Below, in pieces: positions 1 to 63,348 of a DNA stretch of 63,348 nucleotides (positions are counted from its first letter, which is position 1; every line of letters begins with the position of its first letter). The stretch is from positions 1-63,348 of the IMG/VR virus record IMGVR_UViG_3300042905_000928. The stretch is one strand, 5' to 3'. The DNA comes from a virus. Lineage: Duplodnaviria; Caudoviricetes. The position numbers and the translations under genes were made by a program. The notes beneath the pieces are model-generated. The model was not told the DNA's origin and did not search any database. It saw only the letters and a list, made by a program, of their open reading frames with translations.

Positions 1-1
1 A

Positions 2-547
2 GCATTACAGTCAATTACTGAAAACGCTACGATAGACGATGTGATTGCCATGACTGCACAAATGTTGCAGAGCATCAATGAAAACAGCACGCTTGATGAC
101 CTCAGAGCTATAACAGCCCAGTTCAATGTTAGCCGTACAGAGAATATGACCAGTGCGGATGCAGCGACCATCTTGGCGCAGTTCGTACAAAGCCCTGTTG
201 AAAACATGACGATGGCAGAAGCCCAGACAATTATTTCTGTGTTCACGTTTGCCATTATTGAGAATTTGGATGTTGCTGACGTCCTTGCTGCCTCGGCTAC
301 CTTTTTGCAATCCATCACGGAAAACGCAGGTATGGCTGATTCCGCTGGTGTTCAGGCGGCGTTTGCTACAGCAATTAATGAAACATTTTCAATGCTTGAT
401 GACCAATTCCCAAGGGGCTGGTTCTTAATAGATGACAATCAGACGCCAAACTGGCAGAATATCAATAACTCGCAATCTGTAACATGGGCTGAAATTAACA
501 ATGCTGGCCCAAATAACTGGGTGCAAATTAACAACGACCAAGGATAA
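2..547 (+). CDS. virion/tail-associated protein, 5'-truncated
   Basis: Frame is open from base 2; repeated 'xxSITEN...D' units and a Trp-rich C-terminus; lies in the tail module. Confidence 0.6.
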   Translation, partial: ALQSITENATIDDVIAMTAQMLQSINENSTLDDLRAITAQFNVSRTENMTSADAATILAQFVQSPVENMTMAEAQTIISVFTFAIIENLDVADVLAASATFLQSITENAGMADSAGVQAAFATAINETFSMLDDQFPRGWFLIDDNQTPNWQNINNSQSVTWAEINNAGPNNWVQINNDQG

Positions 548-549
548 TT

Positions 550-1326
550 ATGTCAACGTATTCAACAACTTTACGTTTAGAACTCATCGGTGCTGGTGAG
601 CAAGACGGTGTTTGGGGTGAAACCACCAACAATAACTTAGGTGATTTGATTGAAGCCGCAATCACTAATGCGGTAAACATTACCTTTGCAAACACTCAAT
701 ACACCTTATCAGCCAACAACGGCTTGCCAGACGAAGCCCGTAATGCGGTGTTAAACCTTATTGGATCAAACACAGGCGCACAAAACCTGATTGCTCCAGC
801 GGTTGACAAAACGTATATCGTCAAGAACGCCACAGGTGCAGCAGTCACAATTAAGACTTCAAGCGGTTCTGGTGTAGCAATAGCCACAGGCACAACTCGT
901 ATTGTATGGTGTGATGGTACAGACTTTTTTACAGCGGCGGCTTCAACGGTTATTGCTACAACCGCCCCAATCAATTCATCAACTACTGGTGATACGGTTA
1001 CCATTTCAATGGATAACAGTGGTGTTAATGCTGGTTCATACACCTCGCCAAACATAACTGTTGATGTAAAAGGGCGGGTTACTACAGCTTCTAGCGTAAC
1101 ACTTGGCACCATGTCATCTCAGAACGCCAATGCAGTAGCAATTACTGGGGGTAATGCTACACTTACTAACGTTACGGCAACTACAGTTCTTTTAGCTAAT
1201 AACTGGGCTGTAACCGTATCTAGCGGCAAATTGGTATTCCAAGTATCAGGCGTTACAAAAGGTTCTTTAGATAGCTCAGGAAACTTTATTGTGACAGGCA
1301 ACGTAACCGCATACGGAACTCCTTAA
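550..1326 (+). CDS. tail fibre protein
   Basis: Thr/Gly/Ala-rich; 'ITVDVKGRVT' repeat unit; ends GNVTAYG like fibre tips that precede an adhesin. Confidence 0.65.
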   Translation: MSTYSTTLRLELIGAGEQDGVWGETTNNNLGDLIEAAITNAVNITFANTQYTLSANNGLPDEARNAVLNLIGSNTGAQNLIAPAVDKTYIVKNATGAAVTIKTSSGSGVAIATGTTRIVWCDGTDFFTAAASTVIATTAPINSSTTGDTVTISMDNSGVNAGSYTSPNITVDVKGRVTTASSVTLGTMSSQNANAVAITGGNATLTNVTATTVLLANNWAVTVSSGKLVFQVSGVTKGSLDSSGNFIVTGNVTAYGTP

Positions 1327-1327
1327 T

Positions 1328-2050
1328 ATGGCGCTTCCTTCATCTGGGGCAATTAGTTTAGGGGATATCCAAACAGAGTTTGGTGGGTCTAACCCGATTG
1401 CATTGTCTGAGTACTACCAAGGTGGAAGCATCATTGGGGCGGGTGTTTACCCAAATACAATCCCAGCTTCTGGGGTTATTCAGTTAGATGACTTTTATAG
1501 CACCAAGGCAATCCATGCTTACGCAGGTGCAAGTTCACCAACCTATACATATAATGCTTGTATGGGCTACAGCATTGACTACTTTAGAAACAACCAACTA
1601 ACAGTAACCGTTGGGTATTGGGGAAACGGCAATACAAGCTCTTGGACTCAACTGCAATTTAAAACAACTTCAACGCAAACGGCAAACTTTAGAGAAATAG
1701 CGCAATTTACTTTAACAGCAGCTAATGCAAACGTAGTTCAGTATGGAACAATTGCGTCAGGCAATATGCTTTACTACAGCGCACAAATTTTTAGTAATCC
1801 TGTATTGGCATATGGAAACAACGTTAATACATCAGGTGGGTCATCTGGCGCACCAGGTGCAGCTTGGATGGCAGCTGCTAGTTGGGATGGTGTAAACACT
1901 GTTTATATTTACTTAAATCCAAGTCGTAACGGTACTGGCGATACAGGTACAACCATTTCAATGAGCAACATGGGATCTGCAATTAACTACTTAAACGGTG
2001 GCGCAGGTACTGGTGGAGCGCCAGCAACAGTAACTATTACAAGAACATAA
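1328..2050 (+). CDS. tail-fibre tip adhesin / receptor-binding protein
   Basis: N-terminus MALPSSGAISLGDIQTEFGGSNPI typical of phage tip adhesins; Gly-rich C-terminus. Confidence 0.55.
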   Translation: MALPSSGAISLGDIQTEFGGSNPIALSEYYQGGSIIGAGVYPNTIPASGVIQLDDFYSTKAIHAYAGASSPTYTYNACMGYSIDYFRNNQLTVTVGYWGNGNTSSWTQLQFKTTSTQTANFREIAQFTLTAANANVVQYGTIASGNMLYYSAQIFSNPVLAYGNNVNTSGGSSGAPGAAWMAAASWDGVNTVYIYLNPSRNGTGDTGTTISMSNMGSAINYLNGGAGTGGAPATVTITRT

Positions 2051-2247
2051 TGCACTATTTAATAGAACAGGCTAAAAATAACGAAGCCAAAGTTATTTAC
2101 GACATGTTTAAAGCTACTGGTAAAACTGATGGTGAATGGGATACGCTTACTTTAAATAATGGCGGGTCTGCAAAAGCTATTTTGGCGGGCAATACTATAA
2201 CTTTGACATATGTAGATGGAACTATTTCCACTTATACGGAGCAATAA
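2050..2247 (+). CDS. hypothetical protein
   Basis: Translationally coupled (TAATG) at both ends. Confidence 0.6.
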   Translation: MHYLIEQAKNNEAKVIYDMFKATGKTDGEWDTLTLNNGGSAKAILAGNTITLTYVDGTISTYTEQ

Positions 2248-2723
2248 TGCGTAACTTAACAGCTCTCCTTGTTGGCTTACTGATCGGTGGATTTACTGCC
2301 ACAACTATGGCTCAAGACACTACAATTAACTACAAAGGTCAGCCTCCAGCAGGTGCTATGGCACCAAGTATCTCTTCGTTCAGTCAAGATAACTGTTTGG
2401 TTGCAGTCTCTGGGGCTATTAGCTCTACAGTCATTGGATTTTCTGGTGGATCCTATATGATGGACGAAGATTGCTCAAGACGTAAGTGGGCAACCTTTTT
2501 ATCTAACAATGGTCTTAAAGTTGCTGCTGTAGCTATTGCCTGTTCTGCAAGACAAGAAAACTGGGATGCCATGATGATGTCAGGCACGCCTTGTCCGATT
2601 GATGGTCTCGTGGGTGATGCTGCCCGTAACGAGTGGATTAAACGTTACCCTGAAAAGTTTAAGAAATTATATGGCTCGGTTCCTCCTCTCGTTGATCTTG
2701 CTGTTAACCCTACTAAGGAGTGA
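2247..2723 (+). CDS. secreted Cys-containing hypothetical protein
   Basis: Signal-peptide-like N-terminus; motifs APSI..C..VSGA, KVAAVAIAC, GTPCP. Confidence 0.65.
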   Translation: MRNLTALLVGLLIGGFTATTMAQDTTINYKGQPPAGAMAPSISSFSQDNCLVAVSGAISSTVIGFSGGSYMMDEDCSRRKWATFLSNNGLKVAAVAIACSARQENWDAMMMSGTPCPIDGLVGDAARNEWIKRYPEKFKKLYGSVPPLVDLAVNPTKE

Positions 2724-3597
2724 GTATGTTCAAGCGGCTTGTTATGCTGGTACGTGGTCTAATGGGGTGCCAGTCTACAGCACCCTCTTCGTTGACGGTG
2801 GAACAACCCTCGCCCAGTGCCAAGCGCTCGCGTGCCAGTACTACCCAAGCATCTCCCAAAGCTGTTCGCAACCCTGCCAGCAAGTCAGCGAAACGCAAAC
2901 CCAAAACTGTCCAGTCAACTACAGCGGCCAAATCACGCAAACCCGCATCAAAACCTGCCCAGACAACCAGTGGCAAGCGTGGACGACCACGCAAAATACC
3001 TGCGTAGCTAACCCACCGACATGTCAAATATCAAGCCAACAACAAACACTCAGCTGCCAGACAGGCTATACGGGGAGCATTACCCAGACTCGTTCCTCGA
3101 TGTGTCCAGACCCATACGGGAGTCCAACGTGGCAACCTTGGGTGACTACATCAGACACTTGCAAGAAGTCAATCAACAACCCGACCAATCCTGTGTCGCC
3201 TGTGTCGCCCCTGAATCCAAGTTCGACCACATCTGCCCCAACAATCCAATCCTCACCTGTAACTGCACCGACCCCAAATACTGTGCAGAACTCGGAAACG
3301 ACCCCGACAACCAATACAGAGACCAAGACGGAGACAAAGACGGATTCGCAGACAACATCGACTACACAGGTATCCCCACCCCCAAAGGGAAAGGCGCAAT
3401 CAGTGGTTGGCCTTGTGTTGTCGTTGGATCTGTTCCTCAAACCTGGGTTAGTACAACCGAACGTATTTCCAGAAGTGAGCATAGTGCAGGGCATACCGAA
3501 CAACATACTGACGCAGGACTTAATAATGATGGACCTGTTACAACAAACGGGCTATAACCAACCATTTGATGCACCCGACTTAGGATTTGAACAATGA
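2671..3597 (+). CDS. secreted Cys-rich repeat protein with Thr/Pro stalk
   Basis: ATG at 2671 gives signal peptide MARFLLSLILLLTLL; two C..Y.G.ITQTR...CPD...WQ.W.TT..TC repeats; T/S/P-rich linker. Confidence 0.65.
   Translation: MARFLLSLILLLTLLRSEYVQAACYAGTWSNGVPVYSTLFVDGGTTLAQCQALACQYYPSISQSCSQPCQQVSETQTQNCPVNYSGQITQTRIKTCPDNQWQAWTTTQNTCVANPPTCQISSQQQTLSCQTGYTGSITQTRSSMCPDPYGSPTWQPWVTTSDTCKKSINNPTNPVSPVSPLNPSSTTSAPTIQSSPVTAPTPNTVQNSETTPTTNTETKTETKTDSQTTSTTQVSPPPKGKAQSVVGLVLSLDLFLKPGLVQPNVFPEVSIVQGIPNNILTQDLIMMDLLQQTGYNQPFDAPDLGFEQ
2726..3007 (+). CDS. candidate overprinted basic protein with C-terminal AT-hook
   Basis: AAGGAG at 2715-2720, ATG at 2726; K/A/S/P-rich; ends KRGRPRKIPA; nested in +1 frame of 2671..3597. 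Confidence 0.45.
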   Translation: MFKRLVMLVRGLMGCQSTAPSSLTVEQPSPSAKRSRASTTQASPKAVRNPASKSAKRKPKTVQSTTAAKSRKPASKPAQTTSGKRGRPRKIPA

Positions 3598-4046
3598 GTG
3601 ATTTAGAGAAATTAGACCAAGTACAAGGCTTTGTAGATAAGTGGGTAACTTGGGCCAAACAGAACACAATGGTGGCTGGCTTTATCATTGCTGGCGTACC
3701 TGTTATTTTAGGTGCTGGCTACACAGGCATTACTAAGTTTAACGAAGTCAAAGAGATGTACGAAGGCTACAGCGACACCGCCTCATCTGCAGCAGCTGCA
3801 GAGCGCAAGGTTAAGATATTAGAAGAGAAGGTAGCTGACCAGCGTGAAGTCATTGCTAAGATGCAGGAACGCCTAGCCGAGGCATTGATGGCAGCTCGTG
3901 AAGCTAAGATTGTTGCAGAAAGCACACAGAAAGAACTACGCTCTGGCATGGCTGCACAAAAGGTTGAGCTGGATGTGACAAGTTCTACACTTCGCTCTGA
4001 GATGAACACACTAAAACGTGCAACAACTAACCGATTGGGGAACTAA
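3594..4046 (+). CDS. membrane-anchored coiled-coil protein (i-spanin-like topology)
   Basis: One TM segment followed by a heptad-rich region, directly upstream of holin and endolysin. Confidence 0.5.
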   Translation: MSDLEKLDQVQGFVDKWVTWAKQNTMVAGFIIAGVPVILGAGYTGITKFNEVKEMYEGYSDTASSAAAAERKVKILEEKVADQREVIAKMQERLAEALMAAREAKIVAESTQKELRSGMAAQKVELDVTSSTLRSEMNTLKRATTNRLGN

Positions 4047-4550
4047 ATGTTATCGCTAATTTCAACACTAGGCGGCTTACTAATCTCAGGATTGCCAAAC
4101 GTATTGGGTTTCTTTCAAGATAAGTCTGACAAGAAGCATGAACTAGACTTAGCTCAGATGCAGACCGAGCGCGAGATTCAGATGATGGAGCGTGGCTTTG
4201 TTGCTCAAGCCAAGGTAGAAGAAATCCGCACAGATCAAGTCATGATGCAGACTGATGCAGGTATGACCAAAGCAGCTTATGAGCATGATGCTAAGGTATT
4301 GGCTAGGGCAGCTCCGTGGTCTTCTACATTCGTGGCTACAGTTCGCCCGATGGTAACTTATTTGTTTGTTGCTGAGTTGTTCATTATTAACATTGGTATT
4401 GGTATCTATGTGTTTACCCACCCAGGCGTTATTACAAACATTGAAGACTTGTTAAAGATTTCTGATGAGATTTTTAGCCAAGATGAGATGGCTATGCTAG
4501 GCGGTATTATTGGTTACTGGTTCGGTTCACGTGGGTGGTCTAAAAAGTGA
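4047..4550 (+). CDS. holin (3TM holin-like)
   Basis: Hydrophobic segments, VRP motif, C-terminal YWFGSR; adjacent to lysozyme. Confidence 0.7.
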   Translation: MLSLISTLGGLLISGLPNVLGFFQDKSDKKHELDLAQMQTEREIQMMERGFVAQAKVEEIRTDQVMMQTDAGMTKAAYEHDAKVLARAAPWSSTFVATVRPMVTYLFVAELFIINIGIGIYVFTHPGVITNIEDLLKISDEIFSQDEMAMLGGIIGYWFGSRGWSKK

Positions 4551-5023
4551 AAGTAAGCGAAAAGCTTATTGAGATGATTAAACATGACGAAGGGGTGAGA
4601 ACCTCCCCTTACCAATGCCCTGCCCTGTTGTGGACCGTGGGCGTGGGCCATGTGATTGATCCTACCCATGCTAGAGTTAAGTTAGAAAACAGGAAGGCAC
4701 TGCCCATTCCTGATGGTTGGAACCGTGTTTTAAGTATGGATGAAGTTAACGACATTCTTAAAAAAGACTTGGCACGCTTTGAGGCTGGCGTTCATCGTTT
4801 ATGCCCAGGTGAGATGACACAAGGTCAGTTTGATGCTTTGGTTAGTTTTTCATTCAACGTTGGTCTTGGTAACTTGCAGAACAGCACCCTGCGCATGAAG
4901 CACAACCGAAAAGAATTTGGTGCTGCAGCAGAAGAGTTCTTGAAGTGGAACAAGGCTGGTGGTAAAGTGTTAAAAGGGCTAGATAAACGCCGCAGAGGCG
5001 AAAAAGCCTTATACGAATCTTAG
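4547..5023 (+). CDS. endolysin, GH24 lysozyme
   Basis: HDEG..PY.C....WTVGVGH, QFDALVSFSFNVG, GL..RR..E motifs. Confidence 0.92.
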   Translation: MKVSEKLIEMIKHDEGVRTSPYQCPALLWTVGVGHVIDPTHARVKLENRKALPIPDGWNRVLSMDEVNDILKKDLARFEAGVHRLCPGEMTQGQFDALVSFSFNVGLGNLQNSTLRMKHNRKEFGAAAEEFLKWNKAGGKVLKGLDKRRRGEKALYES

Positions 5024-5031
5024 GGTAAACC

Positions 5032-6936
5032 ATGCCATTACAAAAGCTAGTATTTCGACCAGGCGTCAACAAAGAGAACACTAACTACTCTGGTGAGGGT
5101 GGTTGGTTTGAGTGTGACAAGATTCGCTTCCGTTCTGGCTTCCCTGAAAAACTTGGTGGCTGGACACGTTTTTCTAACGATCAGTTTCTAGGCACATGCC
5201 GTTCTTTAAATAACTGGACCTTATTAAACGGAGTAAGTCTTATTGGGGTTGGTACAAACTCTAAGATGTACTTGAATAAAGGTGGCGCTTATTACGACAT
5301 CACGCCTGTTTATGACGTTACGGTCAATGCCTCTACAGCTACATCAGGTCCATTCTTTGCCTCAAACGGGAGTAACTCTGTTACTGTAGTGGATGCTACC
5401 TACAACCCAGAGGCAGGTGACTATGTTATCTTTTCAGGTGCTGCTAATCTATATAACACTAGCGGTAACGTATCTGCTGTTGTTTTAAATCAAGAGTATG
5501 AAGTAGCCTCGGTTGTTAACGCTACAGCGTACACCGTGATTATCCCTACAACAGCAACTGCCAATGACATCCGTCATGGTGGTAACTCAACCACAATCAC
5601 TTACTTATTACCATCTGGTAATGACGTCTATACGATTGGTACAGGCTGGGGCGCTGGTCCTTGGTCACGCGGCACTTGGAGTTCTGGCTATACAACAGGT
5701 ATTGGTTCACAGTTACGCCTATGGACTCAAGATAACTTTGGCGAAGACTTTATCTTTGCTCCTCGTGGTGGTGAGCTTTACTACTGGGATGCAAACGTGG
5801 GGGTTACTACTCGTGCTATTACTTTAGAAGCAGCTGCTAATGCCGCAACTTACTCAGGGCAATTTGTTCCAAACACAACCAATCAGGTTATTTCGTCCGC
5901 TGTGCAACGGTTTGTTATTTGCTTTGGTGCAAACCCTTACGACCCAACCGACCCAAACACAGCATTTGACCCGTTGTTGATTCGTTGGTCTGACCAAGAA
6001 AACCCATTTGATTGGGTTCCATCAGCGACTAATCAGTCTGGTGAACAACGCCTAACCATCGGCTCATCAATTATTCAAGCGGTCAATACTCGTCAAGAGA
6101 TTGTCGTGTATACCGATGCTGCGGTTTACTCTATGCAGTATCTAGGCCCACCGTACGTATTTGGCTTCCAGCTCTTACAGGACAACATCTCAATCATAAG
6201 TCCGAGATCAGCCATTACAATTAACAACGTTACCTACTGGATGGGTAAAGATAAGTTCTTCTCATACTCTGGTCGTGTTGAAACATTACCATCTAGCTTG
6301 CGAACTTTCGTATTCCAAAACTTAAACAGAGACCAGTCTTGGCAAGTGTTTGCCGCCTCTAACGAACAGTACTCAGAGGTGTGGTGGTTCTACTGTTCTA
6401 CCAATTCTTTGGTCGTGGATAGTTATGTGATTTACAACTATTTAGACCGTGTATGGTATTACGGTACATTAGGACGTACAGCATGGCTTGATTCTGGCAC
6501 ACAACAACACCCTATTGGGGCTGACTACAATCGCCGCTTACTTAACCATGAAGATGGTGTAGATGACGTTTCAGGACCATCCGCTGTAGCTATTAATTCT
6601 TACATTCAGTCATCTGACTTTGATATTGGTGATGGACATAACTTTGGCTTTGTATGGCGTATCTTGCCTGACATTACATTTAACAGCTCAACAACTGCTA
6701 ATCCGTCAGGAACCATGGTGGTTAAACCAAGAACCAATGCTGGATCTGCTTACGGCGCTCCAAATGAACCAACGGTTACTCGTACTGTAGCCTTCCCAGT
6801 AGAACAGTTTACTGGTCAGGTCTATACCCGTATCCGTGGCAGACAGATGGCGTTCCGCATGGAGTCAACAAACTTAGGCGTTACATGGCAGTTAGGCAGC
6901 CCACGTATTGATATTCGCCCAGACGGACGTAGGTAA
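5032..6936 (+). CDS. tail hub / packaged-DNA stabilisation protein (P22 gp10-like)
   Basis: 634 aa, beta-rich, IRWSDQE motif; located before the ejection genes. Confidence 0.65.
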   Translation: MPLQKLVFRPGVNKENTNYSGEGGWFECDKIRFRSGFPEKLGGWTRFSNDQFLGTCRSLNNWTLLNGVSLIGVGTNSKMYLNKGGAYYDITPVYDVTVNASTATSGPFFASNGSNSVTVVDATYNPEAGDYVIFSGAANLYNTSGNVSAVVLNQEYEVASVVNATAYTVIIPTTATANDIRHGGNSTTITYLLPSGNDVYTIGTGWGAGPWSRGTWSSGYTTGIGSQLRLWTQDNFGEDFIFAPRGGELYYWDANVGVTTRAITLEAAANAATYSGQFVPNTTNQVISSAVQRFVICFGANPYDPTDPNTAFDPLLIRWSDQENPFDWVPSATNQSGEQRLTIGSSIIQAVNTRQEIVVYTDAAVYSMQYLGPPYVFGFQLLQDNISIISPRSAITINNVTYWMGKDKFFSYSGRVETLPSSLRTFVFQNLNRDQSWQVFAASNEQYSEVWWFYCSTNSLVVDSYVIYNYLDRVWYYGTLGRTAWLDSGTQQHPIGADYNRRLLNHEDGVDDVSGPSAVAINSYIQSSDFDIGDGHNFGFVWRILPDITFNSSTTANPSGTMVVKPRTNAGSAYGAPNEPTVTRTVAFPVEQFTGQVYTRIRGRQMAFRMESTNLGVTWQLGSPRIDIRPDGRR

Positions 6937-7610
6937 TGGCTAATTTAATCCCACCAAAGGCCCCCAACCTCTTACTTGCCCCGCCAAGTGAGTATGAAGC
7001 ACGGTATCACGAACAGCTTAACAACGCTTTGCGTTTGTACTTTAATACAATTGATAATGGATTAAGTGCTTTTTTTGGGTCACTAGGTGGTGGAAACATA
7101 AGCTTACCGTTTATTGAAGCATCTGACAGCACCACACAATATGCAGCCGCAACCAATACATCAACAATTGTAAAGTGGAATACAACGGCTTTAAATAACG
7201 GTTTTACATTAAACGTAGGCAATACAGCCACTGCACTGGTTTCTGGTATTTATAAGATTACTTACAGCCTACAGTTTGCCAATGATGACAACGCAATCCA
7301 CAATGCTATTGTCTGGCTACGGGTTAACGGTTCAACCTCAGCAGCAGATGTACCCAATTCAACAACTACTTTTACCTTGCAAGCTCGTAAAAGCGCCTCT
7401 CTTCCAAACTTTGTTTGCGGATACTCCGAAGTCGTGTTTTCACTAAATGCTGGCGATACAGTTGGTTTATGGTGGGGTACAGACCAAGCAGCAACAGCTG
7501 GTGGCGTTGACGGGGTATACATATATTCTTTGGTAGCTCAAACAACTCCAATGGCATACCCAGCAACTCCGTCTTCCATTGGTTCAATAACGTTTGTATC
7601 GGCACTTTAA
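6936..7610 (+). CDS. virion tail protein (needle/knob-like)
   Basis: Helical N-terminus then beta-rich domain; coupled to the hub gene. Confidence 0.45.
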   Translation: MANLIPPKAPNLLLAPPSEYEARYHEQLNNALRLYFNTIDNGLSAFFGSLGGGNISLPFIEASDSTTQYAAATNTSTIVKWNTTALNNGFTLNVGNTATALVSGIYKITYSLQFANDDNAIHNAIVWLRVNGSTSAADVPNSTTTFTLQARKSASLPNFVCGYSEVVFSLNAGDTVGLWWGTDQAATAGGVDGVYIYSLVAQTTPMAYPATPSSIGSITFVSAL

Positions 7611-7650
7611 TGATGATAAACTTCAACATAATTAACTCAGCGAGGCAAGA

Positions 7651-9492
7651 ATGAGCCTACAAGCAACAGCTAACCTTTTACAACAGCAGGGTCGTGGCAA
7701 CGACAAGATGCTTGTACACATGACTCCGCGTGAGGTTGCGGGCTTGGAAGCCATTGCCAGAGCCAAAGGTGGCTCATTAACCATCAACCCAAAGACTGGT
7801 CTTCCAGAAGCTGGGTTTTTAGATGACATATTACCGATTGCTGCATCTGCGGCATTGATGTACTTTGGTGGTCCTTTAGGCGCATCTATTGGTCAAAGTA
7901 TGGGTTTATCTGGTGCTTTAGCTCAAGGCGTAGGCATGGGCTTATTAACTGGTGGCGCTACAACATTATTGACTGGCGACATAAATAAGGGTTTAAAGAC
8001 AGGCTTGACCTCAGGTATTCTTTCTGGCGGTATGGCAGCTATGTCTGGTCCGTCAACCATTGATATGCCTACATCTAACGTAGACACATCTACCGCAGCC
8101 TTAGAATCAGTTAAGGCAGCACCACAAACCTGGGCTGATATGCCAAACGCATCAGAAGGATTTACGCCAGGTCAGCCATATAACGTTTATCCAAGCGACA
8201 TAGCTGGTCCTCCAAAGTCAGCTATGACAACTGACAAGGGCTTTTTTGGTAATTTGTCTGGTAATCAAAAGTTAGCCATGGGCTTAGGCGGTGCTGGCGC
8301 ATTATCACTATTAGGTGGTATGGATAATAAAGGCGTATCTGTTCCTCAAGACAAAGGCACTATCCGTCCTTACGAATACAGCACAGCTATGAGACCTCCT
8401 CAAGCTGGTCAATCACAATACTTCCAACCTATTCAATACGATATAGTTGGCAGACCATCACAGCCAATAGATACCAGTGAGCGTAACTATTTCACTCAAG
8501 GATACAAGGCTCTACCAACCTACGAAGCTGCCGATGGCGGTCAAGTTCCACAGTTAAACAATATGCCTGCTGGTGGTTTGGCAGCTATTCAAGGTATGCG
8601 TGAGGGTTACGCACCAATGACAACGGTTGGTGGTGATATACCTCAGTTTTCTAATGGTGGGGATACAGGCGATTCCACATCTGACTTGATGGCGCAGTAC
8701 AAAAAGTTAAGAGCTTTGAACATTCAGTTAGAGCCAAAACTTGAAGAGTTAGCTAATCAAAAGCTTAAGTTTCAAGGTGGTGAGTCCATACCAGACCGTT
8801 TTATTCTTGAAAAAATGAAAGCAGCCCAGCCAGACCAGATGCGTAATGTTGGTCAACAACCAATGGGAATGGTTGAAGGCTCACAAATGATGGACAGAAA
8901 TGCTATGTATGGCGGTAAGCCGCCAAGTGATATTGGTATTATGCCTCAGAGCTTAAACCCAAAAAACTTGTCTGGCATGGCAAATATTAACAGTCAGTTA
9001 GATGACGAAACACGTTTAAAACTTATGGCAGCTGGGCATCGTAATCAAATGGGTTCAGGAATTAATCGTATTGGTGCTGGCGTAACACGTCAACTAGACA
9101 GAGATTCTGACCTATCAGCTTTCTATGAAAGAAGTCCTGGATCACGAGACCAGATGGGTGGAGTTAAATACAGCAAACGGTTTAATGAAGGCGGTATGTC
9201 TGCTGGTGACTTAGGTGGTTACTCTGATGGTGGACGTATGCTCAAAGGTCCAGGAGATGGCGTTTCTGACTCTATCCCAGCAACAATTAATAACAAACAG
9301 CCAGCTCGTTTGGCTGATGGTGAGTTTGTAATCCCAGCTCGTATTGTTTCTGAGTTGGGTAACGGGTCTACTGATGCAGGCGCAAAACGCCTCTATGCCA
9401 TGATGGATCGTATCCAAGCAGACAGAAAGAAGACCGTAGGCAAAGATAAGGTGGCTGTAGACTCTAAAGCCAAGAAACATTTGCCAGCATGA
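7651..9492 (+). CDS. internal virion / DNA ejection protein
   Basis: Gly/Met-rich; TINPKTGLPE and GPGDGVSDSIPA...LADGEFV motifs; position in ejection module. Confidence 0.6.
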   Translation: MSLQATANLLQQQGRGNDKMLVHMTPREVAGLEAIARAKGGSLTINPKTGLPEAGFLDDILPIAASAALMYFGGPLGASIGQSMGLSGALAQGVGMGLLTGGATTLLTGDINKGLKTGLTSGILSGGMAAMSGPSTIDMPTSNVDTSTAALESVKAAPQTWADMPNASEGFTPGQPYNVYPSDIAGPPKSAMTTDKGFFGNLSGNQKLAMGLGGAGALSLLGGMDNKGVSVPQDKGTIRPYEYSTAMRPPQAGQSQYFQPIQYDIVGRPSQPIDTSERNYFTQGYKALPTYEAADGGQVPQLNNMPAGGLAAIQGMREGYAPMTTVGGDIPQFSNGGDTGDSTSDLMAQYKKLRALNIQLEPKLEELANQKLKFQGGESIPDRFILEKMKAAQPDQMRNVGQQPMGMVEGSQMMDRNAMYGGKPPSDIGIMPQSLNPKNLSGMANINSQLDDETRLKLMAAGHRNQMGSGINRIGAGVTRQLDRDSDLSAFYERSPGSRDQMGGVKYSKRFNEGGMSAGDLGGYSDGGRMLKGPGDGVSDSIPATINNKQPARLADGEFVIPARIVSELGNGSTDAGAKRLYAMMDRIQADRKKTVGKDKVAVDSKAKKHLPA

Positions 9493-9911
9493 TAGAAGTT
9501 TCTATGGTTCCTAATGAATACATAGATACCTGCTGGGATAAGGTTGAGAAGTTTGCAGCAAAAGCAACCAAATATACCTTTGGTCGTTATACGTCAGATG
9601 ATATTTATGACTGTGTTAAAGAGCATGACTATCAAATGTGGGTGGCTTATGAGCCATCAGGTGAGTTTAAAGGAGTAGTTATAACTAACGTTGTCAACTA
9701 CCCCAAAAGAAAGTTACTAGCTATGCAGTTTTGTGGCGGTGAGGATTTAAAGCAGTGGAAAGAACCAATGCTTGATTTGTTAAAGAAGTTCGGACGGGCA
9801 TCTGGCTGTGATGGAATTGAGTCGACAGGCAGACCAGGATGGGCTAAAGTGTTTAAAGACGATGGTTACAAGGCAACATGGGTAACCTATGAACTACCTC
9901 TCGGAGAATAA
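9489..9911 (+). CDS. GNAT-like virion assembly protein
   Basis: 140 aa, GRPGW motif; typical position between ejection genes. Confidence 0.5.
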   Translation: MIEVSMVPNEYIDTCWDKVEKFAAKATKYTFGRYTSDDIYDCVKEHDYQMWVAYEPSGEFKGVVITNVVNYPKRKLLAMQFCGGEDLKQWKEPMLDLLKKFGRASGCDGIESTGRPGWAKVFKDDGYKATWVTYELPLGE

Positions 9912-9913
9912 AT

Positions 9914-11965
9914 ATGGGTAAAGGCGGCGGAAGCCCAGCACCAGCACCAAGTTCACAAACGGTAACGCAGACATCGATACCTGAATACGCACGTCCCTAT
10001 GTGGAGAATATGCTTGGCAAGTCAGAAGCTCTGACAGACATTGGCGCCAATCCATATCAAGCCTACGGTGGTCAGCGAATTCAAGACTTTACGCCTATGC
10101 AACAACAGGCGTTTCAAGGTGTTGGCAATATGCAAGTTGCCCCAGAGATTGGTGCAGGCTCTAATCTAGCAGCCTTATCTGGTCTAGGATCAATCGGTGC
10201 TGGTGGTAACTACATGAGCATGGCTACTGATCCAAGATCAATACAGTCATTTATGTCCCCATACATGCAGAACGTGGTTGACATGCAAAAGCAAGAGGCT
10301 ACCCGTGACTATCAAAAAGGTTTGGGTGCATTAAATGCTCGTGCTGTAGGTTCTGGCGCTTTTGGTGGTACTCGTGCTGCTTTAGAGCGTTCCGAGGCTG
10401 GTCGTAACTTAGGTACACAGTTAGCTAACATTCAAGCTCAAGGCTCACAAAACGCTTTCCAGGCTGCTCAACAGGCACAGCAATATGGTGCTGGCTTAGG
10501 ATTACAAGGTATGGGTCAAGGCCTACAGGCTGCCTCTACGCTTGGCCAATTAGGTCAGACTGGATTCGGTCAAAGAATGGGTATCTTGGGAGAACAGCAG
10601 AAGGTTGGTGCAGTGCAACAAGCCCAAGGACAACAGGCTTTGGACTTGGGATACCAAGATTTTCTCAAGCAAAAGAACTACCCATATCAGCAATTGGCTT
10701 ACATGTCAGATATGCTCCGTGGCTTACCGTTATCTCAGTCAGCTCAACAAGTTTATACAGCTCCACCAAACGTAGCCTCACAGCTAGGTGGTCTAGGTAT
10801 GGCTGGCTTGGGTATCTATGGTATGTCTGGTGGATTTAAACCTGGTGGCATGGCTGAAGGTGGCTCTGTAAAGGGTTACAAAGATGGTGGCTCAATTGGC
10901 TATCTATCTGGCGGTGAAGTAGAAATGATGTCTACTGACCAACTAGAACAATTGTTAGCAAGCCCTAACCTTAATCCTCTAGAACTAGAGATGATTGAGA
11001 AGGCTTTGATGGCTCGCAGACGGATGGAAATGAATCCACAAGCTGGTGAGATGATGGCTCGTTCAGGTATCGGAGCTATATCAACGGGTGATATGGTTCC
11101 TGAGGAAATGGCTATGGCTGCCAATGGTGGCATCATTGCATTTTCCAAAGGCGGTAAGCCAGAAGGCTACGATGAGCGCAGAAAGAAACTTGAGTTGCAA
11201 CAAGACGAGTTTTTAAAAGCTATGCAAGATGACTCAGCTTTTGCAAAAACTAATGCTGCACAAGCAAAATACGATACAGACATAGCTTCCGCTGAGTCAA
11301 TGTTACCGTACCGTGCTATGGCTGCCGCTGGTTTTGCTGGCGCAAGAGGTGACGCTGACCCAGCAAGACGTAATTTCTTAAGCGGCTTAGGCACTATGGG
11401 AGAAGCAGGTTTAGGTGAATACAGCAAAGGTTTAGGCGAAATTGCCAGAGATAAGAAGACATCTCTACAGCAAGGTGTAGAGGCTGAAAAGACTAAGTAT
11501 GCCCGTAACGCTCAGTTGTACAGCGCATTGACTGGTACGATTGGTCAGATGGATACCAAAGAGCTAACAGCAGAATCCAATAGACTAAAGGCTGAAGGCA
11601 ATCTTCTTGCAAAGAATAAAGATGAGAGAGACAAGGCGCAAAACCGATACAACACATTGTTTGGTTCTATTCAAAGAGAGCTAAACAAAGCTGCAAGAAC
11701 TCCTACGGATCCTCGTTATAAGAAATACAAAGCTGACCCAGATTTAATTGATCAAGATGCTGAAAAAATGTCTATTGAGAAGCTATCTCCAGAGGCTAGA
11801 GAGTTGTTGGGTAAATCTGCTGATAATGTTAAACCAGTAGTAAAACCAGCTGCAAATACGGAAAATAAAGGTCCATTTGTAGTGACAGTTCCAGGTAAAG
11901 GAAGGTATACTTTCCCTACGCAAGAAGCGGCTGATGAATTCAAGAAACGAGCCAACTTGAGTTAA
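9914..11965 (+). CDS. internal virion / DNA pilot (ejection) protein
   Basis: MGKGGGS N-terminus, Gln/Gly/Ala-rich helical; SPYMQNVVD and GAFGGTR motifs. Confidence 0.65.
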   Translation: MGKGGGSPAPAPSSQTVTQTSIPEYARPYVENMLGKSEALTDIGANPYQAYGGQRIQDFTPMQQQAFQGVGNMQVAPEIGAGSNLAALSGLGSIGAGGNYMSMATDPRSIQSFMSPYMQNVVDMQKQEATRDYQKGLGALNARAVGSGAFGGTRAALERSEAGRNLGTQLANIQAQGSQNAFQAAQQAQQYGAGLGLQGMGQGLQAASTLGQLGQTGFGQRMGILGEQQKVGAVQQAQGQQALDLGYQDFLKQKNYPYQQLAYMSDMLRGLPLSQSAQQVYTAPPNVASQLGGLGMAGLGIYGMSGGFKPGGMAEGGSVKGYKDGGSIGYLSGGEVEMMSTDQLEQLLASPNLNPLELEMIEKALMARRRMEMNPQAGEMMARSGIGAISTGDMVPEEMAMAANGGIIAFSKGGKPEGYDERRKKLELQQDEFLKAMQDDSAFAKTNAAQAKYDTDIASAESMLPYRAMAAAGFAGARGDADPARRNFLSGLGTMGEAGLGEYSKGLGEIARDKKTSLQQGVEAEKTKYARNAQLYSALTGTIGQMDTKELTAESNRLKAEGNLLAKNKDERDKAQNRYNTLFGSIQRELNKAARTPTDPRYKKYKADPDLIDQDAEKMSIEKLSPEARELLGKSADNVKPVVKPAANTENKGPFVVTVPGKGRYTFPTQEAADEFKKRANLS

Positions 11966-11985
11966 CTTACAATTTAGGGTGGTAT

Positions 11986-14900
11986 ATGGATTACGACAAA
12001 TTAGCCAAACAACTTGGCGGTGAAGCTTATAGTCAACCAGACTTAGATGAGCTGGCCTCAGGACTTGGCGGTAAATTCCAGAAACCATCCTTTGGTCAGC
12101 AGTTATTAGAAGGCGAAGGCCTTGACATTGTTAAGCCAAAGAAAACTGGCAGTGTCCTAGAAGGTACAACCCTTACACCAGCAGAGCAAGCAGCTCCAGC
12201 CACAGGACCAAGCCTTGCAGAAGTCGCTGGTAAAATCAAAGAACGCATCCCTGAGGCTGAACTAAACGCCGCTAGAATTGCCGAGCTAGAAGAGAAGACT
12301 CGTCAGTACGAAGAAGAAGTTCCATTCCTACAAAGACAGACAGATCCAATCATGTCTGGTATTGCTCGTATCCCAGGTTATCTTCCTGGACTAGATGTTG
12401 CTAGTACGCAAAAAGAAATCAATAAGATTAGACAAGGGCAAAGTGGCGTAAGAGATCCAATTTCTGGCGAGATTATTCCTTTTTCTCCAGAAGAAGCTGA
12501 GAACGCTATTCGTATGTTGCAAGAGCGCCAAGCTGGATCTCAGAAGCAAGTGATGGAGTCTCAGGCAGAGGCAGGCAAATACAGAAAACGCCCGACAGTA
12601 GAAGCTATTGGTAACGTTAAAACAGCTAGAGAAGCCTTTGATGCCTTCCAAGTAGATCCTTTTGGGGTAATGGCAAGCGTATCCTTAGAGAGCCTTCCAA
12701 CTATGGTTCCTGCATTGGTGTTGGGTGCTGTAACTCGTAACCCAGCGGTGGGTGCATTGGCCATGGGTAGCACCAGCTTTGCTACAGAACTATCATCTGG
12801 CATCACAGAATACTTCCAAGACAAGGGCATTAATACTAATGACCCTGTAGCGGTTAATAAAGCATTAAACGACCCTGTTATGTTTGCCAAAGCATACGAA
12901 CATGCCCTAACCAGAGCCTCTATTATCGGCACGCTAGACATGGCATCAGCTGGTATAGCAAGTAAAATGCTTGTTCCAAAGAGTTTGGTTAAGAGTCAAG
13001 TAGCTAAAGAGGCTATTAACATTGGTGTAGCCCAGCCAGCAGCTCAGATGATCAGCGGTGGTGGTGGTGAAGCATTAGCTCAGATTGCCACAGAAGGATC
13101 TATTACTAAGCCTGGTCAAGTGTTTTTAGAAGCAGCTGGTGAAGGCCCAACAAGTATTCTTGAGACTGCTGCATTTGGTGGTGAAAAAGCAATACAAAGA
13201 TTAAAAGGTCAACAAGATCAAGGACCTGACACTCTAACAGATGTTAGAGTGCCGCCTACAGCTCCTGAAAGTATTGACCCTGAATTACAAGCCCGTGCAG
13301 CAATGAGATTTGAACAAATACTTCTTGACGCTCAAGCAACAAATAAAATTAACACGCGGGATTTAAATAAGCTGGCTAGAGAGTTAGACATTAAGCCTAG
13401 CAAAGATGTAAACGACACAAAGAACGCCATATACAACAAACTATTTATAACACCAGAAGCACCAGCTCCTGAGGTTTCCCCTAAAGTTGAGGCAGCACCA
13501 AGCCCAATAAAAGCTCCAGAGGTTGTAGAAGAGCCAAGCATACCAACAACTGTAAGAGCTTTTGATGAAGCTGAGTTTGCTGAAACTGCTGATCAACCGC
13601 AGGTTAAAGCAACCCAGCCAGAGATTGTTCAATCTTTCCCAATGGGAGAGAACTCTGAGTTCCGAGTCATTAAAAGCGACCAAGGTTACGTAGCAAACTT
13701 GTATGACAAAGATGCCGAACAATATTTAGATACGATGCGTTTGTTCCCAACGGAAACGTTTGGCGAAGAAGCTGAAGGTAGAGCAATTGAATTTGCAAGA
13801 TCAGAATCTGAAAAAGCAGCTGCCCTTTTGCCACAGGCTACTGAGGTATTAAAAGAAGAAGAAGTTAAGGCTGCACCAAAAGCTATTGAATTAACAAACA
13901 CAAAAGAAGGTTTTATTGCCAGCAAAGACGGCAAGCCTATTACTCTATATCACACCACTAGAGCTGTTGATGAGAATGGTAATCAAATAAAAGATTTAAT
14001 TCCTGGCGGTCCAAAAGGAGATGGAAGCGGTAAAGCAATTTGGTTTGGCATAGATCCTAATAAACTACAAGCTGCTCACAACGCCCCAGTTGGTAAAGAA
14101 GGTTCATACACTATCCCATCGTATGTAAAGTTAGAAAACCCACTTTATATTGATGATTTCAATTATCAAGAAATGAGAGACCGTTGGGGTCCAGATCTTC
14201 CATTTTCTATTTCTGATGAAAGAATTGAAAAATTAAAATCTGCTGGCTTCGATGGAATTATTTATGAAGATAACGGACAGATTGAAGAAGTAGTTGCTTT
14301 TAATAAAGATCAAGTTACTTTTAAATCTGATTACAAACCAGAAGCACCAGCAGCTGCCCCTGTCGAGCCAGTTAAGACACAAGCCCAGATTAACCAAGAA
14401 CGCCAAGCGGCACAGCGTGAGGCCGCCGCAGTTGCCAAGCCAAGTAAAGAAGAAGTAACCGAGAAGAAGATGCTTGATGCTATTGAAGGTATCAAGAAGA
14501 CTAAAGGCACAGCTAACCAGTTCATCGCTAAGTACGGCAAAGCCATGTTTGATCGTGCCAAGGCAGAGGGCTACATAGATAATGAAGCCAACGATCAGCG
14601 TCTATTCTCTACCCTAAAGCTAGACGAGCTATGGTCTAAATACAACAAGCCTGAAGACTACGCAGCAATGATAAAGCGTAGAGAGGCTGGTGAGAAAGAA
14701 AGACAAGCAGAACAGGCTAAGATTGCTGAAGAAGCCAAGCCAGCTGAAGCTCCAAGAGAAATGGACAAGTTGCAAAAAGACATGGGTACTGAGGCGTATC
14801 CATTTGCCAAGCCTGAGGTCAAAGTATCAGAGAACAAAATCTTTACTGAGGATGCTGCAACCAAGGCAAGAAACCGTTTACGCTCTAAGTTAAATCAACT

Positions 14901-17900
14901 CAACTCTGGTATCGATCCTGAGTTCTTAATTGATGGTATTACCTTATCTGGCTATCACATTGAGAAGGGTGCAAGAACCTTTGCAGCTTACTCTAAAGCC
15001 ATGATTGCTGACTTGGGCGATAAGGTTAAACCTTACCTCAAACAATGGTACAACGCTGTCCGTGATGATCCATCTGCCAAGGAATTGGTAGATGACATGG
15101 ATACATACGATCAAGTACAGAAAGCCTCTTTGCCTAGCGCAGAAGAAGGCACGATGGATTTGATGGACCCTGACTCTAAATTTAAGATTGCTCAAGCAAT
15201 ATCTCAACACTTTGTTTCTGGCAATGGTTTCCCAACAATCATTGAAGCTCGCAAGTTTATTTCTAATCTGACTGGTAAAAAGATTGAGCCAGCCACAGCT
15301 GATGCTAAGGAAGCAGATGAGGCTATTGAAGTCGGTATTGTATTGGCTGCTCGCAAGATTGTTGAAAGCGGTGAGAGTAAAGAGAATATTTACAATAATT
15401 TAGTTGACTTGTACAACCGTCAACCTAACTTAAGCGTTAGATCATCAACAAGCATCAAAGAACAGGCTTACTCAACCCCAGCTCCACTAGCATATATTGC
15501 ATCACAGTTGGCTGGTATTGATAAGAAAACAACAGTTTATGAGCCATCAGCTGGCAACGGCATGTTATTGATTGGTGCTAATCCTAAGAATGTTATTGCC
15601 AATGAACTGAACGCTACTCGTTATGAGATGCTAAAGAAGGTATTGCCAGATGCTGAAGTAGTAAACAAGAACGCATTAAGCTTTGATCCTACTCTAAGTG
15701 ATGTGGTTATCGCTAACCCACCATTTGGTGCTATTGGCGAAGAGGTTTTTTCAGCAGAAGGCTTTAAAACAAGAGAAATTGATCACGCCATTTCTTATAA
15801 AGCATTAGGCCGTATGCCAGTCAATGGCCGTGCAGTTCTTATCGTTGGCGGTGTCCGTGGTGAAACAGAAGATGCTAGAAGAGAAGGTTACCGTTCAGCA
15901 CAGAAACGTGCTTTTTACTCAAACCTATACAACAATTACAACGTAGTAGATCACTTTACCGTAGATGGTGACTTGTATAAAAAACAGGGTGCCGCTTACC
16001 CAGTAGATGTGATTGTTATTAACGGCAAAGGTCAGTCTAAAAGATCATACCCAGCTGCTGATTTACCACAAGTTTACAGCTCATACGAGCAACTAAAGGA
16101 GAAATTAAATGAACCTAGCTTGGTATCCAAAAGAGATGTTAGCACCGCCAGAGTTGACAGCGGTGATGCTGCCAAAGGGCGAGGTGAGCAACAAGGATTG
16201 GATCGAGGCACTGTCGGACAGGGTGTCAGACCTAGCGATGCAGGAGAACGATCCACTGAAAGCGGCACAACAGGCGTGCCTAGCACTGGAGCTGCCACTA
16301 GTGGACGAGGCGAACCAGCTGGGGAATTGCGTGGTGAAGGAGAACCTAAATCTGAGAACAAACCTAAGTTGCCAGAAGACAAAGGACCCGTTTCCAGCGA
16401 ACCTAAGCGAATCGAACCAAGAGGCGCTGCAAGCGATCAAGCAAACAAACCTAGCGCAGTGGGTGGAGCTGGCCAAGTCAGCGGTAAGCGTGTCGAGCCT
16501 GGATTAGCAGACCGCAGAGGTCAAGAGCAAGAAACGTCTACACAGGTAGCTTATTCTCCACACTCTAAGGCTTCAGCAGTAGGAACATTGGCTCCAAACG
16601 CAATGGCTCAAGCAATTGATGAGTCATTGACTTATTTGGAAGATCAAGTTGGTGATATTGATGAGTACGTTGCCAGCAAATTAGATTTTGATGTAGAAGA
16701 ATTAAAAATAAAGTTCTCAGCAGAACAGGTAGATGCTTTGGCATTAGCTATCAGCAATGCAGAACAGGGTAAGGGATTCATTATTGGTGACCAGACTGGT
16801 GTTGGTAAAGGCCGTGTGGTAGCTGGCATGATTAAGTACGCCTTGTTACAGGGTCAGATTCCAATCTTCATGACCCAAAAAGCAAACCTTTACTCAGACA
16901 TGATCCGTGACTTGGATGATATTGGCATGACTGATGTGTTGAATTTAAATTCAAACACACCAAATATTCTAATAACACAAGCTGATGAAAAAATTCCGTT
17001 TAAGTTATCTCGCCAAGATAAAAACGGCAATCCAATTGAAGAAAAGTACACATTAGAAAATCCTGTTAGCCAAGAAAAGCATAATGCTTTTATGAAACAG
17101 CTGGTTAAGGATAATGACTTAGGCAAGTTTAAGGTTATCTTCTCTGCATACGATTCAATGAATACGTATAGAGGAAATAAAACTGAACGTGCCAAGATGG
17201 TAGAGCATTTTGCCAATAACAACTATCTAATCCTAGACGAAAGCCATGCGGCTGGTGGTAGTGGCACAGATCCAGAAGCACAAAACCGTGCGAACTTTAT
17301 CAGAAGTTTAGTAAACAATTCTAAGGGTAGCTTCTTCTCATCTGCTACTTATGCCAAGCGCCCAGACGTAATGGATCTGTATTCAACTACAGACATGAAG
17401 TTAGCGGTAGAAGATATTTCAGAGTTGGGTGAAGCCATTAAACGAGGCGGCGTTCCAATGCAGCAAGTGGTAGCAAATATGCTAACCAAGTCTGGGCAAT
17501 ATATTCGCAGGGAAAGAACATTTGCTGGTGTTTCATACGAAACCAAAGAGAACAATGTAAACAAGCCTACCGCTGAAAACATGGCTACGGCTATGCGTTA
17601 TATCTTGGATTTCTCAAACAAGAAAAAAGGCGCTGTTAAAGAGCTTAAAAAAGAATTAGACGAGATGGGCGCGGTTGGTGGCGAGAGGGACTCTAAGACA
17701 GAAATAAAGCAAGTCCACTTTGGCTCAACAATGCACAATCTTATTGACCAAATGTTACTGTCTTTGAAAACTGCTGAGTCTGTTGACTTTGCTATTGAAA
17801 GATTAAAGGCTGGAGAAAAGGTAGTCTTGACCGTGGCTAACACCATGGGATCATTCATGAAAGATTTCGCAGAAGATAACGGCCTTAAAAAAGGTGATGA

Positions 17901-20900
17901 AATTAATCTGTCTTTCAGTGACCTGTTCCTAAGATATTTAGAAAAACAACGACAAATTACAATTAAGTTTCCTAACGGAGAGAAACAAAAGAGAAGACTA
18001 ACAGACGAAGAACTTGGCCCTACGTTAGTTGAGCTATACAACTCTATAGAAGACTATATTAAAAATGCTGGGTTTGGAGAGGCTCCTGTATCTCCAATTG
18101 ATTATATGCACAACGCATTGCGTCAAGCTGGATACAAGACAGATGAGATTACTGGTAGAGATCTAGTAATTGATTACGCAGGTGGCGCTCCAGTCCTTCA
18201 AGGCCGTAAAGCTGATATTGCACAACGAGTTAATGCGGTTGATGGATTTAATAATGGTGATACCGATGTCATCATTCTTAACCAGGCTGGGTCTACTGGC
18301 TTGTCATTGCACGCATCAAGTAAGTTTAAGAACCAGCAGAAGCGCCACATGATCATTGTTCAGCCTGAGAAGAACATTGATACGCATATGCAGATGCTTG
18401 GACGTGTGCATCGTACTGGTCAAATACTTGCCCCTTCTTACTCACAAATGATGGCTGACATCCCTGCTGAGATGAGACCAGCTGCTGTTTTGATGAAGAA
18501 GATGGCATCATTGAACGCCAACACAACTGCTTCCCGCAAGTCATCAGTGACGGCTGAAGGCGTAGTTGATTTTATGAATGACTACGGCGGTCAAGTAGTT
18601 CAGGAATATTTGCGTGACAATCCTGAAGTAAATGAGGCAACTGGCAAAAACGTTACTTTAAAAGAAGATTCAACTGAAGGAACAGTTGAGGATATTGCTA
18701 CGTTTACTGGTTATCTTCCAATCCTACCAATTGCCGAGCAAGAAGAGGTTTACAGGGATATTACTGAGCGTTACAACGAATTGCTGGAGCGTGAGAACAG
18801 CCTTGGAACAAACAAGCTTGAGGCCAAAGATGTAGACTTACAGGCAGAAACACTATCTGTACAGCCTATTACAGAAGATAAGGGTGGTCGATCTTTATTT
18901 GCTGCACCAGCAGTAATGGAAAAGGTTGAAGTTAACAGAACTGTTAAACCTTACTCTAGCGCAGAAGTTAAAGAGCAGGTTGAGAAGTCACTTGATGGTA
19001 AGTCAAGTTCAGATGTTGCAGTTGAACAAACAGCATCTTTACTTGAGCGTTTCCGTGATTTTGCCACTAAGCAGATTGACAAAGCTAAAGAGTCAAATGC
19101 TGATGAAGTCAAGATTCAATCATTAAAAGACAACTTGCGAACAATGCACAGCAAGATCAAGGTTATTTTGGACACCTATAAGATTGGTGACGAGATCTCC
19201 ATCAAAGACTCTGCTGGCATATACAACTACGCTGTAATCACTGACATTACAAACTCTAAGAAGACAGCTAATCCAGCAGCTGGTTCTGACTGGAAGATGC
19301 ACATAGCATTGGCTAACGGTGATGCCAAGGCATTAACCATCAGCTTCTCACAGATCAACACTACGTACACTCTAAGCAAAGAATACTATGTAGACTACTT
19401 CAACCCTGAAACCCAGCAGGCTGAACGAGTCAAAGTCATGGATATTTTTGACAAGGGTGCGACTGTTCGCCGTGAGAAGCGTTGGATGGTGACTGGCAAT
19501 ATCTTGGCTGGCTTTGCTAAATATCCTGGTCAGATCGTAACTTATACCAAGAAGGATGGCTCAGTTGGTCAAGGCGTATTGATGAGCCGTCAGTTTGACT
19601 TTGAGAAAACTCAGAGAGAAGCACCAGTTCGCATTAAGTCAGCTGGCCAAGCTATGCGCTTCTTTGAAGAGATTGGTGGCGTTATTAGTACAGATGATAA
19701 CAATATGCGTATTGAGAAGTCAGGCCGATCTTATTATTTTGTTGCGCCAAAACCTAAACGCCAAGGTTTTATGTACTATGGTGATGAGAACTTAACTAAC
19801 TTTACTGGCACTTTCTATGGCTCTGGTGGAACCATGAGAGCTGTTGTATCAGATGAAGCAAAAGTTGAGCAGGCGATACAGTATTTAATTGATACAAATA
19901 AGAAACTGTTTGTTAAGACTGGTGTTGAAAAAGCCAGAGCAATGTTTAACCCACCTAAGTTGGAGAACATTGAAGAGAAGAAACTTACCGACATGGCTGT
20001 CCAAGATCGTATAGACACCATTAAAGAGTATTCTAAAGTTCGCAAAGCTGGTCGCAGATTAGTTAAGCAAATTGCTAAGTATGGCACTGACATTCCTATG
20101 CAACGCCAACTTAACGAAGTGCTTGCTCAGGAAGAAAACCTAAAGAACTACATTGACCAAACCAAAGTTCCATCTATAACAGCTGAAGCCTTTATGGCTA
20201 GAGCTACTGAAGAGTTGGCTGCTGGCAACATCACGCCAGAGGTTGAAAGATTCATTCGTTCTGTCTATGAGCAGTATCCAAGCATCTTAAATGGCCTCAA
20301 GCTATCTGTTCGTGCTAAAGAAGGCAAAGGAAGCGCTACTGGTAACTTTGATCCAATTGAACGTCTTGTAACCTTGTGGAAGGGTACATCTGGCGTAACC
20401 AAGTCTAAGACTGCTCGCCATGAGTTAACTCATACCATGGAGCAGATGATGCCTCCAGAGGCAAGAAAAGCTGTTATAGGTGCTTGGGCTAAATCTTTAG
20501 AAGCTGCCATGAAGAAGTATAAGGATGCACAAAGCCAAAAGTATTTTGAACAAGTACTAAAGTTTTTAGAAAATCCAACAGAAGAAACAGCTAAAGATGC
20601 TACAAACGTAATGCCTGACTACAGCTTCTACCAGTATCTCAACCCATCTGAATACTGGGCTGTAAACGCTGAGAAGATGTTCGGTCAACAATTAGGTGGA
20701 GCTTGGACTCGTTTTGTCAAGGCGATGGAGAAGATGTTTGAAGCATTAAAGGCCATGTTCTTTATGAACAATAAGTTGGCTGTTCATAGAGCATTTGATC
20801 AAATAATCAAGAAGCAACCTACCAGAGAAACTAGAGATTCATTGATGGAGTATCTGGCAGGCGCCAAAATTCCGACTCGTTTTCTCAATCAGATTGAAGA

Positions 20901-23790
20901 AGACAAGAATTTAGTTGAAGACTTGGGTATCCCTGATGTACCAAATAGGGACAGTCAAACTAAAAAAGATTACATCCTTGAAAAAGTAAGCAAAATTAAT
21001 GAAAAAGCAAAAGAAATCAAGGTAGATCCAAAAGAAAGCATGCAAGATGGTTTAGCGGTTGCTTATGATGCAGCAACCATGGCTCGTATTAAGAACGTGG
21101 ACTACACAGCTGGTTTGGCAAAAAGAGATATGGCCAAATGGGAAGGCCAGATTAGAACAGCTAACGGTGAAATGATTCCTATTTTTGCTGCATTGAATAA
21201 CTTGCGTGCTGGCCACTTGGCTAATGCTGTTTTAGTACATGGAAAGCTAGAGTACAGCGGAAAATATGGTGTATTCATTGCTGTTGACAGTGATGAGTCC
21301 ATGGGTAATGTTATTCGTTTACAAGAAAGATTACGTAGACGTTTGACTCAAAATGTAGCTGATAAACTAATTAATGGTTGGTTTATTGCAATGAGAACTC
21401 GCAGTATTCAAGACGAGTACTTTAATAGAACAGCAGAAGTCCGCAAGTTACAAGAGCTTCTTTTAGCTAACACTGATTCTTCTAAGTCTCTTGAAATTGA
21501 AGCTGCTTTGCTAGAAGCCCAGCAAGACTTGGCTAACATCAAGCTGGCTTATCAAAAGGTTCCGTATTACTTCACTGTTTATAAAGGTTTTATTACCAAA
21601 AAAATCAAAGGTAAAGAAGTTCAAATACCTGATGTTCAATACGACCAAGACGGATTGCCAATATTAAATGACACAGCCTTAGACTCTATAATTGCTCGCT
21701 CTGATGCACATCCAGAGTTGCAAATGATGATGGATAATTGGACTGCTGTTAACCACAATATGTTGGATAACTTGGCATTTAGTGGTCGTGAAAGTAGACC
21801 TTATGTAGAGAAGTTAAAGAAGATTAAGAACTACTCTCCTTGGTCTCGTGTAATGGAAGAGAGTCATAATCCATATGATGCAAAACAAATTCCTACAGGC
21901 TCTTCTGGTCCAAGACACTTTAAGGCTGGCAGAACTGAACGGGATGTAGATAACGTTGTTGAAAGCATGATGCACAACGTAGCCATGTTTACCCGTAGCA
22001 CCGTGAAGAACTATGCTCAGTATCGTATCGCCATGGAATATGCGGAACGTGCGCCAGATACTTTTGATTCAAAAACTGGAAAACCAAAGCGCGGAAGAAT
22101 TTTAGTGTTTTCTGGTGAGCCTCGCTCAGATGTAGAGGGTGCAAAATTGCCTCTCTATATTGGTGGCCGTAAGATGTTAATTAATATTCCAGATAACTTG
22201 GTTGCTGAAGCTTACATTGGAATGAGCGTTGCTCCTTGGGAGTACTCATTCAGGGAAGTTTTAGGATCAGCTGCTCAACTGGCAAGAAGATCAATTACAT
22301 TCTCTGGTGTGTTCCAGTTAAAACAAGTGTTCTATGATTCTTGGGCGGCTGCCCTTAAGTCTGGTAGCAAGCATCCGTGGCGATTGTGGGGAGCTACGTA
22401 CATAGGATTCTTTAGAGCATTAGAAATAGGCAAACAAGATAAGACTGTACAAATCTTAAAACGTGCCGCTATTGGTGGATTTAGATCGCATCACAGATCG
22501 CCAGACTTAGAGTTGAAGGTAGAGGTTGGTTTATTAACCAACGACAATTGGCAAACGCTGATGAGCAGTATTGATGCTATTGGCGATGCTTCAGATTACT
22601 CAACTCGTATTGCTACTTATGACCAACTACTAAAAGAGTCAGGTGACCCAGCTTTAGCATTGTTTATGTCATCTAATATTATGGATTTTGGTAAGCATGG
22701 CAAAGGTATGGTTGGCCAGACGATGAAAGAAACAGTAACGTTTATGCAAGCTTGGGCAACAGATCTTGATACGATGTCGCAGACTGCCATGGGTGGAGCT
22801 GTTACAGGCAAAGCCAAGAAAGATCTTAAAAAGCAATTCCAAAAAACTATGATTAATTTCATGATTTTAGCTATTGCCTATACACTACTTGCAAGCTTAG
22901 ACCCTGACTATGACGAGTTGGATGACTCAACCAAGGCAAGAAACTTCTATGTACCGTTCTCTAAGAAAGCTACTGGCGCTCATGTTTTAATCCCCTTGAA
23001 TAACAATGCTGCGTTTTTCTTTAAAGTAACTCCTGAAATGCTAATTAACTACGTGCGCAAGTACGGCACAGAGGAACATATTGACACAACCAGAGCAGTA
23101 AATGCTTGGTTTAGTGCAATGGTTGATTCAGTGCTTGGCCCTACACCAATCCCAACTGGTATTAAGCCATCGCTTGAGATATTCTTGGATAGAAACACAT
23201 TCACAGGCGGTACTATTGTTCCAAAGAGCTTGAAAGATCTTACCTCTGCGGAGCAGTACACAGCCACAACATCTGAAATTGCAAAGTTACTTGGCGAGTA
23301 CACAGGCATTAGCCCAGTAAAGACAGACCATTTTATTCGTGGAACGTTTGGAACAATGGGTGGTTTAGCTCAGTGGTTCAGTAATATCATCTTCTCAGAA
23401 GGCCGTGTTGCTTCAGAGTTAAAACAAAACCCAATCCTCAGTTCATTTGTAGCTCCTGACGTTCTTAAGTTAAACGAGCAGCTCTACTACGATCTTAAAG
23501 AAAGAACAACCAAGGCACATGAGACTTGGGAAGACTTACTGAAAAATGAGAAGTTTGAGAAGGCAGATGCTTGGTATGAGAAGAATGAGAAGTTAATTGA
23601 AGCGCATGCCTACGTTACTTCTATTGAAACAGAACTGAAGGAACTTAACAAAGAGATCCGAAGGCTTGGAAGGACATATGATAAAAGCATGTCTCCAGAG
23701 GAGAAACGTGCGGAGATCAATGATTTTACCAAAAATAAACAGGATCTATTAGACGGAATATTTGAGGTCAGAAGAGACGCAGGGTTGTAA
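11986..23790 (+). CDS. giant polyvalent ejected protein (DarB-like): ART-like + N6-adenine MTase + Strawberry-notch SF2 helicase + zincin peptidase + LPD38-like C-terminus
   Basis: LYHTT...IWF...KLENPL...GFDGII (~13945-14310); EPSAGNG (15541), NPPF (15715); GDQTGVGKGR (16786), LDESH, QMLGRVHRTGQ (~18391); HELTH (20419). Confidence 0.85.
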   Translation: MDYDKLAKQLGGEAYSQPDLDELASGLGGKFQKPSFGQQLLEGEGLDIVKPKKTGSVLEGTTLTPAEQAAPATGPSLAEVAGKIKERIPEAELNAARIAELEEKTRQYEEEVPFLQRQTDPIMSGIARIPGYLPGLDVASTQKEINKIRQGQSGVRDPISGEIIPFSPEEAENAIRMLQERQAGSQKQVMESQAEAGKYRKRPTVEAIGNVKTAREAFDAFQVDPFGVMASVSLESLPTMVPALVLGAVTRNPAVGALAMGSTSFATELSSGITEYFQDKGINTNDPVAVNKALNDPVMFAKAYEHALTRASIIGTLDMASAGIASKMLVPKSLVKSQVAKEAINIGVAQPAAQMISGGGGEALAQIATEGSITKPGQVFLEAAGEGPTSILETAAFGGEKAIQRLKGQQDQGPDTLTDVRVPPTAPESIDPELQARAAMRFEQILLDAQATNKINTRDLNKLARELDIKPSKDVNDTKNAIYNKLFITPEAPAPEVSPKVEAAPSPIKAPEVVEEPSIPTTVRAFDEAEFAETADQPQVKATQPEIVQSFPMGENSEFRVIKSDQGYVANLYDKDAEQYLDTMRLFPTETFGEEAEGRAIEFARSESEKAAALLPQATEVLKEEEVKAAPKAIELTNTKEGFIASKDGKPITLYHTTRAVDENGNQIKDLIPGGPKGDGSGKAIWFGIDPNKLQAAHNAPVGKEGSYTIPSYVKLENPLYIDDFNYQEMRDRWGPDLPFSISDERIEKLKSAGFDGIIYEDNGQIEEVVAFNKDQVTFKSDYKPEAPAAAPVEPVKTQAQINQERQAAQREAAAVAKPSKEEVTEKKMLDAIEGIKKTKGTANQFIAKYGKAMFDRAKAEGYIDNEANDQRLFSTLKLDELWSKYNKPEDYAAMIKRREAGEKERQAEQAKIAEEAKPAEAPREMDKLQKDMGTEAYPFAKPEVKVSENKIFTEDAATKARNRLRSKLNQLNSGIDPEFLIDGITLSGYHIEKGARTFAAYSKAMIADLGDKVKPYLKQWYNAVRDDPSAKELVDDMDTYDQVQKASLPSAEEGTMDLMDPDSKFKIAQAISQHFVSGNGFPTIIEARKFISNLTGKKIEPATADAKEADEAIEVGIVLAARKIVESGESKENIYNNLVDLYNRQPNLSVRSSTSIKEQAYSTPAPLAYIASQLAGIDKKTTVYEPSAGNGMLLIGANPKNVIANELNATRYEMLKKVLPDAEVVNKNALSFDPTLSDVVIANPPFGAIGEEVFSAEGFKTREIDHAISYKALGRMPVNGRAVLIVGGVRGETEDARREGYRSAQKRAFYSNLYNNYNVVDHFTVDGDLYKKQGAAYPVDVIVINGKGQSKRSYPAADLPQVYSSYEQLKEKLNEPSLVSKRDVSTARVDSGDAAKGRGEQQGLDRGTVGQGVRPSDAGERSTESGTTGVPSTGAATSGRGEPAGELRGEGEPKSENKPKLPEDKGPVSSEPKRIEPRGAASDQANKPSAVGGAGQVSGKRVEPGLADRRGQEQETSTQVAYSPHSKASAVGTLAPNAMAQAIDESLTYLEDQVGDIDEYVASKLDFDVEELKIKFSAEQVDALALAISNAEQGKGFIIGDQTGVGKGRVVAGMIKYALLQGQIPIFMTQKANLYSDMIRDLDDIGMTDVLNLNSNTPNILITQADEKIPFKLSRQDKNGNPIEEKYTLENPVSQEKHNAFMKQLVKDNDLGKFKVIFSAYDSMNTYRGNKTERAKMVEHFANNNYLILDESHAAGGSGTDPEAQNRANFIRSLVNNSKGSFFSSATYAKRPDVMDLYSTTDMKLAVEDISELGEAIKRGGVPMQQVVANMLTKSGQYIRRERTFAGVSYETKENNVNKPTAENMATAMRYILDFSNKKKGAVKELKKELDEMGAVGGERDSKTEIKQVHFGSTMHNLIDQMLLSLKTAESVDFAIERLKAGEKVVLTVANTMGSFMKDFAEDNGLKKGDEINLSFSDLFLRYLEKQRQITIKFPNGEKQKRRLTDEELGPTLVELYNSIEDYIKNAGFGEAPVSPIDYMHNALRQAGYKTDEITGRDLVIDYAGGAPVLQGRKADIAQRVNAVDGFNNGDTDVIILNQAGSTGLSLHASSKFKNQQKRHMIIVQPEKNIDTHMQMLGRVHRTGQILAPSYSQMMADIPAEMRPAAVLMKKMASLNANTTASRKSSVTAEGVVDFMNDYGGQVVQEYLRDNPEVNEATGKNVTLKEDSTEGTVEDIATFTGYLPILPIAEQEEVYRDITERYNELLERENSLGTNKLEAKDVDLQAETLSVQPITEDKGGRSLFAAPAVMEKVEVNRTVKPYSSAEVKEQVEKSLDGKSSSDVAVEQTASLLERFRDFATKQIDKAKESNADEVKIQSLKDNLRTMHSKIKVILDTYKIGDEISIKDSAGIYNYAVITDITNSKKTANPAAGSDWKMHIALANGDAKALTISFSQINTTYTLSKEYYVDYFNPETQQAERVKVMDIFDKGATVRREKRWMVTGNILAGFAKYPGQIVTYTKKDGSVGQGVLMSRQFDFEKTQREAPVRIKSAGQAMRFFEEIGGVISTDDNNMRIEKSGRSYYFVAPKPKRQGFMYYGDENLTNFTGTFYGSGGTMRAVVSDEAKVEQAIQYLIDTNKKLFVKTGVEKARAMFNPPKLENIEEKKLTDMAVQDRIDTIKEYSKVRKAGRRLVKQIAKYGTDIPMQRQLNEVLAQEENLKNYIDQTKVPSITAEAFMARATEELAAGNITPEVERFIRSVYEQYPSILNGLKLSVRAKEGKGSATGNFDPIERLVTLWKGTSGVTKSKTARHELTHTMEQMMPPEARKAVIGAWAKSLEAAMKKYKDAQSQKYFEQVLKFLENPTEETAKDATNVMPDYSFYQYLNPSEYWAVNAEKMFGQQLGGAWTRFVKAMEKMFEALKAMFFMNNKLAVHRAFDQIIKKQPTRETRDSLMEYLAGAKIPTRFLNQIEEDKNLVEDLGIPDVPNRDSQTKKDYILEKVSKINEKAKEIKVDPKESMQDGLAVAYDAATMARIKNVDYTAGLAKRDMAKWEGQIRTANGEMIPIFAALNNLRAGHLANAVLVHGKLEYSGKYGVFIAVDSDESMGNVIRLQERLRRRLTQNVADKLINGWFIAMRTRSIQDEYFNRTAEVRKLQELLLANTDSSKSLEIEAALLEAQQDLANIKLAYQKVPYYFTVYKGFITKKIKGKEVQIPDVQYDQDGLPILNDTALDSIIARSDAHPELQMMMDNWTAVNHNMLDNLAFSGRESRPYVEKLKKIKNYSPWSRVMEESHNPYDAKQIPTGSSGPRHFKAGRTERDVDNVVESMMHNVAMFTRSTVKNYAQYRIAMEYAERAPDTFDSKTGKPKRGRILVFSGEPRSDVEGAKLPLYIGGRKMLINIPDNLVAEAYIGMSVAPWEYSFREVLGSAAQLARRSITFSGVFQLKQVFYDSWAAALKSGSKHPWRLWGATYIGFFRALEIGKQDKTVQILKRAAIGGFRSHHRSPDLELKVEVGLLTNDNWQTLMSSIDAIGDASDYSTRIATYDQLLKESGDPALALFMSSNIMDFGKHGKGMVGQTMKETVTFMQAWATDLDTMSQTAMGGAVTGKAKKDLKKQFQKTMINFMILAIAYTLLASLDPDYDELDDSTKARNFYVPFSKKATGAHVLIPLNNNAAFFFKVTPEMLINYVRKYGTEEHIDTTRAVNAWFSAMVDSVLGPTPIPTGIKPSLEIFLDRNTFTGGTIVPKSLKDLTSAEQYTATTSEIAKLLGEYTGISPVKTDHFIRGTFGTMGGLAQWFSNIIFSEGRVASELKQNPILSSFVAPDVLKLNEQLYYDLKERTTKAHETWEDLLKNEKFEKADAWYEKNEKLIEAHAYVTSIETELKELNKEIRRLGRTYDKSMSPEEKRAEINDFTKNKQDLLDGIFEVRRDAGL
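16109..16507 (+). CDS. candidate overprinted 132-aa helical protein inside the giant gene
   Basis: AAGGAG at 16096-16101, ATG at 16109; globular-looking sequence where the host frame is a low-complexity linker. Confidence 0.55.
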   Translation: MNLAWYPKEMLAPPELTAVMLPKGEVSNKDWIEALSDRVSDLAMQENDPLKAAQQACLALELPLVDEANQLGNCVVKENLNLRTNLSCQKTKDPFPANLSESNQEALQAIKQTNLAQWVELAKSAVSVSSLD

Positions 23791-23819
23791 AAAAAGGGGG
23801 GTGTTTTAAGACCCCCCTA
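23789..23819 (-). terminator. intrinsic terminator between convergent giant gene and rusA
   Basis: GGGGGGT/ACCCCCC stem with A-run on + strand (U-tract on - strand). Confidence 0.7.
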
Positions 23820-23849
23820 AACCACTCTCACTTCAAGGAAACTACCTGG

Positions 23850-24200
23850 CTAGTTTATTTGCAGAATGATTATTGTGCAAGCACCACCAGGAATTATTTC
23901 CTGCCGAATTATGTGTAACTCATCTATCTGGTTATCGTTCTCGTAGCAGCCCGCATGCTCGCAGGCATCTAATAAACTCTTTAAAACGTTGTCTACGTCC
24001 CTTTTACGCCTGTCGGGAGGGAAGAGTGCTATGTGGACCGCTAAACGGCCTTCTAGGGCCTGTATTCCAGCCTCATTGACCGCATCCATCACTCTAGCCC
24101 TGAACTCTTTACCCTTCTTGCCAATGAACCTATGGTTGCCTGACTGTCCCCAGTAGTGGTTAACACTAGGTGGGTAGGGTAGTTGGAGTTGAATGTGCAT
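23850..24200 (-). CDS. rusA: RusA Holliday junction resolvase
   Basis: LPYPPSVNHYW, PPDRRKRDVDNVLKSLLD, NDNQID motifs. Confidence 0.9.
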   Translation of the reverse strand: MHIQLQLPYPPSVNHYWGQSGNHRFIGKKGKEFRARVMDAVNEAGIQALEGRLAVHIALFPPDRRKRDVDNVLKSLLDACEHAGCYENDNQIDELHIIRQEIIPGGACTIIILQIN

Positions 24201-24261
24201 GCCGTACTGTAACATCTTTACTGTATAAATACAACAGTTGCAATAAAATGAGGACAACCTA

Positions 24262-24290
24262 TTGACATTACTCTCAACTGGTCATAATAT
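24262..24290 (+). promoter_or_regulatory. sigma70 promoter of the recombination operon
   Basis: TTGACA (24262-24267), 17 nt, TAATAT (24285-24290). Confidence 0.75.
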
Positions 24291-24296
24291 TGAGTC

Positions 24297-24321
24297 TCAA
24301 CTGCTAGGAAAGGAAAATCAA
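24297..24321 (+). promoter_or_regulatory. conserved leader motif copy 1 (TCAACTGCTAG-GAAAGGAAAATCA)
   Basis: Immediately after the -10 box, covers the RBS; recurs at 30956 (+), 39775 (-), 40797 (-). Confidence 0.7.
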
Positions 24322-25221
24322 GTGAAACTAACCAATAAGTATGGTATCCCACAGACGTTTATGAATGTCTTGGAGCGCCCTACATACAGTAAAGGTAAGG
24401 CTAATATCTCAGCGACTCAGCTGTTGAATAGCCCAAAGATCGTTGCTTTGACCAAGAAGTTTGATGAGGAACTGGAACAGGACGTGGCTGACATGATTTG
24501 GTCACTGTTTGGTTCAGCGATGCACAACATTCTTGAACATGGCAAAGATGGTAATCATGTGGTGGAACAGCGTGTCCACGTAGAGCATGACGGTTGGCAC
24601 ATCTCAGGCGCTGTTGACCTACAGATTGTGAATCCTGATGGAACGATTGATATTCGTGACTACAAGACCACATCTGCATGGGCAATGATGAACGAGAAGA
24701 TTGAGTGGGAACATCAACTCAACATCTACGCATGGCTTATTCAGCGTGCAAAGAAGCAAACTGTTAGTTCTGTGGGTATTGTTGGCTTAATCCGTGATTG
24801 GAATCGCCGTGAAGCGGCTACGAAAGAGGGCTATCCAGAAGCTCCAGTCAAAGAAATCCCAATCAAACTGTGGACGTTTGAAGAGCAAGAACAGTTTATC
24901 TCTAAAAGGGTGGCATTGCATAGTGCTTGTGAGTTCGCCATGGAAACAGAGGGCGACTTACCTGACTGCACCCCAACAGAGATGTGGGAAAAGCCAACGG
25001 TTTGGGCTTTGAAGAAAGAAGGAAACATCAAGGCTAAGGCTTTGTATGAGACTGAGGCACTTGCAGAGGAAGCTTTAAAAATTGCCTCTGAGAAAGATCC
25101 CAAGTCTAAGTTCTATGTAGAAGTAAGACCAGGAGAGCGTACTCGCTGTGCGAGCTTCTGTTCTGTTGCCCAATACTGCCAACAGTATCGGGACTATTTA
25201 AATCTTAAGGAGGAAGAATGA
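24322..25221 (+). CDS. PD-(D/E)xK Cas4-like exonuclease
   Basis: ISAT, GSAMH, SGAVDL...DYKT, QLNIY, C-terminal C..FC.V...C; GTG start after AAGGAAAA. Confidence 0.8.
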   Translation: MKLTNKYGIPQTFMNVLERPTYSKGKANISATQLLNSPKIVALTKKFDEELEQDVADMIWSLFGSAMHNILEHGKDGNHVVEQRVHVEHDGWHISGAVDLQIVNPDGTIDIRDYKTTSAWAMMNEKIEWEHQLNIYAWLIQRAKKQTVSSVGIVGLIRDWNRREAATKEGYPEAPVKEIPIKLWTFEEQEQFISKRVALHSACEFAMETEGDLPDCTPTEMWEKPTVWALKKEGNIKAKALYETEALAEEALKIASEKDPKSKFYVEVRPGERTRCASFCSVAQYCQQYRDYLNLKEEE

Positions 25222-25379
25222 AAACTAGACAAGAAATGATTTATGACTTCATGGTCTCTCTGGCTGCAAATGCAGAGTTTTATAAGCAATGGCATGAAGA
25301 CTCAGATGATGATGGGTATGGCAATAATGCTTATGCATTTGCTCAAGAACTTGCAGATGAATATTTAAGGAGCTTATGA
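25218..25379 (+). CDS. hypothetical protein (53 aa)
   Basis: AGGAGG RBS, overlapping start/stop on both sides. Confidence 0.6.
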   Translation: MKTRQEMIYDFMVSLAANAEFYKQWHEDSDDDGYGNNAYAFAQELADEYLRSL

Positions 25380-26104
25380 TGAGTGTATATAAAAAACTAC
25401 AGGATGCACGTATTCAGTTACAGAATACAAAGCTTTCTAAATCAGGGAAGAACAAGTTTGCTGGGTATGAATACTTTGAATTGGGTGACTTCTTGCCAGC
25501 TATTCAGACTATCTGCCAAAAGGTAGGCTTGTGCGGTGTCGTGTCATTCAATACTGACATGGCTTATTTAACCATCTATGACACAGACGGTGGTGACTTT
25601 GCTACATTCACATCCCCTATGTCATCAGCTGCCCTTAAGGGTTGCCATGATGTGCAGAACCTAGGTGCGGTTCAAACCTACCTACGCCGTTATTTATGGA
25701 CTAATGCTTTTGAGATTGTTGAGCATGATGCTTTAGATGCGACCACAGGTAATCAACCAGTAGCAAAGGTAGAGCCTAAGCCAGTAGTTAAAACTGTTAA
25801 CGGATACCCTGTTGATGAGAACTTAAAAATAATCGGACCTAAGCCTATCACTGGCGAGAAGGGTCAGTTCCAAATCGTAGCACCAGGAAAGCCCCAAGCA
25901 GAAGAGGCTATTGCAGGATGGTTGGCTAACATTAAAGATACCGCCAAGGTTCTATTAATGACTGCTTCAACCGAAGAGGATGTCATGCACATCTTTAAGA
26001 AGAACAAGGTGTTGTTTGACACCGTAAAAGCAACCGATGCCGTTTTCTTTAAGGAAATAATGGCGTTATTCACAGAAGCAAAAAACCAACTAGCGAAGGA
26101 GTAA
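25376..26104 (+). CDS. ERF-family ssDNA annealing protein
   Basis: KSGKNKFAGYEYFEL and QNLGAVQTYLRRY signature. Confidence 0.85.
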   Translation: MMSVYKKLQDARIQLQNTKLSKSGKNKFAGYEYFELGDFLPAIQTICQKVGLCGVVSFNTDMAYLTIYDTDGGDFATFTSPMSSAALKGCHDVQNLGAVQTYLRRYLWTNAFEIVEHDALDATTGNQPVAKVEPKPVVKTVNGYPVDENLKIIGPKPITGEKGQFQIVAPGKPQAEEAIAGWLANIKDTAKVLLMTASTEEDVMHIFKKNKVLFDTVKATDAVFFKEIMALFTEAKNQLAKE

Positions 26105-26107
26105 TAC

Positions 26108-26362
26108 ATGGCTTTTGAACAAAAACCAAATAGCGGTGCAATGTTTGTAAACGACCAAAAGAAGGCAGAGAACCACCCAGATTGGCGTGGCGATGTTTTC
26201 TTAGATAAGACATTCATCATTGAACAAATGGATAAATCCAAGGGTTCAATGGTCAAGATTGCTTTGTCAGCTTGGTCTAAACAGGCTAAGTCAGGCAAGG
26301 ACTACCTATCCATATCGGCATCAGAGCCATGGGTTAAAAAAGACGAAGACATTCCATACTAA
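26108..26362 (+). CDS. small ssDNA-binding-like protein
   Basis: HPDWRG...LSAW...GKDYLS and acidic tail DEDIPY. Confidence 0.6.
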   Translation: MAFEQKPNSGAMFVNDQKKAENHPDWRGDVFLDKTFIIEQMDKSKGSMVKIALSAWSKQAKSGKDYLSISASEPWVKKDEDIPY

Positions 26363-26371
26363 GGAGAAACC

Positions 26372-26827
26372 ATGAAACCATCCATTAAAAAAGCTATTTC
26401 AGTAGTCCGCAACACTTTGTTAGAAAACGGCAATCGCCCAACTCACAGCAACGATATTTGCACAAAGCATACAGATTTACCAAGAAGTGAGATTCACTAC
26501 GCATTGCGTGTCATGTGTGAAAAGAAGACTCTATCTCGTGTTAAACAAGGTACTTATGTGCTTACTTTTGCTGACAGACCATTTGATGAGTATGTGCTGA
26601 CTACCAAGAGACGAGCAAAAAAGCCACGCAAGGTTAATCCTGCAATACCTCTTGAGAAACAGTTACAGAAGTGGGATGCTGAAGAGAAAAAGACTGACTG
26701 GCAGGATCTATGTCAGAAGCTACAGAACGCATTGGCTAAAGCTTATGTGGACTGTGACCTGCTAGAAGCCACAGTTGCCGAGCAGAAAGTGGTCATTCGT
26801 TACTTAGAAAACCGTACTGTTCTATGA
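26372..26827 (+). CDS. winged-helix-like hypothetical protein
   Basis: AAGGAG RBS; wHTH-like N-half ending GTY, coiled-coil C-terminus. Confidence 0.5.
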   Translation: MKPSIKKAISVVRNTLLENGNRPTHSNDICTKHTDLPRSEIHYALRVMCEKKTLSRVKQGTYVLTFADRPFDEYVLTTKRRAKKPRKVNPAIPLEKQLQKWDAEEKKTDWQDLCQKLQNALAKAYVDCDLLEATVAEQKVVIRYLENRTVL

Positions 26828-27243
26828 ACAAGGTAAGTTTTGAGGGCGTCAAGGTTGCTATCAAGCAAGATAAGACTGGCTATGTGCTAACGCTTTCTAT
26901 CCACCCTGATGATATTCCTGAGATGCTTCTCAGGGATTTCGTTGGGGCGCGGTATGGCGTGGCCATGATTAGGATTGACGGCAACGAGCAACCGATGAAC
27001 CGAGAAGCTGAGTTTGAAGGTGATAAGCTGGTCCGCATAGCTGGCATGTTCAGCAAGGATGTGGAGTTCTGGAAGTATCTGTATGAGGATTCACAGATAT
27101 TTGAAGAGAACGAAAAGGAAGCCACAGAGTGGTTAAGAACTTACCTGTGTATTCAATCCCGTGCCGAGCTTAAAACCAATGCTCAAGCACAGCAACTTAT
27201 GAAAAAACTAGTTAAGGAATTTAACGAATGGAAAAGAAACTAG
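26824..27243 (+). CDS. hypothetical protein
   Basis: Coupled ORF; GYVLTLSIHPDD and SRAELK motifs. Confidence 0.6.
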   Translation: MNKVSFEGVKVAIKQDKTGYVLTLSIHPDDIPEMLLRDFVGARYGVAMIRIDGNEQPMNREAEFEGDKLVRIAGMFSKDVEFWKYLYEDSQIFEENEKEATEWLRTYLCIQSRAELKTNAQAQQLMKKLVKEFNEWKRN

Positions 27244-27506
27244 TACCGTACTCTGTGTATCTACCAATAGAACATGTTGAGAAGATCAAAAAGTTAGCTA
27301 AGAATCGTAAAGCTTCTGAGCTAATCCGTGATTCAATTATCAACATGTTAGAACATAAAGACATGTTCAAAAGTGGGTACAACAAGGGTATTAAAGATGC
27401 AGCCAAAGTAATCTATGACTGTAAAGAAGCACAAATGATTGCCATCCAGAAGCGTGATTTGGGTGACATTTTGTCTGAACAGATTCAATCATTGGAGCTT
27501 AAATGA
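27228..27506 (+). CDS. ribbon-helix-helix-like hypothetical protein
   Basis: YSVYLP...KASELIRDSI pattern. Confidence 0.5.
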   Translation: MEKKLVPYSVYLPIEHVEKIKKLAKNRKASELIRDSIINMLEHKDMFKSGYNKGIKDAAKVIYDCKEAQMIAIQKRDLGDILSEQIQSLELK

Positions 27507-27724
27507 ATGAAGACCCAACAAGAGATATAGCAATTGAGGTATTTCAGGTGCTGGCTACCAAGGCTGACATGGATACTGCTGTGATTTTGTCTGCTGTGAG
27601 TATTGTCCTGGCTACGATTGCGGTTGAAGCTGGGATGGAAGAGGAAAAGGCAGTTTACGCTTTCCGTAAATCCTATAGCAATGCACAGAGAAGACTGAAG
27701 CGATTGATGAAAGAGGTGCATTGA
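27503..27724 (+). CDS. hypothetical protein
   Basis: GGAG RBS, coupled ORF. Confidence 0.6.
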   Translation: MNEDPTRDIAIEVFQVLATKADMDTAVILSAVSIVLATIAVEAGMEEEKAVYAFRKSYSNAQRRLKRLMKEVH

Positions 27725-27924
27725 TGAATGATGATGACTTGAGAGACTGTTTTGCAATGTTTGCTGTTGCAGGAATGATGGCTCGTGGTGACATCCCACA
27801 CAAGGATATTGCTTACAGGGCTTATAACCTAGCAGATCTTGCCTTAAAAGCTCGTGTCCAGAAAGAAACAGATGAGTCAGCTGGCCTACCAGCGATTAAA
27901 CGGAGAGTTAAAAAGGGTGAATGA
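27721..27924 (+). CDS. small phage protein, LRD.FA..AY..AD..L.AR family
   Basis: Recurrent phage motif. Confidence 0.6.
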   Translation: MMNDDDLRDCFAMFAVAGMMARGDIPHKDIAYRAYNLADLALKARVQKETDESAGLPAIKRRVKKGE

Positions 27925-28066
27925 TCAAAACAAGTGGTGTACGTCATGCCGAATGATGAAGAACCCCATGGGTGGCGAGTGGATTGTTGCTAACAAGGGG
28001 CTTGTTAAACGATGGTCTTGTGCTTCTTGCCTTCAAAGAGCCAAGGAAAGAAAGGGAAAACAATAA
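27917..28066 (+). CDS. small Zn-ribbon protein
   Basis: CxxC...CxxC; GTG start inferred. Confidence 0.5.
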   Translation: MNDQNKWCTSCRMMKNPMGGEWIVANKGLVKRWSCASCLQRAKERKGKQ

Positions 28067-28257
28067 TGGATACAGATATTAAAAATGACAAGGCTTGGAT
28101 TGCTAAGTTAAGAAACTTTTTAATTGTGCTAATGGTTGGATTTTCCATCGGCAGCATAGTGACTAACGCTACATTTACCTACCAATTGCAACAAGACTGC
28201 GACACTATGAAACAGTTCCGTGTTGGTAAGTTAGCCTATACCTGCATAGTCAAATGA
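28066..28257 (+). CDS. small membrane protein
   Basis: One TM helix; coupled ORF. Confidence 0.55.
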   Translation: MDTDIKNDKAWIAKLRNFLIVLMVGFSIGSIVTNATFTYQLQQDCDTMKQFRVGKLAYTCIVK

Positions 28258-28330
28258 GCTGGGCCATATTAATCTGCCTCATCGTGATCGTGTATCGCCT
28301 TGAGTGCATCTTGAAGGAGCTGAGAAAGAA

Positions 28331-28594
28331 ATGAAAAATGAACCAGTAGCTTGGGCTGTATGGGAGGGAAGACCACATGATTTATTTTTTACAAAAGAAG
28401 AAGCAGATGAACTGTGCCGTCTAAAAGGTGGTGATGCTAAATCTATTCCACTCTACACCGCACCAAGAGAATTAAGTGATGAGGAAATAGTAAATTTGTA
28501 TGAATCATTGGAATACAAAAATGCTACAAGTAATGAGAAATATGATGCTATTCAGTTTGCTAGAGCAATACTAAAGAAAGCGAGTGAGAAATGA
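28331..28594 (+). CDS. hypothetical protein (EPVAW...PLY...LSDEEI type)
   Basis: Recurrent accessory phage motif; AAGGAG upstream. Confidence 0.6.
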   Translation: MKNEPVAWAVWEGRPHDLFFTKEEADELCRLKGGDAKSIPLYTAPRELSDEEIVNLYESLEYKNATSNEKYDAIQFARAILKKASEK

Positions 28595-28818
28595 GAGAAG
28601 ACTTTGAAGAGTGGGCGAAAGGTAAAATTTCTTTAGCCAACTATGACGGTGAATACGCCAATCTTGAGTCTCAGATAGCTTGGCAAGCATGGCAACGTTC
28701 GTGGAACATTGCAATCCGTGCGCAAAGACAAAGGGATGAGGCAGAGCTAAACGCCCTCAAGAACAAGATACTAATTGCTAAGGCCGCTTTAACGACTAAG
28801 GTTTTGGGTGCAAGATGA
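28591..28818 (+). CDS. hypothetical protein (FEEW...AWQAWQ type)
   Basis: Coupled ORF, recurrent phage motif. Confidence 0.55.
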   Translation: MREDFEEWAKGKISLANYDGEYANLESQIAWQAWQRSWNIAIRAQRQRDEAELNALKNKILIAKAALTTKVLGAR

Positions 28819-29474
28819 TTCCTAAAATCATTCACATCATCTGGATTGGCGATCAGTCCAAGAAGCCTACCCAGTGCATTGACACTTGGATTAAAAAGAA
28901 CCTTGACTACGAGGTAAGGGTTTGGGGTAACAATCAAGTCCAAAGTGTTAACTGGAAGAACTACCGCCAACTCCATGACATGCTGGCTAAGAAAGACTAC
29001 GCAGGGGCTAGTGACGTAATGCGTTATGAAATCCTCTACGAGCATGGTGGCATCTATGTAGATGCTGATACCTATTGCGTTAAGCCATTAGAAGATTGGT
29101 TGTTAAATTGTCAGGCGTTTGCCTCTTGGGAACAGGAGCTGGTGCGTAACAATCTGATAGCCAATACGGTGCTGGGCAGCGCTCCTGGGGCTGAAGCATT
29201 GAAATTATGTATAGAAGAAGTGGCTACCAAGGACTGCACAGAACAAAAACTGGCATGGATGATTACTGGTCCAATGCTTGTAACAGAGATATTTTTTAAG
29301 AAACAAGCCAATCTAACGGTGTATCCTTCTCATTTCTTTATGCCAGAACATCACTCTGGATACGAAAGTAAAGTTACAGGTCATCACTTTGCTCGGCATC
29401 TGTGGGGATCTGGCACAGGTTACGACAATATGGATGAAAGATTTAGAAATGACACCACAAAATCAACAACGTGA
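28815..29474 (+). CDS. glycosyltransferase, GT32/OCH1-like
   Basis: IPKIIHIIWIG, SDVMRYEILYEHGGIYVDAD. Confidence 0.88.
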   Translation: MIPKIIHIIWIGDQSKKPTQCIDTWIKKNLDYEVRVWGNNQVQSVNWKNYRQLHDMLAKKDYAGASDVMRYEILYEHGGIYVDADTYCVKPLEDWLLNCQAFASWEQELVRNNLIANTVLGSAPGAEALKLCIEEVATKDCTEQKLAWMITGPMLVTEIFFKKQANLTVYPSHFFMPEHHSGYESKVTGHHFARHLWGSGTGYDNMDERFRNDTTKSTT

Positions 29475-29488
29475 AGAAAGAGAGCAAA

Positions 29489-30262
29489 ATGAGCGAAAAC
29501 AACGAGAAACCAACGACTAAATCACCAACATTATTTGTAGCTACACCTATGTACGGTGGTATGTGCATTGGTAACTACGCCGCAGCTCTTATGCAGATGC
29601 CAATGATTGTAAGTAAAGCTGGTATTAAGATGTACTACACCTACATGATGAACGAGAGCCTGATTACCCGTGCCCGTAACAGTTTGGCTTATGATTTCTT
29701 GGCTTCAGATGCTACTCATTTGATGTTTATTGATGCTGACGTTGGGTTTCAACCTAATGACATCGTTGAGATGGTTAAGCGTGACGTGGATATTTGTTGT
29801 GGTTTGTACCCCAAGAAAGAAATTCATTGGCAACGAGTGGCTGATGCGGTAGGCAGAGGCGTGCCAGCTGACCAGTTAAAAGACCATACAGGTACATTCG
29901 TGGTGAACTTGGTTAAAGAAGAACGCCAAGAAGTAAAGATGAATGAATTATTAGAGATTCACAATGGTGGCACAGGCTTTATGTTGATCAAACGTGAAGT
30001 GTTTGAGGCTTTGGCTGATAAAGTGCCTGAATACAACAGTGATATGTATCTAGCCGTAGACACCGTAAGAACACCAAAAATTATTAAAGAATACTTTGCG
30101 ACCAGCATTGACCCTGAATCCAATAACCGCCTGCTATCTGAGGACTACCATTTCTGTAAGTTAGCGCGCAAGCATGGGTTCAAGGTGCATGCTGCGCCAT
30201 GGGTACAGTTATCTCACACTGGAACATACATCTTTAGCGGTGCTTTACAGCGTGTATCGTAA
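29489..30262 (+). CDS. GT-A-fold glycosyltransferase-like protein
   Basis: VATPMY, SLITRARN, LMFIDAD, GTGFMLIKREVF, LSEDYHFC. Confidence 0.75.
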   Translation: MSENNEKPTTKSPTLFVATPMYGGMCIGNYAAALMQMPMIVSKAGIKMYYTYMMNESLITRARNSLAYDFLASDATHLMFIDADVGFQPNDIVEMVKRDVDICCGLYPKKEIHWQRVADAVGRGVPADQLKDHTGTFVVNLVKEERQEVKMNELLEIHNGGTGFMLIKREVFEALADKVPEYNSDMYLAVDTVRTPKIIKEYFATSIDPESNNRLLSEDYHFCKLARKHGFKVHAAPWVQLSHTGTYIFSGALQRVS

Positions 30263-30539
30263 TAAGAAGCTATTGGAGGCTCTGCGTGAGTCTCCATGCC
30301 AACATTGTGGAAAACAAGATGGAACAATTGTTGCAGCGCACAGTAACCAGCTTAGAGATGGCAAAGGCCGTAGCATCAAGGCACATGACTACAGGACGGC
30401 AGCTCTATGCTACTGGTGTCACATGGAACTGGATCAGGGCAAAGACCTATCGAAAGCTGACAGGGAAGAGCTATGGGAAAACGCCCATCGTAAGACGGTA
30501 GGCTGGCTTTTTGAATCAGAAAAACTTACAATTAAATAA
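30252..30539 (+). CDS. HNH-like Zn-binding nuclease (DUF1364/DUF968-like)
   Basis: PCQHCG...AAH...ALCYWCH. Confidence 0.7.
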   Translation: MYRNKKLLEALRESPCQHCGKQDGTIVAAHSNQLRDGKGRSIKAHDYRTAALCYWCHMELDQGKDLSKADREELWENAHRKTVGWLFESEKLTIK

Positions 30540-30607
30540 AGCGAAAGCCAGCTTTACAAGCGAGACAAGGATTGCCCTTAAAGTGAGTTTGGCTGGCGAG
30601 TAGCTTT
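30538..30607 (+). ncRNA. structured hairpin with loop-E/sarcin-ricin internal loop
   Basis: AAAGC-GAAA-GCCAGCT ... GGCTGGC-GAGTA-GCTTT. Confidence 0.45.
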
Positions 30608-30627
30608 TTGCAAAAAAAATCGGCATT

Positions 30628-30643
30628 AAGTAAATATTTACTT
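30628..30643. promoter_or_regulatory. perfect 16-bp palindrome, candidate operator
   Basis: AAGTAAATATTTACTT, 15 bp upstream of the sRNA -35 box. Confidence 0.5.
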
Positions 30644-30658
30644 GACAAACACTATAGG

Positions 30659-30688
30659 TTGACAGGTGTTAAGAATTTCTGCTATATT
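30659..30688 (+). promoter_or_regulatory. sigma70 promoter of candidate sRNA
   Basis: TTGACA (30659-30664), 18 nt ending in extended TGc, TATATT (30683-30688). Confidence 0.75.
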
Positions 30689-30692
30689 TAGT

Positions 30693-30820
30693 GTATCAGT
30701 CCCCTTACTGATAGCCGTCAACCTGATTTTTCCGATTTAGCAGTTGGACTATCTTGACGGCAGCCCTCCAGGTGATCCCCTTCACCCTAAACCCCCAGCT
30801 AATCCCTGGGGGTTTTTCTT
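30693..30820 (+). ncRNA. candidate trans-acting antisense sRNA, four stem-loops
   Basis: Stems TATCAGT/ACTGATA, GCCGTCAA/TTGACGGC, GGTGA/TCACC and terminator AAACCCCCAG/CTGGGGGTTT; no ORF; loops complementary to phage leaders and RBSs. Confidence 0.75.
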
Positions 30821-30821
30821 T
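30789..30821 (+). terminator. intrinsic terminator of the sRNA
   Basis: 10-bp stem followed by U-rich tract. Confidence 0.8.
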
Positions 30822-30879
30822 GTGCCAATATGGTAAGAGCATGCCATGAATAATTTCCGTTAAAACGTACCTTTGTCAA

Positions 30880-30906
30880 TAACCTGAAATAGCTTATTTG
30901 AGGTTA
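30880..30906. promoter_or_regulatory. imperfect palindrome, candidate operator
   Basis: TAACCTGAAATA-GCT-TATTTGAGGTTA just upstream of the replication-operon -35. Confidence 0.45.
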
Positions 30907-30920
30907 CCTTTAAAAAGTTG

Positions 30921-30949
30921 TTGCAATTTATTTTTACTTCATTTAATCT
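30921..30949 (+). promoter_or_regulatory. sigma70 promoter of the replication operon
   Basis: TTGCAA, 17 nt, TAATCT; followed by GAGCCTCAACTGCTAG at the same spacing as the 24262 promoter. Confidence 0.7.
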
Positions 30950-30954
30950 AGAGC

Positions 30955-31356
30955 CTCAACTGCTAGAAGGAAAAATCAGGAACTGAAACAACTTCCTGAT
31001 GACAATTAGATTACCACCACGCCATTCATGGTGTGAGCTTGTGTCTCTTTGTCACTTTCTTTCTAGCATATGACGTACTCCACACGATAGCAAGAACCTA
31101 CATGGGTTGCGTGGAAGTAAACATAGGCTGATTTCATCACCCGATTTAGCCTCGTAGCCTTAAATGGGGACTACACAAGACGGAGAGCCAAGCGGTGAGA
31201 CCAACTCTCCATCGAATGAACATTAACTTAGGTAGGACTAGCAGTAACTGTGGAGTAGTGTATGGATTCGGAGAGTGTTATATGTGGGTCGGAGTGGTTA
31301 AGCACAACAGATGGTTGGCTTATCACCCTTGGGGGAACTATCAATTGGAGCAATGT
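30955..31356 (+). ncRNA. ~400-nt structured 5' leader / candidate RNA switch
   Basis: Helices 30961-30973/31056-31068, 30975-30982/30993-31000, 31076-31084/31249-31257, 31125-31131/31146-31152; alternative 30959-30966/31238-31245. Confidence 0.6.
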
Positions 31357-31656
31357 ATGAAAAACAAAGAACTTACAGACATAATCCTTGAAGCCATTAC
31401 GGAGCATGGATGTGTCACAACAACACAGATTGCAGACCTTCTCAAAGTTAATTCAGCCACCGCAGCAGGGCGGTTGACTTACCTTAGATCACAGGGTCGC
31501 ATTGTGGGCAAAAGAGCTAATTGGGCATTTAGATTGGAAGATCTAAAGGTCAAGCCCAAACAGCATATCGTTAATCAATCATTCACTGAACTATCAAATA
31601 TCTTTTACAACATAGTTCGCATGGGAGCTACAAATGAAAAAAATCAACATTCTTAA
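31357..31656 (+). CDS. winged-helix DNA-binding protein
   Basis: GGAG RBS; TTTQIADLLKVNSATAAGRLTYLRSQGRI HTH. Confidence 0.65.
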   Translation: MKNKELTDIILEAITEHGCVTTTQIADLLKVNSATAAGRLTYLRSQGRIVGKRANWAFRLEDLKVKPKQHIVNQSFTELSNIFYNIVRMGATNEKNQHS

Positions 31657-32479
31657 TATCCGCATTGATGGTGGCACACAGCCACGTCAAGAAATTGACT
31701 ACGATGTAGTGAAAGACTACGCAGAACTCATGCGTGATGGCGTGACATTTCCACCAGTCACCGTTTACTTTGATGGCGCAGAGTATTGGCTTGCAGACGG
31801 TTTCCACCGCTACCATGCCACTAAATCCAACGCTACAGCCACCATTGAAGCAGAAGTAATCACTGGTTCAATAGATGATGCTGAAGAGTATTCATTCACA
31901 GCCAACGGGGGTCGTGGTAACGATCTTACGAGAGAAGACAAGAAAGCCATCATCAGAAGAATGTTCCTGAAGAAAGAACGTTACGGAGACTGGTCACAGG
32001 AACGTATTGCCAAGCATGTCCATGTGTCACCCATGTTCGTCAGCCGAGTCAAGGCAGCCATGGAAATCAAAGATGAGCCAAAGGTCAAGAAGTTCATCAA
32101 AGATGGCGTAGAGAAAGAGATGAATGTCTCCAATATTGGTAAAAAAGCCAAGAATCAACCTACTAAACCTACTAAACCTGAAGTAGAACCGTATGACGAA
32201 AGCGAAGACAAAATCCGTGAGCTATCTGAGGTCATCACCCAGTTAGACGAGGAAGTAACGCTTCTGAAGGACAAGATAGCCATTGGTCAATGGGATGCCT
32301 CAGAAATTGAGAAGATTGACGTGGAAGAAACCCTTGTGGACTTGCGTGAACGAATCAGACTACTGGAAATTGACAACAAAGCATTGCGTGAGAGCAGAGA
32401 TATGTTCCAAAACCGTAACGCAGAGCTGATGAAAACAGTCACTTATTTACAAAGAAAGCTTAAAAAGGAAACAGCATGA
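31634..32479 (+). CDS. ParB/Srx N-terminal domain protein with HTH and coiled coil
   Basis: TQPR...FPPV...LADGFHRY; SQERIAKHVHVS HTH. Confidence 0.8.
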   Translation: MKKINILNIRIDGGTQPRQEIDYDVVKDYAELMRDGVTFPPVTVYFDGAEYWLADGFHRYHATKSNATATIEAEVITGSIDDAEEYSFTANGGRGNDLTREDKKAIIRRMFLKKERYGDWSQERIAKHVHVSPMFVSRVKAAMEIKDEPKVKKFIKDGVEKEMNVSNIGKKAKNQPTKPTKPEVEPYDESEDKIRELSEVITQLDEEVTLLKDKIAIGQWDASEIEKIDVEETLVDLRERIRLLEIDNKALRESRDMFQNRNAELMKTVTYLQRKLKKETA

Positions 32480-32640
32480 TGGATTACTCATTAATAATGA
32501 TTAAGATGCAAATTGGTTTAAAGGATTTGCACGATGCTATTAACTCCAAGGACTGGATGGAAATTGACATTCAAGCAGATAACCTTGCTTTCTTGGCAAA
32601 ACAAATGCGTGACTCAGTTGCCGACATCCAGACTAAATAA
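32476..32640 (+). CDS. hypothetical protein (54 aa)
   Basis: AAGGA RBS, coupled on both sides. Confidence 0.55.
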   Translation: MMDYSLIMIKMQIGLKDLHDAINSKDWMEIDIQADNLAFLAKQMRDSVADIQTK

Positions 32641-34115
32641 TGGAATTACACCTACGAGAACACCAACAAGAGGTCATAGAATCTCTCAGGGAAGGCTTCC
32701 GTCAAGGGCATAGGTCGCAGTTGTTATACGCACCAACAGGGTTCGGCAAGACCGAGGTAGCCATAGCCCTGATGAAAGCTACAGGCGAGAAGTTTAAACG
32801 CGCAGCCATGGTATTGGATCGCATTGTTTTGGTAGACCAAACCAGTCTTCGCTTGGATAAATACAGACTGAAGCATGGCGTATTCCAAGCTAACCACTGG
32901 CGGTATGACAAGCGAGAACGCCTACAGGTATGTTCAGCCCAAACCTTAGAACGCAGGGATGACTTTCCAGAGATGGACTTGTTAATCGTTGATGAGTGCC
33001 ACATTGCTCGTAAGCAGACATCCGAGTTCATTAAGGATAACCCCAACATCCGTGTTGTTGGCTTGACTGCTACCCCCTTCACCAAAGGACTAGGCGATCT
33101 GTATACCAATGTTGTATGCGGTTCAACCACTGAATCCTTGGTAGATGAGAAGTGGCTTGCTCCCCTGAAGGTATTCATTGCCAAAGAGATTGACATGACT
33201 GGGGCGAAGAAGTTAGCTGGTGAGTGGTCACAGGATGTGGTCACAGAGCGAGGTATGAGGTTAACAGGCGATATAGTATCTGAGTGGATCAAGAAGACTC
33301 ACGATGTATTTGGGAAACCACGCAAGACCATTGTCTTCTGTGCGGGCGTAGCCCATGGAGCAGACTTGGTTCAGCAGTTCGCAGACCATGGCTATAACTT
33401 TGTATCCATCAGCTACAAGGATGATGATGAGTTCAAAAAGGCAGCCATTGAGGACTTTGCGAAGCCAGACACCCAAATCCATGGACTGATAGCCACCGAC
33501 ATCCTCACAAGGGGTTTTGACGTATCAGATGTCATGATTGGGGTATCAGCAAGACCGTTTAGCAAATCACTGTCATCCCATGTGCAACAAATGGGGCGAG
33601 TCATGCGCCAACATCCTGAAAAGGAGTTCGCTTTATGGTTAGATCACAGTGGAAATTACCTACGCTTTCAAGATGATTGGGATGAGCTATACGAAAATGG
33701 CGTTAAATCCCTCACAAATGAAGGCGAAAAAGCCAAAAGAGAGCCAACAGAGAAGAAAAAGAAAGAATCCAAGTGTCCAGTATGCCAACATTTATGGCCA
33801 AAAAGCTCAGATACTTGCCCTAGTTGCGGTCATGTTAGACAGAAACGCAACGAAATATCCGCAGTATCAGGTCATTTAGAGGAGCTAGTCGCTGGAGCAA
33901 AGATCCGCAAGGATGATAAGCAAGACTTCTACTCACAGTTGGTATTCATTGCAAGGGATAAAGCATACAACCCCCACTGGGCAAGTCACAAGTATCGTGA
34001 GAAATTTGGCGTATGGCCAAGGGGATTGGTAGAAGTTCCTGCCCCACCGACAATGACAACCCTCAAGTGGATAAAATCACGCAACATCAAATGGTCAAAA
34101 GGTAAGAATAAATGA
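32640..34115 (+). CDS. SF2 DExH helicase (RadD/YejH-like) with Zn finger
   Basis: APTGFGKT, VDECH, GLTATP, QQMGRVMR, CxxC..CxxC. Confidence 0.9.
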   Translation: MELHLREHQQEVIESLREGFRQGHRSQLLYAPTGFGKTEVAIALMKATGEKFKRAAMVLDRIVLVDQTSLRLDKYRLKHGVFQANHWRYDKRERLQVCSAQTLERRDDFPEMDLLIVDECHIARKQTSEFIKDNPNIRVVGLTATPFTKGLGDLYTNVVCGSTTESLVDEKWLAPLKVFIAKEIDMTGAKKLAGEWSQDVVTERGMRLTGDIVSEWIKKTHDVFGKPRKTIVFCAGVAHGADLVQQFADHGYNFVSISYKDDDEFKKAAIEDFAKPDTQIHGLIATDILTRGFDVSDVMIGVSARPFSKSLSSHVQQMGRVMRQHPEKEFALWLDHSGNYLRFQDDWDELYENGVKSLTNEGEKAKREPTEKKKKESKCPVCQHLWPKSSDTCPSCGHVRQKRNEISAVSGHLEELVAGAKIRKDDKQDFYSQLVFIARDKAYNPHWASHKYREKFGVWPRGLVEVPAPPTMTTLKWIKSRNIKWSKGKNK

Positions 34116-34942
34116 GATTTGAAGATTTTGCCAAAATCCATGGACTGATCCTACGGGAAGTTACCCCCTTCAAATGGATGGCAACACCAACAGAAGACCA
34201 TCCAAACAAACGCAATGGGCGATACAAGTTCATGGGTGATATAGGATGGGTGCAAAACTGGGCAACCATGGACAAACCAGCCATGTGGAAGACAGAAGAT
34301 CGAAATGCGCTCAATCCAGAGCTGCTGCGACAAAAATCCAATTTTGAGGATGAAAGAGCAAAACTAGCAAAAAACGCTCAATCCAAGGCAGAGTGGATAA
34401 TTTCTCAATCCACCCTTCAAACGCATGAATATCTTGCCAAAAAAGGCTTTCCAGACGAAGAATCCATGGTATGGAATACTGATAAGGGCGACAAGTTAAT
34501 GGTCATACCTATGCGTAAAGGCGGAGAATTGGTAGGGTGTCAGTTGATCAATGAGCAAGGGGAAAAGAAGTTCTTGTATGGTCAGCAGACTAAAGGGGCA
34601 TCCTTCAGGATCGGTGCAAAAGGCATCCCTATACTTTGCGAAGGTCTTGCCACTGGATTGTCGGTCAGGTCGGTAATGCAAGCGAATAAACTCGATTGTG
34701 CTATCTACATTTGCTTTTCCGCAAGCAATGTTCAAGAAGTAAGTCGGCACATCCTCGGTGGGTTCATCATTGCTGATAATGATCCCAACGGAGTCGGAGA
34801 ATCCACTGCTCAAAAAACAGGTAAGCCATATTGGATTTCCGACACAGTTGGAGAAGATTTTAATGACTACCACATAAGAGTAGGCACTTTTAGGGCTAGT
34901 CAATCAATTAAGCCGTTAACTTATAAAAATAAGATTGAGTGA
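34112..34942 (+). CDS. Toprim DNA primase-like protein
   Basis: YLAKKG, CEGLATG, ADND, GEDFNDY. Confidence 0.8.
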   Translation: MRFEDFAKIHGLILREVTPFKWMATPTEDHPNKRNGRYKFMGDIGWVQNWATMDKPAMWKTEDRNALNPELLRQKSNFEDERAKLAKNAQSKAEWIISQSTLQTHEYLAKKGFPDEESMVWNTDKGDKLMVIPMRKGGELVGCQLINEQGEKKFLYGQQTKGASFRIGAKGIPILCEGLATGLSVRSVMQANKLDCAIYICFSASNVQEVSRHILGGFIIADNDPNGVGESTAQKTGKPYWISDTVGEDFNDYHIRVGTFRASQSIKPLTYKNKIE

Positions 34943-35189
34943 TTAGTCGCATAAACTTGGCTTCTATCTCCCTTACTCTTTGTTTTGATAAGCCATACAG
35001 TGATCCACAGCCCTTCAGTGTTTTACCCTTGGCTCTTTCAGACATAATATGCCAGTATTTCTCTCGCAATTCCATCTTTGTGTAGTTGTTATACAGTTGG
35101 CAGAAGTCAGCCATGGAAGGGAAGTCTATAAACACATACCCCCCTTCCGTATAAATTGGCACTTTGCCATTACCCAGTCTTAAATTCAT
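34908..35189 (-). CDS. sigma70 region-4-like HTH protein
   Basis: KTLKGCGSLYGLSKQRVREIEAK; start after AAGGGA. Confidence 0.6.
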   Translation of the reverse strand: MNLRLGNGKVPIYTEGGYVFIDFPSMADFCQLYNNYTKMELREKYWHIMSERAKGKTLKGCGSLYGLSKQRVREIEAKFMRLITQSYFYKLTA

Positions 35190-35190
35190 G

Positions 35191-35364
35191 TCAGTCCCTT
35201 GGATCAATTTCACAAACATCAACAATATCCCAATCATCCTCATAGGTGGCTTCTTCAGAATTAAGATAATCCATAGCCATATCACAGGCTTCATCTGCAT
35301 CACTGGCATCTACAACCACCACTTTGGTGGCAGTTGTAGTCAGTTTAACTTCGTATCTTCTCAT
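35191..35364 (-). CDS. small acidic protein (MRRYEVKL..., 57 aa)
   Basis: GAGGT RBS; below ORF-track cutoff; paralogue pattern V.A.D..EA...A. Confidence 0.6.
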   Translation of the reverse strand: MRRYEVKLTTTATKVVVVDASDADEACDMAMDYLNSEEATYEDDWDIVDVCEIDPRD

Positions 35365-35546
35365 GTTGTTACCTCTTTAACATCAGTTAACCCATCTTCT
35401 GCCCAAACAATGTCTTTTGAGTCGTAGTCTTCTTCGTTGTATCTATCAGATGCAATCTCTTCTGCAATCCCTTCATGCTCTGCTTCAACATCAAAGTAAT
35501 AGACAGTCGTTTCTGTTCTTGGTATACCCACTTTAAACTTCTTCAT
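35361..35546 (-). CDS. small acidic protein, same paralogue family
   Basis: MKKFKV...FDVEAEHEGIAEEIA. Confidence 0.6.
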   Translation of the reverse strand: MKKFKVGIPRTETTVYYFDVEAEHEGIAEEIASDRYNEEDYDSKDIVWAEDGLTDVKEVTT

Positions 35547-35733
35547 TGATACCATCCTTTTCCAGTTGGCTAGCAATGCCATTCAGAAGAATCTGCACAG
35601 CCATGTAAACAAACAAGGCAGATTTACCACGATCTTTAGCTAGGTCATCAACCCTAGCCATGGCAGTTTCAATATCATCAGGCACAAAGAAGATTCCTGA
35701 TTTCATTTTCAATAGTTGTTCAGTTGTTGTCAT
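35533..35733 (-). CDS. hypothetical protein
   Basis: AAGGGGA RBS at 35739-35745. Confidence 0.6.
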   Translation of the reverse strand: MTTTEQLLKMKSGIFFVPDDIETAMARVDDLAKDRGKSALFVYMAVQILLNGIASQLEKDGINEEV

Positions 35734-35881
35734 TTTCTTCCCCTTCCATTTCATCTAAGTAGCACTGTCTTGCTTCTTTATGGAAAGTAACAATAATGTT
35801 ACCTTTACGATCCCATGAAATTACCCAGTCAGCATGACCAAATACCTCTTCGCAATACTCGTCTAGTAAATCGCTATTCAT
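35720..35881 (-). CDS. hypothetical acidic protein (53 aa)
   Basis: Fills gap with overlapping start/stop. Confidence 0.5.
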   Translation of the reverse strand: MNSDLLDEYCEEVFGHADWVISWDRKGNIIVTFHKEARQCYLDEMEGEENDNN

Positions 35882-36168
35882 TCTGAAGCCCATCCAAAAA
35901 ATAAATACTCATCATCTTTAATATGGATGCAACCCGCATCCCCCCATTTGTCATCCACCCTTGAGTCGCAGTCATCAATCAGTTGTTCGGCATACACAAA
36001 GGCATCCAGTCCTTCAGCCAATGGAATGACCACAAAAGAGTTCTTCTCAGCGATAGTCCCAGTGTAGCCACCATGCCCATGCTGATACCTAGCTTCGTAA
36101 ACTAAACTATCAAAGGCTTTCTTGGCAGTCGAACCCAGTCCCACAGTCATAAACACTACTGCTCCCAT
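35878..36168 (-). CDS. hypothetical protein (GHGGYTGTIAEK family)
   Basis: GAGGAG RBS; DKWGDAGCI and FFGWAS motifs. Confidence 0.65.
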   Translation of the reverse strand: MGAVVFMTVGLGSTAKKAFDSLVYEARYQHGHGGYTGTIAEKNSFVVIPLAEGLDAFVYAEQLIDDCDSRVDDKWGDAGCIHIKDDEYLFFGWASE

Positions 36169-36713
36169 TATTCGCACTCCTCATCTGATTCATATTGCAT
36201 AGATATATCCATCTGATCATCAATGTATCTAGGTATGTTCTCTTGCACCCACGCTGAAGTGCATTGCTCAATGTCGTAATACTCTTCTTCGCCATCTATC
36301 CATGCACCACAGAAAGCCATGCCTGATTCGTAGTAATAACCCTTCACTTTGAAGCCAAGGTCAGCCAATACCGCATATGCTTGAGTTGGTGGACTCCAAG
36401 CAGAATCAAAGTAAACAAACATATCTTTCTCGCCACCTTGTGCATGATTATCTCTAGCAGAATCGTAGCCAATGTCCCATTTAGTCCCCCAGTTCTGCAC
36501 TCGCCAGTCCCACCAAGCAGTTTCAGGATCTACTGGATTCTCATTACCCCTAATATGCGGAAAAGTAGGCTTCACTTCCACAGTTTTGTAATCAGGCTCA
36601 GGCACAAGAGTCCCCAAGAATTTGCCTGATTCCCAAGCATCCTTGGCTTTCTTAATCATTTCAGGATCATCATGAGTTAAATACAAGTTGTTATCGCACC
36701 AGTTAGGCATCAT
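36168..36713 (-). CDS. DUF1281/YubB ferredoxin-like domain protein
   Basis: MPNWCDN, WWDWRVQNWGTKWD, FDSAWSPP, YYESGMAFCG. Confidence 0.75.
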   Translation of the reverse strand: MMPNWCDNNLYLTHDDPEMIKKAKDAWESGKFLGTLVPEPDYKTVEVKPTFPHIRGNENPVDPETAWWDWRVQNWGTKWDIGYDSARDNHAQGGEKDMFVYFDSAWSPPTQAYAVLADLGFKVKGYYYESGMAFCGAWIDGEEEYYDIEQCTSAWVQENIPRYIDDQMDISMQYESDEECE

Positions 36714-36859
36714 TCATTCTCCTTAAGTTTATAAATATTAAATACAGATACATCTTGAAAACGCACACAATCATTGAGATACTGGATTAGTGCATCAACC
36801 GCTTCTTCTTCATTCTCCACTTCCAATTCATCTTTAAAAGTAATTTCAAACTTCGGCAT
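36710..36859 (-). CDS. small acidic protein
   Basis: MPKFEITF...EVENEEEA. Confidence 0.55.
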   Translation of the reverse strand: MPKFEITFKDELEVENEEEAVDALIQYLNDCVRFQDVSVFNIYKLKENE

Positions 36860-37043
36860 CTTGATCCACCTTTGCGTATGTTCCAGTAATGTTAGATTCA
36901 AATAGATATAAGTCATCTGCATGAATTCCTTCAAAATGTCTTGTTTCTGCAATATGATGTGCTTCCTCACTATCTTTGGCTTCCATCTCATATGTGTAAA
37001 CCCATTGCTGAGTTTCATGTATTTCAACAGTGAAATTAGGCAT
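36846..37043 (-). CDS. small acidic protein, same paralogue family
   Basis: MPNFTVEIHE...MEAKDSEEAHHIA. Confidence 0.6.
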   Translation of the reverse strand: MPNFTVEIHETQQWVYTYEMEAKDSEEAHHIAETRHFEGIHADDLYLFESNITGTYAKVDQDAEV

Positions 37044-37326
37044 TTTCATTCTCCATAAACTCCAAAACATCAGTCCTAAAGGTATCCAGTGGATAATCCT
37101 CATTGATGATGTCAGTCAATAGATCAAGAAAATCATCTGTAGACATATTGTCGCTACCCAACCAACCTTCAACCATGGTTTTGCTTATGAGTTTCTTCCC
37201 AGTTGCCAAGTAGTAATCTGCTTCCTCTTCAGTTGCAAAGGTATGCAGTATTTCATCCCCATTGACATTGCTATGCCATATGTCCCATTGATCTTCACTT
37301 CTTTGTGATTTATATGTTGTTGCCAT
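37036..37326 (-). CDS. hypothetical acidic protein
   Basis: GAGGAG RBS. Confidence 0.6.
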   Translation of the reverse strand: MATTYKSQRSEDQWDIWHSNVNGDEILHTFATEEEADYYLATGKKLISKTMVEGWLGSDNMSTDDFLDLLTDIINEDYPLDTFRTDVLEFMENENA

Positions 37327-37328
37327 GA

Positions 37329-37496
37329 TTACTCCTCAAATTCGTTAATGTCGTAGAACACTATTCCCCAGTGTTCACCTTTTTCTATTAAATCGGACTG
37401 TTCCATTTCCCTAGCAATTTCTTCTGCTTGTTCAATCGAGTCAGCATCAATCAATACTCTTGTTTCAGTTGAAAAACTGGCAGTAAAACTAGGCAT
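37329..37496 (-). CDS. small acidic protein, same paralogue family
   Basis: MPSF...IDADSIEQAEEIA. Confidence 0.6.
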   Translation of the reverse strand: MPSFTASFSTETRVLIDADSIEQAEEIAREMEQSDLIEKGEHWGIVFYDINEFEE

Positions 37497-37653
37497 TTTC
37501 ATTCTCCTCAATTTGTTTAATTTTCTCTTCTGTTTCTGCTCTTGTAGGGAACATTAGGTAATCTCCAACCTCATCTATGTATTCATCAGCACCATTTGAG
37601 TCCAAGATAATCCAATAGTCCGCTACTATTTCTACTGCTTTCCATTTAGGCAT
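37489..37653 (-). CDS. hypothetical acidic protein
   Basis: AAGGGGA RBS at 37659-37665. Confidence 0.6.
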   Translation of the reverse strand: MPKWKAVEIVADYWIILDSNGADEYIDEVGDYLMFPTRAETEEKIKQIEENENA

Positions 37654-37876
37654 CTTCATCCCCTTCAATATCAACAATCACAAAGCCATCATCTAGGATC
37701 AAACCTACTTCCAACGGCTCTCCATCCATGTAGAAGAAAATGTTTCTATCTTCGTCATCTTCCACTTCATCCCAAGAATCCAATGCAATATCCACCCAAG
37801 TAAAATCCACCTTACTGGCATTTATATAGTCAGGCATATAAAACCCTCGGCAGTGTTTAGTATTGTATTTATTCAT
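37646..37876 (-). CDS. hypothetical acidic protein
   Basis: AAGGGG RBS at 37883-37888. Confidence 0.6.
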   Translation of the reverse strand: MNKYNTKHCRGFYMPDYINASKVDFTWVDIALDSWDEVEDDEDRNIFFYMDGEPLEVGLILDDGFVIVDIEGDEDA

Positions 37877-37886
37877 GTCATACCCC

Positions 37887-38189
37887 TTATTCAAAGTCTT
37901 TACCAACAAACACATTATTTTTACGGAGCAAGGCAATCGCATGGTCGTTTAATGACATTACTCCATCATATTCAACCAGTGTGCGACTGCCCACCTTGTC
38001 AAACTCAAACCAAAGCCCAATGCTTTCAAACAAGTCAGCACTGGGTATATCCCATTCAATAAACCCAGTGTTGTCCTTGCGGAAGTAAAGCTCCAGTGTT
38101 GACTCATGCTCACCTAAGTCCCTAGCACCCCAAGAACCCTCAAGGAATAGCTCAGATTTGACAGTCATAGAATCAATGAGTTCAGCCAT
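37887..38189 (-). CDS. hypothetical protein
   Basis: IGLWF...LVEYDGV motif; tightly packed operon. Confidence 0.6.
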   Translation of the reverse strand: MAELIDSMTVKSELFLEGSWGARDLGEHESTLELYFRKDNTGFIEWDIPSADLFESIGLWFEFDKVGSRTLVEYDGVMSLNDHAIALLRKNNVFVGKDFE

Positions 38190-38191
38190 AA

Positions 38192-38527
38192 TCAATACTC
38201 AGAAGTAAGCATCAATACATTGTCAGTCAGGAAGAATTCATACTCCCCTTCAGGGCAGTCAGTGAAGTCAATATGCTTTGTTTTGATCACATTGCAATCG
38301 CCATCTTCCACAGTGATTGTGGCTTTACCATCAGCCACCACCATCTTGATTGACAGGAAGTAGTCAACCTCTTGCAGTTCAAAGAATTCAGTCGCAACAA
38401 TATCCAAAAACCAGTAGGCACTGGCTTCACGACAGAAGTATTCCACCCCATCCGTATGCACCAGTTTTGGCACAAACATATTGGATTTATAGTATTGCTC
38501 AGTCCCAGTAAATTGATTCAATTCCAT
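38192..38527 (-). CDS. DUF6876-like protein
   Basis: LNQFTGTEQYY, TDGV, AYWFLD, IDFTDCP, LMLTSEY; AAGGGGA RBS. Confidence 0.7.
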   Translation of the reverse strand: MELNQFTGTEQYYKSNMFVPKLVHTDGVEYFCREASAYWFLDIVATEFFELQEVDYFLSIKMVVADGKATITVEDGDCNVIKTKHIDFTDCPEGEYEFFLTDNVLMLTSEY

Positions 38528-38528
38528 G

Positions 38529-38738
38529 TTATTCCCCTTGCATAAGTTCGTTATAAAAAGACCATGTAGAGCTAATACAGTCCCCACAGGCATTAAACAC
38601 ATCTACCACTACTCCATCATCATCCATCTTGATATTGATATAACCACCCGCCTTACCATCCTTATCTACCATGATGGCAAGAGAGTCGTTATCCAATTCA
38701 GCGACAGATAAGTCAAACCCCTTAATATTCGTTTTCAT
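38529..38738 (-). CDS. hypothetical protein
   Basis: GAGGT RBS; DDGVVVDVF. Confidence 0.6.
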   Translation of the reverse strand: MKTNIKGFDLSVAELDNDSLAIMVDKDGKAGGYINIKMDDDGVVVDVFNACGDCISSTWSFYNELMQGE

Positions 38739-38740
38739 AA

Positions 38741-39010
38741 TTACCTCAACACTGGCAAAACAGATTTCTCAGGATGCGAAGTAAACAACGCACCACCATC
38801 ATTGCCTTCATCATCCATGGATGCGAACAACCAAATACCAGTTTCCAACATGAAAGCAACAGGTCTTGAAGTCCAGTCCATGTCCTCTGCTTCTCTATGG
38901 CTTACATAGCGAACCCTAGTTATCTTCTTGCCAAGCAATATGCTACTGGCTTCAGAAGTCCAGTAATCCTCAATCTCCAATTCATTCATCTTTGATAGTT
39001 CAGCAGTCAT
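38741..39010 (-). CDS. hypothetical protein (DDEGNDGGAL family)
   Basis: AAGGGGA RBS at 39016-39022. Confidence 0.65.
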   Translation of the reverse strand: MTAELSKMNELEIEDYWTSEASSILLGKKITRVRYVSHREAEDMDWTSRPVAFMLETGIWLFASMDDEGNDGGALFTSHPEKSVLPVLR

Positions 39011-39566
39011 TTGTTTCCCCTTTTGTAACAGTAAATTCTCTTTCTTTCCATTTAGTGATGCGACATAGCACGCCATTGGTGGCTCTGAAAGCATCCCTAC
39101 CCAAGTAGGACTCATAAGTAAAAGTATCCTCTGAGAAGCTCCCAAAGCTCATTGCGGTGGCAAACTTGACCACATCCCCCATGATCAGTTTTGCCGATTT
39201 CTTCTTCTCTGATTTCTTGCGACAGGCTTCTCTCCAGACCCTTGCATGGTTATTAAATGGTGGAAAGAGAGCATCCAGTTTATCTAGCAGTTTCTTAGGT
39301 GCATCATAGTAATAAGGATGAGCAGTTTCACCCATCTCTTTGTAGTAAAGCCAATCATCCTCTTTGCGAGTCAGGATAATCATGGCTTCTGCTAAGATAA
39401 TCCCAGTTGTCTTATCTTGCACCTTGTGGATGCCATACGCAGTAGTCCCACGCATTGATACATCCGTTAATTCCCACTTGTGAGTATCAGACTCACTTGT
39501 GAATTCACGCACCAACCAGTCTTTAGTCGGCAGTGAGTCAAACTTTTGCGAACCAGTCCATCCCAT
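39000..39566 (-). CDS. DUF6927-like protein
   Basis: MGWT, YKEMGETAHPYYYDAP, WREAC; AAGGGGA RBS. Confidence 0.7.
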   Translation of the reverse strand: MGWTGSQKFDSLPTKDWLVREFTSESDTHKWELTDVSMRGTTAYGIHKVQDKTTGIILAEAMIILTRKEDDWLYYKEMGETAHPYYYDAPKKLLDKLDALFPPFNNHARVWREACRKKSEKKKSAKLIMGDVVKFATAMSFGSFSEDTFTYESYLGRDAFRATNGVLCRITKWKEREFTVTKGETNDC

Positions 39567-39576
39567 GTTATTCCCC

Positions 39577-39765
39577 TTAATGAGTTAAGTTAGCGTAATG
39601 CACGCCATGTTCAGCACATACCTTGACGAAGAAATCATCCTTCTTCAACGCACCAGTCATAGCGGATGCAATCTCTCTTGCAGTCCGATAAGGCATGGCG
39701 TTTTCTAAATGCACCCTAGCGATTGCTTTAGGCACAGGCTTTGAATTGATATACCACTGAATCAT
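39577..39765 (-). CDS. hypothetical protein
   Basis: AGGAG RBS preceded by the leader motif. Confidence 0.6.
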   Translation of the reverse strand: MIQWYINSKPVPKAIARVHLENAMPYRTAREIASAMTGALKKDDFFVKVCAEHGVHYANLTH

Positions 39766-39774
39766 TTGTATCTC

Positions 39775-39785
39775 CTAGCAGTTGA
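39775..39785 (-). promoter_or_regulatory. conserved leader motif copy 3 (TCAACTGCTAG)
   Basis: Starts 5 nt 3' of the hammerhead cut site and overlaps the RBS. Confidence 0.7.
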
Positions 39786-39877
39786 CTAAGACTGGATGCA
39801 ATTTGCGGACTCATGCCAACAGGCAATTTGCGGACTCATGCACCCAGTTTCGGGGATTCACCCCTCATCAGTTAGTC
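39784..39877 (-). ncRNA. type I hammerhead ribozyme
   Basis: GACUAA-CUGAUGA-GGGG/CCCC-GAAA-CUGGGUGCA/UGCAUCCAG-UC-UUAGUC; GUC cut after 39790. Confidence 0.9.
39798..39841. repeat. 19-bp direct repeat, two copies
   Basis: GCAATTTGCGGACTCATGC at 39798-39816 and 39823-39841. Confidence 0.95.
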
Positions 39878-40039
39878 TTTTTCTAGCTCGCAGTGCATGA
39901 AGAACATAAAGCAAAGACCAACAGTGGATGCAATCAAAGTAAAGATATACAGTGGTGCGGGATTCTCTGATACAACATAGATAGAGAGCATAAACAGACC
40001 AAAGATACCAAGGTTTAAAAAGTAAGCTAAGTGTTTCAT
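39872..40039 (-). CDS. small 2-TM membrane protein
   Basis: Two hydrophobic helices; AAGGGGA RBS at 40045-40051. Confidence 0.6.
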   Translation of the reverse strand: MKHLAYFLNLGIFGLFMLSIYVVSENPAPLYIFTLIASTVGLCFMFFMHCELEKD

Positions 40040-40049
40040 CATCATCCCC

Positions 40050-40325
40050 TTAAAAAGTTTTAACCCAAATGCGATTAGCATCAGCGAAGTCGTAGATTGT
40101 GTCTAGCAGATAGTCAGCATCTTCAATGTAGTCAGTCCATGCGAGTTCATCTACTGCATCTTCAAAGTTGCTGAAGTAAATGTAGTCAGCAGTTTTAGGA
40201 TTAGCATCAATGAATGATTTAAACGCTTGGTGCAAACAGGTAAGCATTTCATGACCATCAATATCGTCATTCTCATACTTGGCATATAGGTCAGCCAAGT
40301 CAATCTCATGTTTCCAGTTAGCCAT
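40050..40325 (-). CDS. hypothetical acidic protein (IYDFADANRIWV family)
   Basis: GGGAG RBS. Confidence 0.65.
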   Translation of the reverse strand: MANWKHEIDLADLYAKYENDDIDGHEMLTCLHQAFKSFIDANPKTADYIYFSNFEDAVDELAWTDYIEDADYLLDTIYDFADANRIWVKTF

Positions 40326-40327
40326 GA

Positions 40328-40519
40328 TTATTTCTCCCAGTTAGCAAGCATGAATTCAATCTCTCTGAATTGTGCTTCTGATAAGTTGATGTAATTAGTC
40401 TTACCTAATGCGGATTTGATTTGCATACGGATTTGGAAGGTATCGCCCAGTGACTCAATGACGGCATCAGTTGGCAACACTTTCCAAAACTGGTTACAGA
40501 TATAAGTTTCTTGATTCAT
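40328..40519 (-). CDS. hypothetical protein
   Basis: AAGGGGA RBS at 40525-40531. Confidence 0.6.
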   Translation of the reverse strand: MNQETYICNQFWKVLPTDAVIESLGDTFQIRMQIKSALGKTNYINLSEAQFREIEFMLANWEK

Positions 40520-40536
40520 AAGTTTCCCCTTTATTT

Positions 40537-40587
40537 GTCAATGACCCATCACTGGGTTTCGGCTATTGAAGCCATCATCAGATTGAC
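40537..40587 (-). ncRNA. type I hammerhead ribozyme
   Basis: GUCAAU-CUGAUGA-U-GGCU/AGCC-GAAA-CCCA(GUGA)UGGG-UC-AUUGAC; GUC cut after 40543. Confidence 0.9.
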
Positions 40588-40787
40588 TGAGTAAAACGCA
40601 CCTTTATATCTATTAGGTTTTGAATGTTATCTAATGCTTTAGGTAGATCAAACTTTGCTTCAGATAACAATTCCAATATATCCCCATCTAACCAGTATTC
40701 ATTAACTACATCCCAGTGTTGTCTTTCTCTAGCAATCATACGGACTGCACCGATTAACATCATTTCGTCAGCATCTTTTGTAGTCAT
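40578..40787 (-). CDS. hypothetical protein, first gene of leftward operon
   Basis: TAGGGGA RBS preceded by leader-motif variant. Confidence 0.6.
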   Translation of the reverse strand: MTTKDADEMMLIGAVRMIARERQHWDVVNEYWLDGDILELLSEAKFDLPKALDNIQNLIDIKVRFTQSI

Positions 40788-40788
40788 C

Positions 40789-40807
40789 TTTTTCCCCTAA
40801 CAGTTGA
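40789..40807 (-). promoter_or_regulatory. conserved leader motif copy 4 (TCAACTGTTAG-GGGAAAAA)
   Basis: One C>T change relative to the other copies; covers the RBS. Confidence 0.6.
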
Positions 40808-40841
40808 TTGATATTTACATATAACAGGTGATACAGACTTC

Positions 40842-40871
40842 ATTTTCAATAAATAGCTATTGACTTGTCAA
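40842..40871 (-). promoter_or_regulatory. probable promoter of the leftward operon
   Basis: TTGACA (40871-40866), 18 nt, GAAAAT; AT-rich upstream; -10 imperfect. Confidence 0.45.
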
Positions 40872-41149
40872 CACCTTTTTACAATTATTTTTCACTCTAT
40901 ATAGAATAAGGCTTCCAAGGCATTTGATACAGCTGAGAAAGGGCTTGCTTGTGGATCAGTGGGCATAAAAACACAAAGCATGGCTCTAAAACGCACTCTA
41001 ACGCTTGTTAGAGTAGCGAAGCGGAACAGTGTATTGGGTAATAACATAGAGAGAGATACGCCAATAGACCAATAGACAGACACCAGTTGCACATAGTCCT
41101 AATCTTGTCCTATTATCAGGCACTACTAAGAAATCCTCTATATATACCT

Positions 41150-42049
41150 ATGACCAAACTAACACGCAAACAAATACAGGATGGACTCAAGGCAATGCCT
41201 ATGGATACGCTATTACTGGGTGCGAGTAGTAAGACAACAAGGCTTACCCCAAAACAGATTAAGTTCGCAGAGGAAATCGCGAAGGGAGAGTCAAAGGCTC
41301 AGGCTTACAGGAAGTCTTATAACTCCACTGGCAAACCACATACCCAGTCACGCAATGGGCAGAAGCTACTAAAGAATGACGCAATACAAACCCAAGTGGA
41401 TGCCTTCAAGGTGGCTATTGAAGCGAGTAAATATACAACCCCTGCTCACTTGAGGATGCACATAATCCATAAGTTGACTCAAAAGACACTGGATGATGAA
41501 GTCCCTCACGCACAACAGTTGAAGGCACTGGAGTTGCTGGGCAAGATAACAGAGGTATCACTGTTCACGCACAGGACTGAGGTCATCAAGACGGATAACA
41601 GTGAGTCAATGAAGGAGAAGCTAATCAAGTCATTGGCACTGGCTATGAATTCTACTGGCGGGAAAAAGATTCCTGAGTATTCTGCGGAGTCATTGTTGGC
41701 AGAGCTAACTGGCGAAGCACCAGTTGATGATGTTGTCACTAACTTTAATGTCACAGATGTTAGTGTGATGGATGTAGAAGCACATGATGATGGTGGCACT
41801 GGGTTATCCGATTGCGATTCTGCGTCACCCACTACACCGCCACCCCTAAAATTTGAGGATTCGCACTCTGGCCCATTGCATAGTAATCCGCACACTCAAT
41901 CACCAACTTTTGAGAATTCCCTTCCAAATCAATCACCTGGCACTCTAACAAATGTTAGAGTGGGGGAGGGGGTATCAAAAATTGATCCAGACGAGGACAA
42001 TGTTTCTACAGAAACACCCCCCGTCACTAATTGGGTAGAAAAGGCATAG
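41150..42049 (+). CDS. terminase small subunit-like protein with long disordered tail
   Basis: LTPKQIKFAEEIAKGESKAQAYRKSY HTH, ALELLGK; upstream of terL. Confidence 0.7.
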   Translation: MTKLTRKQIQDGLKAMPMDTLLLGASSKTTRLTPKQIKFAEEIAKGESKAQAYRKSYNSTGKPHTQSRNGQKLLKNDAIQTQVDAFKVAIEASKYTTPAHLRMHIIHKLTQKTLDDEVPHAQQLKALELLGKITEVSLFTHRTEVIKTDNSESMKEKLIKSLALAMNSTGGKKIPEYSAESLLAELTGEAPVDDVVTNFNVTDVSVMDVEAHDDGGTGLSDCDSASPTTPPPLKFEDSHSGPLHSNPHTQSPTFENSLPNQSPGTLTNVRVGEGVSKIDPDEDNVSTETPPVTNWVEKA

Positions 42050-42057
42050 GGGGGTAT

Positions 42058-42189
42058 ATGAAAATTTGGACATACGAAGAGATGTTATTGGCAATCCAGT
42101 CTATGACGGAAGAAGAGAAGCAGAAGTTATTGACGATGTTATTGCGCGATGAGGCGGTGATGATTATGACGAAAAGGTATCCAGAATGA
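42058..42189 (+). CDS. hypothetical protein (43 aa)
   Basis: G-rich RBS, ATGA overlap with next gene. Confidence 0.45.
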   Translation: MKIWTYEEMLLAIQSMTEEEKQKLLTMLLRDEAVMIMTKRYPE

Positions 42190-42410
42190 CCCCAGCTCAA
42201 AAGGATATATTTTTGGTTATAGATGAGTGGTGGAAAATGTATGGTTTCGGCCCCTCGATTGATGATGTTATGCGAGTAACTGGTGAGAGAAGTCGCAGTA
42301 ACGTGGCGCGCAAGATGAAGAAACTAGTAGAACTTGGGGTTTGCAAAGGGGTTCCAAGGCGGGCGCGATCTATACGGCCAGCGGGTTTGAGAGTGAGAAC
42401 AATTGAGTAA
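42186..42410 (+). CDS. LexA-type DNA-binding domain only
   Basis: MTPAQ...GFGPSIDDV...S.SNV...LVELG...RARSI; no peptidase domain. Confidence 0.75.
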   Translation: MTPAQKDIFLVIDEWWKMYGFGPSIDDVMRVTGERSRSNVARKMKKLVELGVCKGVPRRARSIRPAGLRVRTIE

Positions 42411-43893
42411 GTTAGAAGACATCATAGAGAGTCTGCCTGAGGCAGAGCGTGAGTCTTTACTTGCAATGGCACAGGCTTATACAGAGGCTGTGACCAGGGA
42501 GAAGGCGACTGTTGAGTTCATGGAGTTTGTTAGAGTCATGTGGCCTGGGTTCATTCACGGACGTCATCATGCCTTAATGGCAAAGAAGTTTGAGGATATA
42601 GCTAACGGCAAAATTAAACGGTTAATCATTAATATGCCGCCGCGACACACGAAGTCAGAGTTTGCCAGTTATTTGTTGCCAGCTTGGTTTCTAGGTAAAT
42701 ACCCTAATAAAAAGATTATTCAGTGTTCTAACACAGCGGAGCTTGCGGTAGGCTTTGGTCGTAAGGTGCGTAACTTAGTAGACGGAGAACAGTATGCAAA
42801 AGTCTTTCCCAATGTCCGTCTTAGGTCTGACTCTAAAGCTGCTGGTCGCTGGAGTACTAATGGTAACGGGGAGTATTTTGCTATTGGTGTTGGCGGTACT
42901 GTTACAGGTAAAGGTGCGGATCTACTCATTATTGATGACCCTCACTCGGAACAAGAAGCAGCATTAGCAGCTAGTAACCCTGAGGTGTACGACAAGGTTT
43001 ATGAGTGGTACGGCTCTGGTCCACGTCAGCGTTTACAGCCAGGCGGTGCAATTGTCATTGTTATGACCCGCTGGGGTAAGCGAGATCTAACTGGTCGTAT
43101 TTTACAAAGTACGATTGAGCGAGATGGTGATGAATGGGAACAGATTGACCTTCCAGCTATCTTGCCGAGTGAAAAACCTTTATGGCCTGAGTTCTGGTCG
43201 TATGAGGAACTGGTCAAGCTTAGAAACGAATTGCCCGTATCTAAGTGGTCAGCCCAGTATCAACAGCAACCGACCTCAGAAGCGGGTGCGCTTGTTAAGC
43301 GTGAGTGGTGGCAAATGTGGGAACAAGAGAATCCTCCGCAGTGCGAGTTCATCATTCAGTCTTGGGATACAGCGTTCACTAAGAATGAACGGTCAGACTA
43401 CTCGGCGTGTACGACATGGGGGGTCTTTTATAAAGACGAGAACCCAGATGATGCCAATGTGATTTTGTTGGACGCCTTTAAGGAACGGCTAGAGTTCCCT
43501 GAGTTAAAAGAAAAGGCGTTACAGTATTACAAAGAATGGGAGCCTGATGCGTTCATAGTCGAGGCAAAAGCTTCTGGTGCGCCATTAATTTTTGAATTAA
43601 GAAGGATGGGTATTCCCGTACAAGAATTTACACCAACCCGTGGTAATGATAAGATTTCAAGAGTAAACTCCGTATCAGACTTATTTGCTTCTGGCAAGAT
43701 ATGGTGTCCACGTACTAGATGGGCAGAAGAGGTGATGGAAGAGATGGCTGCTTTCCCTAATTCAGATCACGATGACTTGGTTGACTCATCAACCCAAGCG
43801 CTGATTAGGTTTAGAAAAGGCGGCTTTTTACGATTACAGACCGATGAAGTAGACGATCCTGTTTACTTCAGACGCAAAGTTGCATATTACTAA
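42403..43893 (+). CDS. terL: terminase large subunit
   Basis: MPPRHTKS Walker A, LLIIDDP Walker B, QSWDTA, HDDLVD nuclease motifs. Confidence 0.95.
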   Translation: MSKLEDIIESLPEAERESLLAMAQAYTEAVTREKATVEFMEFVRVMWPGFIHGRHHALMAKKFEDIANGKIKRLIINMPPRHTKSEFASYLLPAWFLGKYPNKKIIQCSNTAELAVGFGRKVRNLVDGEQYAKVFPNVRLRSDSKAAGRWSTNGNGEYFAIGVGGTVTGKGADLLIIDDPHSEQEAALAASNPEVYDKVYEWYGSGPRQRLQPGGAIVIVMTRWGKRDLTGRILQSTIERDGDEWEQIDLPAILPSEKPLWPEFWSYEELVKLRNELPVSKWSAQYQQQPTSEAGALVKREWWQMWEQENPPQCEFIIQSWDTAFTKNERSDYSACTTWGVFYKDENPDDANVILLDAFKERLEFPELKEKALQYYKEWEPDAFIVEAKASGAPLIFELRRMGIPVQEFTPTRGNDKISRVNSVSDLFASGKIWCPRTRWAEEVMEEMAAFPNSDHDDLVDSSTQALIRFRKGGFLRLQTDEVDDPVYFRRKVAYY

Positions 43894-43901
43894 GGAAACA
43901 T

Positions 43902-46337
43902 ATGTCATTCGATAAAGGTTTATACGAACTACCACAGGGACTTGGAGCCATTAATGACCAAGAGCCAGCAATTGAGATTGAAATTGAAGACCCTGAGGCA
44001 GTAAATATTGCCATAGATGGTTTAGAGATTGAAATCCGCAAAGAAGAAGATGAGTTTGATATTAACTTAGCGGAAGACATGGACGGGCAAGTGCTTGCCT
44101 CTCTAGCCAATGACTTAATTAATGATGTTGACTCCGACATCAGTGCCAGAAAAGACTGGATTCAGACATACGTTGACGGCTTAGAGCTGTTAGGCATGAA
44201 GATTGAAGAAAGATCTGAGCCATGGGAAGGCGCTTGTGGCGTTTACCACCCATTATTGAGTGAAGCTCTGGTTAAATTCCAAGCTGAAACTGTGATGGAG
44301 ACTCTTCCAGCCAGCGGTCCAGTAAGAACTGTGATTATCGGCAAAGAAACACAAGAAAAAGTAGACGCAGCCAAGCGAGTACAGGCTGATATGAACTATC
44401 AGATCACCGATGTAATGCCAGAGTACCGCCCAGAACACGAAAGAATGGTTTGGGGCTTAGGACTTTCAGGTAATGCGTTCAAAAAAGTGTATTACGACCC
44501 ACACATGGAGCGCCAGGTCTCTATTTATGTACCAGCTGAGGACATCATTGTCCCTTATGGCGCATCAAACCTAGAAACCGCCGAGCGTGTAACCCATGTG
44601 ATGCGTAAAACCAGCAATGAATTGCGCCGCTTACAAGTTGCTGGCTTCTACCGTGACGTGGATCTAGGCGATCCAGTTATGACCATGGATGAAGTAGAGA
44701 AAGAAATTGCAAAGAAGATGGGATTCCGTGCAACTACGGATGACCGCTTTAAATTACTAGAAATGCACGTAGATTTAGACTTGCCAGGCTTTGAAGACGA
44801 AGAAGATGGCGAGCCAACAGGGATTGCTCTACCGTATGTAGTGACTATTGAGAAGGGAACGCAAACTGTTCTCTCTATCCGCAGAAACTGGAACCCTGAT
44901 GACTCTACCAAACAAAAACGCCAACACTTTGTACATTATGGTTACGTGCCTGGCTTTGGTTTTTATTGTTTTGGTCTTATTCATCTCATCGGAGCTTTTG
45001 CTAAGTCAGGAACCTCTATTATTCGCCAGCTTGTTGATGCTGGTACGCTAAGTAACTTACCAGGCGGCTTTAAAACCCGTGGTATGCGAGTCAAAGGGGA
45101 CGATACCCCAATTGCTCCAGGCGAATTCCGTGATGTAGACGTACCATCTGGCACATTAAAAGATAACTTATTGCCTCTTCCGTACAAAGAACCAAGCCAA
45201 GTTCTATATAGCTTGATGAATACCATTGTGGATGAAGGCCGCCGTTTTGCCTCAGCTGCGGATTTAAAGATCAGCGATATGTCAGCCAACTCACCAGTTG
45301 GTACGACTCTAGCTATCCTTGAGCGTACCTTAAAGGTAATGTCAGCTGTTCAGGCTCGTGTTCATTACTCAATGAAACAAGAGCTAAAACTCTTAAAAGG
45401 AATCATTCGTGACTACACCCCAGAAGAATACAGCTATGAGCCAGATGAAGGTTCAAGATTGGCAAAGCAGTCTGATTACGACAATGTGGACGTTATCCCT
45501 GTGTCAGATCCTAATGCTGCAACAATGTCACAGAAGGTTGTCCAGTATCAAGCGGTTCTACAGTTAGCCCAGCAAGCCCCACAGTTATACGACTTGGCTA
45601 AGTTACACCGTCAAATGCTAGAAGTATTGGGCATTAAGAACGCTGAGAAGCTTGTTAAGTTAGAAGATGACAAGAAACCAGAAGATCCAATTACTGAGAA
45701 CATGAACGCCTTGAACATGAAGCCTATCAAAGCTTTCTATTATCAAGATCACCAAGCTCATATCCAAGTGCATATGAACGCCATGAAAGATCCAAAGATT
45801 GCAGCAATTGTCGGTCAAAACCCGAACGCTCAAGCAATCCAAGCAGCTATGTTGGCGCACATCAACGAACACTTAGGCTTTGAGTACAAGAAACAAATGG
45901 AACAACTCATTGGTATGCCGTTGCCAGAAGACGAAGACCAAGAGGGTATTCCAAAAGAAATGGAAGTACAGGTTTCCCGTATGGCAAGCCAAGCTTCCGA
46001 CATGTTGTTGCAACGTAACCAAAATGAAATTGCAGCACAGCAGGCCCAGCAAGCAGCCCAAGACCCAGTTATCCAAATGCAAATCAAAGAACAGCAGTTG
46101 GAAGAGCAGGAATTGTTGCGTAAGAAGCAGAAAGACGTCCTTGAAGCAGCATCAAAAGCTGACCAACTCAAGGTCGAACAAGAGCGCATTGCCTCGCAAG
46201 AACGTATTGCTGGCATGCAAGTCGGTGCTAAAACCGCTGTTGATCGTGAAGAACTTCAGTTTAAAAAACAAGTTGAGGGATTCAAGATTGGCAAGGAAAT
46301 AGCGGACCAATCCAAACCTGCCAAAAAGGGTGAATGA
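43902..46337 (+). CDS. portal protein
   Basis: 811 aa after terL; GNAFKKVYYD, FYCFGL, Gln-rich C-terminal barrel. Confidence 0.85.
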   Translation: MSFDKGLYELPQGLGAINDQEPAIEIEIEDPEAVNIAIDGLEIEIRKEEDEFDINLAEDMDGQVLASLANDLINDVDSDISARKDWIQTYVDGLELLGMKIEERSEPWEGACGVYHPLLSEALVKFQAETVMETLPASGPVRTVIIGKETQEKVDAAKRVQADMNYQITDVMPEYRPEHERMVWGLGLSGNAFKKVYYDPHMERQVSIYVPAEDIIVPYGASNLETAERVTHVMRKTSNELRRLQVAGFYRDVDLGDPVMTMDEVEKEIAKKMGFRATTDDRFKLLEMHVDLDLPGFEDEEDGEPTGIALPYVVTIEKGTQTVLSIRRNWNPDDSTKQKRQHFVHYGYVPGFGFYCFGLIHLIGAFAKSGTSIIRQLVDAGTLSNLPGGFKTRGMRVKGDDTPIAPGEFRDVDVPSGTLKDNLLPLPYKEPSQVLYSLMNTIVDEGRRFASAADLKISDMSANSPVGTTLAILERTLKVMSAVQARVHYSMKQELKLLKGIIRDYTPEEYSYEPDEGSRLAKQSDYDNVDVIPVSDPNAATMSQKVVQYQAVLQLAQQAPQLYDLAKLHRQMLEVLGIKNAEKLVKLEDDKKPEDPITENMNALNMKPIKAFYYQDHQAHIQVHMNAMKDPKIAAIVGQNPNAQAIQAAMLAHINEHLGFEYKKQMEQLIGMPLPEDEDQEGIPKEMEVQVSRMASQASDMLLQRNQNEIAAQQAQQAAQDPVIQMQIKEQQLEEQELLRKKQKDVLEAASKADQLKVEQERIASQERIAGMQVGAKTAVDREELQFKKQVEGFKIGKEIADQSKPAKKGE

Positions 46338-46531
46338 TGATTGACCAAAATCTTGATTACTTGTTAGACCAAAACAGAGACCGTATGGATATGCTCAAAC
46401 AAGCATTAACGTCTGGTAACTGTCAGTCTTACGAGGAATATAAGTACACATGTGGCCAGCTACGAGGTCTCGAAGCTGCATGTTTAACCATAGTAGACCT
46501 CAAAAATAGATTGGAGAACTCGAATGAGTGA
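46334..46531 (+). CDS. hypothetical head-module protein
   Basis: YEEYKYTCGQLRGL motif between portal and GroES. Confidence 0.65.
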   Translation: MMIDQNLDYLLDQNRDRMDMLKQALTSGNCQSYEEYKYTCGQLRGLEAACLTIVDLKNRLENSNE

Positions 46532-46934
46532 AATCCTTATCGGCTCAAACCCCGATGATGTAAACGCAGTAACAACTCTGCCTCAAACAGCAGAAGAAAA
46601 AGCAAAGCAACTACCTGAACCTGTTGGCTACCGCATCCTATGCGCTATTCCTGATCAAGAAAAGGAATATGAAAGTGGCATTTTGAAGGCAGACTCAACA
46701 ATGCACTTTGAAGAAATTCTTTCTACGGTGTTCTTTGTTGTGAAGCTGGGTCCTGACTGCTACACCGATAAAGCTCGTTTTCCTAACGGCGCTTGGTGCA
46801 AAGTCGGTGATTTTATTCTGGCCAGACCAAACTCTGGTACACGTTTAAAGATTCACGGACGTGAATTCCGTTTAATAAATGATGATTCTGTCGAGGGTAT
46901 TGTAGAAGACCCACGCGGCATCACAAGAGTGTAA
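46524..46934 (+). CDS. GroES-like co-chaperonin
   Basis: PVGYRIL, SGIL, VVKLGP, CKVGDFIL, GTRLKIHG.EFRLINDD. Confidence 0.85.
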   Translation: MSEILIGSNPDDVNAVTTLPQTAEEKAKQLPEPVGYRILCAIPDQEKEYESGILKADSTMHFEEILSTVFFVVKLGPDCYTDKARFPNGAWCKVGDFILARPNSGTRLKIHGREFRLINDDSVEGIVEDPRGITRV

Positions 46935-46944
46935 GGAGTAAAAC

Positions 46945-47919
46945 ATGTCTGAATATATGGAAGAATTTAAGTTTCCAGACGAGATTGAAGCCGAGAAAAA
47001 GGCTTCAGCACCCGTGGAAGATGACATTGAAGTTGAGATTGTTGACGATACCCCAGAAGAAGATCGTCAAAATTCAGCCCCAATGCCTAAGGATATTGTT
47101 GACGAGCTAGAGCAGGATGAGCTTGAAGAGTATTCTGACAAAGCCAAGATGCGCTTGAAGCAGCTTAAAAAGGTCTGGAACGATGAGCGCCGTGCAAAAG
47201 AAAACGCCACAGCTGAACAAGCTGAAGCTATTCGAGTTGCACAATTACTTATAGAAGAGAACAAAAAGCTTAAAGGCAGGCTCTCTGACGGTGAAAAGAC
47301 TTTGGTCTCTAACCACAAAGAAAAGCTAGATCGAGAGCTATTGGATGCCAAGAAAGAGTTCAAAGATGCTTATGACTCTGGCGATTCAGATCGCTTGGCT
47401 GATGCCCAAGAGCGACTCACGGATGTTAAGTTTAAATCTGCCCAGGCAGAGGCTTATAAACCTGAGTTTGAAAATACTTTACAAGAAGAAGAAAATGATG
47501 TACAAAGTCAACAACCGCAGCGCTTGGATCCAAAAACCCAAGCATGGCTGGACAAAAACAGCTGGTACGGTGTTGATCAAGATATGAGCTACCTAGCAAT
47601 GGGTGTTCATAGACGATTGCAAGTAGAAGGAGTGCCAGTAGGCTCTGAGAACTACTTCAATTCAATTGACGCAGAAATGCGTAGACGGTTCCCAGAGAGA
47701 TTTGAGGACCAATCAGAGTCCAAAACCTCTGAAAACACAGTGTCCAAAAACACTGCTAAGGTTAGCAAACCAAGCACTGTTGTTGCTCCAGCGACCAGAA
47801 GTACATCCCCAAAAAAGATTACTTTGACTCAAAGACAACTTAATTTGGCTAAGAAATTTAAACTTACCCCAGAGCAGTACGCTCGTGAACTAACTAAATT
47901 GGAGTCCCAAAATGGCTGA
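46945..47919 (+). CDS. scaffolding protein (putative)
   Basis: Acidic coiled coil; C-terminal LT..Q...AKKF.LTPEQYA. Confidence 0.7.
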   Translation: MSEYMEEFKFPDEIEAEKKASAPVEDDIEVEIVDDTPEEDRQNSAPMPKDIVDELEQDELEEYSDKAKMRLKQLKKVWNDERRAKENATAEQAEAIRVAQLLIEENKKLKGRLSDGEKTLVSNHKEKLDRELLDAKKEFKDAYDSGDSDRLADAQERLTDVKFKSAQAEAYKPEFENTLQEEENDVQSQQPQRLDPKTQAWLDKNSWYGVDQDMSYLAMGVHRRLQVEGVPVGSENYFNSIDAEMRRRFPERFEDQSESKTSENTVSKNTAKVSKPSTVVAPATRSTSPKKITLTQRQLNLAKKFKLTPEQYARELTKLESQNG

Positions 47920-48367
47920 AAATTCAAGAACACCAAGAGAAGTGGCAACAAGAACTCAAGCAGAACGTCCTAAACAGTGGCAAGCGCCTGAGTTGTTACC
48001 TGAACCAGACAAACAAGCTGGCTTTTCTTACAGATGGATTCGTGTAGCTACTAACGGTCAAGCTGACCCACGCAACTTATCTTCCAAAATAAGAGAAGGT
48101 TGGGAGCCAGTAAGAATCGAAGAGCAACCGAAGTTTGGACTGTTAATGGATCCCAATAGTCGTTTTAAAGACAACATTGAGATCGGTGGGTTGTTGTTAT
48201 GCAAAACTCCTACAGAATTGGTTAACCAGCGTAATGCACATTACCAAAATTTAACTGATTCTCAAACGAGAGCTGTAGACAATAGCTTTATGCGCCAGAA
48301 TGACCCAAGGATGCCTCTCTTTAATGAGCGTAAATCCACGGTAAGTTTTGGTAAAGGTAATAGTTAA
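47912..48367 (+). CDS. head-module protein
   Basis: YRWIR...EGWEPV...GGLLLCK motif. Confidence 0.65.
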   Translation: MAENSRTPREVATRTQAERPKQWQAPELLPEPDKQAGFSYRWIRVATNGQADPRNLSSKIREGWEPVRIEEQPKFGLLMDPNSRFKDNIEIGGLLLCKTPTELVNQRNAHYQNLTDSQTRAVDNSFMRQNDPRMPLFNERKSTVSFGKGNS

Positions 48368-48392
48368 CTTTTTATTAATTAGGAGTATTTAA

Positions 48393-49019
48393 ATGGCTTA
48401 TCCAACAGTAAGCGCTCCATATGGTTTTCAACCTATTAATCGTCAAGATGGCATGGCATACGCTGGTGCGACCACCCAATACGTGATCAAATCAGTAACA
48501 ACTACCATTTTTAACGGTGACTTGGTTCTAATCAATGACGGCGCAGTTAAATCAACAGTAACAACAACTTCAGCTTTGACAGTTGCTAACCAAGCAAACT
48601 TGACAGCTGGTGTATTTGTAGGCTGTCAGTACGTAAACACTCAAGGTCAGACAGTTCAGTCACAGTATTACCCAGGTAACGCTGCTGCTTCTTCTGCTAT
48701 CGCTTATGTGGTAGTTGACGAAAACGCTGCTTATAAAGTAGCTGTAACGAACGGTTCAGGCGTGATGTCTTCAACAACACGTAAAGCTATCGGTGTTAAC
48801 CTAGCTGTAGACCAGGAAGCTGGCTCTACAACTACTGGTAACTCTGGTAACGGTGTTGTAGCCCCATCAGGAGCGCTTGGTAACGCTACTACATTGCCTG
48901 TTAAGGTGATTGCAGTTGTTCCTGAAACAGCTATTAACGCAACAAACTTCTGCGAAGTTATTGTTGTTTTGACTAACCCTCAGTTGACATCCGCTGCTGG
49001 CGGCGTTGACTTCGCATAA
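48393..49019 (+). CDS. capsid decoration/cement protein (putative)
   Basis: APYGFQP, GVFVGCQY; directly before MCP. Confidence 0.6.
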   Translation: MAYPTVSAPYGFQPINRQDGMAYAGATTQYVIKSVTTTIFNGDLVLINDGAVKSTVTTTSALTVANQANLTAGVFVGCQYVNTQGQTVQSQYYPGNAAASSAIAYVVVDENAAYKVAVTNGSGVMSSTTRKAIGVNLAVDQEAGSTTTGNSGNGVVAPSGALGNATTLPVKVIAVVPETAINATNFCEVIVVLTNPQLTSAAGGVDFA

Positions 49020-49031
49020 GGAGCTACTTAA

Positions 49032-49943
49032 ATGGCTATTTCACGCGCACAACTCTTAAAAGAGTTATTACCAGGATTGAACGCATTGTTCGGACTTGAG
49101 TATGCAACATACGGTGAACAACACAAAGAGATCTACGAAACAGAGACCTCTGAGCGTTCGTTTGAAGAAGAAACTAAGTTGTCAGGCTTCTCAGCCGCAC
49201 CAGTAAAGAACGAAGGTTCTTCATTGGCATATGACAACGCACAGGAAGCTTTTACAGCTCGCTATACACACGAGACTATCGCTCTTGGCTTCAGCTTAAC
49301 TGAAGAAGCTATTGAAGATAACTTGTATGACAGCCTATCAGGTCGTTATACAAAGGCTCTAGCTCGTGCTATGGCTTACACAAAGCAAGTAAAAGCTGCT
49401 AACGTATTGAACAACGGCTTCAACTCTGCCTTTGCTGGTGGAGATGGTGTTGCATTGTTCTCTACATCGCATCCGCTAGTTTCAGGTGGTGTAAACAGCA
49501 ACACGCCAGCTACTCAAGCTGACTTGAATGAAACATCATTGGAAAATGCTGTTATTCAAATCGCTGCTTGGACAGACGAGCGTGGTCTTTTGATTGCTGC
49601 TAAACCTACTAAGTTGATCGTTCCACCATCATTGCAATTCGTTGCAACACGCTTGTTGGAAACTGAACTTCGTGTAGGCACAGCCGATAACGACATCAAC
49701 GCAATTAAGAACAATGGTTCTATCCCAGGTGGTTACACAGTAAACAACTACTTGACAGATAACAACGCATGGTTCTTGTGTACTGATGTACCAAACGGCA
49801 TGAAGCACTTTGTTCGTACAGCTATGTCTACTGGCATGGACGGCGACTTCGATACTGGTAACGTACGTTACAAGGCTCGTGAGCGTTATTCATTCGGTTT
49901 CTCAGATCCATTGGGAATGTTCGGTTCACAAGGTTCTGCTTAA
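49032..49943 (+). CDS. major capsid protein (Mu gpT-like)
   Basis: MAISRAQLLKELLPGLNALFG...RYKARERYSFG. Confidence 0.9.
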   Translation: MAISRAQLLKELLPGLNALFGLEYATYGEQHKEIYETETSERSFEEETKLSGFSAAPVKNEGSSLAYDNAQEAFTARYTHETIALGFSLTEEAIEDNLYDSLSGRYTKALARAMAYTKQVKAANVLNNGFNSAFAGGDGVALFSTSHPLVSGGVNSNTPATQADLNETSLENAVIQIAAWTDERGLLIAAKPTKLIVPPSLQFVATRLLETELRVGTADNDINAIKNNGSIPGGYTVNNYLTDNNAWFLCTDVPNGMKHFVRTAMSTGMDGDFDTGNVRYKARERYSFGFSDPLGMFGSQGSA

Positions 49944-49960
49944 TAGCTCGCACTTTGTGG

Positions 49961-49991
49961 TAAAAAGAGGGGTCTTCGGACCCCTTTTTTA
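49961..49991 (+). terminator. intrinsic terminator after MCP
   Basis: AAAAAGAGGGGTC-TTCG-GACCCCTTTTTT. Confidence 0.9.
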
Positions 49992-50006
49992 TTTCAGGAG
50001 AATTAC

Positions 50007-50687
50007 ATGGAATTCCCAAACGCTAAATTAATACCAGCATTTCTAGCAGAACAAGAGCCATTCTTTGAGCTATATAAAAACAACCTAGATACGCTAAAAC
50101 GGATTATTGATGACGTAGGTGAGCCACTAGAAGGCAACATTTTCTACGAGCATTTAGAGACAAACCTCACCACTTTAACCCCACGATTCTTCCAAAAACG
50201 TGCTGCATTGGCTATGTTTGCCATGGCACATAAAGAGGTTGTTGAGATTGGGTTTAACTCAGGGTTCAGTGCATTATTAATGCTAACAGCTAACCCAGAA
50301 CTAAGGCTGACATGCGTAGACATATGCGAACACAAGTATACGGAGCCATGCTTTCAGTACCTAAAGACTGTGTTTGAAGACAGAATTACTTTGGTTAAAG
50401 GTGACTCAACAGTGGTATTGCCAGAGGTGTTGCAGAGCAACAAGAGCTTAACTGGGTACATTATTGACGGCGGCCATGGTTTAAACGTGGCAGAACAAGA
50501 CTTACAGAATGTCATTAAGTATGCAAATAATGACGCTGTTTTGTGTTTTGATGATAGCGACTTTGTAGAACTAAGAATGATGTTAAACATGTACATGATG
50601 TCAGGTCACTTAATAAACTTTATGGACGAGTTTGGGCCTACTCAAAATCAGACACAAATGTTTTTTAAAATAGTTGCAACTTCTTAA
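50007..50687 (+). CDS. class I SAM-dependent methyltransferase (Methyltransf_24-like)
   Basis: VEIGFNSGFSA, CVDI, GDS, IDGGH, FDD. Confidence 0.8.
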   Translation: MEFPNAKLIPAFLAEQEPFFELYKNNLDTLKRIIDDVGEPLEGNIFYEHLETNLTTLTPRFFQKRAALAMFAMAHKEVVEIGFNSGFSALLMLTANPELRLTCVDICEHKYTEPCFQYLKTVFEDRITLVKGDSTVVLPEVLQSNKSLTGYIIDGGHGLNVAEQDLQNVIKYANNDAVLCFDDSDFVELRMMLNMYMMSGHLINFMDEFGPTQNQTQMFFKIVATS

Positions 50688-50701
50688 AATTAGAGTAAGA
50701 T
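50674..50701 (+). promoter_or_regulatory. possible sigma70 promoter
   Basis: TTGCAA, 16 nt, TAAGAT. Confidence 0.45.
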
Positions 50702-50709
50702 TACTGAAA

Positions 50710-50780
50710 CTGGGAAACCAGCTTATTAGACTGCCCCAGCAGACGATATACCGACTAATGAGCTAACTTGTATATAAGGA
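50710..50780 (+). ncRNA. pseudoknotted RNA, Mu-gpT-DE-like
   Basis: CTGGG/CCCAG, AGCTTATTAG/CTAATGAGCT and ATATAC/GTATAT crossing helices; downstream of gpT-like capsid gene. Confidence 0.6.
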
Positions 50781-50786
50781 CTCAAA

Positions 50787-51242
50787 ATGGCTAATACTAC
50801 ATTCAGCGGCCCAATTCGCGCTGGTAACATTCCAAACACAACAGGTACTACTGTTGGTACAAACGTAGCTAACATCGGTCAAGTTGTAATGGCTCAATCA
50901 GCTGTTATTGACATCATCGGCGCATCAGCAAACACAACAGTTGCAACTGTTCCTGCAAACTCACAAATCGTAGATTGCATCCTAAACGTGACTACCGTTA
51001 ACAACGACTCAAACGCAGCAGCAGTGGTTGTTGGTGTTTCAGGCGATACAAACGCTTTTATCCCATCAACTTCAGTTAAATCATTGGCTACAACTCGTGG
51101 TACTTTGGATACAGAAGCAACTGATGTTGGTTCAACAGATGTTCAAGTTATTGCTACATTTACTGCTACTGACGGCGATGGCACTACTGGCGCGGCTACA
51201 GTGACTGTTCTTTACATCCAGAACAACAACTTAACTGCTTAA
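50787..51242 (+). CDS. virion structural protein
   Basis: MANTTFSGP N-terminus; beta-rich. Confidence 0.6.
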   Translation: MANTTFSGPIRAGNIPNTTGTTVGTNVANIGQVVMAQSAVIDIIGASANTTVATVPANSQIVDCILNVTTVNNDSNAAAVVVGVSGDTNAFIPSTSVKSLATTRGTLDTEATDVGSTDVQVIATFTATDGDGTTGAATVTVLYIQNNNLTA

Positions 51243-51288
51243 TTAATCTAGGGGCTTCGGCCCCGCTTAACAATTTAGGAGATTAATT

Positions 51289-51561
51289 ATGGGTATGCAA
51301 TATGATGTTCTATCTACCGCATGTGCTAACGGAGCCGCCACTTCTGTATTTAATGGTCCAGCTCGCGTTAAGGGTATGACCATTAGTTACGCATCTGGCG
51401 GTACGGTAGTTATTGCTAATGGTACTTCAAACGTTTATTCATTCACAGCCCCAGCAGCTGCTGGTTCACTCAGTGTATTGATTCCAGGTGAAGGTATTCG
51501 TTGTGGTTCCAACGTAGTGGCTACAACAGCTAATGCTACAGCAGTAGTATTTTATGGCTAA
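51289..51561 (+). CDS. small virion protein
   Basis: AGGAG RBS; PARVKG, IPGEGIR, VFYG. Confidence 0.6.
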   Translation: MGMQYDVLSTACANGAATSVFNGPARVKGMTISYASGGTVVIANGTSNVYSFTAPAAAGSLSVLIPGEGIRCGSNVVATTANATAVVFYG

Positions 51562-51811
51562 GAAGAAGGGCGTATCCCTAGCTATCGGTCGTGGTGAGAA
51601 GCTACCTGTCTCGAAAGGGGCAGGGCTTACTGCTAAAGGCCGTGCTAAGTACAACAAAGCTACTGGATCAAATCTAAAGGCTCCACAGCCTGAGGGTGGT
51701 CCACGTAAACGCTCGTTCTGCGCACGTATGTCAGGCATGCCAGGTCCAATGAAAGACGAGAACGGGAAACCGACTCGTAAAGCAGCGAGTTTAAAACGAT
51801 GGAAATGCTAG
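51554..51811 (+). CDS. basic protein (DUF6321-like)
   Basis: GLTAKGR...LKAP...RKRSFCARM...WKC. Confidence 0.65.
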   Translation: MAKKKGVSLAIGRGEKLPVSKGAGLTAKGRAKYNKATGSNLKAPQPEGGPRKRSFCARMSGMPGPMKDENGKPTRKAASLKRWKC

Positions 51812-52047
51812 TCTGGAACTTGGTCCTAACGACCTTGCTTGGTATGTTGGCGTTCTTTTTAAAAGAAAAGTCATCTGAAATTAACCGTCTTCAGATTCTG
51901 TTAAACAGAACTCGTGAAGAAATGGCTAAGGAATATGTGACTAAGGCTGATGTGCATAACGACATCAACCGTGTTTTAGATAGAATAGATCGCATGGAAG
52001 CTAAGTTGGACGACTTTATAAAAGGACAACGAAGTGCCATCAACTAG
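51799..52047 (+). CDS. small TM + coiled-coil protein
   Basis: N-terminal TM; TREE...YVTK. Confidence 0.6.
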   Translation: MEMLVWNLVLTTLLGMLAFFLKEKSSEINRLQILLNRTREEMAKEYVTKADVHNDINRVLDRIDRMEAKLDDFIKGQRSAIN

Positions 52048-52477
52048 TAAAAAACAACACAACTTTATGGCAGCAGTTGCCAAGAATCCTAAGTTTGCCA
52101 AGAAAGCTGGCGTTTCACAATCAGTGGGCGAAGATTTTTTAGAGGCAGACAAGGGTAAGAAGTTTCGTAGGGGCGGTACTACCAACCCTAATCGTGCAGG
52201 TATCAACAAACAGAAAACTCGTGCTGGCATGTTACAAATGCCCAATGCGAGCCTTACAAAATTTAGAGGTTTTAACCAAGGTGGAGATATTATGAAACAT
52301 TCAGACATGTCAAAAGACAAACCAATGATGAAAGCTGAAGCCAAAAAGGCTGTTAAAGGCCATGAGAAGCGCATGCACGGCATGGCTCACGGTGGAGTAA
52401 CCCGTGCTGATGGTATCGTTAAAAAAGGCCATACTAAAGGCAAAATGATTGCTATGAAAAAAGGCGGGGCTTGCTAA
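52034..52477 (+). CDS. basic K/G/M-rich protein
   Basis: MPSTSKKQHNFMAAVA; RADG..KKGHT. Confidence 0.6.
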   Translation: MPSTSKKQHNFMAAVAKNPKFAKKAGVSQSVGEDFLEADKGKKFRRGGTTNPNRAGINKQKTRAGMLQMPNASLTKFRGFNQGGDIMKHSDMSKDKPMMKAEAKKAVKGHEKRMHGMAHGGVTRADGIVKKGHTKGKMIAMKKGGAC

Positions 52478-52782
52478 TGGCTAATATCCGTAAACCAACA
52501 GTAAAAGAGGTTGAAAAGCTAGACAAATCTCGTGAACTAATGGTTCGCGGTATTGAAGGTGAAAAAGACTTTTTGTCCAAGGTTTCAACTACCATGGCTA
52601 AATCTGCTCGTGACGATCAAAAGTCTGCCAAGAAAATGCGTGAGTCTGTACCTGAAAGCGCTCGTGATTACGAGGCTTATCAAGGTGCTGGCTACAAAAA
52701 AGGTGGCGTTACTCGTGCTGACGGTTGCGTAACTAAAGGTCACACTAAAGGCAAGATGGTTTCTATGAAAAAAGGTAAATAA
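52477..52782 (+). CDS. basic protein
   Basis: YKKGGVTRADGCVTKGHTKG. Confidence 0.6.
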   Translation: MANIRKPTVKEVEKLDKSRELMVRGIEGEKDFLSKVSTTMAKSARDDQKSAKKMRESVPESARDYEAYQGAGYKKGGVTRADGCVTKGHTKGKMVSMKKGK

Positions 52783-52784
52783 TC

Positions 52785-53132
52785 ATGGGATTCAAAGACG
52801 TATTAAAAGCAGTAAGCCCATTGGCAATGGTTGCAGACAAAAATCCAGATGTATTACGTGCATTTGGTATTGCTGGTAATGCTGCTGCTAATAAGTTAGA
52901 AAATCGTGAAGACGACAAGCAAATGGAAGTAGAGCGTCAAGCTCAGGTTGCTGCTGCTCAGGCAAAAGAACAAAAAGCTGCTGCTGCACGAGCTAACTAT
53001 ATTTCTAATGTTCGTAATACAACTGGTGGTTTAGAAGGATACAAAGCTTCTGGACTTAAAAAAGGCGGCAAGGTTAAATCAGCTTCCGCACGCGCAGACG
53101 GATGCGCAATCCGTGGAAAAACAAAGGCTTAA
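52785..53132 (+). CDS. basic protein
   Basis: KKGGKV...RADGCAIRGKT. Confidence 0.6.
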   Translation: MGFKDVLKAVSPLAMVADKNPDVLRAFGIAGNAAANKLENREDDKQMEVERQAQVAAAQAKEQKAAAARANYISNVRNTTGGLEGYKASGLKKGGKVKSASARADGCAIRGKTKA

Positions 53133-53133
53133 T

Positions 53134-53382
53134 ATGAGACCATCTCGTGGTATGGGTGACATTAACCCAAGCAAAATGCCTGGCGCTAAGAAAAAGACCA
53201 GACGTGATGACACCGACTTTACGCAATATGCTGAAGGTGGTAAGGTTGGTTTGTATGCCAATATCGCCGCAAAGAAAAAACGCATAGCTGAGGGATCTGG
53301 TGAGAAAATGAGAAAGCCAGGAGCCAAAGGCGCCCCAACTAAAGCAGACTTTATTAAGTCAGCAAGGACAGCTAAGAAATGA
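53134..53382 (+). CDS. basic protein
   Basis: MRPSRGMG, GLYANI.AK, GAPT. Confidence 0.6.
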   Translation: MRPSRGMGDINPSKMPGAKKKTRRDDTDFTQYAEGGKVGLYANIAAKKKRIAEGSGEKMRKPGAKGAPTKADFIKSARTAKK

Positions 53383-54323
53383 CAACATCAGGAACCACAG
53401 CATTTAATCTTGACCTGAACGATCTAATCGAAGAGGCTTTTGAGCGTTGTGGTCTTGAGTTGCGTACTGGCTATGATTTCCGTACAGCCAGACGATCATT
53501 AAACTTACTTACTGTAGAGTGGGCTAACCGTGGAATCAATTTGTGGACCGTAGAACAGGGCCAGATTGCGATGAACACTGGTCAGGCTATCTATGCCCTA
53601 CCTAACAACACGATTGACCTTCTAGACCAGGTTATACGCCAAAATACAGGCAGTTCATCTAATCAGATTGACATCAACATCAGCCGTATTAGTGAATCTA
53701 CCTACTCTACTATCCCTAATAAACTGACTCAAGGTCGACCTATTCAGGTGTGGATTAACCGCCAATCAGGTCAATCTAGCGTAACAGCCTCAACTTTGAC
53801 TACAACCATTACAGCGACAGATACATCTATCAGTTTGTCAGATGTAACAGTTTTGCCAGCAGCTGGGTTTATTAAGCTAGACAATGAGCTTATTAGCTAT
53901 AACACGCTGACGTTAACCAGCACAGCTGGAACGGCTGGAGTATTAACTAATTTAGGTCGTGGTCAACAAGGCACTATCCCAGCAGCTCATACATCTGGAG
54001 CTATTGTATCAATCGTTAACCCACCATCTATTAACGTATGGCCATCTCCTAATGCTGGTGGTGGATATACATTCGTTTACTGGCGTATGCGCCGCGTACA
54101 AGATGCTGGTAACGGTGTTACAGACCAGGACATTCCGTTTAGATTTATACCTTGTATGGTTGCTGGCTTGGCTTATTACATTGCCATTAAAAAGCCTGAG
54201 GTATCACCAGATCGCATTATGATGTTAAAAGCCGATTACGAGCAACAGTTCCAGTTAGCAGCAGACGAAGATAGGGAGAAAGCTCCTTTGCGCTTTGTAC
54301 CAAGGAATATGTTCTATGCCTAA
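53379..54323 (+). CDS. head-tail connector / tail adaptor protein
   Basis: MTTSGT..F.LD...IEEAFERCG, TARRSLN, WANRG.NLW. Confidence 0.65.
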   Translation: MTTSGTTAFNLDLNDLIEEAFERCGLELRTGYDFRTARRSLNLLTVEWANRGINLWTVEQGQIAMNTGQAIYALPNNTIDLLDQVIRQNTGSSSNQIDINISRISESTYSTIPNKLTQGRPIQVWINRQSGQSSVTASTLTTTITATDTSISLSDVTVLPAAGFIKLDNELISYNTLTLTSTAGTAGVLTNLGRGQQGTIPAAHTSGAIVSIVNPPSINVWPSPNAGGGYTFVYWRMRRVQDAGNGVTDQDIPFRFIPCMVAGLAYYIAIKKPEVSPDRIMMLKADYEQQFQLAADEDREKAPLRFVPRNMFYA

Positions 54324-54705
54324 TCGTTTTGCTTCAGGCAAGTATGCGATTGCAGAATGTGACCGCTGCGGTCAAAGGTATAAGTTAAAACAGTTAAAGT
54401 CTTTAACAATTAAGACTAAAAAGGTCAACATTTTGGTATGCCCAGAGTGTTGGGAACCAGATCAGCCTCAGTTGCAATTGGGTATGTATCCAGTAGATGA
54501 CCCACAAGCTTTAAGAAATCCTAGACCTGATACCAGTTATCAAGTATCTGGAGTGGATGTAGAAGGTGATCCATCGGGTGGTAGTAGAGTATTTCAGTGG
54601 GGTTGGGCGCCTGTAGGTGGGGCAAGTTATTTTGATACAGCTTTAACACCAAATAGCTTGATTGCGGTGGGACAAGTTGGTACAGTTACAGTTAATATTA
54701 CTTAG
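54316..54705 (+). CDS. Zn-binding virion-module protein
   Basis: CDRCG...VCPECWE, DPQALRNPRPD. Confidence 0.6.
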   Translation: MPNRFASGKYAIAECDRCGQRYKLKQLKSLTIKTKKVNILVCPECWEPDQPQLQLGMYPVDDPQALRNPRPDTSYQVSGVDVEGDPSGGSRVFQWGWAPVGGASYFDTALTPNSLIAVGQVGTVTVNIT

Positions 54706-54714
54706 GAGTAAATC

Positions 54715-54906
54715 ATGTTTAAAAAAGGCGCAGACGGTATCACTAAACAGGGCAAAACCAAAGGTAAAAACCTTGGTGATTCAGGTCCTACAGTAGCAGC
54801 TTTGCACGGAAAAGGCACAAAGACTTCAGGTGGTGGTAAGCGCAACATTGATATGAAGACTATGGGTCGTGGCTTGGCTAAAGTTGCTGCACAAAAACGA
54901 GGTTAA
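54715..54906 (+). CDS. small basic protein
   Basis: AGGAG RBS; ADG...GKT. Confidence 0.6.
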   Translation: MFKKGADGITKQGKTKGKNLGDSGPTVAALHGKGTKTSGGGKRNIDMKTMGRGLAKVAAQKRG

Positions 54907-54908
54907 TT

Positions 54909-55178
54909 ATGGCTAAGTTTTCTAAAAAAGTAATGGGTAAAGAGATTGGCGATGCTGAGGTTTATGCACCTCCTCATACCATGAAAGGTAAAACAATGGA
55001 TACAAAGATGGCTAAAGATGCCGTAACCAAGCCAGGTAATGGCGTGGATAAGGTTAACATGTCAGTTGCTGGTATCAGCAAAGGCAATTACCCACCAGAA
55101 AATAAGTACGGTAAGATTCAAATGCGTGGTACAGGCGCAGCTACCAAAGGCAAAATGTCTAGTGGAAAAATGGGCTAA
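54909..55178 (+). CDS. small basic protein
   Basis: RGTGAATKG motif. Confidence 0.6.
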   Translation: MAKFSKKVMGKEIGDAEVYAPPHTMKGKTMDTKMAKDAVTKPGNGVDKVNMSVAGISKGNYPPENKYGKIQMRGTGAATKGKMSSGKMG

Positions 55179-55858
55179 TGAACTACACAGAGTTATCCGC
55201 TAGAATCCAAGCGTATTGCGAGAACGAGTTCCCAGCTTCGGCTGGTAATTTGACGTCTGCCCAGCAGATAGCTACGTTTGTTCAGCAAGCTGAAGAGCGT
55301 GTTTTTAATACCGTTCAGTTTCCATCATTGCGTAAAAACGTGACTGGAACAGTGACCGTAAATAATAAATACCTATCTTGCCCAAATGATTTCTTAGCTG
55401 TTTACTCTATGGCGGTCATTCAAGCGGATGGTAGTTACGAATACCTTTTAAATAAGGACGTTAACTTTATTCGTGCAGCCTACCCAACACCAACAGATTC
55501 TGGTTTGCCTAAGTACTATGCTTTGTTTGGACCACAATACACGCTTCAAACCGAGTTGTCGTTCATTCTTGGTCCAACGCCAAATGCAAATTACAACGTA
55601 GAACTACACTATTTCTTCTACCCAGAGTCAATCACTACCGCTGGCACAAGCTGGTTGGGTGACAACTACGATCCTGTGTTGCTGTACGGTGCCTTGCGTG
55701 AAGCCTACATCTACATGCGTGGCGAGGCTGATATGATTGCTAATATTGAAGCTAAGTACCAAGAAGCCTTGGGTCAAGCTAAACGTCTTGGTGATGGCAT
55801 GGAGCGTGGTGACGCGTACCGTGAAGGCCAGACTAAACTTAAGTACAACGCTTTATGA
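55178..55858 (+). CDS. phage adaptor / tail-tube A-like protein
   Basis: MNYTEL...AEERV, GLPKYYA, GPTP, LLYGAL.EA. Confidence 0.65.
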   Translation: MNYTELSARIQAYCENEFPASAGNLTSAQQIATFVQQAEERVFNTVQFPSLRKNVTGTVTVNNKYLSCPNDFLAVYSMAVIQADGSYEYLLNKDVNFIRAAYPTPTDSGLPKYYALFGPQYTLQTELSFILGPTPNANYNVELHYFFYPESITTAGTSWLGDNYDPVLLYGALREAYIYMRGEADMIANIEAKYQEALGQAKRLGDGMERGDAYREGQTKLKYNAL

Positions 55859-56277
55859 TCGCTCAAACACAATGTACCGTCTTCAAAGTAAACCTGTTAA
55901 AGGGTTTGGAGAACTTCAATACGGGTTCGCCTTATACCTACAAGATTGCGTTATACACGGCAGATGCTAATTTAGATGAAGACACTACTGTTTACACGAC
56001 TCAAAACGAAGTAACAGGTACTGGCTACACAGCGGGTGGTTTGGCTTTGGTTCCAACAGTTCCAACAAGCAGTAACGCCACCGCTTATATCAACTTTGCT
56101 AATGTTTCATGGGCATCTTCAAGCTTTACTGCCAGGGGTGCTTTAATCTACAATAGCAATACAAGCGCAGCTGTTGCGGTATTAAACTTTGGGTCTGACA
56201 AAACTGTTAGTAATCAGACGTTTACAGTAACCTTCCCTGCGGCTACTAGCACTACAGCCGTTATTAGAATTTCATAG
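55855..56277 (+). CDS. tail structural protein
   Basis: KIALY, NEVTGTGYTAGG, ARGALIYN. Confidence 0.6.
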   Translation: MIAQTQCTVFKVNLLKGLENFNTGSPYTYKIALYTADANLDEDTTVYTTQNEVTGTGYTAGGLALVPTVPTSSNATAYINFANVSWASSSFTARGALIYNSNTSAAVAVLNFGSDKTVSNQTFTVTFPAATSTTAVIRIS

Positions 56278-56285
56278 GAGTAATT

Positions 56286-56891
56286 ATGTTTAAAGAAAAA
56301 CAAGGTTTCGGTGATAGCGCAGTCGCTACATTGCAGACTAATGGTGCGGCTGACGAGTCAGTTGGTATAGCTGGTTATTACCATGTTGAGTGCCGTGATG
56401 CAGAAGGCAACGTAAAGTGGACTGAAGAGTTCCCTAACTTGGTTAACGCCATTGGCAAAGAATTGATGTTGGATACCTTGTTAAAAGGTTCTAGCTACTC
56501 AGTAACAGGCCCATTTCTAGGCTTGATTTCTGGTTCTGGCTCAACATTTGCTGCTTCAGACACAATGACTTCTCATGCTGGTTGGACTGAGTTTGCCAAC
56601 TTCACAGTAAGTGGTTCAGCGGTTCGTGGTACAGCGGTGTTTGCTTCTGCTACTTCAGCTGGTGCAACTCCTTCTAACGTAACTACTTCAGCTGCTACAG
56701 CGATCACTTACACTATTACAGGTGCTGGCGGTACAGTGGGCGGTTGCTTCCTAGTGTTGGGTTCTGGTGCTTCTAGCACGATCAGCAATACTGGTGGTAC
56801 TTTGTACTCTGCTGGCAACTTTACAACAGCTAAGGTAACAACCGCTGGTGATACAGTTTCGGTAACTTATTCGACCACCGCAACAAGTTGA
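56286..56891 (+). CDS. tail structural protein
   Basis: NLVN.IGK, GTLYSAG; T/S/G-rich. Confidence 0.6.
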   Translation: MFKEKQGFGDSAVATLQTNGAADESVGIAGYYHVECRDAEGNVKWTEEFPNLVNAIGKELMLDTLLKGSSYSVTGPFLGLISGSGSTFAASDTMTSHAGWTEFANFTVSGSAVRGTAVFASATSAGATPSNVTTSAATAITYTITGAGGTVGGCFLVLGSGASSTISNTGGTLYSAGNFTTAKVTTAGDTVSVTYSTTATS

Positions 56892-56910
56892 TGATTTATA
56901 AGGGTTTTTA

Positions 56911-57573
56911 GTGTTTTGTACCTACTCACACTCAACCCCGCAAGGCCGCCTTTTCTACATCGGAAAAGGTAGCTCCGCGCGCCGTGCTTACTACATGCAA
57001 GGTAGAAATAACTATTGGAACAAAATTGTAGCTAAGTACGGCAAACCAACTGTTCAGGTTTTGGCAGAATGGAAAACAGAAGCTGAGGCTTTTGACCATG
57101 AAAAGTTTTTAATTGCATGTTTTCGTGACATGGGATACGAACTCGCTAACCTAACAGATGGCGGCGATGGCACATCTGGGTACAAGCAAACACCAGAACA
57201 TATAGAAAAAACCAGAAAAGCAAAATTAGGTAAACCAGCTTACTGGAACATCGGACGCAAACACTCAGAAGAATCTAAATTAAAGATGCGCGTCAAGCTA
57301 AAGGGGCGTGTTAATTCTGAGAAACAAAAATCTATTGCCAGTGCATTGTTTAAGGGTAACACTTATTGTGTTGGCAACACTCAAAACCGCAAGTGGGTCT
57401 GGATCGGCACGCACATTGAAACTGGCGAAGTGATCCGTTTGGTTGGCGAACAAGCCATGAAAGATGCTGGCGTTCAACACGCTAATGTCATAAAATGTCT
57501 CAACGGTGAGCGTAAAAGCCATAAAGGCTACACCTGGCGCAGAGAACTTTGGGAAGGTAAAGAATGTCATTAG
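56911..57573 (+). CDS. free-standing GIY-YIG homing endonuclease with NUMOD3/NUMOD1 motifs
   Basis: TY...FYIGKG...R, E, NLTDGGDG, HSEESKLKM, KSHKGYTW. Confidence 0.85.
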   Translation: MFCTYSHSTPQGRLFYIGKGSSARRAYYMQGRNNYWNKIVAKYGKPTVQVLAEWKTEAEAFDHEKFLIACFRDMGYELANLTDGGDGTSGYKQTPEHIEKTRKAKLGKPAYWNIGRKHSEESKLKMRVKLKGRVNSEKQKSIASALFKGNTYCVGNTQNRKWVWIGTHIETGEVIRLVGEQAMKDAGVQHANVIKCLNGERKSHKGYTWRRELWEGKECH

Positions 57574-58646
57574 TATTACTTGATCGTGTTCAGGAATCTG
57601 CAACCGCTAATACCACAGTTAGCTTTACCCTAGCTGGCGCTGTCACAGGGTTTCAAGACTTTTCCGCTATTGGTAACGGAAATACTACCTTTTATGCTGC
57701 CACAGATACAACTGGCAACTGGGAGGTGGGCGTTGGCACGTACTCAACTTCTGGCCCAACTTTAACCCGCACCACAATTCTTTCTTCTAGCAATGCTGGT
57801 AGTGCTGAAACGTTCTCAGGCACGGTATCTGTATTTGTTACTTATCCATCTGAACAGTCAGTTAACCTTGATGCAAGTAATAATGTTAGTGCTTTAGGGA
57901 ACGTCACATCAGGTACATGGCAAGGCACAACGATAGGCGTAGCTTACGGCGGTACGGGTGTTGTTTCATCGTCTGGTGCTAACTCAGTAATGCTTCGAGA
58001 TGCCAATCAAAACGTAGCAGTAAACCGACTCAACCAATCCAATACCTCTATTGCGGCTGCTGGTGGAACCACAGCATTAACAGCAGCTTCCAGTTATTCT
58101 CAAACACTGACTGGTACTGGTAATCAGACTTATACGATGCCTGATGCAACTACCCTGACTACAGGCGTAGCGTTTGTGTTTAACAACAATGCAACAGGCA
58201 CATTAACGCTTCAAGATTATGCTACTGGTGCTGTTGGAACAATTACTTCTGGCGGTGCTGTTGAACTTGTTTTATTGTCTAACGGAACTACCGCAGGAAC
58301 ATGGGACGTACACGGGTATCTTCCAGAAGCGGTAACGTGGGGTACAAACGCTCTTAATTTAGGTTCTACTGTTATCACTAATGGTACATGGCAAGGTGGT
58401 ACGATTGGTACAGCATACGGAGGTACAGGCTTAACAAGCTTTAGTGCAGCCAACTACGCTTTATATTCAACGTCATCATCTGCTTTAACAGCAGGTACTT
58501 TGCCTGCCGCAGCGGGTGGTACGGGATTGACTTCGCCTGGTACTTTAGGTAACGTACTAACATCAAACGGTTCTGCTTGGACATCCGCACCAATAGTTAC
58601 AATTTCAGCGGACGATGCTTACTTTTTATCATTTATGATGGGCTAA
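57564..58646 (+). CDS. tail fibre protein
   Basis: DRVQES, WEVGVGT, repeated GTWQG.TIG.AYGGTG. Confidence 0.7.
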   Translation: MSLVLLDRVQESATANTTVSFTLAGAVTGFQDFSAIGNGNTTFYAATDTTGNWEVGVGTYSTSGPTLTRTTILSSSNAGSAETFSGTVSVFVTYPSEQSVNLDASNNVSALGNVTSGTWQGTTIGVAYGGTGVVSSSGANSVMLRDANQNVAVNRLNQSNTSIAAAGGTTALTAASSYSQTLTGTGNQTYTMPDATTLTTGVAFVFNNNATGTLTLQDYATGAVGTITSGGAVELVLLSNGTTAGTWDVHGYLPEAVTWGTNALNLGSTVITNGTWQGGTIGTAYGGTGLTSFSAANYALYSTSSSALTAGTLPAAAGGTGLTSPGTLGNVLTSNGSAWTSAPIVTISADDAYFLSFMMG

Positions 58647-58647
58647 C

Positions 58648-58974
58648 ATGGCAACTTATACAAATACCTCTTATGTAGCCAAAGACGTTGGCACAGCTGC
58701 ATCCTCACTAACCACGGTATCAGGCGGCACAACAGCTGCGGTAGCCAGCTTGGTGGTATGTAATACAACGGCTTCACCGATTACAGCCTCTGTGTTTATT
58801 ACCAGATCAGCGGTGGATTACTTTATTGTTAAGAACGCTACTGTACCTGTGGGTGGCTCATTGGAGTGTATCCAAGGCAACCGTGTGGTTGTAATCGCTG
58901 GTGACGCTCTTAAAGTAAGCGCAAGCGCCAACACTTCAGCAGATTGTGTAGCTTCAGTCTTATTGGCGAGCTAA
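58648..58974 (+). CDS. small tail protein
   Basis: Beta-rich; VPVGGSL, GDALKV. Confidence 0.55.
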   Translation: MATYTNTSYVAKDVGTAASSLTTVSGGTTAAVASLVVCNTTASPITASVFITRSAVDYFIVKNATVPVGGSLECIQGNRVVVIAGDALKVSASANTSADCVASVLLAS

Positions 58975-58975
58975 C

Positions 58976-60022
58976 ATGGGCTACCTAGGTAATACCCCAG
59001 AAAACCAAGCGTTTACGCCAAGGGTTGATTTTTTCAGCGGTAATGCTAGTGCAACTGCATTTACTTTAAGCTTTCCTGTAGCTTCTGTAGCTCAGGTTCA
59101 AGCGGTTATTGAGAACGTCCCTCAGAACCCAGGCGATGCGTACACGGTATCTGGCAGCACAATCACATTTACCAGCGCACCACCAAGCGGTACAAACAAT
59201 ATTTATGTGTACTACACCAGTCCTATTACTCAGGTGATTCAGCCAGGTCAGGGTACTGTTGGTACAGCTCAGATTGTTGATGGTGCAGTTACGCAAGCTA
59301 AATTAGCCGCTGGTGCTGGTAGCCAATGGACTACGACTGGTTCTGATATTTACTACAACACAGGTAATGTAGGTATTGGTACTAGTTCAAGTCTTGGTGG
59401 TTTATCTGAGAGATTGGGTGTAGCTGGTGCAAAATACAGCACATCTTACCCTTTTATTATTAACTCAGTTGATACTGCTGCATACAATGCTGGTACTAAC
59501 GGTGGCGGTATTGGTTTTACATACAAATACAATGCTGCTGGTGAGTATGCAAGTGGTCCATCAATCCAAGGTTTTAAAGAAAACACAACAGATGGTAACT
59601 ACGCTTCTGGTTTAAGGTTTTTAACTAGACCACAAGGTGCTGATGCGTCAGAACAAGCTCGTATTACCTCTACTGGTTTATTCCAATTTAACTCAGGTTA
59701 CGGCTCAGTCGCTACTGCTTACGGATGTCGTGCATGGGTAAACTTTAATGGTACTGGTACGGTTGCTATTCGTGCAAGTGGTAATGTGAGTTCTATTACT
59801 GATAACGGAAACGGAAACTACACAGTAAACTTTTCAACTGCTATGCCTGATGCAAATTACTCAATAAGCGGATTTACTACTGATATAGATGGTTCAGGCG
59901 GTGATGTTTCATTTGTAAGATACCCATCGGATACATATACATCTTCTGCTGTGCAAGTAAGAAGCGTTTTCAATGCAGTCGGTTATGATGGCGGTATCGT
60001 TTCCGTACAAGCTTTCCGCTAA
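58976..60022 (+). CDS. tail fibre / receptor-binding protein
   Basis: YLGN.P anchor, GNVGIGT, CRAWVNFNG...NVSSITDNG tip. Confidence 0.75.
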   Translation: MGYLGNTPENQAFTPRVDFFSGNASATAFTLSFPVASVAQVQAVIENVPQNPGDAYTVSGSTITFTSAPPSGTNNIYVYYTSPITQVIQPGQGTVGTAQIVDGAVTQAKLAAGAGSQWTTTGSDIYYNTGNVGIGTSSSLGGLSERLGVAGAKYSTSYPFIINSVDTAAYNAGTNGGGIGFTYKYNAAGEYASGPSIQGFKENTTDGNYASGLRFLTRPQGADASEQARITSTGLFQFNSGYGSVATAYGCRAWVNFNGTGTVAIRASGNVSSITDNGNGNYTVNFSTAMPDANYSISGFTTDIDGSGGDVSFVRYPSDTYTSSAVQVRSVFNAVGYDGGIVSVQAFR

Positions 60023-60034
60023 TCAGGAGAAATT

Positions 60035-60211
60035 ATGAATCAACGAATAATATATAGAACTGATGATGGCGGTGTTGCTATCATAATTCCAGCAGTATCT
60101 GTTGAGTTAGCTATGAAAGATGTGCCTGCTGGTAAATCATTTAAGATTGTTGACGTGTCTGATATTCCAGAAGACCGCACATTTCGTAACGCCTGGGAGT
60201 ACCAAGAATGA
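60035..60211 (+). CDS. tail fibre assembly protein (58 aa)
   Basis: AGGAG RBS; KDVP...DRTFRNAW. Confidence 0.6.
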   Translation: MNQRIIYRTDDGGVAIIIPAVSVELAMKDVPAGKSFKIVDVSDIPEDRTFRNAWEYQE

Positions 60212-60429
60212 TTGTTATTAACGTAAACAAAGCTAAAGAGATCACCAAAGAGCGTTTGCGTGCTGAACGTGCGCCACTACTTCAAGCTCAGGATGTGGCA
60301 TTTCAACGTGCTTTAGAAAAAGGCGCAGATACAACTGCGATTGTTGCTGAAAAACAACGCTTGCGTGACATTACACAGTTAGCCGACCAAGCATCAACAT
60401 TGGACGAACTTAAGGAATTAAAGGCTTAA
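60208..60429 (+). CDS. tail fibre assembly chaperone
   Basis: R.ER..LL..D...KQRLRDIT. Confidence 0.65.
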   Translation: MIVINVNKAKEITKERLRAERAPLLQAQDVAFQRALEKGADTTAIVAEKQRLRDITQLADQASTLDELKELKA

Positions 60430-60431
60430 TA

Positions 60432-61130
60432 ATGGCTATTAGTCAAATCACATCTAACAGTATTGCAGCAGGTGCTGTATCAGCTTCGGATTTGGCTGAT
60501 GGTTCTATTAGTACAGCAAAGATTGCTGACAGCGCCGTAACTACAGCAAAGATTGCAAACACAAACATAACAGCCGCTAAGTTAGCAACAACAGGTTCCG
60601 CAAGTTCTTCTACGTATTTGCGTGGCGATATGGCTTGGGCTTCTTTGCCAGCCAGCGGTAAAGTGTTGCAAGTTTCTCAGACCGTTATTTCGTCAGCTAT
60701 GACTCAGACAGGCGGTAACTGGAGTACTTGGGTAGACCTTAGTGGCTACAGTATTTCTATTACACCAAGCAGTTCTTCAAGCAAGGTTCTTTACCAAATC
60801 AGTTTTGGCGCTATGTCACAGTCAACCAACGCAATTGTGTTCAGACTTGTTAGAAACGGTACAGTTATTGGCGTAGGTGACGCATCTGGTAGCAGACCAC
60901 AAGCTACATTTAGAACTATGCGTGAAGGCGATTCTAACCACACAAAGACAGCCCCACACTTTACGTACCTTGATTCGCCTGGAACCACATCATCAGTTGA
61001 ATATAAGTTACAGTGGACTGGTGAAGGTTCGCCGACTATTTACGTAAACAGGTCACAGACTGACACAGACGGCCAATCTTACGGCGCTAGAACTATTTCA
61101 ACAATGACTGTTTGGGAGATTGCAGGATGA
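60432..61130 (+). CDS. short tail fibre protein
   Basis: (I/V)TTAKIA repeats, GKVLQV, ITPSSSSSKVL, LDSPGTTS. Confidence 0.7.
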   Translation: MAISQITSNSIAAGAVSASDLADGSISTAKIADSAVTTAKIANTNITAAKLATTGSASSSTYLRGDMAWASLPASGKVLQVSQTVISSAMTQTGGNWSTWVDLSGYSISITPSSSSSKVLYQISFGAMSQSTNAIVFRLVRNGTVIGVGDASGSRPQATFRTMREGDSNHTKTAPHFTYLDSPGTTSSVEYKLQWTGEGSPTIYVNRSQTDTDGQSYGARTISTMTVWEIAG

Positions 61131-61420
61131 TAACGGATGCACTTTTATCTTTAGTCCCAGGCGCACAATGGTCAATAATTGATGAAGACTATGACTCGCT
61201 TGTCTGGAGCGAAGGCAACACACAAACAAAACCTACGTTAGAAGAAGTGCAGGCTGAAGTTGCAAGATTAAAAGCTATCGCTGACGCTAAGAAATACCAG
61301 CAGCAACGCAAATCAGAGTACCCATCTATCCAAGAGCAACTAGACACGCTTTATCACGGCGGATATGATGCTTGGAAGGCACAAGTTAAAGCAATAAAAG
61401 ATAAGTACCCAAAAGGATAA
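61127..61420 (+). CDS. fibre-associated chaperone (XkdW-like)
   Basis: YQ..R..EYPSIQEQLD, IKDKYPK. Confidence 0.6.
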   Translation: MITDALLSLVPGAQWSIIDEDYDSLVWSEGNTQTKPTLEEVQAEVARLKAIADAKKYQQQRKSEYPSIQEQLDTLYHGGYDAWKAQVKAIKDKYPKG

Positions 61421-61423
61421 ACC

Positions 61424-62950
61424 GTGCCATATATCGGAAACGAACCAACCTCGGTCGCATTTTTAACAGACACATTTAGTGGTAACGCATCAGCCACGGC
61501 TTTTACTTTATCAGCTGCTCCTGCTACGACTTCATCTATTCTGGTTGCGGTATCAGGCGTTCTTCAAGATCCAAGCACATACAGCTCAGTTGGTACAACT
61601 TTAAATTTTAGTGCGGCTCCTCCAAGCGGTACGGATAACATCAGCGTTAGATTCTTAGGTATCCCAGCTTCAGGCGTAACCACAACAGCTTATCGCACGG
61701 TTACAGAGTTCACAGCTACAGCCAGCCAGACAACATTCTCAGTACCTTCTTACACAGTGGGCTTCATTGACGTATACCGTAACGGCGTGATGCTTGGCTC
61801 TGCTGACTACACAGCTACAAGCGGTGTGAGCGTGGTCTTAGCTGCTGGTGCTACTGCAGGTGACTTGGTAGAAGTGATTAGTTTCCAAGTAAGCTCAGTG
61901 CTTAACGCCATCCCAGCAACGGCTGGATCAGTGGGTTCTAGTAACATCGCTAACGGCGTAACAATTAACTTTGCTGACGGTTCAGCATCTACACCTTCAA
62001 TCACAAACGATGGCGATACTAATACAGGCATATTCTTCCCAGCCGCAGATACCATAGCTTTTGCTGAAGGCGGTGTTGAATCAATGAGAATCACCTCGGC
62101 TGGTAATGTAGGTATTGGTACAAGTTCTCCTGCTGCAAAATTTCACATCAAAGCAGGTAATGCCAACCAAGCGTATTTTGATAATGCTGGCGAACAATAT
62201 ACACAGGTAACTTGGCAAAATAACGGAACAGACAAAGCTGCAATTTGGACAGATAACACCAATTCTACTTTTTCTTTGTACGCCTATCCATCATTGGCTA
62301 TGAATTTTTTTACAGGTGGCTCAGAACGCATGAGAATAGATAGCTCTGGTAACTTGAGTGTTGGAGCAACTGGTGCTCTTACATCAAATCTTTTGGCAAG
62401 AGCTAACATACAAGGAAGCGTATCTAATGCTCCAGCAATAGCTGCTGCAGTTAGCGGTGCTTCATATACTGGTTCTGTACTTTCTCTTGGTAGCGGAACA
62501 AATTCTGGCAGTGGCTGGAATTTAATTCAAGGCTATAGTGCAAATGGTGGGTCAGACCAATTTGCAGCTCTTCGTTTTCAAGTTAGAGGTGATGGAAATG
62601 TTACAAACTCTAACAATTCTTATGGTGCAATTTCTGATATTAAAATAAAAGAAAATATTGTTGATGCTACACCAAAACTAGAAAAACTAAACCAAGTGCG
62701 AGTTGTTAATTACAATTTAATTGGTAGCGAACAAAAGCAGATTGGTGTTGTTGCTCAAGAGTTAGAGCAGATTTTCCCAAGCATGATTGATGAGTCACCT
62801 GATACAGATGCTGAAGGCAACGACTTAGGCACAACAACTAAGTCAGTTAAATACTCTGTTTTTGTGCCTATGCTTATCAAGGCTATTCAAGAACAACAAG
62901 CCATCATTACAGACCTTAAAGCGCGCGTTGAAGCGTTGGAGAACAAATAA
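61424..62950 (+). CDS. tail fibre with C-terminal S74 intramolecular chaperone
   Basis: SDIKIKENI, GVVAQE, LIKAIQE coiled coil. Confidence 0.85.
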   Translation: MPYIGNEPTSVAFLTDTFSGNASATAFTLSAAPATTSSILVAVSGVLQDPSTYSSVGTTLNFSAAPPSGTDNISVRFLGIPASGVTTTAYRTVTEFTATASQTTFSVPSYTVGFIDVYRNGVMLGSADYTATSGVSVVLAAGATAGDLVEVISFQVSSVLNAIPATAGSVGSSNIANGVTINFADGSASTPSITNDGDTNTGIFFPAADTIAFAEGGVESMRITSAGNVGIGTSSPAAKFHIKAGNANQAYFDNAGEQYTQVTWQNNGTDKAAIWTDNTNSTFSLYAYPSLAMNFFTGGSERMRIDSSGNLSVGATGALTSNLLARANIQGSVSNAPAIAAAVSGASYTGSVLSLGSGTNSGSGWNLIQGYSANGGSDQFAALRFQVRGDGNVTNSNNSYGAISDIKIKENIVDATPKLEKLNQVRVVNYNLIGSEQKQIGVVAQELEQIFPSMIDESPDTDAEGNDLGTTTKSVKYSVFVPMLIKAIQEQQAIITDLKARVEALENK

Positions 62951-63348
62951 TGACTAATGCGGTTGCAATTGCGCAAAGTGGTAGCAATAACGTTACGATG
63001 AGAAATAAAATCATCAACGGTGCAATGATGATTGACCAGAGAAACGCAGGAGCTAGTGTTACTCCTACTAATGGTTCTTACACTTTGGATAGATGGCAAT
63101 GCCAAGCATCACAAGCATCTAAATTTACAGTTCAACAAAATGCTGGCTCTGTAACTCCACCAGTAGGTTTTAGCAACTATTTAGGAGTTACATCAACTTC
63201 TGCTTACTCAATTGGTGCGGCAGATTATTTTGCTATTGACCAGAGTATTGAAGGATTTAACTTTGCTGATTGCCAATTTGGTACTGCTAATGCTAAAACA
63301 ATTACCATTTCAGCATGGGTTTATAGTTCATTAACTGGTACTTTTGGT
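62950..63348 (+). CDS. tail fibre protein, 3'-truncated
   Basis: Open to window end; RNKIINGAMMIDQRN, YTLDRW. Confidence 0.7.
   Translation, partial: MTNAVAIAQSGSNNVTMRNKIINGAMMIDQRNAGASVTPTNGSYTLDRWQCQASQASKFTVQQNAGSVTPPVGFSNYLGVTSTSAYSIGAADYFAIDQSIEGFNFADCQFGTANAKTITISAWVYSSLTGTFG

Follow-up and report, generated by a model that had tools for sequence, protein, structure and literature searches.

A predicted small RNA conserved among uncultured phages carries loops and a core complementary to translation starts of phage genes

The genome of a lake-water phage (63,348 bp; the whole stretch of DNA analysed, hereafter the window) encodes a small RNA that belongs to an uncatalogued family common to related uncultured phages. 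Its two UCCCCUU hairpin loops exactly complement the commonest ribosome-site heptamer of the leftward genes, and its invariant core is complementary to a leader box ahead of certain phage genes. From sequence, we tentatively suggest that the RNA regulates phage translation starts in trans by antisense pairing, with C-rich loops that are specific to the lineage, a reading that we judge plausible, if slightly more apt to be wrong than right. The RNA would cover the regions where translation of the phage's mRNAs begins, in two ways: (i) the core, (CU)CCUAGCAG, displayed in a loop, would form ~10-13 bp with a box, CUGCUAGG(AG), lying across the ribosome sites of three genes: 40787 (the first leftward one), 39765 and the exonuclease gene 24322; and (ii) the fast-changing C-rich loops, both UCCCCUU here, would add 7-bp pairing to the AAGGGGA sites of nine or ten small leftward genes. 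By competing with the 30S subunit, bound RNA would reduce translation of the leftward block. If this holds, one RNA may turn off many leftward small genes, a view that related phages back only in part.

The gene, its promoter, terminator and fold, its conservation, the exact complementarities, the enrichments and the motif positions reported here were all computed. The small-RNA gene lies between two rightward replication and recombination modules and comprises the following elements:

30659..30688, plus strand: small-RNA promoter of sigma70 type (TTGACA, 18-nt spacer, TG-TATATT)
30689..30821, plus strand: small RNA of ~128-133 nt
30700..30706, plus strand: loop 1, UCCCCUU, a predicted hairpin loop (opening cost 1.3 kcal/mol)
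30736..30746, plus strand: core UUUAGCAGUUG (opening cost 7.6 kcal/mol in the window phage)
30764..30769, plus strand: linker CCCUCC, an anti-Shine-Dalgarno (anti-SD) mimic, predicted unpaired (opening cost 0.02 kcal/mol)
30776..30782, plus strand: loop 3, UCCCCUU, a predicted hairpin loop (opening cost 2.2 kcal/mol)
30789..30821, plus strand: intrinsic terminator with U tract (10-bp covarying stem, 6 of its pairs G-C, followed by a T run)

The promoter scores 11/12 with an extended -10 TG, and its -35 and -10 elements are kept in the alignment of relatives; as the consensus scan overall returned 17 sites vs 25.7 in shuffles, only the score and conservation of this particular site count. The -10 position suggests a transcript start near 30693-30696, and host RNA polymerase presumably drives transcription of the phage genome. 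The predicted fold (MFE -48.2 kcal/mol, z -6.45) was matched in stability by 0/200 shuffles, and the RNA is single-copy in the window. Rfam 15 yielded no family match for the small RNA and none at gathering score anywhere in the window, and a search of the region 30000-41300 with E up to 1 gave no relevant match to it. By every in-silico criterion the gene looks real, and the RNA is probably made.

Homologues occupy the matching place in related uncultured phages: of 80 loci retrieved via the ParB-like neighbour gene, 21 have one, as do 27/27 loci retrieved with a core pattern. Across the family, 11 of the 16 consensus pairs show compensatory change on both sides, UAGCAG is invariant in 18/18 aligned members, and the linker GCAAGCCCNCG is kept in relatives. 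In relatives, another structured RNA (Rfam Betaproteobacteria-1) lies between the small RNA and the ParB-like gene.

Across the family the RNA keeps one invariant part, the core (CU)CCUAGCAG, which is complementary to the leader box CUGCUAGG(AG) before selected phage genes; in the window, the core UUUAGCAGUUG faces CAACUGCUAGG boxes. The initial annotation did not mention this pairing. The boxes and associated elements are as follows:

40842..40871, minus strand: TTGACA-18-GAAAAT, a candidate promoter for the leftward operon (10/12, consensus match only)
40796..40806, minus strand: leader box CAACUGUUAGG; it overlaps the UAGGGGA site of the gene starting at 40787, the first one leftward
39774..39784, minus strand: leader box CAACUGCUAGG, directly 3' of a hammerhead-like element and overlapping the AGGAGA site of gene 39765
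24298..24308, plus strand: leader box CAACUGCUAGG, 7 nt past a TTGACA-17-TAATAT promoter and preceding the exonuclease gene (GTG 24322)
30957..30966, plus strand: box-like CAACUGCUAG, following a TTGCAA-17-TAATCT promoter-like site

Worked by hand with G-U pairs allowed, the CAACUGUUAGG box forms 11 bp with the core. The region of the box at 24298..24308 is linked by repeat D13 to 30944-30966; no intact gene follows the box-like CAACUGCUAG in the window phage, and an ATG-started ORF stands at the matching place in two relatives (L001 and L003). When 7-mers were profiled along the RNA without bias, antisense matches to translation-start windows outnumbered sense ones in 15/15 loci, with the peak at the core. 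Likewise, CTGCTAGG occurs 70 times in 308 kb vs 9.4 expected (16 of the 70 being the RNA genes themselves), and of the 25 words most enriched before starts, only its 7-mers are not SD words. A start codon follows 3-14 nt behind the box in 106 of 116 distinct boxes. Pairing between cognate RNA and box was not significantly longer than between non-cognate partners (11.5 vs 10.9 bp, greater in 14/21, Wilcoxon p = 0.09).

These positions bear on the idea that the RNA does not act in trans, being instead a leader with an attenuator or terminator for the downstream ParB-like, helicase and primase genes, or a protein decoy. The RNA is indeed upstream of and co-oriented with the downstream rightward genes and ends in a strong terminator, and the Betaproteobacteria-1 RNA of the relatives fits such an arrangement. 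However, another promoter-like site, with a box of its own, stands between the terminator and the next genes in the window, the same combination precedes the ParB-like gene in relatives, and the core complement recurs at translation starts on both genome strands, which a purely local leader fails to explain. We regard this explanation as very improbable, and continue with a trans-acting RNA.

The box at 39774..39784 directly follows a further structured element:

39784..39877, minus strand: hammerhead-like three-way junction of type I layout (CUGAUGA and GAA cores; helix I GACUAA/UUAGUC)

Read from 39877 to 39784, the sequence CUGAUGA ... GAA-A ... U-C supplies the hammerhead core nucleotides C3-U4-G5-A6-N7-G8-A9, G12-A13-A14, A15.1-U16.1 and H17. 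Its MFE structure is exactly the three-way junction with helix I open (z -2.74), helix III holds two exact 19-nt repeats, and the predicted cut falls after C39790. Helix I covaries between phages (GACUAA/UUAGUC, GAUUAA/UUAAUC, GGCAAA/UUUGUC). A scan across all sources returned 12 hits and 0 in controls, and the leader box CUGCUAGG lies within 10 nt downstream in 10 of these 12 hammerhead-like elements. The Rfam hammerhead models gave no match in the window, and in one relative (L030) RAGATH-1-hammerhead was found at sub-threshold level only (27.3 bits vs 56.3, E 1.7). We call the window element hammerhead-like, with self-cleavage predicted. It shares with phage intergenic hammerheads, which a published account describes as cutting long phage transcripts into gene-length mRNAs, the three-way junction with CUGAUGA and GAA cores between small genes (PMC3088659); it differs from them in the trailing leader box complementary to a conserved small RNA. 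Our literature search found no report linking hammerheads to a leader box of this kind.

The leftward genes, which the gene layout suggests to be early, carry the sites that match the loops:

35139..40799, minus strand: ten G-run ribosome sites, from sequence, start table and motif scan, as specified below
start+6 to start+12, minus strand: AAGGGGA for the genes starting at 40519, 40039, 39566, 39010, 38527, 37653 and 35733
37882-37888, minus strand: AAGGGGU, gene start 37876
40793-40799, minus strand: UAGGGGA, gene start 40787
35139-35146, minus strand: tenth G-run site, AAGGGGGG, ahead of GTG 35135

The initial annotation had named the first nine of these sites, put them at about 9 of 22 genes, located TCCCCTT at 30700-30706 and 30776-30782 in RNA loops, and set the leftward genes against late genes with AGGAG-type sites. 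All nine sites are present at the starts it gave, both TCCCCTT copies fall in predicted hairpin loops, and the six late genes (46945, 48393, 49032, 51289, 54715, 56286) have AAGGAG or TAGGAG; the leftward count becomes 23, and the tenth site is new. The loop complement is exact over 7 nt at 7 starts and over 6 nt at 2 further starts, and the spacing from AAGGGGA to ATG is constant at 5 nt. With a start table curated by hand, strict AGGGG[A/T]-N5-start occurs at 9/23 leftward vs 0/67 rightward starts (Fisher p = 1.2e-6), and any GGGG at -16..-4 at 10/23 vs 4/67 (p = 1.0e-4). The proposed tabulation of GGGG against GGAG by gene direction likewise yielded the anticipated leftward enrichment, the ratio of GGGG to GGAG/GAGG among strong sites being 10:9 leftward and 4:24 rightward (p = 0.0085). 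Scanning the window for AGGGGW-N5-ATG gave 10 matches vs 0.75 expected, a number reached in 0/100 shuffles; nine are leftward gene starts, and no gene starts at the tenth (25605-25618, minus strand).

Predicted loop-site duplexes range from -10.6 to -14.9 kcal/mol and, net of opening, from about -5 to -7.6. These net values are similar to the anti-SD duplex energies at the same sites (-6.4 to -9.9 kcal/mol), computed with the canonical anti-SD as a stand-in for that of the host. The median predicted RNA binding is -5.5 at leftward vs -3.2 at rightward starts (Mann-Whitney p = 2.7e-6). Against loop pairing in vivo, all seven positions of a 7-nt hairpin loop cannot easily pair. The proposal that shut-off would spare late genes is strengthened by the absence of the heptamer at rightward starts, but the accessible CCCUCC linker mimics the anti-SD and could bind GGAG sites, so that sparing is not guaranteed.

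Alternatively, AAGGGGA could be an ordinary SD variant unlinked to the RNA, with the C-rich loops acting elsewhere, for instance on host mRNAs, and with leftward concentration arising from a G-rich coding strand and from small genes duplicated or shuffled as units with their start regions. AAGGGG can bind the ribosomal anti-SD with a single G-U pair in the duplex and thus, as a ribosome site, needs no special explanation; the anti-SD duplex energies of the G-run sites are normal. Background GGGG outside ribosome sites is ~2.6x denser on the leftward coding strand (30 in 5,892 nt vs 75 in 57,203 nt), in line with the strong local GC skew (down to -0.27 at 36-38 kb). This excess is far below the positional enrichment of 9/23 vs 0/67. 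The start regions also repeat beyond the SD (repeat families D1, D3 and D17; e.g. AAGGGGAATAACATGG twice and a paralogous ATGCC(T/G)AA start family), and site uniformity may therefore stem partly from duplication or recombination. In lake metagenomes, natural variants skip whole gene cassettes of the leftward block (e.g. joint 36862 -> 37647), which fits this reading. What an ordinary SD explains less readily is that the exact complementary heptamer sits in two separate hairpin loops, where an unrelated RNA would match by chance at ~4^-7 per loop, and that loop 1 differs in the closest relatives. Moreover, orthologous genes swap GGGG, GGAG and box-type sites between phages, so that site flavour belongs to the phage lineage and is not inherited with the gene. 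On balance we consider an unlinked SD variant rather unlikely.

For antisense pairing by the loops, the comparison of lineages is divided. The nearest relatives, L001/L002, retain AAGGGGA sites and a CCCCUU loop (loop 3 of L001 is ACCCCUU). The close relatives L003, L113 and L134 share loop 3 UCCCCUU with the window phage and carry a different loop 1, ACCUCCAAGAUA, which indicates that UCCCCUU in loop 1 is derived in the window lineage. Loops vary across seven lineages and fit the local ribosome-site flavour in three: (i) the window phage with L001/L002, (ii) L003/L134, with an ACCUCCA loop and UGGAGGU sites, and (iii) L029/L074, with a UUCCCCC loop and GGGGG sites. Three others clash, as L005, L009 and L010 combine G-run sites with non-matching CCCACAC-type loops, a combination that also speaks for the ordinary SD variant. 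In most relatives, CCCACAC loops go with ordinary AGGAG sites. Loop-site covariation is not significant, and independent lineages are few. The suggested ribosome-site barcode finds support within the window genome and in L001/L002, with no such support for a general rule across relatives.

CCCACAC is the commonest loop, and its complementary site precedes no leftward start (0-1 hits per locus). The lack of a target in the phage loci examined would suit an RNA that is made but aimed mainly at host transcripts with G-rich ribosome sites, the phage match being incidental or secondary. The strong constitutive host-type promoter, which suggests expression from the first minute, is compatible with this, and phage-encoded SprX is described as targeting a host ribosome site with a C-rich loop (PMC4005690). 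Yet the invariant core has many phage targets. In addition, a search of the genomes of 185,579 species for the core pattern gave no copy, which speaks only against prophage carriage. We find a mainly host-directed RNA improbable and retain antisense action on phage starts as our working proposal.

Among known phage systems, P1/P7 c4 and P4 CI are RNAs that act in trans; several of their loops complement sites in the phage's own operon, one of these sites overlapping a ribosome site, and loop differences between relatives set their specificity. They belong to temperate phages and are cut out of the leader of their target operon. The window RNA differs on both counts: it comes with a promoter and a terminator of its own, ~10 kb away from the leftward promoter, and neither an integrase nor a repressor was found among 45 proteins scanned (many small proteins being without assignment), nor a prophage copy. 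T4 RegB is a protein endoribonuclease, aided by ribosomal protein S1, with the canonical SD as its tag, whereas the proposed agent here is an RNA and the tag a variant SD; the RegB family is absent among PHROG/Pfam matches of the same 45 proteins.

RNAIII, RsaE/RoxS and the alpha-proteobacterial CcsR RNAs are small RNAs that mask SD sequences with C-rich loops. Staphylococcus aureus SprX, carried by converting phages, is likewise reported to mask a ribosome site with a C-rich loop, blocking 30S loading, and to be able to single out one cistron within an operon (PMC4005690). The window RNA resembles this group in silico in its own promoter and terminator, its exposed C-rich motifs and the predicted pairing of C-rich hairpin loops with G-rich ribosome sites, and shows no sequence or structure homology to it (no Rfam match). 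Whereas those RNAs act on few host genes, here one loop would fit the site variant of about ten genes in the phage's own operon.

Ribosome sites were tabulated by gene direction, with hand-checked starts forming the main start table, backed by motif-centred scans, because automatic callers mis-picked or under-counted starts: calling by Shine-Dalgarno (SD) energy chose many internal starts, and a second automatic caller found just 6 of the 10 sites of the window itself. Every G-run site that the initial annotation had placed ahead of the leftward small genes is present, at the constant spacing AGGGG(A/T)-5 bases-ATG. The pattern AGGGGW-N5-ATG occurs 10 times in the window against 0.75 expected, a count reached by 0 of 100 shuffles, and 9 of these matches are leftward gene starts; AGGAGW-N5-ATG occurs 6 times. 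At hand-checked starts, the motif is found for 9/23 leftward vs 0/67 rightward genes (p = 1.2e-6), and any GGGG within the SD window for 10/23 vs 4/67, on a leftward coding strand that is G-rich and carries GGGG ~2.6 times more densely even outside ribosome sites. The six late genes that the annotation had set apart carry AAGGAG, TAGGAG or AAGG sites, as do other rightward genes. G-run sites crowd the promoter-proximal half of the leftward block (9 of the 12 first genes vs 2 of the 11 last). The enrichment of AAGGGGA sites is real and statistically strong.

The genome is a complete assembly in a single contig of 63,348 bp, encoding terminase, portal, capsid, tail-fibre, endolysin, exonuclease, an Erf-like annealing protein, helicase, primase and ParB-like proteins; in 45 scanned proteins there was no recognisable RNA polymerase, integrase or repressor. 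The leftward genes form a single block of 23 small ones between 40787 and ~34908, most of whose proteins lack a family match; every other gene runs rightward. From the gene layout and the promoter-like site ahead of the block, we infer that it is early. The features needed here are as follows.

11986-23790 (+), single ORF of 3,934 aa matching DarB-like antirestriction, endolysin-type/lysozyme and DNA methyltransferase families, probably encoding an ejected internal virion protein
30174-30539 (+), HNH endonuclease gene, directly upstream of the small RNA gene
30659-30688 (+), small RNA promoter, near-consensus, with extended -10
30789-30815 (+), small RNA terminator, strong
40871-40842 (-), promoter-like site of the leftward block, consensus match

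Comparison of 30000-42000 with 50,697 phage records by megablast gave no match, and no phage record is close at the DNA level; the portal shares at most ~46% identity with portals of Planktothrix, Synechococcus and Pelagibacter phages. Near-identical DNA was matched in 24 DNA runs from lake and freshwater metagenomes; there were no RNA runs among the sequencing runs matching the window. Contigs from four runs show natural variants with cassette-sized skips in the leftward block and, among the differences listed, one in the small RNA (C>T at 30766 within the CCCUCC linker, in a single run). Within 36700-37700 (-), paralogous small genes at 37653, 37496, 37043, 36859 and 36710 have ATGCC(T/G)AA starts and near-identical start regions; skips end near such starts, e.g. 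36862 to 37647 in run X7.

The small RNA, ~130 nt from promoter to terminator, folds far better than its shuffles (z -6.45) into a predicted series of 5', long central and small 3' hairpins followed by the terminator, and both UCCCCUU heptamers fall in hairpin loops of this fold, as had been proposed. Rfam contains no family matching it. Homologues occupy the matching place upstream of a ParB-like gene in 21 of 80 related IMG/VR loci, and occur in 27/27 loci that the core pattern retrieved. A few metagenome contigs contain them too: a pattern scan gave 34 stretches, of which 4 passed the promoter-and-terminator check (5 by nhmmer) and the remainder were dropped as chance. Promoter, 5' hairpin stem and terminator stem are conserved across the family, where 11 of 16 consensus pairs show compensatory changes, and the stem enclosing the core alternates between GCCGUC/GACGGC and GCAC/GUGC. 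Given promoter, terminator, fold, homologues and compensatory changes, we are confident on computational grounds that this is a genuine RNA gene; by sequence comparison it is a member of a new, conserved family. The count of its members is probably too low, because the nhmmer profile missed apparent diverged forms, with loop ACCUCCUAGCAG followed by a terminator, in three related loci (L004 ~4826, L007 ~8130, L034 ~8387 (-)). The genome contigs searched held no prophage copies. A leader or attenuator that does not act in trans seems very improbable. In its favour, the RNA lies upstream of the ParB-like gene and ends in a strong terminator; against it, a further promoter-like site with its own box follows the terminator ahead of the next genes, and complements of the core stand at translation starts on both strands of the genome.

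Comparison of window 30640-30830 with locus L001 8448-8640 shows a promoter (55 nt) 100% identical, a 3' part ~98% identical and a replaced 5' hairpin module, a mosaic that suggests module swapping between close relatives. Between small RNA and ParB-like gene, 8 of 9 relatives scanned carry the Rfam Betaproteobacteria-1 RNA (RF02932, 89-98 bits; L029 9572-9691; L002 8793-8917; L005 4733-4853; others). An Rfam scan did not find it in the window; its presence in relatives may hint at a betaproteobacterial host. Pairing of loop 1 with the CUGUGGGA loop of this neighbour was considered and rejected: judged by eye, the match holds in 11 loci, fails in 9 and is ambiguous in 2, and loop types of the two RNAs assort independently.

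Across the family, the small RNA varies most in its hairpin loops. Their sequence was compared with the flavour of the ribosome sites, lineage by lineage.

Loops and ribosome sites in the window and in loci of related phages
Window, L001 and L002: CCCCUU-type loops; AAGGGGA sites; fit
L003 and L134: ACCUCCA loop 1, also UCCCCUU loop 3; mostly UGGAGGU sites; fit
L029, L030, L074 group: UUCCCCC loops; GGGGG at several proximal genes; fit
L005: CCCACAC-type loops; G-run sites; no fit
L009: CCCACAC-type loops; G-run sites; no fit
L010: CUCACAC-type loops; G-run sites; no fit
Most remaining relatives: CCCACAC loops; ordinary AGGAG sites; neutral

In L002, 14 of 16 minus-strand AAGGGG stand ahead of starts, and a matrix of loops against starts gives cognate counts of 10 for the window, 14 for L002 and 10 for L003, with 0-5 for the ten other loci. 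Three fits and three misfits in about seven lineages provide no evidence of covariation. Orthologous genes carry GGGG in one phage and GGAGG or another site in the next, so that site flavour is a property of the lineage. In the window, loop 1 has come to share the sequence of loop 3, whereas the closest relatives retain a different loop 1. Because of this identity and the lineage-wise flips, the initial proposal of a barcode, by which UCCCCUU loops shut off early genes with AAGGGGA sites and spare late genes, is kept alive without being proven. The barcode is reasonable but unproven as a lineage-limited feature; late genes need not be strictly spared, since GGAG sites can be bound by the open CCCUCC linker.

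Predicted loop-site duplexes have energies between -10.6 and -14.9 kcal/mol; once opening costs are deducted, about -5 to -7.6 remains, within the range of anti-SD duplex values for the same sites, and predicted binding of the small RNA is stronger at leftward than at rightward starts. These values and the lineage-wise matches have to be weighed against a rival, an ordinary variant of the SD within a block that is G-rich and recombining, to which strand composition and cassette skips would correspond and which we regard as possible, if rather unlikely. Host transcripts as main targets are an improbable alternative. In its favour, the complement of the CCCACAC loops stands ahead of essentially no leftward start in the relatives' loci examined; against it, each RNA matches start regions in its own locus through another segment.

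This segment is the core, the sole invariant block of the small RNA outside the terminator (UAGCAG, usually (CU)CCUAGCAG). Its reverse complement, CUGCUAGG(AG), recurs as a box directly ahead of start codons, with 70 occurrences in 308 kb of non-redundant loci (16 being the RNA genes themselves) vs 9.4 expected. Box 7-mers are among the most enriched words ahead of starts, and a start codon lies 3-14 nt behind the box in 106 of 116 distinct boxes. When every 7-mer of each RNA was matched to start regions in the same locus, the peak was the core in all loci shown, and antisense exceeded sense matches in 15/15 loci. The box is not bound to particular genes. In the window it is found as follows.

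Ahead of the first leftward gene, 40787 (-), a G-U tolerant form overlapping the UAGGGGA site
Ahead of gene 39765 and ahead of the exonuclease gene, boxes
30957, a relic copy

Core and box would pair over ~10-13 bp, with the core partly buried in the predicted fold of the window RNA; swapped pairs are not significantly shorter than cognate ones, so a comparison of RNA and box flanks gave no significant sign of co-evolution. On this sequence evidence the leader box is the better-supported candidate target, ahead of the barcode sites. The box as start of a promoter for a phage single-subunit RNA polymerase was rejected: no such polymerase was found among the proteins scanned, the 3,934-aa protein matches other families, and the fixed distance from box to start codon also disfavours it. 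Two window boxes lie 7 nt past a sigma70-type -10 element. By rough patterns, a hammerhead-like core precedes 22 of the 116 boxes and a promoter-like site 11, with other hairpins ahead of the rest. Many boxes follow conserved paired non-hammerhead hairpins, e.g. AGNCNA...UGGUCUUGGGGGCUAAUGUUAGCC or AAUCCUGAUGCCC...GGGCAUUGGGAUUGCCAUU (L005 9920, L074 7198, L026 15247 and L010 10750, all (-)), which could be processing sites or another ribozyme class.

39877-39784 (-), hammerhead-like element, type I, with a box 6 nt past the predicted cut

At minimum free energy this element folds as the textbook three-way junction, with every core base present. The sources scanned contain the architecture 12 times, in the window and in L005, L008, L011, L029, L030, L051 and L074, whereas controls made by reversal or complementation have 0; all 12 elements lie in leftward blocks between small genes, 10 are followed by the CUGCUAGG box, and helix I covaries among them. 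None reaches the threshold of the Rfam hammerhead models, the best being a sub-threshold RAGATH-1-hammerhead in L030. Two exact 19-nt direct repeats (GCATGAGTCCGCAAATTGC) at 39798-39816 and 39823-39841 (-) lie within helix III and are also found in L011. Hammerheads flanking genes in phage transcripts are described, with function unknown, in PMC3088659, whose alignments might already include members of the present elements.

The simplest model covering all observations would be antisense masking, by the small RNA, of translation starts on mRNAs of the phage itself. A more elaborate version, which we consider improbable as a whole, is a modular RNA switch by which this lake-phage family controls its own genes: (i) hammerhead ribozymes and promoters would yield mRNAs starting with one standard leader box; (ii) the conserved small RNA would bear the invariant antisense to this box; (iii) exchangeable C-rich loop modules would be tuned to the flavour of the lineage (AAGGGGA here, UGGAGGU in L003, GGGGG in L029/L074); and (iv) the leftward block would undergo class-wide translational shut-off. 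Loop differences among close relatives might further confer specificity, a resident phage silencing the same genes of a co-infecting relative. Under such a switch, phage hammerheads would serve in regulation.

If the pairing is real, a phage would label a whole gene block by a variant ribosome site and one small RNA would read the label, which would join phage small RNAs, ribosome-site variation and hammerheads between phage genes, hitherto described apart, and make the function of intergenic phage hammerheads testable. If it is not, what remains is an unusual functional SD variant in a G-rich, recombining block beside an uncharacterised small RNA. The small RNA family and the leader box are common to many uncultured lake phages, and a result obtained here would therefore apply group-wide. 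Keyword searches of the open-access literature gave no description of the small RNA, the box or the link between box and hammerhead.

The small RNA has no homology-based membership in SprX-type, RegB or c4/CI systems. P1 c4 and P4 CI exemplify a phage-internal, multi-site antisense design, which that of the small RNA resembles. Its proposed action is similar to that of C-rich-loop sRNAs such as SprX, described as phage-borne in PMC4005690. The logic of shut-off resembles that of the T4 nuclease RegB, which is reported to inactivate early mRNAs via GGAG ribosome sites (PMC3014915), and the window system would be its RNA-based counterpart if the pairing is real.

Follow-up and report, generated by a model that had tools for sequence, protein, structure and literature searches.

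What hammerhead ribozymes do in bacteria and phages is a question that has stood since their discovery there in 2011. A synthetic ribozyme insulator, RiboJ, is reportedly due to Lou et al. in 2012. In the engineered design of Ghodasara and Voigt (2017), an sRNA target tag and an RBS come after such an insulator, and a RiboJ-type ribozyme provides all cistrons with one and the same defined 5' end, irrespective of the upstream sequence (PMC5737548). For prophages, Perreault et al. (2011) described several ribozymes per operon flanking short gene blocks, the cleavage of polycistronic hammerhead RNAs of prophages has been demonstrated in vitro, and in the haloviruses HF1 and HF2 a distance of 13 nt separates the hammerhead HHphage from the start codon after it, and a 5' end has been mapped at most 3 nt from the cut (PMC3088659). 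The processing hammerheads of prophages (PMC3088659) and the synthetic ribozyme/sRNA-tag/RBS design (PMC5737548) are the closest precedents for the locus described here.

The locus belongs to a virus record of IMG/VR, 63,348 bases long and with a completeness rating of 100%, the whole of which was analysed and is referred to below as the window; the DNA runs that contain it are lake-water metagenomes, and no RNA run is listed for positions 30650-40620. A block of small ORFs on the minus strand (approximately 34.9-40.8 kb) diverges from the packaging genes and includes the ribozyme under study, HH-B, which is surrounded by the following genes:

41087-42049: TerS
42403-43893: TerL
39872-40081, minus strand: upstream hydrophobic ORF of 69 aa, whose RNA would keep the ribozyme body as its 3' tail on predicted cleavage
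39577-39765, minus strand: downstream ORF of 62 aa (AUG at 39765-39763), first cistron of the predicted 3' product

The 62-aa ORF (39577-39765) has no match in Pfam or PHROG, and no further promoter-like or terminator-like site was found on the minus strand between a promoter-like site at 40871-40842 and the start of HH-B at 39877. A blastn search of positions 38500-41500 against the GenBank phage collection gave no match. Relatives of TerL on genome contigs were found only in metagenome bins of many phyla, so that no host can be named, and a hammerhead covariance model (R1, see below) detected no hammerhead in 15 TerL loci on genome contigs. Elsewhere in the window, an ORF of 3934 aa (11986-23790, plus strand) had suggested an N4-like identity, which was rejected: its product is of the polyvalent type, combining ADP-ribosyltransferase, Strawberry-notch-type helicase and LPD38 domains, and is no N4-type RNA polymerase. 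Ahead of a small ORF of winged-helix-like type lies a non-coding stretch (31055-31240, plus strand) that is 77-81% conserved in the related genome G002 and might represent another structured RNA or else a long 5' UTR.

A first-pass annotation of this DNA had described a complete type I hammerhead on the minus strand at 39784-39877, having a stem I that overlaps the upstream stop codon and a cut after the GUC that ends at 39790. Cores, three helices, minimum free energy (MFE) fold and covariance model (50.8 bits) all confirm the ribozyme, and its anatomy places both the stop codon and the cut as described:

39784-39877, minus strand: HH-B, type I hammerhead (stem I open) of 94 nt, recognized by sequence, fold, descriptor and model R1
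39872-39877, minus strand: 5' strand of stem I, GACUAA, containing the upstream stop UAA (39874-39872)
39865-39871, minus strand: conserved core CUGAUGA, its columns invariant in the 19-copy alignment A1
39852-39864, minus strand: stem II hairpin GGGG-UGAAU-CCCC (sequence, fold, R1 alignment)
39848-39851, minus strand: conserved core GAAA, A39848 paired with U39791, its columns invariant in A1
39792-39847, minus strand: stem III, 56 nt in all, with 9-10 bp and an apical insert of 38 nt (fold)
39791 and 39790, minus strand: U39791 and C39790, between stem III and the cut (sequence)
between 39790 and 39789, minus strand: predicted cut site, after GUC (sequence)
39784-39789, minus strand: 3' strand of stem I, UUAGUC, the new 5'-OH end upon predicted cleavage

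Every position of the HH-B core is canonical (C3-U4-G5-A6-N7-G8-A9 and G12-A13-A14), the cleavage triplet G39792-U39791-C39790 fits N-U-H, and sequence and fold agree on the core-closing pairs A39848-U39791, G39864-C39852 and A39872-U39789. On the minus strand the stem III hairpin opens with CUGGGUGCA and closes with UGCAUCCAG, followed by UC and UUAGUC. The MFE structure of 104 nt is the three-way junction of HH-B, in which stem I is open and the other two stems are closed, at -33.5 kcal/mol (z -2.77; 1 of 200 shuffles equally good). When 40 more nucleotides downstream are included, the MFE structure (-39.4 kcal/mol) is no longer the hammerhead fold, so that cleavage of HH-B would have to be co-transcriptional. 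A search for a tertiary contact of stem I with loop II yielded no pairing partner. The predicted 3' product begins UUAGUCAACUGCUAGGAG and has its AUG (39765-39763) at 24 nt from the cut.

A search with TerL, of which the best 80 of at least 596 loci were used (71-82% identity), provided the related loci. An initial descriptor asked for the core, for at least 4 bp in stem I and for at least 3 bp in each of stems II and III; by it, many of these loci have type I hammerheads, all on the strand opposite to TerL, and the window has a second copy. With stricter stems, the descriptor had 26 matches in the 892,692 bases of window and loci, versus 0 in each of 20 first-order Markov shuffles. Nineteen hammerhead copies of related phages, HH-B and its orthologue being left out, were aligned (A1) and used to build R1. 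On the window at E<=10 this model has exactly two matches, the second copy HH-A (61.3 bits, E 2.4e-16, full length) and HH-B (E 4.5e-13, model positions 1-52 of 52, the stem III insert being read as an insertion). R1 further gave 26 matches over 83 sources, and matches in 5 of 13 whole records of relatives; in the complete genomes G003 and G004 it found no hammerhead. Twelve of the 15 pairs in A1 have changed on both sides, and none of 500 shuffles reaches the covariation score of the alignment. Its cells are paired in 98.6% of cases, against 24-47% with slid partners, a percentage that is partly built in, since the descriptor used to choose the rows itself requires pairing; stronger arguments for the family come from the diversity of pair types and from the descriptor's shuffle control.

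The curated Rfam models do not report this family. At gathering score they had 0 matches over the whole window, at E<=10 none around HH-B or around its orthologue, and at threshold none in the loci of 9 relatives, nor in the loci L006, L068 and L079. A canonical family member scores 21.1 bits with Hammerhead_HH9, whose gathering score is 52, and 18 bits with RAGATH-1-hammerhead, sub-threshold values that point to a hammerhead subfamily missed by the curated models at their thresholds. On the evidence of sequence and covariance, HH-B is a member of a compact family of type I hammerheads located between cistrons in a group of freshwater phages, and its identity as a ribozyme is well supported. 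Two other candidates were not counted: the hammerhead flag in locus L041 is a false positive of a loose regular expression, and L002 2346-2403 (plus strand) was omitted from the family counts (irregular stem III, only 25 bits by R1). The latter contig is an unrelated viral one that shares an exact 25-nt core and stem II with HH-B, and has repeated hairpins downstream.

Across 24 family copies stem I is 6 bp long, and upstream stop codons in the family abut or overlap the ribozyme. Start codons, each with a GGAG-like site ahead of it, lie 20-39 nt past the predicted cut (24 nt at HH-B), which would leave a short 5' leader, independent of context, before the RBS, as in the anatomy of ribozyme insulators. 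An A is found directly 5' of stem I in 22 of the 24 copies, and the two bases 3' of the stem are A in 19 and 20 of them, respectively. These conserved residues, which flank the 6-bp stem, sit at the distance where contacts between stem I and loop II occur, and they may be the family's substitute for that contact. At least 8 of the 24 copies have an extra base after CUGAUGA, including the extra U of HH-A and of the G001 orthologue of HH-B; HH-B itself lacks it and keeps the canonical core. The place of insertion is the same as in a viroid hammerhead, said to have been described by De la Pena and Flores in 2001, that has one extra nucleotide between A9 and stem II.

The second hammerhead of the window is located in the same operon:

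40537-40587, minus strand: HH-A, type I hammerhead of 51 nt with one extra U after CUGAUGA (descriptor, R1)
between 40543 and 40542, minus strand: predicted cut site of HH-A (sequence)

The stop codon UGA of the ORF upstream of HH-A (40580-40578) is at the same time the first UGA of its core. HH-A lies between genes one and two of the operon, and HH-A and HH-B bracket a three-gene block of approximately 750 nt, as is also the case in G001. The G001 orthologue of HH-B has kept ribozyme and leader, with a short stem III loop, and a search with the 188-aa downstream ORF retrieved three contigs, at 83% identity, with the same ribozyme and leader; their ribozymes close stem III with a loop of 10 nt and have an additional U behind CUGAUGA. 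The 38-nt stem III insert is specific to the HH-B lineage, relatives having a 10-nt loop in its place, and it contains a repeat:

39823-39841 and 39798-39816 (within 39798-39841), minus strand: two exact copies of a 19-mer in the HH-B stem III insert

In the window this 19-mer has these 2 matches and no other, and 0 of 100 shuffles reached 2. The long form of stem III is unchanged in contigs of runs X4, X5 and X6, and a contig of run X7 lacks 28 nt of the insert, so that long and short forms of HH-B both circulate. In a separate contig of run X5, a different hammerhead is joined to the same leader. A handle for a protein or ligand is one possibility for the insert.

The leader that follows HH-B contains a short box that is also present in other leaders of the window, and scanning for the complement of this box led to a candidate sRNA:

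39772-39785, minus strand: leader box UCAACUGCUAGGAG after HH-B, including the Shine-Dalgarno sequence AGGAG (39776-39772), complementary to the sRNA seed
24295-24323, plus strand: leader box after the promoter TTGACA-17-TAATAT (24262-24290), with two-helix complementarity to the sRNA (-30.0 kcal/mol)
40794-40809, minus strand: AAUCAACUGUUAGGGG, a degenerate leader box in front of gene one of the leftward operon (-18.8 kcal/mol)
30695-30822, plus strand: candidate sRNA, with a predicted promoter (30659-30688) and intrinsic terminator (30789-30815)
30738-30746, plus strand: seed of the sRNA, UAGCAGUUG, complementary to the leader box
30954-30981, plus strand: leader neighbouring the sRNA, with the box and a second sRNA-complementary stretch, the main predicted target (-37.7 kcal/mol)

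The predicted promoter of the candidate sRNA is the best sigma70-like one in the region, matching at 11 of 12 positions and including TG, its predicted terminator has 10 bp, and its fold has a z score of -6.7. The sRNA is present in five phages, namely the window and, as homologues, G001, G006, G015 and G016. Promoter and terminator are conserved, as is the core UAGCAG(UUG), of which UAGCAG is invariant in all five, and the remaining body is divergent. A duplex scan of the window with the whole sRNA, which produced mostly long-loop artefacts, was used only as a lead to the two-helix pairing and redone with the seed region. With the neighbouring leader, the sRNA of each of the five phages pairs through the seed and through a second helix, which differs in sequence in every genome and does so by compensatory changes. 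The cognate sRNA-leader duplexes have energies of -37.1, -32.9, -35.0, -34.3 and -29.2 kcal/mol versus -14.3 to -27.1 kcal/mol for non-cognate ones, and no row or column of the cross table has a pair stronger than the cognate one. Comparative sequence data of this kind, above all the compensatory second helix, are evidence for a real RNA-RNA interaction at the neighbouring leader. The same leader (30950-31010, plus strand) also has a conserved hairpin, whose stem co-varies around the conserved loop CUGAAACAA.

The leader of HH-B pairs with the sRNA by the seed only (-21.9 kcal/mol); both sides are conserved, and no compensatory changes were seen. The duplex background has a mean of -14.0 kcal/mol (sd 3.7), with 1563 of 25324 windows (approximately 6%) reaching -20. 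In G001, the sRNA forms 14 consecutive pairs with the leader of the HH-B orthologue and extends 3 nt (GUC) into the 3' strand of stem I. Opening of the 12-nt target is predicted to cost 5.5 kcal/mol in the uncleaved versus 3.6 kcal/mol in the cleaved RNA, a modest and model-dependent difference. The exact 9-mer CAACTGCTA occurs six times in the window versus approximately 0.5 expected, three of them in leaders. The sRNA-bearing genomes carry the box (window, G001 and G006, four sites each), and the complete genomes G003 and G004 have neither box nor sRNA match. The sites at 24295 (plus strand), 30954 (plus strand) and 40794 (minus strand) each stand behind promoter-like sequence, and in the window, G001 and G006 the box CAACUGCUAGG is found approximately 7 nt past -10-like hexamers (transcription starts predicted). 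In the HH-B product, too, the first-pass annotation had placed the motif near the 5' end, as in promoter-generated leaders; for the 40806 leader, the best promoter-like site ends 33 nt upstream. Because the box is shared with promoter-led leaders and is complementary to the conserved seed, the cistrons behind HH-B probably belong to the sRNA regulon, and a link between HH-B and the sRNA is plausible.

Adjacency of hammerhead and box is found in several relatives, but it is not a general property of the family. In the unbiased TerL-anchored set, the box follows the hammerhead in only 5 of 24 copies, with 19 of 24 having no box downstream, HH-A and the hammerhead of the sRNA-bearing G006 included. 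Hammerhead and box are joined in the G001 orthologue of HH-B and at three hammerheads of G002, and an IMG/VR scan for hammerhead plus box returned 14 stretches, with at least seven distinct ribozymes before AACUGCUAGGAG and in front of different genes. In all 14 stretches the strands of stem I are complementary, a pairing that was not demanded by the search pattern. Genomes G015 and G016 contain hammerhead-box pairs and sRNA together; in G014, G017 and G018, which have hammerhead and box and whose records are 30-48% complete, the sRNA was not found. The box in the form UGCUAGGA is also present at intercistronic junctions without hammerhead, in L006 (4 sites), L025 and L068, and these junctions likewise have no clear promoter. 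On the minus strand of L006, UAAC-UGCUAGGAG occurs at four ribozyme-free intercistronic junctions, two of them behind a small hairpin in a repeated segment. With the box behind 5 of 24 copies and at ribozyme-free junctions, these data do not make cleavage a necessity for sRNA action.

We favour, with moderate confidence, a reading in which HH-B is a predicted functional processing hammerhead and 5'-end insulator, with the downstream cistrons probably in the sRNA regulon and the pairing independent of the cut. Transcription of the leftward operon would begin, at predicted starts, in the divergent promoter region around 40.85 kb, and in vivo the nascent ribozyme would fold and cut itself after C39790. 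The upstream fragment (genes 40519-39872) would keep its stop codon and end, at its 3' side, in the hairpins of stems II and III with a 2',3'-cyclic phosphate. The downstream fragment would carry a 5'-OH, which might have an effect of its own, and a 24-nt leader, ahead of the AUG, made up of the 6-nt remnant of stem I, the box AACUGCUAGGAG and 7 nt. Repression by the sRNA at this leader would most likely be exerted by occluding the Shine-Dalgarno sequence, and the cut would at most make the sRNA site somewhat more accessible; that the cut is needed for sRNA action we consider unlikely. The first-pass annotation had gone further, proposing that self-cleavage serves as a surrogate transcription start that feeds the cistrons into the sRNA circuit. 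This proposal gains from the hammerhead, the conserved sRNA and the complementarity of the box, but loses by the seed-only match and the 19 of 24 copies without box. Its broader form, in which hammerheads give internal cistrons the box of primary transcripts and one sRNA silences both classes of cistrons, with possible feedback of the sRNA on stem I folding, is a tentative idea that we rather doubt.

Processing may also be all that HH-B does, the ribozyme being active, the box a common ribosome-binding cassette and the HH-B leader no physiological sRNA target, with an adjacency devoid of regulatory meaning. We think this unlikely, although other leaders follow 19 of the 24 family hammerheads, UGCUAGGA stands at hammerhead-free junctions in L006, L025 and L068, and the sRNA duplex energy is just within approximately the top 6% of background; moreover, the AA after stem I is a family feature by itself, so that part of the box match comes from the ribozyme. 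Such a reading has to contend with the six copies of CAACTGCTA where approximately 0.5 are expected, three being in leaders, with the co-occurrence of sRNA and box across genomes, and with the perfect 14-bp match to the HH-B leader in G001. The opposite extreme, a strict coupling in which cleavage is required and the sRNA acts only on a 5'-proximal box set by the new end, is improbable. The box sites of the window, G001 and G006 (four each) do have a -10-like hexamer or a hammerhead in front of them, at least seven distinct hammerheads precede a box, the predicted opening energy of the target falls from 5.5 to 3.6 kcal/mol on cleavage, and the G001 pairing enters the 3' strand of stem I by 3 nt. 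However, the starts are only predicted, the best promoter-like site is 33 nt upstream of the 40806 leader, the box is present at internal junctions without ribozyme, and the sRNA target is outside the ribozyme fold, so that uncleaved RNA could be bound too; we also know of no requirement that links sRNA action to 5' proximity.

The remaining readings have little in their favour. Control of the ribozyme by the sRNA, whose pairing with the box and the end of stem I would compete with the 6-bp stem and lower cleavage, so that operon processing would respond to the sRNA, is very improbable: the seed core begins at C39784, the final base of stem I, the sRNA of G001 pairs with the GUC of that stem, and all family members have a short stem I (6 bp), but 1-3 stem I nucleotides are affected and no more, the ribozyme is transcribed and able to fold before the target fully emerges, and most family members have no box. 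Hardly any weight is given to HH-B as an inactive relic or chance look-alike, made inactive by the 38-nt insert or by missing tertiary contacts. The intact core and the R1 E value of 4.5e-13, the placing of the insert at the stem III tip, a part free to vary among family members, and the long form that is identical in contigs of three further runs and coexists with a short one all speak against a relic, for which the absence of an Rfam match, the tertiary contact that was not identified and the competing fold in a longer context can be cited. We give next to no credence to a box that is a DNA operator or promoter part, with the sRNA seed as another operator in opposite orientation. The box does stand at about +1 of several promoter-like sites, but it has no dyad symmetry and is found behind hammerheads where no promoter-like site is seen, and the compensatory second helix between the sRNA and its neighbouring leader points to RNA pairing.

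The processing and insulating hammerhead that we favour for HH-B bears on the question of what these ribozymes do in phages. The family is abundant and compact and follows a clear position rule, with one ribozyme per intercistronic gap and a predicted cut approximately 25 nt before the start codon, and in a subset of it there is a concrete candidate link to an sRNA of the phage, for which pairing with at least one leader has compensatory support. If true, this would be the first natural case, within the literature searched, of self-cleavage setting the 5' end of an sRNA-regulated leader, and a natural counterpart of the engineered ribozyme insulator with sRNA tag. Even without the sRNA link, a family missed by the Rfam thresholds would improve ribozyme annotation in freshwater viromes.

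Compared with the type I hammerheads of Rfam (clan CL00010, e.g. Hammerhead_HH9; RAGATH-1-hammerhead), HH-B has the core CUGAUGA/GAAA/GUC in common, as well as the same junction with stem I open and the pairs A15.1-U16.1 and G10.1-C11.1. The phage family differs from them by scoring below every Rfam threshold, by a stem I of invariably 6 bp between conserved A residues, and by the absence from this stem of an internal or hairpin loop for the usual loop-loop contact; HH-B in addition has a 56-nt stem III. The hammerheads of HF1/HF2 (HHphage) and of prophages resemble HH-B in flanking genes and in standing ahead of a start codon, but mostly have type II or variant cores, and the text of that report proposes for them neither a trans-acting sRNA nor a shared leader (PMC3088659). 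The novelty claimed by the first-pass annotation has to be narrowed: the literature search found no natural ribozyme/sRNA target/RBS arrangement and no natural sRNA coupling, but a 5' end made by a phage hammerhead had already been described for HF1/HF2, as the text of the same study reports (PMC3088659). With the engineered RiboJ design, as outlined in its report, HH-B shares the order of hammerhead, short sRNA target, RBS and gene, and it differs in that the arrangement is natural, known from sequence, and in that the target overlaps the Shine-Dalgarno sequence (PMC5737548). The role that suits HH-B best is RNA processing by a ribozyme between cistrons, as put forward for prophages in 2011 (PMC3088659). 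What is new, set against the main text of that study, is the hammerhead subfamily and, in some lineages, its juxtaposition with the box of a probable sRNA regulon.
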